Shown: piece after piece, positions 1-17,963 of the stretch
Layout of the letters: each line of letters starts with the position of its first letter
Position numbering within the stretch: position 1 is the first letter of the stretch
Origin: Bdellovibrionales bacterium
GTDB taxonomy: Bacteria; Bdellovibrionota; Bdellovibrionia; Bdellovibrionales; UBA840
DNA length: 17,963 nucleotides
Assembly: GCA_037969075.1 (NCBI GenBank)
Contig: JBBKWS010000082.1
Location: 1 to 17,963, forward strand
Direction of reading: 5' to 3'
Position numbers and translations under genes: made by a program
The notes under the pieces: model-generated
What the model was told of the DNA's origin: nothing
Seen by the model: only the letters and a program-made list of their open reading frames with translations
The model's database searches: none

Positions 1-303
1 AGATGGATAAAAACTGAAAAAGAAAAAATTCTTGTGATCAGCGAAGCATTCTACTTTAATTTTTCTAACGGTAAAAAAGCAGTTACCAAAAGCCAAGATA
101 ATTTTTGTACAACTACAACTTATACCGATGTAAGCCCAACTGAAATCAGAGTTAAAAGCGAAGAGAAGTGTAAAAAAGAGTCTACAAAAACTAGGGCCTA
201 TACACTTAGCTATGCTGATCCCACTCACTTATTTTATTCAGGCACAGTCACTCAAAGTAAAAAAAATACCCTGACAGCTCACTGTGAGTGGAAACAAAAA
301 TAA
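1..303 (+). CDS. Hypothetical protein, 5'-truncated by the window edge
   Basis: Frame 1 is open from base 1 (RWIKTEKEKILVISEAFYF...) to TAA at 301-303, so the GTG at 34 is probably internal. No family recognised. Confidence 0.65.
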   Translation, partial: RWIKTEKEKILVISEAFYFNFSNGKKAVTKSQDNFCTTTTYTDVSPTEIRVKSEEKCKKESTKTRAYTLSYADPTHLFYSGTVTQSKKNTLTAHCEWKQK

Positions 304-722
304 GTCGTAGAATAAAAATATACTGTCTAGATACTTAGGTTCGATCACCACACACCACATATTTATTAAGTAAATCAAAGCCCTTAGGTTATATCTGGTA
401 TTTAACATGAGAAGAATACACACATTAGTTGACTGACACACCTCCTGCTTTTTAAGTGCATAGATTTTTTAATAAACAAGTTAACTATTAGTAAGTTGAG
501 AGCAATTTATGATTCATACAAAAACTCGTATTATCTTTATTTATCTAACGGAACTAAAACAGCCATTAGACGTGATAGACAATACATATATGAAGCCGTA
601 CTAAATAACCGAGATCAAACAGAAGCTATTTGCTATTACTATATTAAAAATTATTAATACATCTTATACGAGCTGCAGTTCTTTGATGCTCAGTCGCTTC
701 CTAGAACTGTGGTATTATTTAA

Positions 723-1544
723 TTAAAAAGTCATAGTATATACGATTTCACCACCACGATTCTCAGTGGGAATTACAAGCACACTATGCTGTGCCCCTCT
801 TGTGTCTTCTCTAGCTTTTTTGTATAAATTTGAAATCCCTATGCCATAAGTGGCTCCTAAGATCGCACCAAACACAACATCATGCAGATAGTGCTTGTTA
901 TCATTCATACGACTCCAGCCAGTAAATGTAGCAAGTGCATACGCTGGTGCTCCCCACGCCCATCCATGGTGCTGTTGTACCACGCTTGCAAACGTAAATG
1001 CCGATGTTGTATGCCCTGAAGGAAATGACGTCTTACTTCTTTTAACATTTGGCTTATCAGGAACACTTGGCCTTGGCTCTTGTACAACGTTTTTCAATAT
1101 CTGCGCGGTCAAACCAGAAAAGGCGGTGGCCCAAAACATCGATTTTGCATTGTCATAATAAGTAGGATCAGAATAGTAGCCTGCCAAGCCAAATGCGCCT
1201 GCATAAGCCACATTGATATACATCCTACCCGCAAAATCCCCATACTTAGAGTTTTGACGTAAAGAATTATTAACCGCAATCTCCCCTTGGTTATGATTAA
1301 CAGTGTCTTCTCTATATAGCCTTAAACCAATCAGTAGCGGCGCAGAATAGAGCCAAACTTTTAAAGCAGGCTTTTTATAGGGGCTAATCGCAAGATCCAA
1401 ATAGCTGGGTGTCTTTAAAGCCGCAGCCTCGATTTTCTTTTGTGTGTCTTCAGCTGTGTCTTTATTTTCATCCGCTAGAGCTGAGGCTAAAAAGATAAAA
1501 CTGATAAAATAAGGAAGCACTTTAAGAAATCGAAGACGAATCAT
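723..1544 (-). CDS. PAP2-family (type 2 phosphatidic acid phosphatase superfamily) membrane phosphatase
   Basis: All three PAP2 motifs are present: C1 KNVVQEPRP (K-x6-RP), C2 PSGH, C3 SRMNDNKHYLHD (SR-x5-H-x3-D). N-terminal signal peptide ending ALA. Confidence 0.92.
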   Translation of the reverse strand: MIRLRFLKVLPYFISFIFLASALADENKDTAEDTQKKIEAAALKTPSYLDLAISPYKKPALKVWLYSAPLLIGLRLYREDTVNHNQGEIAVNNSLRQNSKYGDFAGRMYINVAYAGAFGLAGYYSDPTYYDNAKSMFWATAFSGLTAQILKNVVQEPRPSVPDKPNVKRSKTSFPSGHTTSAFTFASVVQQHHGWAWGAPAYALATFTGWSRMNDNKHYLHDVVFGAILGATYGIGISNLYKKAREDTRGAQHSVLVIPTENRGGEIVYTMTF

Positions 1545-1606
1545 GGTGAGCTCTCTTTACAATAAATTTAAATTGCAATCCAATAAAACAAGCCTAGGAT
1601 TATAAT

Positions 1607-2521
1607 ATGAAACTGTCGAGATGTTTGTTTATACCCCTACTACTATTTTCTAAATTAGCTTTTACAGAAAATAGTGAGCGAATCAAACCCTTAGACGTAA
1701 TCACTGAAATTCCTAATAGCGCATTATTATCATTAGATATGGCATTTTCAAAAGAAAGTGTGCCTTATTGGCTAGCCATTGGTGGTTCCACCGTAGTCTT
1801 ATACAAATACGACGAAGAGTTATTAGCCGAATCTAAACGCTTGGGTAGAAAATGGGATATCCCAGAAGACGATCATACCGAAACTAAATTAAAATTTGCA
1901 GGACAAGATATTTTTCGTCTCCCCAAAGACAGAGGAGCTGTTCTATATTTTTTAGGTGACGGTTGGACCCACACTGCAATCGCCGGTGGCTTTTTAGCAA
2001 CGGGATATCTATCTGAAGATAACCGCGCTATCAATACAGGCTATCAAATTTTTCATGGAATGTTTGTATCCACTATTTTTAACCAAGCACTTAAAAGATC
2101 TTTTGGCCGTGAAAGCCCAAAACAAAGCTCTGAGCCGAGAGGCAGATGGCGCCCCTTTCCGAACCCTAAAAAATACAGTGCGAACACCGAAAAATACGAT
2201 GCCATGCCAAGCGGTCACATCATGACAGCAACAATGACCTTTACGGTTATCGCTGGCAACTATCCCGAGTACCAATATCTGATTTACCCCATTCAAGGTA
2301 TTTGGAGTTTGGCTCTAGCCTTTCAGATGATGAATAATGGTGTGCATTGGGCCAGTGATTACCCCCTAGGAATTGCTATGGGATTTTTGTACGGCCACAC
2401 CGCTCTGCAATTAGGTAAAAAACCAAAGACCGATGAAGACATAGAACATCACGCTAGCATTACTTACTTTCCAAGTATTACCGAGCAGGGGCCATTACTA
2501 AATGCGGTATATTATTTTTAA
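1607..2521 (+). CDS. PAP2-family protein with altered C1 and C3 motifs
   Basis: C1-like KRSFGRESP, C2 PSGH, C3-like QMMNNGVHWASD. Hydrophobic helices, signal-peptide-like N-terminus, AGGA 7 nt upstream of the ATG. Confidence 0.88.
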   Translation: MKLSRCLFIPLLLFSKLAFTENSERIKPLDVITEIPNSALLSLDMAFSKESVPYWLAIGGSTVVLYKYDEELLAESKRLGRKWDIPEDDHTETKLKFAGQDIFRLPKDRGAVLYFLGDGWTHTAIAGGFLATGYLSEDNRAINTGYQIFHGMFVSTIFNQALKRSFGRESPKQSSEPRGRWRPFPNPKKYSANTEKYDAMPSGHIMTATMTFTVIAGNYPEYQYLIYPIQGIWSLALAFQMMNNGVHWASDYPLGIAMGFLYGHTALQLGKKPKTDEDIEHHASITYFPSITEQGPLLNAVYYF

Positions 2522-2571
2522 TTAATGAGCGACCCGGCACATAGGTTACATTATTTTGCATCAAAGCAATC

Positions 2572-3327
2572 TTATAAAATTTCAATTTCATACTTTAGCG
2601 TAAGAGCTTTTTCAAAATTTATAGAATTATTATTCCAAAAATAAAACTCAAAGATATTCTTCTCATCTCCATCCTCAAAAAACCATTGGTAATTTAGGTC
2701 AGATTTAGATTCAGTAATTTTAAGAGACCAAAACGGCACCTCGCCCTGCTTAAACGTAACTCGGTACGTCTGATTGGTGGTTAGACTTTTGACAAATCCA
2801 ACGCAACCGTTTGCACTTTCACATCTCTGCTTAGGTAAAAAGTGGACCGTTCCACCATTCGTGTGCAAAAAAATTAAATTCTTATCCGGGTATGGCACCT
2901 TAAATCGTAAGAGATTTTCTTTTGTAGGTGCGGCTTGAGAGATTTCGCTCGCAGATTCAGCTGGCTCTGTATCTTCAATTTTTGGTTCAATAGAATTATC
3001 ATTTGGCTTATCTTTGACTTCTTGATTATCAGTAAGATCTTTACTGTTCCTGGCTTGCAGTTCAGACTGTAGAGAGGACCACTCGACTTCAATCTTAGCT
3101 AGCTTAATAATGTCCTTAAATAACCCAAATCCTCTGTATTGAAACTCGATGATTTTATCTTCGCTGACAATTTGGCAAAACCCGTTACATACTAAAATGT
3201 CGTTGTCCTCTATCGATAAAACTTGATTGTGCGAAATACCTTTTTTAACAACAATGCCATTTTTAATATGAATGTCTGCCATACAAAATGATGTTAGTAT
3301 TTTAAGGATTAAAAATAGATACGTCAT
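2572..3327 (-). CDS. Exported hypothetical protein, last gene of the motor-like operon
   Basis: The preferred start is ATG 3327, which overlaps the upstream TGA (ATGA overlap at 3324-3327) and gives the signal-like MTYLFLILKILTSFCMA. Beta-rich N-domain (weakly FecR-like), acidic linker, beta-rich C-domain. Confidence 0.75.
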   Translation of the reverse strand: MTYLFLILKILTSFCMADIHIKNGIVVKKGISHNQVLSIEDNDILVCNGFCQIVSEDKIIEFQYRGFGLFKDIIKLAKIEVEWSSLQSELQARNSKDLTDNQEVKDKPNDNSIEPKIEDTEPAESASEISQAAPTKENLLRFKVPYPDKNLIFLHTNGGTVHFLPKQRCESANGCVGFVKSLTTNQTYRVTFKQGEVPFWSLKITESKSDLNYQWFFEDGDEKNIFEFYFWNNNSINFEKALTLKYEIEIL

Positions 3328-4457
3328 GCAATATGTTTCCACTGACTAACTACCGCACAGTTTCTTCCTCTTTTTTTGGCTTCATACAAGTTTTTATCAG
3401 CAGTCTCTACATATATAGTGTAAGTAGGGTCCGCAGCATCACTACCAGAGATAGCGACTACGCCAAAGCTCGCAGTAACTGAAAGTGTCTTACCTGGCTC
3501 TGCCAAATGTGGGACTTTAGTAGTTTCTAGCGCTGACCTTAACTTTTCTGCAGCTATTTTTAACCCTTCGATATCAGTTCTTGGTAAAACCACTACAAAC
3601 TCTTCCCCACCATACCTGGCAACTACGTCTGTATTTCTGGCAAGAGCCCTTAGTGTTTTTGCTACACCTCGTAAAACTTCATCGCCCTGTTGGTGTCCAT
3701 AGGTATCATTGAATTTTTTAAAATGATCCACATCTAATAAGATCAATCCGCAGATATCATTATGTCTCTTTGCCAAATTTAATTCGCGTTGAAAACTCTC
3801 TTTAAAAAATCTATGATTCTTTAACCCTGTCATTCCATCAGTGGTAGCAAGCTCAGTGTACTTCTCAAGGGCCTGATCTTTTATCTCTAAGTCTTTAGTC
3901 AACTTACCAAGTGATCTATAAATCATCCCAAGCTCATCATTGGCAGTATAACTTAAATTCATATCAAGTCGGCCTGCTAATATGTCTTCAGTGGCTCTTC
4001 TTAGTCGTTTTAATGGGGTAAGAGCAAAGCTTAAGTAAATATAAGAAAATATTCCTAATAGAATTGATAAAGATAAGAATATTAATAATAAATTAGTATT
4101 TATACTTTCTAGCCAAGCTAAAAAGCTTACTTCACTAATTTCAACACTAAACGTATTGTCAGAGTACTTTCTGACCATAAACAACGTCTGCTTTTTTCCA
4201 TTGTCTTTAATAAAACCCATAGAATTAATATTTGACCCAAGCCAATTTTGCAGTTCAGGCTCAGGCAGTTCTAACTTTTTTAAATCATCTTTAGTTTGGC
4301 GGTATAGCGTTTGATGATCTGTCATCATTTGAGAGATAAAACCTAAATAATGATCTTTTGACAATACATAGCTTGATAGGTAGCCAATAGATACTAGCGC
4401 TAAGGACATAAGCGCCGATAATATTAAAAATTTAATTTTCAGGCTTAGGCTCTGCAT
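3324..4457 (-). CDS. Membrane-bound HAMP-GGDEF diguanylate cyclase
   Basis: Two TM segments flank a ~90-aa periplasmic region. HAMP (PLKRL...DELG), TDGMTGLKN, LDVDHFKKFNDTYGHQQGD, active site GGEEF, and I-site RNTD five residues upstream. Confidence 0.95.
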   Translation of the reverse strand: MQSLSLKIKFLILSALMSLALVSIGYLSSYVLSKDHYLGFISQMMTDHQTLYRQTKDDLKKLELPEPELQNWLGSNINSMGFIKDNGKKQTLFMVRKYSDNTFSVEISEVSFLAWLESINTNLLLIFLSLSILLGIFSYIYLSFALTPLKRLRRATEDILAGRLDMNLSYTANDELGMIYRSLGKLTKDLEIKDQALEKYTELATTDGMTGLKNHRFFKESFQRELNLAKRHNDICGLILLDVDHFKKFNDTYGHQQGDEVLRGVAKTLRALARNTDVVARYGGEEFVVVLPRTDIEGLKIAAEKLRSALETTKVPHLAEPGKTLSVTASFGVVAISGSDAADPTYTIYVETADKNLYEAKKRGRNCAVVSQWKHIA

Positions 4458-4467
4458 TTTTTTACCT

Positions 4468-5196
4468 TTAATCGAAATTAGGAATAATTTTAATAACCAC
4501 TCTTCTGTTTTGCGATTGATTGTCTGTGATTGGCGTACCTTGGCTGTTTCGATTAGGTAAGATGGGCCTTGTGTCTGCCATACCTATTGCCTTCAGTTTT
4601 TGAGGATCAAAGCCTTTATCTAAAAAAAATCGTAAGACTGAGCTTGCCCGCAAGCTTGACAGCTCCCAGTTAGAAGCAATTACACCTGCATTGATTGGAC
4701 TATCATCTGTATGTCCTTCGATTAATAACTCGTATTCTTTTGCTTTACTTGAAATGATAGGCTGTAATTTTAAAAGCAGATCTAAAGCCTCAGGTTTCAT
4801 CGCAACAGAGGCCGAGTCAAAAAACAATGCCCCTCTAAACGTAATGTTAACTCCGGTTGCACTTTTTTCTACAATCACCTGATTCTCTAGACCCTTTTCT
4901 GAAATGGCTTTATCAAGGTTTTTTGATAATTCAGAAAAAGGAATTTGGTACTCTCCGCCAAATACTTTAGATGTCTCTTGTTTTACTTTTTCAAAAACCT
5001 CAGCATCTATTTTTGAAAAACTAAGAAGCATTACAAAGAAGCCCACAAGTAAGGTCATCATATCTGCATACGATATAAGCCAGTTGCCCTCACCCTCATC
5101 TACATGAGATGGCGACTCTGCTTCTTCAAAAAAATAAACAGCTGGCTTAGCCGCAGCCTTTATTTCTTCGTCCTTTAGTCTTTCTGCAGCTGACAT
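4468..5196 (-). CDS. motB: Stator B subunit, MotB/PomB family with OmpA-like peptidoglycan-binding domain
   Basis: WLISYADMMTLLVGFFVML carries the conserved ion-binding Asp (D45). Also IEGHTD, SNWELSSLRA and NRRV motifs. Confidence 0.95.
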   Translation of the reverse strand: MSAAERLKDEEIKAAAKPAVYFFEEAESPSHVDEGEGNWLISYADMMTLLVGFFVMLLSFSKIDAEVFEKVKQETSKVFGGEYQIPFSELSKNLDKAISEKGLENQVIVEKSATGVNITFRGALFFDSASVAMKPEALDLLLKLQPIISSKAKEYELLIEGHTDDSPINAGVIASNWELSSLRASSVLRFFLDKGFDPQKLKAIGMADTRPILPNRNSQGTPITDNQSQNRRVVIKIIPNFD

Positions 5197-5198
5197 AA

Positions 5199-5984
5199 TT
5201 AAGCAACCTTTTTAAGCTTGTTTCTTTCAAACGGTAGTAAATAACTCTTTAAAAACTCTTCAACAATCAGTGGGTGTTCTTTTTCTCTTAAAAGTTTAAT
5301 TCCTACAATGACCATTTTACGTGAAACCTGATCTTCTTTATTTAGCTTGATTAAATTTTCTCCCATAGGGATAAATACAAGGTTTGCGATTGCAATACCG
5401 TATAGAGTTGCCACTAACCCGATAGCCATCGCAGGGCCTAAGAGCTTAAATGAATCAGGTGACCCTATGTTTTGCAAAAGGGCGATCATACCAAGAGTAG
5501 TCCCTAACAAACCAAAAGCTGGAGGAAATTTACCCATTACCTTAAAAATATTTGCTTCATCCTCATATCTCTTAAAATGTGTTGCAGCTCTTTGTTGTAA
5601 AATGGCATCCATTTTATCTTCTGGTATCCCACCTTCAACCATGAGTTCTATAGCCTCTTTTAAAAATGGAAATTTGATAGCGTTAACACTATTTTTTAAG
5701 AACTGACTGTCTTCTCTATAGCCTTTTGATAAGATAACTATTTCTTCAATCAATGAAGAGTGAGTTCCGGCAAATTTACCTAAGATTTTTTTAAAAAACA
5801 CTGTAAACAAGGTTCTGATAGTCGAAAAAGGAAAACATATTAGTGTTGCAGCCATCGTTCCACCAATAACTATTGCTATTGCGTGTGGATCTAAAAATAT
5901 TTTCCAGTTGGATGTAGCTGATATGGTACCATAACCTAGTACTGCAATAGCTGTGAGTAATCCAATAATTGCTGTAAAATTCAT
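5199..5984 (-). CDS. motA: Stator A subunit, MotA/PomA family
   Basis: IVIGGT, PAFGLLGT, VATLYG, NLVFIP and a C-terminal HP motif. Its stop lies 2 nt before the motB start. Confidence 0.95.
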   Translation of the reverse strand: MNFTAIIGLLTAIAVLGYGTISATSNWKIFLDPHAIAIVIGGTMAATLICFPFSTIRTLFTVFFKKILGKFAGTHSSLIEEIVILSKGYREDSQFLKNSVNAIKFPFLKEAIELMVEGGIPEDKMDAILQQRAATHFKRYEDEANIFKVMGKFPPAFGLLGTTLGMIALLQNIGSPDSFKLLGPAMAIGLVATLYGIAIANLVFIPMGENLIKLNKEDQVSRKMVIVGIKLLREKEHPLIVEEFLKSYLLPFERNKLKKVA

Positions 5985-6013
5985 ACGTTTATCCTTTTAG
6001 CGTAATCATACAA

Positions 6014-6595
6014 TCATAAAAAATAATAAAGTCCAAAAAAAATATGCACCATTCGTAGTCTACCATCGCCAACGATACCCTCTGCCCAATTTAGTTCTGA
6101 GCGCCAGCCCCAAGGACCAAAAAGAGGAGATTCAAAACCGGCCTTGCCAGACACATAGGCCTTGGCAACAGATACATCTCTTCCATTTTCTGTGAGTCTT
6201 GGTAGACTGGATTGAGCAAAACCAACGGACGCACCTAGATAAGGAATGTAACCTTTTTGTAGTATTACAGTTTCTTCAATTTGATCTGACGGATTTTTTA
6301 AATCTTGCGCATGCGGTGTCCATAAATACCATCTCGCAGCAAAGCCAGTGGCCCCAATATTACTTTTGGTACCCTTCCAACTTCTATTGTGCTCAAAGCC
6401 AATGGTAAACCTAGAGCTCATCGAGTACTCAGTAGAAAATCCTAATGCCAATGGCTCTTCTGTTTTAACTACACCTTCATTCTCGGCACCTGCTGAACCA
6501 ATCCCAAGGCTACCCACAAAGCGTATGTTGCTAGACTCCGCTAGCGCACCAAAACAAAAGAAAAGAATCGATGCGATCATACTAAGAGGCCACAC
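6014..6595 (-). CDS. Small outer-membrane beta-barrel protein (probably 8-stranded)
   Basis: GTG start with a strong SD (GAGGAGG, 6602-6608 on minus). Signal peptide ending ALA. Alternating amphipathic strands (PYLGASVGFAQ, YVSGKAGFE, WGWRSELNW) and C-terminal HIFFGLYYFL. Confidence 0.8.
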   Translation of the reverse strand: MWPLSMIASILFFCFGALAESSNIRFVGSLGIGSAGAENEGVVKTEEPLALGFSTEYSMSSRFTIGFEHNRSWKGTKSNIGATGFAARWYLWTPHAQDLKNPSDQIEETVILQKGYIPYLGASVGFAQSSLPRLTENGRDVSVAKAYVSGKAGFESPLFGPWGWRSELNWAEGIVGDGRLRMVHIFFGLYYFL

Positions 6596-8468
6596 GTACC
6601 GCCTCCTCAGTGTTATTACTTACAGTAAAGATCGAATCTAAATCTACTTCGCCTTTATTTACCATTTTAAGTAGCTTTAATTTAAGTGAACTTAAATGTT
6701 TATTTTTAGTCTTAATATCCATCTTATCTTCAAGATTAAAATCATCATTAACGATGGTTTTTATTCTAGATGGGCATAAATTTAAAATTTGATCTTTTTT
6801 GTCAGCATATACTTTTACCAAAGACATAACTTCATCGTTAGTGGCTTGCGTAAATAAGTTTCTGGCTTTTTCTTCTGGCCACTCATGGATAAAAGCAAGA
6901 GATGGAATGTTTTTCTTTAAAGATATGCCACCATCTGAAATTTTGGGGACGATATCTTTTAATAAAAGAAGTTCATCTAATACAGAGATAGAGGCAAACA
7001 GTCTTGGTACCAATGATTGCATGGAAACAGTATCTTGAGTATTAACTTTCTTTTTTACTTCAAACTTTAGTGTTTCACTAGCAGTTTCAATATCGGTAAC
7101 CAAAACCGCATTCATATTTAGAGCATTTTCGATAATTTCTTTCTTTTGCTCAAAAGTAGCTTTTTCTAAATATTCTTCTTGTTTTGCTTCTGGTAAATGA
7201 AGTACGGCAAGCGCTCGCATCTGACCAGATTGGCCCTCAAGCATGGCTTGAATGTCTTTTGTTGGTACCTTAGATATATAGTCAAATGGTTGCTGTAAAT
7301 ACGAAGCACCTAGAGCCTTTAGCGATAGTAGGTCCCAATAGACTTCTTCTAAAATTTTAAGCCTATCCTCAAATGAGGAATCTGCCATTTTGTCAAACGT
7401 ACTGCGCATGCTTTTCTTTACAGAATCTGGGATAATGTCATTAAAATTTAAAATGCTTTCAATTTTATTACTTTCTTTTAATCTATCATTTTGAGAGGCA
7501 ACAACGTCTAATAAACAGGCGGCCTTTACATAACCCCTATCGCCTGCATCAAGCCAAACGCTCATAATATCTTTTATGTTCTTTGTGTTTTGATTTACGG
7601 TCCAAACCACTTTACTATGTACATCTTTCAGCATGTCTAGCTCAAATTGTCCTAAGCTCCGCTGAGGAATTAGCTTTTGTTCGTCCTCTTCAACTATGTC
7701 TATTACTGGCTCAGCAGGCCTTTCCATCTGTAACTCATTATGCTGTTGTTGAAGCCGAGCTCTTAAACTACGCTCTTCAGTAGCATCTTTTGAGCTCATT
7801 CTTTTTATCAAAAAAATACTAACCAGTACTGTAAAAAATAACAGTAGAGCTGCAATCAAAGTTTGCAATTGAGAAATGTAGTCAAAAAATCCAGTTGGTA
7901 GTTTTGGTTCAATGGGTTTAGATTTTATTAAATTTACTTCAACATTTGTAGAAATACCAGAAAAGTCATTTTCCGTTGTTTTTTTAAGCCAATCTAAAAA
8001 TACTTTTGAGTACTCCTCACCGTATATCTCTTGCAGTCCAACTTGAATGTTTAGTGACTTTACTTTAAATTCTTTTTTATTATTAGTTTCTTGTAAAATT
8101 GTTTGCGTGATAATCTCTTGCCGAATCTTAAGATTATCTATTTCTTCTTCATAGCTTCTAATCAATCCTTCTGCATCAATTAGACCTGCCGTCAAGTCTA
8201 AGGCTCTAGGCTCAGAAGCTATTTTTCTTACAGGTGTGAATGGTTTATTAGTACTTACTTGTGTTAGCTCGGCTTGGACACTTACTTCAAATGTGTCTTT
8301 TTCTAATGTGGTACCGACGGTTGCCCTTAGGCGTTTATTGATAGCATCTTCTACTTGGGTTTTTGCATGAATTAAATCGGCATCACCCAGGGTTTGCGCA
8401 AAAGCAAACTTTGGCGCTATTAGCGCCGTACAAAGTATAAAAATGATAGTAGACAAAGCTAATTTCAT
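6582..8468 (-). CDS. FliF-FliG-like fusion protein (signal peptide, RBM3-like periplasmic domain, one TM helix, FliF C-tail, FliG N/M/C-like domains)
   Basis: Signal peptide ending AFA. RBM3-like INKRLRATV...FEVSVQAEL and KVKSLNIQV; TM at aa ~203-221; junction IMSVWLDAGDRGYVKAACLL; FliG_M-like PFDYI...RALAVLHLP; FliG_C-like CPSRIKTIVNDD and KGEVDL. The ORF itself is certain; the domain call is from remembered motifs. Confidence 0.8.
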   Translation of the reverse strand: MKLALSTIIFILCTALIAPKFAFAQTLGDADLIHAKTQVEDAINKRLRATVGTTLEKDTFEVSVQAELTQVSTNKPFTPVRKIASEPRALDLTAGLIDAEGLIRSYEEEIDNLKIRQEIITQTILQETNNKKEFKVKSLNIQVGLQEIYGEEYSKVFLDWLKKTTENDFSGISTNVEVNLIKSKPIEPKLPTGFFDYISQLQTLIAALLLFFTVLVSIFLIKRMSSKDATEERSLRARLQQQHNELQMERPAEPVIDIVEEDEQKLIPQRSLGQFELDMLKDVHSKVVWTVNQNTKNIKDIMSVWLDAGDRGYVKAACLLDVVASQNDRLKESNKIESILNFNDIIPDSVKKSMRSTFDKMADSSFEDRLKILEEVYWDLLSLKALGASYLQQPFDYISKVPTKDIQAMLEGQSGQMRALAVLHLPEAKQEEYLEKATFEQKKEIIENALNMNAVLVTDIETASETLKFEVKKKVNTQDTVSMQSLVPRLFASISVLDELLLLKDIVPKISDGGISLKKNIPSLAFIHEWPEEKARNLFTQATNDEVMSLVKVYADKKDQILNLCPSRIKTIVNDDFNLEDKMDIKTKNKHLSSLKLKLLKMVNKGEVDLDSIFTVSNNTEEAVRVAS

Positions 8469-9122
8469 TTAGGGGCTAACCTCTTTACTAGGAAGTCTTT
8501 GAGTTTTACCAACCCCATCTCCTACTATTTTTTTTAAATAAACTACCATCTTATTGGCATCATCAAAATTTGGGTCCAGTGCTAATGCTTTTTCAAACCA
8601 CTTTAAGCTTTCAGTGTATTCTTTTTGAATAAAATAAATAGAGGCTTTAAAAGATACACCTCTTGTGAACTCACTATCAATCGCTAAGGCCTTATCAACT
8701 TCTTCATGCGCCCTTGTGAACTCTCTTAAGTTTGCAAATTTTTGAGCATTAAATAAATTTTGCAGAAGTTTTTGCGCTATTTGGCTTTCTTCTTTTCCAG
8801 GCTTTAATTTAGCCAAGATAATGGTTTCTTTTGCTCCCATGCGACTGGCTGGTACTAGCATGCGCTCTGGCAGAAAATCTTTTTTCTCAACAATTAATTC
8901 AAAAAAATCACCACTTGAAGATGTTACTTGTGCTTTTTTTTGCAATTCTTCTTGGCTAATTTCTAAAGGTGTTTTACCTAAAGAAATTTTTTCTTCTCTA
9001 CCAGTGGTTTTTGCATACACCTCTGCTTCACTAGGTTCGCTTTTTATTACAAACTTAGATGCACATGATGATACTAATAACATTACTAGTAGTAATTGTA
9101 ATAATCGAAGTATCTGTGACAT
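8469..9122 (-). CDS. Lipoprotein with PEGA-like N-domain and TPR repeats
   Basis: Lipobox LVSSC (Cys20). IKSEPSEAEVY...LGKTPL is PEGA-like. KALAIDSEF and YTESLKWFEKALALDPNF are TPR-like. Its stop directly abuts the next ATG. SD GAGGA. Confidence 0.85.
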   Translation of the reverse strand: MSQILRLLQLLLVMLLVSSCASKFVIKSEPSEAEVYAKTTGREEKISLGKTPLEISQEELQKKAQVTSSSGDFFELIVEKKDFLPERMLVPASRMGAKETIILAKLKPGKEESQIAQKLLQNLFNAQKFANLREFTRAHEEVDKALAIDSEFTRGVSFKASIYFIQKEYTESLKWFEKALALDPNFDDANKMVVYLKKIVGDGVGKTQRLPSKEVSP

Positions 9123-9140
9123 AAAGTATCCTCATTGTAC

Positions 9141-9167
9141 TTATCGTCAACAGCGTAGAATCATTAA
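9141..9167 (-). promoter_or_regulatory. Putative sigma28 (FliA)-type promoter of the motor-like operon
   Basis: TTAA-N15-GACGATAA on the minus strand versus consensus TAAA-N15-GCCGATAA, 18 nt upstream of ATG 9122. Confidence 0.55.
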
Positions 9168-9268
9168 AGGTTTTAGGATTCATCTAGACTTAATAGTTGG
9201 TTGATTTGTATTTATTTTTTTACAGACTTGATGTAAGTCGATGGACTGGGCTAGATGTTAGTGTTGCT

Positions 9269-9433
9269 AACTGGCCTACTTTAGTGTTGTTATTTTCTAT
9301 TATCTCTAGTTACTATTTAGCTAAGGTGTCGTGTACATTTCGTTAAGTGCCCGAGAAAGCAATAAAAAAATATCAAAATTCAGCTATTTACAGGTTATTG
9401 ATTAGAGTTCAACAACACTAAAGTAGGCCAGTT
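9269..9433. repeat. Perfect 23-bp inverted repeat with a 119-bp spacer
   Basis: AACTGGCCTACTTTAGTGTTGTT (9269-9291) and its exact reverse complement AACAACACTAAAGTAGGCCAGTT (9411-9433). Confidence 0.95.
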
Positions 9434-9459
9434 TAAACATTCCTACCTGAAACAACAAA

Positions 9460-9535
9460 ATGACCATTATAATGGTCATAAAAGGCAATTAAGTATATTA
9501 TAATGGTCATCCAGCTTGACTATTGATAGGCCTAA
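9460..9535. promoter_or_regulatory. Palindromic operator array upstream of the HTH antitoxin gene
   Basis: Perfect 20-bp palindrome ATGACCATTATAATGGTCAT (9460-9479), a second copy AAGTATATTATAATGGTCAT (9491-9510), and a degenerate third copy at 9516-9535. Confidence 0.75.
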
Positions 9536-9544
9536 TTATATACT
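9516..9544 (+). promoter_or_regulatory. sigma70-type promoter of hipBA, probably leaderless
   Basis: TTGACT (9516-9521), 17-nt spacer, TATACT (9539-9544). ATG follows after 6 nt with no SD. Confidence 0.75.
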
Positions 9545-9550
9545 TATAGC

Positions 9551-9886
9551 ATGACCGAAACTAAGAAAAGAACCTATTCACGCTATACAAAAGAGGCTAC
9601 TGTCCTGCTGGCCAAACACATCAAGCTTTGTCGTAAAAAGCGCGCTTTATCAGAGCAAAGTGTAGCGGACCGTGTTGGTATTTCTCGTGCAACTCTTCAA
9701 AAGATTGAAAAGGGAGACCCTAAGTGCGAATTGGGTTTGTATTTCGAGACTGCAACTATAGTGGGGGTTAAACTTTTTGAAGTGGATTCTTCATTTGTGG
9801 CAAATATCCAGCAATTAAATGAAACGCTGGCCTTACTTCCAAAGAGCATTCGTAAGAAAAAAACAGTGGTAGATGATGACTTCTAA
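9551..9886 (+). CDS. XRE/Cro-type HTH regulator, HipB-like antitoxin
   Basis: HTH_3 pattern RKKRALSEQSVADRVGISRATLQKIEKG. Overlaps the start of the HipA-family gene. Confidence 0.9.
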   Translation: MTETKKRTYSRYTKEATVLLAKHIKLCRKKRALSEQSVADRVGISRATLQKIEKGDPKCELGLYFETATIVGVKLFEVDSSFVANIQQLNETLALLPKSIRKKKTVVDDDF

Positions 9887-11189
9887 AATACAAAAGTACA
9901 ATGAAGCTTACGTTTGGATTTGGCTACCCGGCGAAGTACAGCCCGTGGTCGCCGGAAAATTAACTGCTGAGAACAAAAACTTAGTTTTTAATTATGGCCA
10001 AACATATTTAGAACGTCCCAATAAAATCTCTATCTATGAGTCAGAACTCCCATTACAAAGAGGTATACTTGCATTACGTGGCATCTTAACAATTCCTGGA
10101 TGTATTCGTGATGGATCTCCTGATGCTTGGGGAAGACGGGTTTTAATCAACAAAAAATATGGTGCCGTAGGTTCTTCTATTGACCAAGTTCAAATGGATG
10201 AACTTGCGTTTCTACTTGAGTCTGGATCGGACCGAATCGGTGCATTAGATTTTCAAAAGTCGCCCACTATTTACAAGCCGCGCTTAACACAAAATGCCAC
10301 TCTAGAAGAACTTATCGAGTCCGCCGAACGGGTAGAAAAAGGCATTCCCCTTACTTCTGAATTAGATCAGGCTCTTTTTCATGGAAGCCCTATCGGAGGC
10401 GCGCGTCCAAAAGCACTGGTTGAAGATACTGAAAAAAACAAAAAGTATATTGCTAAGTTTTCATCTACTACTGATTTTTATAGTGTCATCAAAGCTGAAT
10501 TCATCGCTATGAAATTAGCCAGACTATCTGGTTTAGATGTCGCAAATGTTTTATTAAAGAAATCTTCTGGAAAAGATGTACTGCTTGTTGAAAGATTTGA
10601 CCGCTTTTATTCTCCTAGGGGCTGGGAACGCAAGAATATGGTTTCAGCATTAACTATATTTGAGTTTGATGAAATGGAAGCTAGATATGCAAGTTATGAA
10701 GTCTTGGCCGAAATTATTAGACATAGATTTTATGATCCTTCAATAGCATTAGTAGAGCTGTTTAAACGACTCGTATTTAATATATTGGTGGGTAACAACG
10801 ATGATCACGCCAGAAATCATGCAGCCCTTTGGGATGGAAAAATGCTAAAACTCACACCTGCCTATGACATCTGCCCTCAGCCACGAACTGGCGGTGTCTC
10901 TTCGCAAGCCATGCGTATTCACGGTAATATAAACTCAAGTCAACTTAACGAATGCATTGTTGCAGCATCACAGTTTCTGTTAACTAAAAAAGAGGCGATT
11001 TTAGCTATCGAAGAAATTGCCGTAAGTATTATTAAAAATTGGAAGCTTATTTGTAAAGAGGCCGAGCTTTCAATCGTTGATAAAAATCTATTCGCTGCTA
11101 ATCAGTTTTTTAATCCATTTGCGTTTCAAAACCTGGATGATGAAAGCAAGCACCTTGAGAAACTTCTTAAAAAATTTAAGGACCTATAG
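9873..11189 (+). CDS. hipA: HipA-family Ser/Thr kinase toxin
   Basis: N-domain PDAWGRR and DRIGALDF, Gly loop IGGARPK, LLVERFDR, catalytic NNDDHARNH and LTPAYD. The start could be 9873 or 9876. Confidence 0.93.
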   Translation: MMTSKIQKYNEAYVWIWLPGEVQPVVAGKLTAENKNLVFNYGQTYLERPNKISIYESELPLQRGILALRGILTIPGCIRDGSPDAWGRRVLINKKYGAVGSSIDQVQMDELAFLLESGSDRIGALDFQKSPTIYKPRLTQNATLEELIESAERVEKGIPLTSELDQALFHGSPIGGARPKALVEDTEKNKKYIAKFSSTTDFYSVIKAEFIAMKLARLSGLDVANVLLKKSSGKDVLLVERFDRFYSPRGWERKNMVSALTIFEFDEMEARYASYEVLAEIIRHRFYDPSIALVELFKRLVFNILVGNNDDHARNHAALWDGKMLKLTPAYDICPQPRTGGVSSQAMRIHGNINSSQLNECIVAASQFLLTKKEAILAIEEIAVSIIKNWKLICKEAELSIVDKNLFAANQFFNPFAFQNLDDESKHLEKLLKKFKDL

Positions 11190-11356
11190 CCATGAAGCCT
11201 TCTCTAAGCTCGCAAACATTACGTGGTCGTACATTTGGGTGGTTAACCGATAGATCACCCTACTCGTTAGCGTTGGCTGAGCTTCGCTATCTAAAATTTG
11301 TTATGTTTCGAATAGAGTCTTAATCGTTTCAAGAATAGTTAAATCGAACTAAATGG

Positions 11357-14300
11357 TTACTCCCAAAGCGGAGTAACACCTCGTAAAATCGGAAACCCAT
11401 TATTAATAGTATTAGACGTCGGCATCTTCCACACTGTGGTAAAGTCCCAGCCTGCCGCTGTAAAATTACCTTGGTCACGCATTTGCGTAATATTTAAATC
11501 CGTTGCACCACTACTTAAACCAGATGCTGCTTGGCCTGTGCCGGCGCTATAATAAAAGTTATTGCTTGCAATAAATTCAAGTAAAGTTTGAGTCCCTACG
11601 ATAGAATTGGTGTTAGCAAGACCACTAGCAGAGGCCATAGCATAGTTTCGCGATAATGTAATCTGTGCTGGACTTGTATTTATATTACCTACTAGGCCGC
11701 CGTTAGTTGTACCGTTAGGACAACTTAAGCTTACATTTGCATACGTATCACTGATACTAGAAGTATATGTATTACCACCTACTGAGCCAATTAATCCACC
11801 TAAAATGCAGTTAGAGATACGCGGTGAAAATATTGAACCTTTAGTGACGACATTTGATAAGATCAACGAGCCAGGATTTGCTATAGAACCCGCGACGCCA
11901 CCATAATTATAACTATTTAAACTAGTACCAACAATATTAGCAGTAATAGATACGTTTTCTAAAATGACACGCCCGCTACTCGTACTGCCAATTACGCCGC
12001 CACCGTTACCTGATGAAATTGAAGAAATATTAGTAGTAATTTGGCTATTTGTTAACCTAAAACCACCTGTGCTGGCGCCTATTACACCACCTACATTTAC
12101 ATATTGATTTATGAAATTCACATTTATTTTTATATTATTAAAATCAATGCCGGTGACCCCTGCACCAACCAAGCCTCCCACTGTATTCGGGACGTTGCCA
12201 TCAATAGTACCATGAACAAAAACATTCTCCATTGGTGTAGCACAATTAGTAGTGCCGCATTGACGATTGCCAATAACCAATCCACCTCTCACACCTTCTA
12301 CAAACAAATTACCATTTAATATATGAATATTCCCCGTGACATTAGAACTCTGTGAAAAGTAATGCCCCATTAAGTTAGCAACTTGGTTTCTGCCTCTTAT
12401 ATTGAAGTTCTTTATAAATAAATTTTTAAACCAAGTATTATCATTGCCAAGCGCACCTGCATATCCAAATAAAGCATTATAGTCCCTTGAAGTATCATTA
12501 TATACGTAGTTAGAGACCATCATGTTGTTACCGTCAAGTCTTCCATAAAGCGGTAAAGCTGAAGACCCAATCGGCACAAACGAATTCGCAGTCCAAGAAG
12601 CTAAATCGATATGATCCATTAGTTTAAAGTAATATTCGCCTTGTAAAAAATCAGTTGGTGCTTGATCACGAAGGCGGTTTAGTTGGTCGCCGTTACAGAT
12701 GATAAACGGATCACCAATGGCACCTGTGCCTGATGCCATACCTGTTGGCGGTTGGGCTTGGTCGCAAATGTAAGAGTCGATATAGGTGTAAATGCCTGCG
12801 GAGGCGGTTTGTCCGTCTTCGTTTTCAACCTGCACAGTGGTGCTTGTCTCTGTCAAACTTGTAGGAGTTAAGCAAGTCATTACATTAAACTCATTTCTTG
12901 TAAGACCTGTATCACAGTAGTTTGATCCCACCTTAATTCTGGCACCATTACCAAAGCCGTCACCTTTAACAAGTAACATCTTACCACCAGAGCGGTGCCC
13001 TGTGTTTCTACCTAAATACTGTACACTCATAATGTTGGCAGATTTTACCGTAATGTTAGCTTCACTTGTGTTACCCGCAAGATCAGTAGCCCTGATTAAA
13101 TAATTGATATACCTGTTTTGACCAAAAGGCCCTTTTTGATTGGTAATACTTGTTAATCCAAAACCACTCGTTACCAATGTATCTGATGTGGTTGCAAGAA
13201 CATCTACATCGTCTTCATCGGCACCAATTTTTTTATACACATCCACTGAGATTTGACCTAAACTCGTCACTGCATCTACCAGTGTCCAATCTAGCTTCCA
13301 TAATTTATCTTTTACACTTCTTGCACTATTATCTATTTTTTTAATCGCAAGACTGCCGATACCTGGAGGCGTTAAATCATTAATTACAACTTGTTTAATA
13401 TTGTTGTCATCACAACTCATATTGTTGGATTGATCAAATGCACAAACAATATAGTAATACACATTACCTTCAACTAAAGTATCCACGTCTGTTAAGCTTG
13501 TTGCTACCGTCAGGTTTGTAATAACCGTAATGTTAGGGCTTGGATCAATATCTGGCCTGCTCTTTGGAAGCGCGTAATCACTACCGCGTTTTCTGTAAAG
13601 CCTATATCTAATCACACTACTATCTTGCTGATTATCCGTAGCAGCAGACCAAGAAACTAAAGGGTTAGCGCCAGCTCCTACAGTCAATCCTGAGTTAAAT
13701 ACCGGGATTGTTAAATCGCTCGTCCTCGCTACCTGCTTATAAGAGCCTGGAGGACTGAGGTAAGAAGTAATATTACCTGATATGTCGTAGGCTGCTACAT
13801 ATAAATTATATGTTTTATAAGCTGGTAACCCTTGAATACTGCAACTTGTAATAGTGTTTGGACAATGATTACCAGAGCATGGACAATCTTTTATAGCAAC
13901 CGCAGGGATTGTTGTATCATTATCTAAAGCATAGATTTTAAACCCACGGTACTCAGCCCATGATGGTGGAGCTGCCCATGTCACTGTGATTTTCCCCTCT
14001 TCTGTTGGATCGGCTGTAGCTAAAGTAATACCTGTAAAACCTGCAGGAGGGGTAATGTCTGGAATAAGTAAACTTAGTGCCTGAGTATTAGAAAAGTTTG
14101 TACAATTTTGCGCCCCATACGTCGGAAACGCATCATCACAAGCATTTACAAGTACAAAAATTTGTTCATTATCTAAATAAGCATAATCACTTTGCTTAAA
14201 ACTAGCACCAGTCGAAAAGCTACCGTGCGACTTAGCTGGTAGCTCTACTAAAGCCACAGGGACAGTTTGTGTACCCTTCCAAACTTTAATTTTATACTCT

Positions 14301-15781
14301 TTAATGTCCCCTGCGACCGATGGATCCCAAGTTAACTCCACCCTGTTTTGCTCATTATTATAAGAGATGCCAATCAAACCATTGAATTCAGGGGCAGTGA
14401 TATCTTTAGTGATTAAATCTAACTGCGCTGTCGTGTTTGAAATATTCCCGGCGGTGTCTCTAGCCTTTACACAAATGCCGTAACGACTTCTCTGCGCTAA
14501 GTTAATCAAATCATATACCACAGGGTTACCAGTCGTGTATGCACTCGCATCAACCTGCGAAACTAGTATGCCATTAGTACAAACAGTCATTGGGTCAGCA
14601 AGACCTAGGGTTTGACTATAAACTAAATAATGGCTAGCACCATTTGCATTACCAGGCTGTGAGTCAATAGCCGTCCAACCAAGCGCAAGTACAGTGTCTT
14701 GCGGACTGCCATAATTTAATGTTTCAATTCCTGTAAAAGCAGGAGCCGTTGTATCACCAGAATTAATACTAACAATTGCGGTTGCTGTATTACTTAAATT
14801 ACCTATGGGATCTTCATCGATTACATAATAAGAATAATCAGTGTTTTGAGCTAATACTTCATTTACATTTAAACTTGTGGCCGGAGCAATATAAGGACTG
14901 GCAACATTAAAAGTTTGAATCAATGTATATGCACCTACTCCAATTTGTCTGTAGACTAAACGTCTTTTTATTGCGCCATTAGCAAACGACCAAGGAGCGT
15001 TTAATACCGAGCGCCCATTGACTATACTTACACCAATTAAACCAAGTGTCTGCGGTGCACCCCTATCAACTAACGTAAGCGCACGTGTTGCGGTATTTGT
15101 ATCACAAACATTACTAATATTACAGGCTCTAACCGCATATCTATACGGCATCTCATCACCAATCGCCGTTATTGGGATACTAAAAGTATTTGCGCTCCCA
15201 TTTGTTACTGTCGCAATAGGAGCCAAACTAAAATTAATATCCCCACTATTAGGCCCAGGGTTTGCGTAGATTTTATATTCTTTCGTAGGTATACCTGTTG
15301 CCACATTCCACTGAACCACCACATTAGCACCTGTAAGCGTAGCAGATGTTATACCACTAAATGTTGGTGGATTAACCGCCTCTGTAGTCTCAGTGACCGT
15401 TTGATCACCTAATAAATCTTTACCATTTTTAGTAAGTACGCACTCGTAAGTATAAGTTGTTCCTTCAACTAAGCCAGAGTCTAAAAAAGACGTAACCGTC
15501 GGATTTAAAAACACACCAGCCAGTGAACTATTACGAAAAACTGTAATTTTGGTTGCATCACTTGGAAATTCAAACTCAACTAATATACTATTGACCCCTT
15601 GTGCTGTCGCACTCACACAGCCATTGATTCCTGAATTGGTTGAGGAGGTAGCATCTTCTGCGGTTTCTTTAAGACATCCAATGGTAGAAAGCAATAAAAC
15701 AGATAGCATCGCAAAAACATAAAGTTTTTTGCGCGCAAAAGCCGATCTTATATTATACGTTCTAGCAGATAACGATTCCAT
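11357..15781 (-). CDS. Large surface lipoprotein/adhesin-like protein with FN3-like repeats, an IPT/TIG-like domain and a GLUG-motif C-terminal region
   Basis: Lipobox-like STIGC (Cys36). Repeated domain starts VNPPTFSGI, DTTAPAFTGI, DITAPEFNGL, DITPPAGFTGI, DLTIPVF, DLTPPGI. IPT-like GGKMLLVKGDGF...CLTP. GTGAIGDPFII followed by repeated xGG(L/V)(I/V)G and terminal GWDFTTVW...NGFPIL. Confidence 0.85.
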   Translation of the reverse strand: MESLSARTYNIRSAFARKKLYVFAMLSVLLLSTIGCLKETAEDATSSTNSGINGCVSATAQGVNSILVEFEFPSDATKITVFRNSSLAGVFLNPTVTSFLDSGLVEGTTYTYECVLTKNGKDLLGDQTVTETTEAVNPPTFSGITSATLTGANVVVQWNVATGIPTKEYKIYANPGPNSGDINFSLAPIATVTNGSANTFSIPITAIGDEMPYRYAVRACNISNVCDTNTATRALTLVDRGAPQTLGLIGVSIVNGRSVLNAPWSFANGAIKRRLVYRQIGVGAYTLIQTFNVASPYIAPATSLNVNEVLAQNTDYSYYVIDEDPIGNLSNTATAIVSINSGDTTAPAFTGIETLNYGSPQDTVLALGWTAIDSQPGNANGASHYLVYSQTLGLADPMTVCTNGILVSQVDASAYTTGNPVVYDLINLAQRSRYGICVKARDTAGNISNTTAQLDLITKDITAPEFNGLIGISYNNEQNRVELTWDPSVAGDIKEYKIKVWKGTQTVPVALVELPAKSHGSFSTGASFKQSDYAYLDNEQIFVLVNACDDAFPTYGAQNCTNFSNTQALSLLIPDITPPAGFTGITLATADPTEEGKITVTWAAPPSWAEYRGFKIYALDNDTTIPAVAIKDCPCSGNHCPNTITSCSIQGLPAYKTYNLYVAAYDISGNITSYLSPPGSYKQVARTSDLTIPVFNSGLTVGAGANPLVSWSAATDNQQDSSVIRYRLYRKRGSDYALPKSRPDIDPSPNITVITNLTVATSLTDVDTLVEGNVYYYIVCAFDQSNNMSCDDNNIKQVVINDLTPPGIGSLAIKKIDNSARSVKDKLWKLDWTLVDAVTSLGQISVDVYKKIGADEDDVDVLATTSDTLVTSGFGLTSITNQKGPFGQNRYINYLIRATDLAGNTSEANITVKSANIMSVQYLGRNTGHRSGGKMLLVKGDGFGNGARIKVGSNYCDTGLTRNEFNVMTCLTPTSLTETSTTVQVENEDGQTASAGIYTYIDSYICDQAQPPTGMASGTGAIGDPFIICNGDQLNRLRDQAPTDFLQGEYYFKLMDHIDLASWTANSFVPIGSSALPLYGRLDGNNMMVSNYVYNDTSRDYNALFGYAGALGNDNTWFKNLFIKNFNIRGRNQVANLMGHYFSQSSNVTGNIHILNGNLFVEGVRGGLVIGNRQCGTTNCATPMENVFVHGTIDGNVPNTVGGLVGAGVTGIDFNNIKINVNFINQYVNVGGVIGASTGGFRLTNSQITTNISSISSGNGGGVIGSTSSGRVILENVSITANIVGTSLNSYNYGGVAGSIANPGSLILSNVVTKGSIFSPRISNCILGGLIGSVGGNTYTSSISDTYANVSLSCPNGTTNGGLVGNINTSPAQITLSRNYAMASASGLANTNSIVGTQTLLEFIASNNFYYSAGTGQAASGLSSGATDLNITQMRDQGNFTAAGWDFTTVWKMPTSNTINNGFPILRGVTPLWE

Positions 15782-15787
15782 ACTAGC

Positions 15788-15814
15788 TTTTCGGATAAAT
15801 AAGACTAATACTAA
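15788..15814 (-). promoter_or_regulatory. Possible sigma28-type promoter of the large lipoprotein gene
   Basis: TTAG-N15-TCCGAAAA on the minus strand, 6 nt before ATG 15781. No SD visible. Confidence 0.35.
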
Positions 15815-15879
15815 AGTATAGTCTTACATTGATACACTATAATTAATCATGGTTAATATTGAAACATACGCAAGACTAC

Positions 15880-16422
15880 TTAAAAATAAATCCAATCAAA
15901 GTGGTAGTCCTCTACCTGCTGCACCTTTTGTGGCACTCCCTGCCCAGAGAATCTTTGGTATCTTGATTTAATTGTACCAAAAGCAGGTAGACTTGGCCGC
16001 CCGCTTTCAGCAACAAAGTATGTAGTTGAACAGATCCGACTTACTGCTTGGCCTATTCGCGCACGCTCCACGCATCCAAGAATAGAAGGTGCCTGTATAA
16101 CCTCAATCTTCTCAACTGGGCTTGGCAAAAATGCAGCATGCATGATTGGAGCTAAAGTCAGTATTTCTCCTGCCGCGGCTGTAACAGAAATATCAAACCA
16201 GCAAGAAAAACTATTTTCTGTCGGCTCAATATTAGCTACATTATTTTCTTGATTCAAATCACTTGGATTTTGCAAATCATCTACTAGGGCCTGTTTAAAC
16301 ATTTGCTCGACAGCCGAATCAAGGTCATTTGTGTCAGCATCTATACCTGAGCAGTTCTGAAATAAAACAATAATCATTAATGATGAGACACCTATCAATA
16401 GTGACCTAACAATTACTTTCAT
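15880..16422 (-). CDS. Hypothetical lipoprotein with an FQNC lipobox
   Basis: The preferred start is ATG 16422 (GGAG 6 nt upstream), giving MKVIVRSLLIGVSSLMIIVLFQNC. The track's TTG at 16470 falls inside the putative promoter. Confidence 0.8.
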   Translation of the reverse strand: MKVIVRSLLIGVSSLMIIVLFQNCSGIDADTNDLDSAVEQMFKQALVDDLQNPSDLNQENNVANIEPTENSFSCWFDISVTAAAGEILTLAPIMHAAFLPSPVEKIEVIQAPSILGCVERARIGQAVSRICSTTYFVAESGRPSLPAFGTIKSRYQRFSGQGVPQKVQQVEDYHFDWIYF

Positions 16423-16453
16423 TTGCACTCCGAATTTCTGGTTCATTACTATT

Positions 16454-16480
16454 GTATCGGAATAGATCAACTATTTATTA
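16454..16480 (-). promoter_or_regulatory. Putative sigma28-type promoter of the FQNC lipoprotein gene
   Basis: TAAT-N15-TCCGATAC on the minus strand. Confidence 0.5.
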
Positions 16481-16597
16481 AGTTTTCGTGCTACATTTTT
16501 GTCTCATTTTGATACAGCAAAAATGCGTTACTTACTCGTCAAATAATTTGATTCTTAGCCCCTTTCTTTCTATGATTACTCAATTCGGGGGGTCTTT

Positions 16598-17344
16598 ATG
16601 AAGTATCTAATAGTTTTTACAACATTGCTAATCGCATTCACAGGGCTGGTTGAAGCAGCAGAAGAATCTAGCAGCTGCTTCAAAATGAAAGACTCTACAC
16701 TACTGCAATATCTGTGTTCTGAAACAAATAAAGATGTGGTGATCCCTAATTTTGTCACCGCAATTGATGATTACGCGTTTGCTTTTAATGACTTACAGAG
16801 CGTAGTTATTCCTAAGTCTGTTACTTCAATAGGTAGATGGGCTTTTGCCTATAACCAGTTAACATATATAACAATCCCTAGCTCGGTACATTCGATTGGC
16901 AAAGGTAGTTTTGCTGAAAACCAGCTTGAGGTTCTAGTGATTCCTAAGTCTGTTACTTTTGTTGGCGAAGACGCATTTTATAGTAATCAATTAAGAGAAG
17001 TACTTATTCCTAACTCTATTACTTCAATACCTAATGGAGTTTTTTATAAAAACCAATTAACTACTATAACAATCCCTAATTCGATTGTTTCTATTGGTGA
17101 AAAAGCCTTTGCTAATAACGATCTACAAAGCCTCTCACTGCCAAGTTCCGTCAATGATATTAATGATTGGGCCTTTGCAAATAACCAATTACAAAGTGTA
17201 CAAATTCCTAATTCTGTCACCATTATTGGTGCATATGCTTTTTACTCCAACCTATTGAAAAAGGTATTCATCCCCAGCTCTGTAATTTCGATTGGTTATA
17301 AGGCTTTTGCTGAAAATCCGGATATTACAATTGATAGAGATTAA
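16598..17344 (+). CDS. Exported BspA/TpLRR-like leucine-rich repeat protein
   Basis: Signal peptide ending VEA, then nine tandem 22-aa repeats of the form xxIPxSVxxIGxxAFxxNxLxx (16736-17329). SD GGGGG. Confidence 0.92.
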   Translation: MKYLIVFTTLLIAFTGLVEAAEESSSCFKMKDSTLLQYLCSETNKDVVIPNFVTAIDDYAFAFNDLQSVVIPKSVTSIGRWAFAYNQLTYITIPSSVHSIGKGSFAENQLEVLVIPKSVTFVGEDAFYSNQLREVLIPNSITSIPNGVFYKNQLTTITIPNSIVSIGEKAFANNDLQSLSLPSSVNDINDWAFANNQLQSVQIPNSVTIIGAYAFYSNLLKKVFIPSSVISIGYKAFAENPDITIDRD

Positions 17345-17437
17345 AAACTACTAACGTTTCTTGTAAGAGAGAGCTTAGGCGTAATGTTTTACTTTTTGGA
17401 TTTTCAATTTTCTTTACTAATTTAAGATAGTTAAAAT

Positions 17438-17511
17438 TGGAGGTGGAGGCCGGAATTGAACCGGCGTAAACGGTTTTGCAGACCGCTGCCTAACCACTTG
17501 ACTACTCCACC
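17438..17511 (-). tRNA. tRNA-Cys (GCA)
   Basis: Minus strand GGTGGAG TA GTCAAGTGGTTAGGC A GCGGT CTGCAAA ACCGT TTAC GCCGG TTCAATT CCGGC CTCCACC T CCA: 74-nt cloverleaf, anticodon GCA, U73 discriminator, encoded CCA. Confidence 0.97.
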
Positions 17512-17695
17512 GTTAGGAAAGATGTAATTTCGCTTAATTTATAGACCCAGTCAATCCTGATTTAACATAAGCTTTCGTAAAAAAATAACAATTGCTTATT
17601 TGATCTACTAAATAGTCAAAATAACAGCGCATTAACAGCTGTTTTTAAGCCCAAAAGCTGGATTAATTGGTCTTTACCCACTACACCTTACCCCT

Positions 17696-17963
17696 ATGAT
17701 TTTTTTGTTTATTATGATGGCCTGGTCTGCAAGCATGACGTGTTCGGTGGGTAGCGAAAACAATATGGAGTTGGTTGAACTTTTTCATAAAGAGCAGCTA
17801 ACAAGCGAGGATTCTTTTTTAGCTCCCTACAGAGCTTGGAGCGTACTTAAAGCAACACCCGGATTAAGACAACTTCTTCCTGATCATAAAATCTCACCCG
17901 TTTGCATTAAAACTTCAATGAGCCGAGTCCCTAAGATTAGTGCTAAGAGAAAAGTATGCGCCT
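17696..17963 (+). CDS. Hypothetical exported protein, 3'-truncated (absent from the ORF track)
   Basis: The frame from ATG 17696 stays open to the window end: MIFLFIMMAWSASMTCSVGSENNMELVELF...KRKVCA. Short hydrophobic N-terminus. Confidence 0.6.
   Translation, partial: MIFLFIMMAWSASMTCSVGSENNMELVELFHKEQLTSEDSFLAPYRAWSVLKATPGLRQLLPDHKISPVCIKTSMSRVPKISAKRKVCA

Follow-up and report, generated by a model that had tools for sequence, protein, structure and literature searches.

FliG is, to our knowledge, generally taken to be a part of the flagellum and of nothing else. In the flagellar motor RBM3 alone forms the S-ring and RBM2 houses the export gate, as the accessible text of PMC11739650 describes it, and engineered FliF-FliG fusions form rings efficiently (PMC10941966, accessible text). 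Rotor proteins without a filament are recorded in 11% of non-motile species in the available part of a preprint on flagellar loss, which raises another function as possible (10.1101/2024.12.05.626484), and non-flagellated Elusimicrobiota carry motAB and fliG homologues whose role the available text of another preprint leaves unclear (10.1101/2022.07.08.499144). Bdellovibrio and like organisms have 1-4 stand-alone motAB pairs per genome (PMC11323537); that paper treats the extra pairs as flagellar stators, and the part of its text that is accessible does not mention FliG. In B. bacteriovorus each of three motAB pairs is reported to have a part in powering a single flagellum (Morehouse 2011, as cited in the accessible text of PMC13689555), and the gliding motor of the Bdellovibrionota is called unidentified in the accessible part of a 2026 review (PMC13104615).

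Here we describe a locus in a Bdellovibrionales bacterium that joins a FliF-FliG-like fusion to a stator pair and to proteins of the cell envelope. The whole stretch of DNA analysed, 17,963 nucleotides long, is called the window. The unit, hereafter the module, is very probably a non-flagellar stator-driven machine. No paper defining such a system was found in the literature covered; subscription papers and preprint supplements fall outside that scope and could bear on novelty.

The operon and its flanks

Seven open reading frames on the minus strand make up the operon (2572..9122), at the coordinates first annotated. From the highest position downwards they encode a lipoprotein of 217 aa (8469..9122), the ring-rotor fusion of 628 aa (6582..8468), a putative small outer-membrane beta-barrel of 193 aa (6014..6595; 188 aa from the ATG at 6580), MotA (261 aa, 5199..5984), MotB (242 aa, 4468..5196), a membrane HAMP-GGDEF protein of 377 aa (3324..4457) and an exported protein (2572..3327; 251 aa from the ATG at 3327, 256 from a GTG at 3342). 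The lipoprotein and the fusion belong to the core, as does the barrel in most subtypes; the last two genes are accessory. The initial annotation gave gaps of 0, -14, 29, 2, 10 and -4 nt, of which the first five stand; the last is -4 if the final gene starts at its ATG at 3327 but -19 if it starts at its first GTG. MotA, MotB (with plug and OmpA domain) and the HAMP-GGDEF protein are each matched by Pfam/NCBIfam, as had been read. Genes for flagellar export, rod, hook or switch are absent from the window, by open reading frames and Pfam, again as first noted; this is non-discriminating, because flagellar-clade motAB loci also stand without such genes. Promoter and terminator scans of the window returned chance levels (25 vs 26.9 and 7 vs 7.1, respectively), and no match to the FliA-type promoter consensus was found in it.

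The flanks had been read as unrelated on both sides, and upstream this does not hold. A minus-strand gene at 11357..15781, beyond the operon as first annotated, encodes a 1474-aa lipoprotein with fibronectin type III repeats (fn3 by Pfam) and a lipobox-like N-terminus; it is 39% identical over ~1200 aa to a giant encoded directly beside a second module copy of the same genome, on contig C182. Since it is a member of the giant adhesin-like class enriched at such loci, the upstream flank is not unrelated, and we propose this protein as the surface cargo or output of the machine. Operon and giant are separated only by an interruption on the plus strand (9268..11189) that is not a part of the machine: a repeat of ~165 bp (9268-9438) and an HTH-HipA pair (9551-9886 and 9873-11189; Pfam HTH_3, HipA_C). 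The repeat, at 9272-9437, is a 72% match to contig C165 of the same genome, and its ends are loose (9268 and 9434-9438). A misassembly where barrel and motA meet is unlikely; one contig spans 5581-16500 without differences, though it may be the very source of this DNA.

Rotor, stator and envelope partners

The 628-aa fusion, taken alone, has no significant match in a single-sequence Pfam/NCBIfam scan. The profile of its family, however, matches the FliG structure 1lkv (E 4.6e-19), and its predicted model (pLDDT 85.2, pTM 0.45) returned FliG-containing structures as all of the top 10 Foldseek matches. A signal peptide is followed by an RBM3/S-ring-like domain (28-184; MS-ring 8z5v, VIA Z 12.3, rmsd 3.1 over 97 aa), a transmembrane helix (~200-222), a helical region (274-390), a FliG_M-type domain (393-472; 4fq0, Z 11.2, rmsd 1.8 over 80 aa) and a FliG_C-type domain (521-608; 1qc7, Z 9.9, rmsd 2.4 over 88 aa). 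The annotation as a FliF-FliG-like fusion is thus borne out, as is the structural match to FliG on which the annotation had staked its case. The RBM fold also resembles those of non-rotating rings (SpoIIIAF, Z 8.3; PrgK, Z 7.8), and the link to FliF is one of structure only, because the rotor profile has no significant match to the single canonical FliF compared (probability 0.3%). Within the rotor family FliG_C is matched in 30/56 members, FliG_M in 29/56 and FliG_N in 11/56; Foldseek aligns ~320 columns to full-length FliG, and residues 274-390 are unmatched as a domain in profile and structure comparisons. A DNA-pattern search with the fusion recovered no relatives among 109 candidates, and querying a word index with the broad rotor alignment gave only four proteins, one of them automatically named FliG.

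The fusion has two hydrophobic stretches, one N-terminal and signal-like and one a single transmembrane helix. Its periplasmic part is one RBM3-like domain of ~160 aa, and the two transmembrane helices and RBM1-RBM2-RBM3 series of FliF are absent. The EHPQ motif of FliG_M binds FliM; it is present in the canonical FliG of the same genome, reads QSGQ in the window fusion and occurs in none of 126 rotor homologues. A protein without RBM1/2 and EHPQ could therefore neither accommodate the export gate nor bind FliM, and a ring without RBM1/RBM2 would have an open centre. The acidic torque pair (Asp575/Asp576) is kept in 114/126 and 115/126 homologues, respectively, and few features of the family are better conserved; the position of Arg568 is basic in only 58/126.

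PomA models cover the window MotA from end to end, and its matches to the PomA/MotA models (E ~1e-40, below the models' cut-offs) are far stronger than that to TolQ (E 3e-5); the ExbB/TolQ proteins of the same genome form a separate clade in the MotA tree. MotB (PF13677, E 2e-15; PF00691, E 7e-13) has a plug, a linker and an OmpA-type peptidoglycan-binding domain as wall anchor, and its ion-binding Asp motif (Asp45) is found in 74 of 75 MotB rows. In quick trees none of 48 rotor-linked MotAs falls inside the flagellar stator clade of 20 rows (6 reference and 14 Bdellovibrionota stators; SH-aLRT 99), and a tree that forces only the window MotA into that clade is rejected (p-AU 0.035). The placement in a stator phylogeny that the initial annotation had proposed thus gives a lineage apart from flagellar MotA/PomA. 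With only 6 outside references and quick trees, the module MotAs may be nested within unsampled flagellar diversity.

Both functional prolines of MotA are invariant (48/48 rotor-linked MotAs). The charged interface is less constant, in a region with small indels: the equivalent of E. coli Arg90 is kept in the window MotA and is Arg/Lys in only 28/48 rotor-linked MotAs, and that of Glu98 is lost in the window MotA and is Glu in 3/48, versus acidic in 20/20 flagellar rows. Rotor and MotA identities co-vary. Elsewhere in the same genome a MotA 97% identical to that of the window serves a rotor only 19% identical, and a swap is therefore needed whether or not the C182 duplicate is contamination: one stator type is paired with two very different rotors in a natural exchange within one genome. 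Bin contamination is an unlikely source of that duplicate, since the GC content and tetranucleotides of all module contigs are ordinary for the bin, contig C78 being lowest (7th percentile), although contamination of the bin stands at 5.7%. Partial loss of the charged interface, together with a near-identical stator beside so different a rotor and very fast divergence of some rotors, could indicate that the fusion ring is a static envelope scaffold, gating or positioning MotAB as an ion channel or wall clamp without productive rotation. Against such a scaffold stand the highly conserved acidic pair, the invariant prolines and the retained MotB Asp, and we give it little credence.

The two envelope partners had been annotated as a PEGA/TPR lipoprotein and an outer-membrane beta-barrel. 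For the lipoprotein, TPR is matched by Pfam in the window protein but PEGA is not, although it is in 12/59 family members; Cys20 of the lipobox is nearly invariant in 59 homologues, and the predicted model (pLDDT 91.5) has a small PEGA-like beta domain (23-105) and a TPR domain (110-201). The 193-aa protein itself matches nothing in Pfam/NCBIfam, but 10/26 of its family members match OMP_b-brl (PF13505), and the family profile has a weak OmpW match (E 0.057). It is probably an 8-stranded barrel of the OmpW/OmpA type, the strand number following from length and alignment.

Distribution, accessory genes and giant lipoproteins

The expectation of conserved synteny was confirmed: lipoprotein, fusion, small barrel and MotAB recur together across Bdellovibrionota. 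Among 80 loci picked by MotA alone, the rotor is present in 40, the lipoprotein in 39 and the barrel in 38, and a lipoprotein gene lies near 52/56 rotor genes and a barrel gene near 45/56. In the complete genome of Bdellovibrio sp. HCB185ZH (L187) the five core genes are arranged as they are in the window. The genome of the window has an ordinary flagellar set as well as four module copies; the separate canonical fliF and fliG that the initial annotation asked about are present, with flhA, fliM, flagellins and a flagellar-clade motAB. The rotor profile finds only two matches in this genome, and three divergent copies were located through MotA and gene order; extra genes of 325 and 549 aa in other module copies were ruled out as rotor paralogues by comparison. 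Conserved synteny, the FliG match and the separate flagellar genes support the reading, already proposed from the window, of a non-flagellar rotor-stator unit.

The module is also found in four genomes of two lineages only (G232, G172, G247 and G071; 97, 98, 97 and 91% complete). FliP and FliM were not found in any of these incomplete genomes, nor FlhA and flagellin in the three of them searched, nor a canonical FliG in the flagellum-less module genomes, whose MotA matches all lie outside the flagellar clade. The most divergent rotors, in the non-flagellated genus g20, are missed by the rotor HMM and give a weak match (75% probability). This distribution tells against the least probable of the readings considered here, that the module consists of auxiliary flagellar parts, with the extra MotAB powering the ordinary flagellum at times and the fusion as a modifier or relic. 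That reading takes its appeal from the MotB plug and OmpA domain, which are flagellar-type stator marks (PMC12505986, accessible text), and from the three B. bacteriovorus pairs reported, in the text available, to serve one flagellum, the present genome being flagellated too. The module stator nevertheless co-varies with the fusion and not with flagellar stators, and the fusion has neither RBM1/2 nor EHPQ. Some cross-talk of the module stator with the flagellar rotor may occur.

By its motifs (GGEEF at 283, RNTD five residues before it as the RxxD inhibitory site, and DVDHFK upstream with the metal-binding Asp) the HAMP-GGDEF protein is predicted to be an active-type diguanylate cyclase. It has paralogues on contigs C182 and C193, and in the C182 duplicate it is kept with motAB under purifying selection (94 synonymous versus 26 non-synonymous codon changes). 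The last gene has no Pfam/NCBIfam match, and its best Atlas score of 0.81 is a lead only. Coupling to c-di-GMP, which had been put forward as part of the system, did not hold as a general feature: the pair of cyclase and last gene is found downstream of motB in only 2/80 MotA-selected loci (L135 and L137), with three copies in this genome, where they adjoin three of the four module copies. A cyclase stands at 4/56 rotor loci, three in this genome and one encoding a more distant GGDEF protein; last-gene homologues are found in 5/80 MotA-selected loci, and in L135 and L137 they immediately follow the cyclase. The pair are accessories of one sub-lineage. The option preferred in the initial annotation was a load or surface sensor, in which stalling of the ring alters stator occupancy and the cyclase converts this to c-di-GMP. 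Such rarity weighs against it, as do a short periplasmic loop as the only such part of the cyclase and the lack of an evident stator-binding domain. The intact GGEEF and RxxD sites, the selection on the duplicate and the company of three of four copies speak for it, as do stator mutants of B. bacteriovorus that change c-di-GMP (PMC11323537, in its accessible text). We consider sensing improbable, if slightly more credible than a static scaffold.

Giants are present at 23/43 rotor loci versus 3/40 arbitrary control windows; the Fisher p of 4.7e-6 is inflated by kin, and the "adhesin-like" composition filter was set after the module giants had been seen. Three of the genome's four adhesin-like giants adjoin a module, against a background of 1.7% of windows. 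A lipobox-like pattern occurs in 31 of 35 intact giants, and all 16 giants scanned have Pfam fn3, Ig, FG-GAP, NHL or Kelch. At 20/43 rotor loci, including complete genomes of genus g11, no giant lies within the fetched stretch; giants are seen at only 17/80 MotA-selected loci, and also at 2/14 flagellar-clade stator loci. A giant adhesin-like lipoprotein beside the module favours the moving of an outer-membrane component, one of the functions first suggested, over sensing.

The same linkage would suit a motor whose job is the export or surface display of the giant with no later movement of cell or adhesin; it would act as an energiser, much as GldLM/PorLM drives type IX secretion or as Ton/Tol motors exert pull on proteins of the outer membrane. 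Lipoprotein giants would need a route to the surface, the ring centre is open in the absence of RBM1/RBM2, and a TPR protein with a barrel recalls the Slam lipoprotein translocon. A barrel of ~190 aa, judged from its length, is probably too narrow for a folded or large protein, however; by eye there is no C-terminal signal common to giants across families, and many modules have no giant nearby. We regard export as unlikely, though less so than sensing.

Proposed mechanism and comparison with known motors

Because the module is found in flagellum-less relatives and often beside a giant surface protein, it suggests an undescribed cell-surface rotary machine. The fusion would be exported, lose its signal peptide and be held by one membrane helix, with the ring assembling itself through RBM3. 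Ions would flow through wall-anchored MotA5B2 at MotB Asp45, and MotA Arg90, with Asp575/Asp576 of the rotor, would transmit the push to the FliG_C ring; with no docking of FliM/FliN, the ring would turn one way, outside CheY control. From the insertion in place of the beta-collar the motion may be handed on to the small barrel and the TPR lipoprotein, which would bear or shift the giant adhesin on the outside of the cell to serve attachment, movement over surfaces or contact with prey, and the co-transcribed cyclase probably tunes the attached state in this sub-lineage. That the output is movement of the giant protein, for which we infer both rotation and binding, we hold tentatively, at a little under an even chance; the same standing applies to the fuller picture of a flagellum-independent, one-way, ion-driven ring motor of flagellar-type parts whose load would be a giant surface lipoprotein.

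Bolder still, and in our view doubtful if rather more credible than export alone, is the view that the module represents a rotary surface machine of a third kind in bacteria, in which a FliF-FliG ring without a switch, served by a separate stator lineage, would drive giant adhesin lipoproteins along the outer membrane or across it, with interchangeable rotor-plus-adhesin sets on a generic stator. Such a machine may be the motor by which Bdellovibrionota move on surfaces or make contact with prey, and its stators may be sister to all flagellar stators; if so, the module would serve as a living example of rotor-stator motors that have neither export gate nor filament. The module is a candidate for the missing surface motor of this phylum and gives cause to look again at the extra motAB pairs of these predators, and its three-gene rotary core (fusion, MotA and MotB) could be rebuilt in a laboratory strain.

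With the core of the flagellar motor the module shares the RBM3/S-ring fold, FliG_M and FliG_C, the acidic torque pair, the MotA prolines, and the Asp, plug and OmpA domain of MotB. It differs in that FliF and FliG parts lie in one chain, a signal peptide replaces the first transmembrane helix, RBM1/RBM2 and EHPQ are absent, and a loop and helix stand instead of the beta-collar. No export, rod, hook, switch or FliL genes are linked to it; its stator lineage is its own, it has an extra lipoprotein, barrel and giant, and it is found without a flagellum. In Vibrio and Salmonella, FliF-FliG fusions made by engineering or mutation likewise join ring and rotor in one chain; those are laboratory products of ~100 kDa with full-length FliF, intended for a flagellum, whereas the module fusion is natural, has 628 aa and RBM3 only, and comes with its own stator and partners. 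A natural FliF-FliG fusion reportedly occurs in a green sulfur bacterium.

Type IX secretion and Bacteroidota gliding, in which GldLM turns an outer-membrane-associated GldKN ring and adhesins are thereby moved, follow a similar logic: an ion motor of 5:2 type is combined with a ring, with partners in the outer membrane and with a large adhesin (PMC13104615, accessible part). We found no homology, however: none of the seven operon proteins matches GldL/GldM, GldK/GldN, SprA or PorV in Pfam or NCBIfam. The module instead has an inner-membrane ring driven from the cytoplasm via FliG, a MotAB-type stator, and giants with lipobox-like N-termini. The Agl-Glt and Ton/Tol systems (AglRQS, ExbBD, TolQR) are also ion-driven, of the 5:2 type, and act on outer-membrane proteins, as given in the accessible text of PMC13104615 and PMC12505986. 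In the module, by contrast, the A subunit is MotA/PomA-like and lies outside the ExbB/TolQ clade, MotB has a plug and an OmpA domain, and force would pass through a FliG ring and not a TonB-like rod.

Operon structure and the ring-rotor fusion

The window corresponds to contig C82 in a genome of 2.5 Mb (G000; 211 contigs, 90% complete, 5.7% contaminated). Seven minus-strand open reading frames (2572..9122) were found where the initial annotation placed them, and its intergenic gaps of 0, -14, 29, 2, 10 and -4 nt were reproduced when the last gene begins at ATG 3327. Pfam and NCBIfam searches of the window proteins recognised TPR, MotA, MotB (plug and OmpA domain) and HAMP-GGDEF, and single-sequence searches with the 628-aa FliF-FliG-like fusion, the 193-aa small barrel and the 256-aa exported last protein gave no significant match. 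Downstream are two divergent PAP2-family phosphatase genes (723-1544 and 1607-2521) without a visible tie to the module, by which we mean the lipoprotein, fusion (rotor), barrel, MotA and MotB.

Among 50%-identity representatives, 190 are related to the fusion. A family profile made from 126 of the 150 relatives listed matched FliG among known structures (best E 4.6e-19) and the genome's own canonical FliG (95.9% probability). The ten top Foldseek hits of the predicted model (pLDDT 85.2, pTM 0.45) were all FliG-containing entries, and in a wide structural search residues 393-472 resembled FliG_M (Z 11.2), 521-608 FliG_C (Z 9.9) and 28-184 the FliF S-ring (Z 12.3, rmsd 3.1, 97 aa), so the proposed structural match to FliG was recovered by profile and fold alike. 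Two stretches are hydrophobic, one N-terminal with an AxA-type motif at its end and the other at about 200-222; from these and the structural matches, the predicted chain begins with a signal peptide and RBM3, crosses the membrane in one helix and continues through a helical linker region to FliG_M-FliG_C. RBM1 and RBM2 are absent, the profile did not match canonical FliF sequence significantly, and the modelled structure is the sole basis of the putative relation to FliF. RBM2 houses the export gate and RBM3 is able to assemble into a ring by itself (PMC11739650), and engineered FliF-FliG fusions form rings (PMC10941966). Of the 126 homologues taken from the matches listed, 114 and 115 retain the two acidic residues of the torque helix and 58 the basic residue, and the EHPQ motif occurs in none. 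The roles we assume for these residues in the fusion come from E. coli work.

Recurrence of the module and exchange of its parts

The phylum search covered 301 genomes. Rotor-search positives numbered 252, the majority through canonical FliG alone; close rotors (E < 1e-100) occur in 18 genomes, that of the window counted, and distant forms of 560-800 aa in many. In the fetched loci, the lipoprotein lies within 5 kb of the rotor gene in 52 of 56 cases, the barrel within 5 kb in 45, and motA and motB within 6 kb in 45 each, counts that are partly circular because the profiles were derived from those very loci. Loci were also chosen by MotA alone; the best 80 of these 526 (many on short contigs, some the same DNA as earlier loci) include 40 with the rotor, 39 with the lipoprotein and 38 with the barrel. 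Synteny is conserved in both samples, where lipoprotein, rotor, barrel and motAB recur together.

The same best 80 loci contained the last gene in five and the cyclase in two, and the initial view of the cyclase as central was judged wrong. Its GGEEF and RxxD sites are intact. Cyclase and last gene follow motB in the window, in the copy on contig C182 and at L135 and L137, which are among its three nearest stator relatives, and on C193 they face the module; they are an accessory of the window lineage, outside the module core. The closest relatives of the stator that bear names are almost all Bdellovibrionota records. With the cyclase so placed, it is unlikely that the module is a sensor.

Gene order differs between subtypes, and several genomes have motAB separated from lipoprotein-rotor-barrel. 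In one subtype (L079-L082, L084, L117) the rotor has 710-800 aa, the small barrel is missing and a 380-415-aa gene precedes the lipoprotein; in another (L069-L078, L083, L085-L087) two small barrel genes flank the lipoprotein and an uncharacterised 300-330-aa gene adjoins the rotor. At L119:4217-5245 and L121:4850-6022 the rotor is preceded by another, shorter gene (342-390 aa) that matches the rotor's N-terminal ring and membrane region, which hints at two-component rings in one subtype. Eight loci (L177, L180, L184, L191, L196, L197, L200, L201) carry module-type motAB with a 1035-1350-aa charged, coiled-coil-like protein family, and no rotor was found in the stretch fetched. Candidate feature-level look-alikes of the fusion fall in clusters in which Balneolota, Pseudomonadota, Elusimicrobiota and Myxococcota are the most frequent phyla.

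The module occurs four times in the window genome: in the window, on C182, on C193, and as a copy split over the end of C136 (L016) and the start of C78 (L015), which a 119-base overlap joins into a giant NHL/Ig lipoprotein, lipoprotein, motA, motB, rotor and barrel. From motA through the last gene, window 2572-6040 and G000:C182:11481-14949 (L012) share 87% nucleotide identity over 3469 bp, with mostly synonymous changes indicating purifying selection. MotA is 96.9% identical between the two copies, whereas the rotor is 19.3%, the lipoprotein 20.6% and the barrel about 20% identical; wherever else MotA identity reaches 90% (ten locus pairs), the rotors are at least 66.5% identical. A single public contig, possibly the source of the window DNA itself, covers 5581-16500 without differences. 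From this contrast in identity the stator looks generic, with rotor, lipoprotein, barrel and giant as a putative specificity set. The C182 copy also has an extra 549-aa gene between barrel and motA (G000:C182:9813-11462; L012:7814-9463) with a weak coiled-coil match; it was ruled out as a rotor paralogue.

Giant lipoproteins beside the module

Long open reading frames adjoin many module loci. The upstream flank of the window operon had been described as unrelated, which is incorrect: its 1474-aa fibronectin-type protein (11357..15781, minus strand) is 39% identical to a 1633-aa giant abutting the C182 module. Between giant and operon lie a repeat of about 165 bp (9268-9438), found also on C165 and elsewhere in the sample, and an HTH-HipA toxin-antitoxin-like pair (9551-11189). 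Beyond the giant are a 196-aa probable lipoprotein without Pfam match (15880-16470) and a BspA-type leucine-rich-repeat protein (16598-17344).

Thirty frames of at least 1000 aa occur in the window genome, four with extracellular beta-rich composition; three of these four lie near a module, compared with 1.7% of random windows. The fourth (G000:C137:1950-5021), on a contig without module genes, is 55% identical to the C136 giant, and no giant lies near the C193 module. Among the 43 rotor loci that span at least 14 kb, 23 have a giant (27 of 59 over all) and 20 have none within reach, versus 3 with a giant in 40 arbitrary 16-kb windows from the same set of genomes; giants also occur at 17 of the best 80 of 526 MotA-chosen loci and at 2 of 14 flagellar-clade loci. 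The adhesin-like filter behind these counts was defined after the data were seen, and related loci are not independent. They split into several families. Domains of the fn3, Ig, FG-GAP, NHL or Kelch type were present in all 16 giants scanned, one of them (L116) from a flagellar-clade locus. Of the 35 giants whose start is intact, 31 match a loose lipobox-like pattern. Given this linkage, we tentatively predict that the motor's job is to move the giant adhesin; that it instead exports or displays the adhesin is doubtful.

Separation from the flagellum and comparison with known systems

The module is INDEPENDENCE from the flagellum, being carried by genomes in which core flagellar genes were not found. 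Three carriers belong to one genus (G232, G172, G247; 97-98% complete) and the fourth is G071 (91%). FliP and FliM were found in none of the four, FlhA and flagellin in none of the three tested, and the sole FliG_C match was G071's own fusion; the flagellated control G256 was positive wherever included. One G232 rotor is closely related to the fusion (E 8.8e-147), and the genus's remaining rotors are very divergent, yet stand in the rotor position and group with the C193 rotor. The window genome itself has separate canonical genes, for which we had looked: flgB-flgC-fliE-fliF-fliG-fliH-fliI on C110 (names other than FliG by our own reading), FlhA and FliM on C87, seven flagellin-domain matches, and a stand-alone motAB on C86 placed within the flagellar clade. 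A 217-aa protein with a single FliG_C domain is encoded on its own, away from any motor gene (G000:C140:2782-3435; L002, L017), and G256 has a similar short FliG_C frame. No homologue of eight canonical flagellar proteins of this genome was found in the 80 MotA-chosen and 86 earlier loci, which proves little alone since 14 of the 86 are stator loci of the flagellar clade.

A quick tree was built from 86 MotA-family proteins. Its flagellar clade (SH-aLRT 99) comprised the six reference flagellar stators together with 14 from Bdellovibrionota that have no linked rotor. The 48 rotor-linked MotAs all fell outside it, and 12 more, with no rotor in the fetched stretch, grouped among the module rows. 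On a 41-row subset, the placement of only the window MotA in the flagellar clade was rejected (p-AU 0.035), and a single clade of module MotAs was not (p-AU 0.535). With an uncertain root and few references in the tree, module stators may be a sister group of flagellar stators or a fast offshoot. Beside this lineage and these carriers, an auxiliary flagellar role is very unlikely.

Both MotA prolines are kept in 48 of 48 rotor-linked rows and the MotB Asp motif in 74 of 75; the window MotA (5199-5984) keeps Arg90 and has lost the Glu98 equivalent. At the positions of PomA Thr158 and Thr186, which we take to be sodium-binding, it has Thr, as do 31 and 48 of 48 module rows. Next to such retention a static scaffold seems quite unlikely.

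The annotated reading of a non-flagellar motor was judged right from parts, folds, co-inheritance, a separate stator lineage and carriers without core flagellar genes; these, like the giant linkage, are observations, and the module is very probably a non-flagellar stator-driven machine. The fusion would form a ring in the inner membrane, turned one way through FliG_C by wall-anchored MotA5B2 units. Its periplasmic insertion would couple to lipoprotein and barrel, the load being the giant surface lipoprotein.

The published record on such modules holds hints only. Our search, which barely covered subscription journals, found no paper defining the module. The chief published caution is the Morehouse 2011 result, that the three motAB pairs of B. 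bacteriovorus reportedly each contribute to one flagellum. In the published sources, 11% of non-motile species have rotor genes without a filament (10.1101/2024.12.05.626484), Elusimicrobiota have motAB and fliG without flagella (10.1101/2022.07.08.499144), and extra Bdellovibrio motAB pairs are interpreted as flagellar (PMC11323537; PMC13689555; PMC12505986). The module is a real, conserved machine of flagellar-type parts, apparently undescribed so far. It works like the flagellar torque core, but differs from the flagellar set in FliF architecture, switch motif, stator clade and non-dependence on the flagellum. MotB architecture sets it apart from the Exb/Tol class, and its logic resembles that of the adhesin-moving type IX/Gld motor (PMC13104615).

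Follow-up and report, generated by a model that had tools for sequence, protein, structure and literature searches.

We confirmed, by sequence profiles and structure models, that a 628 aa protein of a Bdellovibrionales bacterium is a natural one-chain join of the RBM3 domain, membrane helix and tail of FliF with an entire FliG. Since its gene is accompanied by its own MotA and MotB genes and by genes for two predicted outer-membrane partners, and since relatives occur in genomes in which flagellar genes were not found, the protein likely serves as the rotor in an ion-driven envelope machine that has yet to be described. We read this machine as probably a MotAB-driven rotor-stator unit coupled to outer-membrane partners and working outside the flagellum. 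The window analysed was the whole 17,963 nucleotide contig JBBKWS010000082.1, in which the gene and the parts of its product are placed as follows.

6582..8468, minus strand: fusion gene, FliF(RBM3-TM2-tail)-FliG(N-M-C), 628 aa
8397..8468, minus strand: predicted Sec signal peptide, aa 1-24, ending A-F-A (hydrophobic aa 1-19)
7917..8390, minus strand: single periplasmic ring-building motif, RBM3-like, aa 27-184 (fold search, ESM Atlas, hhalign)
8070..8258, minus strand: insert at the beta-collar position, aa 71-133, ~63 aa (model and alignment of 117 relatives)
7806..7862, minus strand: single membrane helix at the FliF TM2 position, aa 203-221 (hydropathy 2.87; helix in the model)
7539..7640, minus strand: FliF C-terminal tail ending W305-L306, aa 277-310 (hhalign)
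7299..7541, minus strand: FliG N-terminal domain equivalent, aa 310-390 (hhalign, region-only E 5.8e-4)
7053..7292, minus strand: FliG middle domain, aa 393-472 (4fq0: Z 12.1, rmsd 1.8, 80 residues)
6639..7031, minus strand: FliG C-terminal domain, aa 480-610 (1qc7: Z 9.9 over aa 521-608)

When searched as a single sequence, the 628 aa protein matched only MgtE_N in Pfam (E 0.01) and nothing in NCBIfam or among PDB sequences, and a word-index search found only 4 proteins for the fusion. As single-sequence searches gave no FliF or FliG family match, the assignments rest on profiles or on the structure model. Relatives matching at E<=0.001 formed 190 clusters (50% identity), and 113 of the 117 aligned relatives had exactly one hydrophobic segment beyond residue 45. 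The number of clusters and this family-wide architecture ruled out a chance, frameshift or assembly-made fusion. The original prediction of a natural FliF-FliG fusion was thus borne out by profiles and fold searches, in the order RBM3, membrane helix, FliF tail and FliG N-M-C.

A signal peptide had been proposed to replace TM1, RBM1 and RBM2. In agreement with this, hhalign gave no alignment to the RBM1-2 profile, and the relatives had a median of only 25 residues ahead of the first RBM3 helix (<=80 in 116/117). The putative cleavage motif AFA-Q occupies aa 22-25, with A24 kept in 69% of the 117 relatives. The model of aa 27-184 has the fold alpha-beta-(insert)-beta-alpha-beta, and a search of 48,161 chains (VIA) returned RBM3 of Vibrio FliF as the top structural match (8z5v, Z 12.1, rmsd 3.0 Å, 98 residues), with RBM3 of Salmonella FliF (6scn residues 230-436, Z 11.0) and 8z4d (Z 10.9) as further matches; the best non-FliF chain reached Z 8.7. 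The RBM fold expected of the periplasmic part was also recovered in the ESM Atlas, where the top match was YscJ_FliF_C (score 0.90). By hhalign, aa 28-68 aligned with alpha1-beta1 of RBM3 (E 7e-4, probability 26%), the same segment that was the best match with the whole-length FliF profile (E 0.003-0.004). Pfam YscJ_FliF_C gave a sequence match in 0/77 family members. Of the predicted ~65 aa insert at the beta-collar site, the position held, the insert following beta1 and preceding beta2 as the beta-collar of FliF does, but not the collar form. It was modelled, at low confidence, as a loop and a helix (aa 99-128) with no beta hairpins, and carries a conserved P-x-D-L-x-x-G-x-x-D motif ahead of the predicted helix. 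Its length ranges from 35 to 115 aa (median 53) in the 117 relatives. The beta-collar helps hold FliF rings together; a beta form of the insert inside an assembled ring is possible. The two ring-interface positions of FliF (Leu253 and Val266, numbering of PMC8270960), mapped through the FliF of the host genome itself, correspond to aa 51, which is L/I/V in 116/117 relatives, and aa 64, which is A/V in 99/117.

A FliF tail running into the FliG N-terminal motif had been claimed at 7509-7598, and both stretches were located there: NTKNIKDIMSVWLD (aa 294-307) and RGYVKAACLL (aa 311-320), joined by the linker AGD. Residues 277-310 aligned with the last 34 residues of the FliF profile (hhalign 84%, pairwise E 7e-6), W305-L306 falling on the terminal WL of FliF; W305 is present in 109/117 relatives. 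Beyond the tail, aa 310-610 aligned with FliG 16-336 (hhalign probability 98.3%, E 1e-14), G-x-x-KAA-x-L of the fusion lying on GFEKAAIL of FliG. A VIA search with the junction (aa 268-395) returned FliG chains as four of its five best matches, though with Z <=7.3 and through their M or C domains; Foldseek gave no match. The FliFc:FliGn co-crystal chains 5tdy and 5wuj were absent from the VIA list for the junction domain; with the full model as query, their matches lay on the FliG middle domain instead. As fold matches reach only Z 7.3 or less, the assignment of the junction as a co-folded FliF-C/FliG-N unit rests on the profile alignments. The middle and C-terminal domains together gave a profile match to 1lkv (E 1.4e-18), and Pfam FliG_C and FliG_M were found in 37/77 and 24/77 family members, respectively (E<=0.05). 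With the FliG alignment running from N to C and FliG making up the top ten Foldseek matches, a generic MgtE_N/ARM protein was ruled out.

EHPQ is the FliM-binding motif of FliG. It is replaced by GQSG in the fusion, whereas 27 of 28 ordinary FliG proteins keep it. The torque-helix charges R281, D288 and D289 of E. coli FliG, as given in PMC12505986, were mapped through the FliG of the host genome itself, and all three are present in the 628 aa protein, as R568, D575 and D576 (6741-6767). The acidic pair is well kept in the family (107/117 relatives have D/E at 575, and 107/117 have it at 576), and the basic residue (R/K at 568, the FliG R281 position) is found in 53/117.

The fusion gene is part of a conserved module encoding a PEGA/TPR lipoprotein, the fusion, a small beta-barrel, MotA and MotB. 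The genes around it in the window are given below.

8469..9122, minus strand: 217-aa lipoprotein with PEGA-like N-terminal part and TPR (Pfam TPR; PEGA in a relative)
6014..6595, minus strand: 193-aa predicted small outer-membrane beta-barrel (from OMP_b-brl matches of relatives)
5199..5984, minus strand: MotA of flagellar-stator type (PomA/MotA-like), module-specific clade
4468..5196, minus strand: MotB with plug, channel Asp and OmpA peptidoglycan-binding domain
3324..4457, minus strand: membrane HAMP-GGDEF diguanylate cyclase (GGEEF), 10 nt past motB
2572..3342, minus strand: 256-aa protein of no known family, end of the gene run
11357..15781, minus strand: 1474-aa fn3-repeat lipoprotein (Pfam fn3), candidate cargo

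The lipoprotein gene abuts the fusion gene (0 nt gap) and the barrel gene overlaps it by 14 nt. The barrel protein had no Pfam match of its own; matches of its relatives to OMP_b-brl (E 3e-4 and 1e-3) did not reach the cut-off. A hipBA-like pair separates the 1474-aa lipoprotein gene from the module. A terminator-like hairpin follows that gene (11356-11377), where the hairpin count is at chance level, as were promoter and terminator scans (25 vs 26.9; 7 vs 7.1).

Comparison of the module MotA with NCBIfam gave PomA at E 4e-42 and TolQ at E 3e-5, all below the cut-offs. In a tree with few outgroups it grouped with MotA/PomA, split 100/100 from ExbB/TolQ-type rows, and the module MotAs formed a clade separate from other stators. 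All 29 module MotBs have the channel Asp motif. At the MotA E98 position E is found in 8/29 module MotAs as compared to 4/4 other stators, and the R90 position is kept in 18/29.

Among 41 loci, the lipoprotein adjoins the fusion in 36, the small-barrel family is present in 26 with a different secreted family in 10 more, and MotA and MotB lie within six genes of the fusion in 28. The other 13 lack an adjacent MotA and MotB pair, some of them stopping at a contig edge. No match to fliF, fliM, fliN, flhA or fliP was found in the examined module loci; export gate, rod and FliM/FliN are absent from them, and flagellin is the exception in 3 of 40 fetched loci. An fn3 lipoprotein family of 2,100-2,400 aa occurs within three genes in 8/41 loci. 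Since 20/41 loci, including most B. bacteriovorus-type loci, have no protein of at least 800 aa, a giant cargo is not universal.

The host genome has four modules and a single fliF. Its ordinary fliF-fliG pair lies apart from the module, on contig C110, which ruled out the fusion as a substitute for a lost pair. Two of the modules have stators 97% identical and rotors that barely align. Among the paralogues on contigs C78, C182 and C193, FliG domains were confirmed only for that on C182, using its own 12-sequence profile; the ESM Atlas score of this paralogue (0.76) is a lead only. A paralogue of the 1474-aa lipoprotein (E 9e-219) directly adjoins the C182 module, so that both complete modules have paralogous giant lipoproteins nearby.

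These data led us to the following model. Fusion chains would assemble into a membrane ring, as we infer from RBM3 and FliG homology, and the peptidoglycan-anchored MotA/MotB of the module would turn it, contact between stator and rotor being suggested by the retained acidic torque pair. Rotation would go one fixed way, since there is no FliM/FliN site. The helical insert would transmit the motion to the lipoprotein and the predicted outer-membrane barrel, a pair whose presumed cargo, a large surface lipoprotein, would thereby be moved or deployed. That the rotor-stator unit stands alone appears quite likely; given such a unit, surface-protein handling as its output has not quite an even chance. 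The fullest form of the model, a widespread one-protein rotary ring with a dedicated MotAB clade that deploys or moves giant surface lipoproteins through the barrel and lipoprotein, is put forward tentatively. The family-wide hydrophobic ring-interface positions support ring formation by homology, as do engineered Vibrio FliF-FliG fusions, which build rings (PMC11481574). Against the model stand the missing beta-collar that helps hold FliF rings, the weakness of the second torque charge pair (R/K at 568; MotA E98 and R90 positions), the loci that lack an adjacent stator pair or a giant protein, the flagellin genes of 3/40 loci and, in B. bacteriovorus, the published flagellar role of all motAB pairs and the mild Tn-seq phenotype described below.

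Could the unit be a sensor rather than a motor? It would then hardly rotate in a sustained way, if at all, and would inform neighbouring signalling enzymes of the ion-motive force, of contact with a surface or of the load on the envelope; these enzymes are a GGDEF protein in the window and SpoIIE phosphatase or cNMP-binding proteins in other loci. The close spacing of the GGDEF gene to motB, its duplication with motAB on C182 (where the 256-aa protein gene is duplicated as well), the presence of a SpoIIE-HAMP family in 8/41 loci and of a cNMP-binding-like family (a label read from sequence) in 6/41, the relaxed torque charge pair and a mild Tn-seq phenotype all fit such a role. However, the signalling gene varies by locus and is missing from many, HAMP-GGDEF not being conserved in other loci, whereas lipoprotein and barrel are the constant partners, and the entire FliG and ring domain are retained. 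We consider a sensor unlikely. An energiser of outer-membrane transport, TonB- or T9SS-like, in which ring motion opens or pulls the barrel-lipoprotein pair for solute import or lipoprotein export without surface movement, is a little less likely again. Related 5:2 motors energise transport (PMC12505986, PMC13104615). The constancy of barrel and lipoprotein agrees with this, and rotor, barrel and lipoprotein diverge fast as compared to the conserved stator (median identity over 27 loci 15%, with 22% for the lipoprotein and 38% for MotA), the pattern expected of cargo-specific parts. Against it, 8-stranded barrels are too small for a protein-conducting pore, as a barrel of about 190 aa would be; the proposal also overlaps the rotor-stator model, from which it differs in output only.

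In B. bacteriovorus HD100, Bd3014 (Q6MIY0, annotated 'FliG protein') is a distant member of the fusion family with the same architecture, and its module includes motAB2 (Bd3021/Bd3020), the Bd3018 lipoprotein and the Bd3019 barrel. This module differs from that of the host genome in having another gene order, two barrels, a SpoIIE gene after it and no giant lipoprotein nearby. Bd3014 was not named in the main text of any paper in the literature searched, but 22 peptides show that the protein is produced (PMC12546842 supplement). The mRNA level in B. bacteriovorus is low (RPKM 4-5, flagged not expressed). Tn-seq showed no strong predation defect for module genes, with W 0.58-0.78 for the inferred Bd3014 orthologue and about 1-6 for the others. 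According to a 2026 review (PMC13104615), the gliding motor of Bdellovibrio has yet to be identified. Since gliding is essential for B. bacteriovorus invasion according to a review, the weak Tn-seq phenotype argues against the module as the essential gliding motor, and this reading was rejected.

Service to the ordinary flagellum, for which the fusion and MotAB would provide a reserve of stators, a brake or a different ring, would agree with a review that has three motAB pairs powering one B. bacteriovorus flagellum (PMC13689555), with the increased motA2/motB2 expression of a fliL mutant (PMC11323537) and with the flagellin genes of 3/40 loci. Bd3014 abundance also correlates as well with the flagellar proteins FliG and FliF (r 0.98) as with MotAB2 (r 0.96), so its co-variation with MotAB2 is not specific. 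However, FliL interacted with MotB3 and not with MotA2 or MotB2 in a two-hybrid test (PMC11323537), RBM1-RBM2 and EHPQ are missing, and one genome has four modules for a single fliF. Moreover, the fusion and a MotB are encoded in three genomes (G232, G071 and G055; 97, 91 and 89% complete) in which no match to flagellin, FlhA, FliF or FliM/N was found. This role therefore appears improbable. A decaying flagellar remnant without own function, in line with fast divergence, patchy distribution (18/301 genomes at E<1e-100) and low mRNA, is very improbable, since across 190 clusters the frames are intact and the architecture is the same, each domain has invariant-like residues, the partners are conserved and the protein is detected.

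All parts of the proposed rotor-stator unit have known homologues; what is new is the system as a whole, and no description of such a module was found in the literature searched. To our knowledge, FliG rotors have been described only in flagella. Like the flagellar motor core (FliF MS-ring, FliG and MotA5B2/PomA5B2), the module has the RBM3 fold, TM2, FliF tail and FliG N-M-C, in the order of the fliF-fliG gene pair, a flagellar-type MotA, a MotB with plug, Asp and peptidoglycan-binding domain, and the acidic torque pair. Unlike it, the fusion is one chain with a predicted signal peptide in place of TM1-RBM1-RBM2, a predicted helix instead of the beta-collar and no EHPQ; the module lacks export gate, rod and FliM/N genes, has its own lipoprotein and barrel, and also occurs in genomes where flagellar genes were not found. 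Laboratory FliF-FliG fusions (Salmonella mutants; Vibrio FliFG, 8z4d/8z4g) likewise join the FliF tail directly to FliG, but they keep full-length FliF and are lab-made or lab-selected, whereas the present fusion is natural and truncated, with about 13% identity to them in aligned parts. GldLM-GldKN (T9SS/gliding), AglRQS, TolQR, ExbBD and ZorAB share with our proposal a 5:2-type ion motor doing non-flagellar envelope work; GldLM drives an outer ring or belt carrying adhesins (PMC13104615). The module MotA differs from TolQ/ExbB motors in scoring and grouping with flagellar stators. We know of no FliG or RBM3 ring in any of these five systems. SpoIIIAF/SpoIIIAG and injectisome SctJ (EscJ, PrgK) have the RBM fold (Z 6.7-8.6) as reused flagellum-related ring parts but carry neither FliG nor stator. 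The injectisome still has the export gate but no longer a motor, whereas the module has the opposite set, with motor parts kept and the export gate absent.

If our reading is right, the module would represent a new type of envelope motor, in which a natural FliF-FliG rotor made of one chain works with a dedicated stator and without an export gate. Having kept the motor and lost export, it would mirror the injectisome. It would offer a test case for ideas on the building-up or dismantling of the flagellar motor and a minimal living model of a MotAB stator acting on a FliG ring without a flagellum. The 'motAB2' of B. bacteriovorus, so far regarded as flagellar, would then be mainly the stator of a second motor, a question open to direct study as HD100 is genetically tractable and makes the Bd3014 protein.

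The fusion gene lies in a run of genes in the window:
6582-8468, minus strand: fusion ORF, 628 aa.
Gene run: lipoprotein, fusion, barrel, motA, motB, GGDEF and 256-aa genes, with successive gaps of 0, -14, 29, 2, 10 and -19 nt.

Searched alone, the fusion matched only MgtE_N in Pfam (E 0.01), and gave no match in NCBIfam or among PDB sequences. A search of 1.84 billion representatives found 190 matching proteins (E<=0.001), and members of the family carry the database label 'FliG C-terminal domain-containing protein'. The family alignment (n=117) was built from the 150 of these 190 matches that were listed and one protein from a word-index search, after 34 (32 under 550 aa and two long weak ones) were dropped. 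Exactly one hydrophobic segment was present past residue 45 in 113 of the 117 relatives, and at most 80 residues (median 25) preceded the first periplasmic helix in 116; the architecture is therefore a family trait, and there is no space for TM1-RBM1-RBM2, whose absence had been proposed in the original prediction. An assembly accident as the source of the fusion is ruled out by the same family-wide architecture.

FliG structures ranked first with the family profile (1lkv, E 1.4e-18), aa 310-610 aligned with residues 16-336 of FliG in a profile built from 28 FliG sequences of Bdellovibrionota (98.3%, E 1e-14), and the top ten Foldseek matches of the AlphaFold2 model (mean pLDDT 85) were FliG, which supports the predicted FliG N, M and C in aa 285-612. 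In the profile alignment, DRGYVKAACLL was placed on LKGFEKAAILI of FliG, so RGYVKAACLL does correspond to the N-terminal G-x-x-KAA-x-LL. Fold matches were 4fq0 for the middle domain (Z 12.1, rmsd 1.8, 80 residues) and, for the C-terminal domain, 1qc7 (Z 9.9). The junction domain (aa 268-395), folded alone (pLDDT 90), showed only weak likeness to FliG helical domains (Z <=7.3). R568, D575 and D576 aligned on the torque-helix R and E/D-D of FliG; the acidic pair was kept in 107 of the 117 relatives and the basic residue in only 53. The EHPQ motif, which binds FliM, was found in 27 of 28 ordinary FliG, and GQSG occupies that site in the fusion.

In the AlphaFold2 model, aa 28-181 run in the order helix, strand, insert, strand, helix, strand, and share with FliF RBM3 the helix-strand-strand-helix-strand order described in PMC11481574 and PMC8270960. 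Among 48,161 chains, the best fold match of the periplasmic part was RBM3 of Vibrio FliF (Z 12.1, rmsd 3.0, 98 residues); Salmonella RBM3 (residues 230-436) gave Z 11.0, and Ohr (Z 8.7), SpoIIIAF (Z 8.6) and EscJ (Z 8.1) ranked below, in agreement with the RBM3 fold originally proposed. YscJ_FliF_C clusters were matched in the ESM Atlas (0.90). By sequence the match was weak (pairwise E 7e-4), and Pfam YscJ_FliF_C matched 0 of 77 family members. The insert (aa 71-133) does occupy the beta-collar position of FliF, as expected, but its form differs: the model gives a low-confidence loop, which carries a conserved P-x-D-L-x-x-G-x-x-D motif, and a helix. The predicted FliF C-terminal helix ending in WL was recovered, since aa 277-310 aligned (84%, E 7e-6) with the last 34 residues of FliF, its terminal WL among them. 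The ordinary fliF stop of this genome overlaps the fliG start; the fusion thus mirrors operon order, and we infer that it derived from such an overlapping pair.

An Ala-Ala C-terminal end occurs in 78 of the 117 family members compared with 16 among 2,408 ORFs from this genome, whereas the fusion itself ends in RVAS (window 6582-6590). We take this end to resemble a ClpXP-type degradation tag, hinting at regulated turnover. Outside the flagellar and module loci, the genome also encodes a soluble FliG_C-domain protein of 217 aa that stands alone and has a coiled coil at its C-terminus (C140:2782-3435; L002:1399-2052).

Across the phylum (301 genomes), E<1e-100 was reached at 18 places, and further 545-800-aa forms scored lower; ordinary FliG accounts for most of the 256 matching genomes. 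We fetched 40 high-scoring long-frame loci, selected by score and not at random, making 41 with the window. By profiles built from the same loci, the lipoprotein was found in 36 of 41, the small barrel in 26, a ~390-aa secreted family in 10 others, and MotA plus MotB within six genes in 28. When compared with the flagellar proteins of this genome, the loci matched flagellin (in 3), the fusion itself and generic ATPases, and no other flagellar protein. In loci L041-L049 the protein is longer (710-800 aa, of which about 240 aa are periplasmic) and is accompanied by a ~390-aa secreted partner, often with a cNMP-binding-like gene ahead of motA. Three relatives' genomes, G232, G071 and G055 (97, 91 and 89% complete), carry the fusion and MotB, but searches there for flagellin, FlhA, each of the two FliF domains and FliM/N found no match. 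In G232, a MotA within the module clade lies about 24 kb from the fusion on one contig; modules without adjacent motAB may therefore use a displaced pair.

MotA scored best with PomA/MotA models in the family search, and grouped with flagellar-type stators versus ExbB/TolQ-type rows in a tree of 45 rows with few outgroups and long branches. MotB has a plug and an OmpA domain, and the channel Asp is present in 29 of 29 module MotBs. By alignment mapping, with numbering from PMC12505986, 18 of 29 module MotAs have R at the R90 position, and 8 of 29 have E at the E98 position, versus 4 of 4 other stators. The rotor shows a comparable weakness at its R281 position; judged from these alignments, one rotor-stator charge pair appears largely kept and the other relaxed.

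This genome (G000) has one ordinary fliF-fliG and four module-like gene sets, on contigs C82 (the window), C182, C78 and C193. The first two share a 3,469-bp motA-motB-GGDEF-256-aa cassette with 97% MotA/MotB identity:
Window 2572-6040 and C182:11481-14949: duplicated stator-GGDEF cassette, 87% DNA identity.

The lipoproteins and barrels of the two sets are 20-24% identical, and their rotors can hardly be aligned; a profile comparison shows the C182 rotor to be a true homologue (98.1%). Contamination of the assembly is 5.7%; because the rest of C182 has typical composition and no such close copy, duplication is favoured over contamination. On C182, barrel and motA are separated by the gene of a 549-aa coiled-coil protein (9813-11462; L109:3814-5463) that the window's module lacks. 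The sets on C78 (863-3901; L110) and C193 (3783-8164; L111) include single-TM proteins of 584 and 575 aa, respectively, ending in AA. Giant fn3 lipoproteins near the C82 and C182 modules are paralogous (E 9e-219). In 8 of 41 loci a member of a 2,100-2,400-aa fn3 lipoprotein family lies no more than three genes away, and 20 of 41 have no protein of at least 800 aa. In the window, the giant lipoprotein gene is separated from the module by an inserted hipBA-type toxin-antitoxin pair (HTH_3 gene and HipA-like kinase, 9551-11189, plus strand), which is preceded by two copies of a palindromic operator-like sequence (9460-9510). An inverted repeat of 23 nt, with perfectly matching arms 119 nt apart (9269-9433), stands immediately upstream of the first module gene and may represent a small mobile element. 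Elsewhere in the window are two divergent PAP2-family phosphatase genes (723-2521) and a secreted BspA-type leucine-rich-repeat protein (16598-17344, plus strand).

Named Bdellovibrio bacteriovorus genomes have a ~577-aa form, and the 90% clusters of this form and its partners include HD100 CAE80783 ('FliG protein'), Q6MIX6 and Q6MIX4. In published supplements the latter two are Bd3019 and Bd3021, and Bd3014 matches CAE80783 in length and name; with these as the HD100 members, motAB2 therefore appears to be the module's stator pair. In the data of PMC12546842, Bd3014 was seen as protein with 22 peptides, peaking in attack phase, and its abundance correlates with MotAB2 (r 0.96) but also with flagellar FliG and FliF (r 0.98); its mRNA is low (PMC3627812). 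Tn-seq of strain 109J (PMC6561027) gave W 0.58-0.78 for the Bd3014 orthologue, itself inferred from gene order, and about 2 for motAB, neither of them close to the hits at W<0.1. A soluble FliG-like gene of B. bacteriovorus (Bd0876/Bd0878 in two supplements) has a strong Tn-seq defect. In the literature, the three motAB pairs are read as powering one flagellum (review, PMC13689555), FliL bound MotB3 and not MotA2/MotB2 (PMC11323537), and motAB2 is missing from several epibiotic strains (PMC11870529). Our search of the literature outside subscription papers and bioRxiv supplements listed no paper describing a FliF-FliG fusion that occurs naturally, nor one describing this module, and Bd3014 appeared in no main text.

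Most likely, the chain would be exported by Sec and anchored by one helix, RBM3 domains would pack into a ring and, below the membrane, the FliF tail would fold with FliG-N. Contact of wall-anchored MotA5B2 units with FliG-C would then drive ring rotation, in one direction only because a FliM/FliN site is missing. The main rivals are a stator-rotor unit for sensing or one for transport. There being no rod, output would go via the helical insert to barrel and lipoprotein and would most plausibly end at a surface lipoprotein, much as GldLM moves adhesins (PMC13104615).
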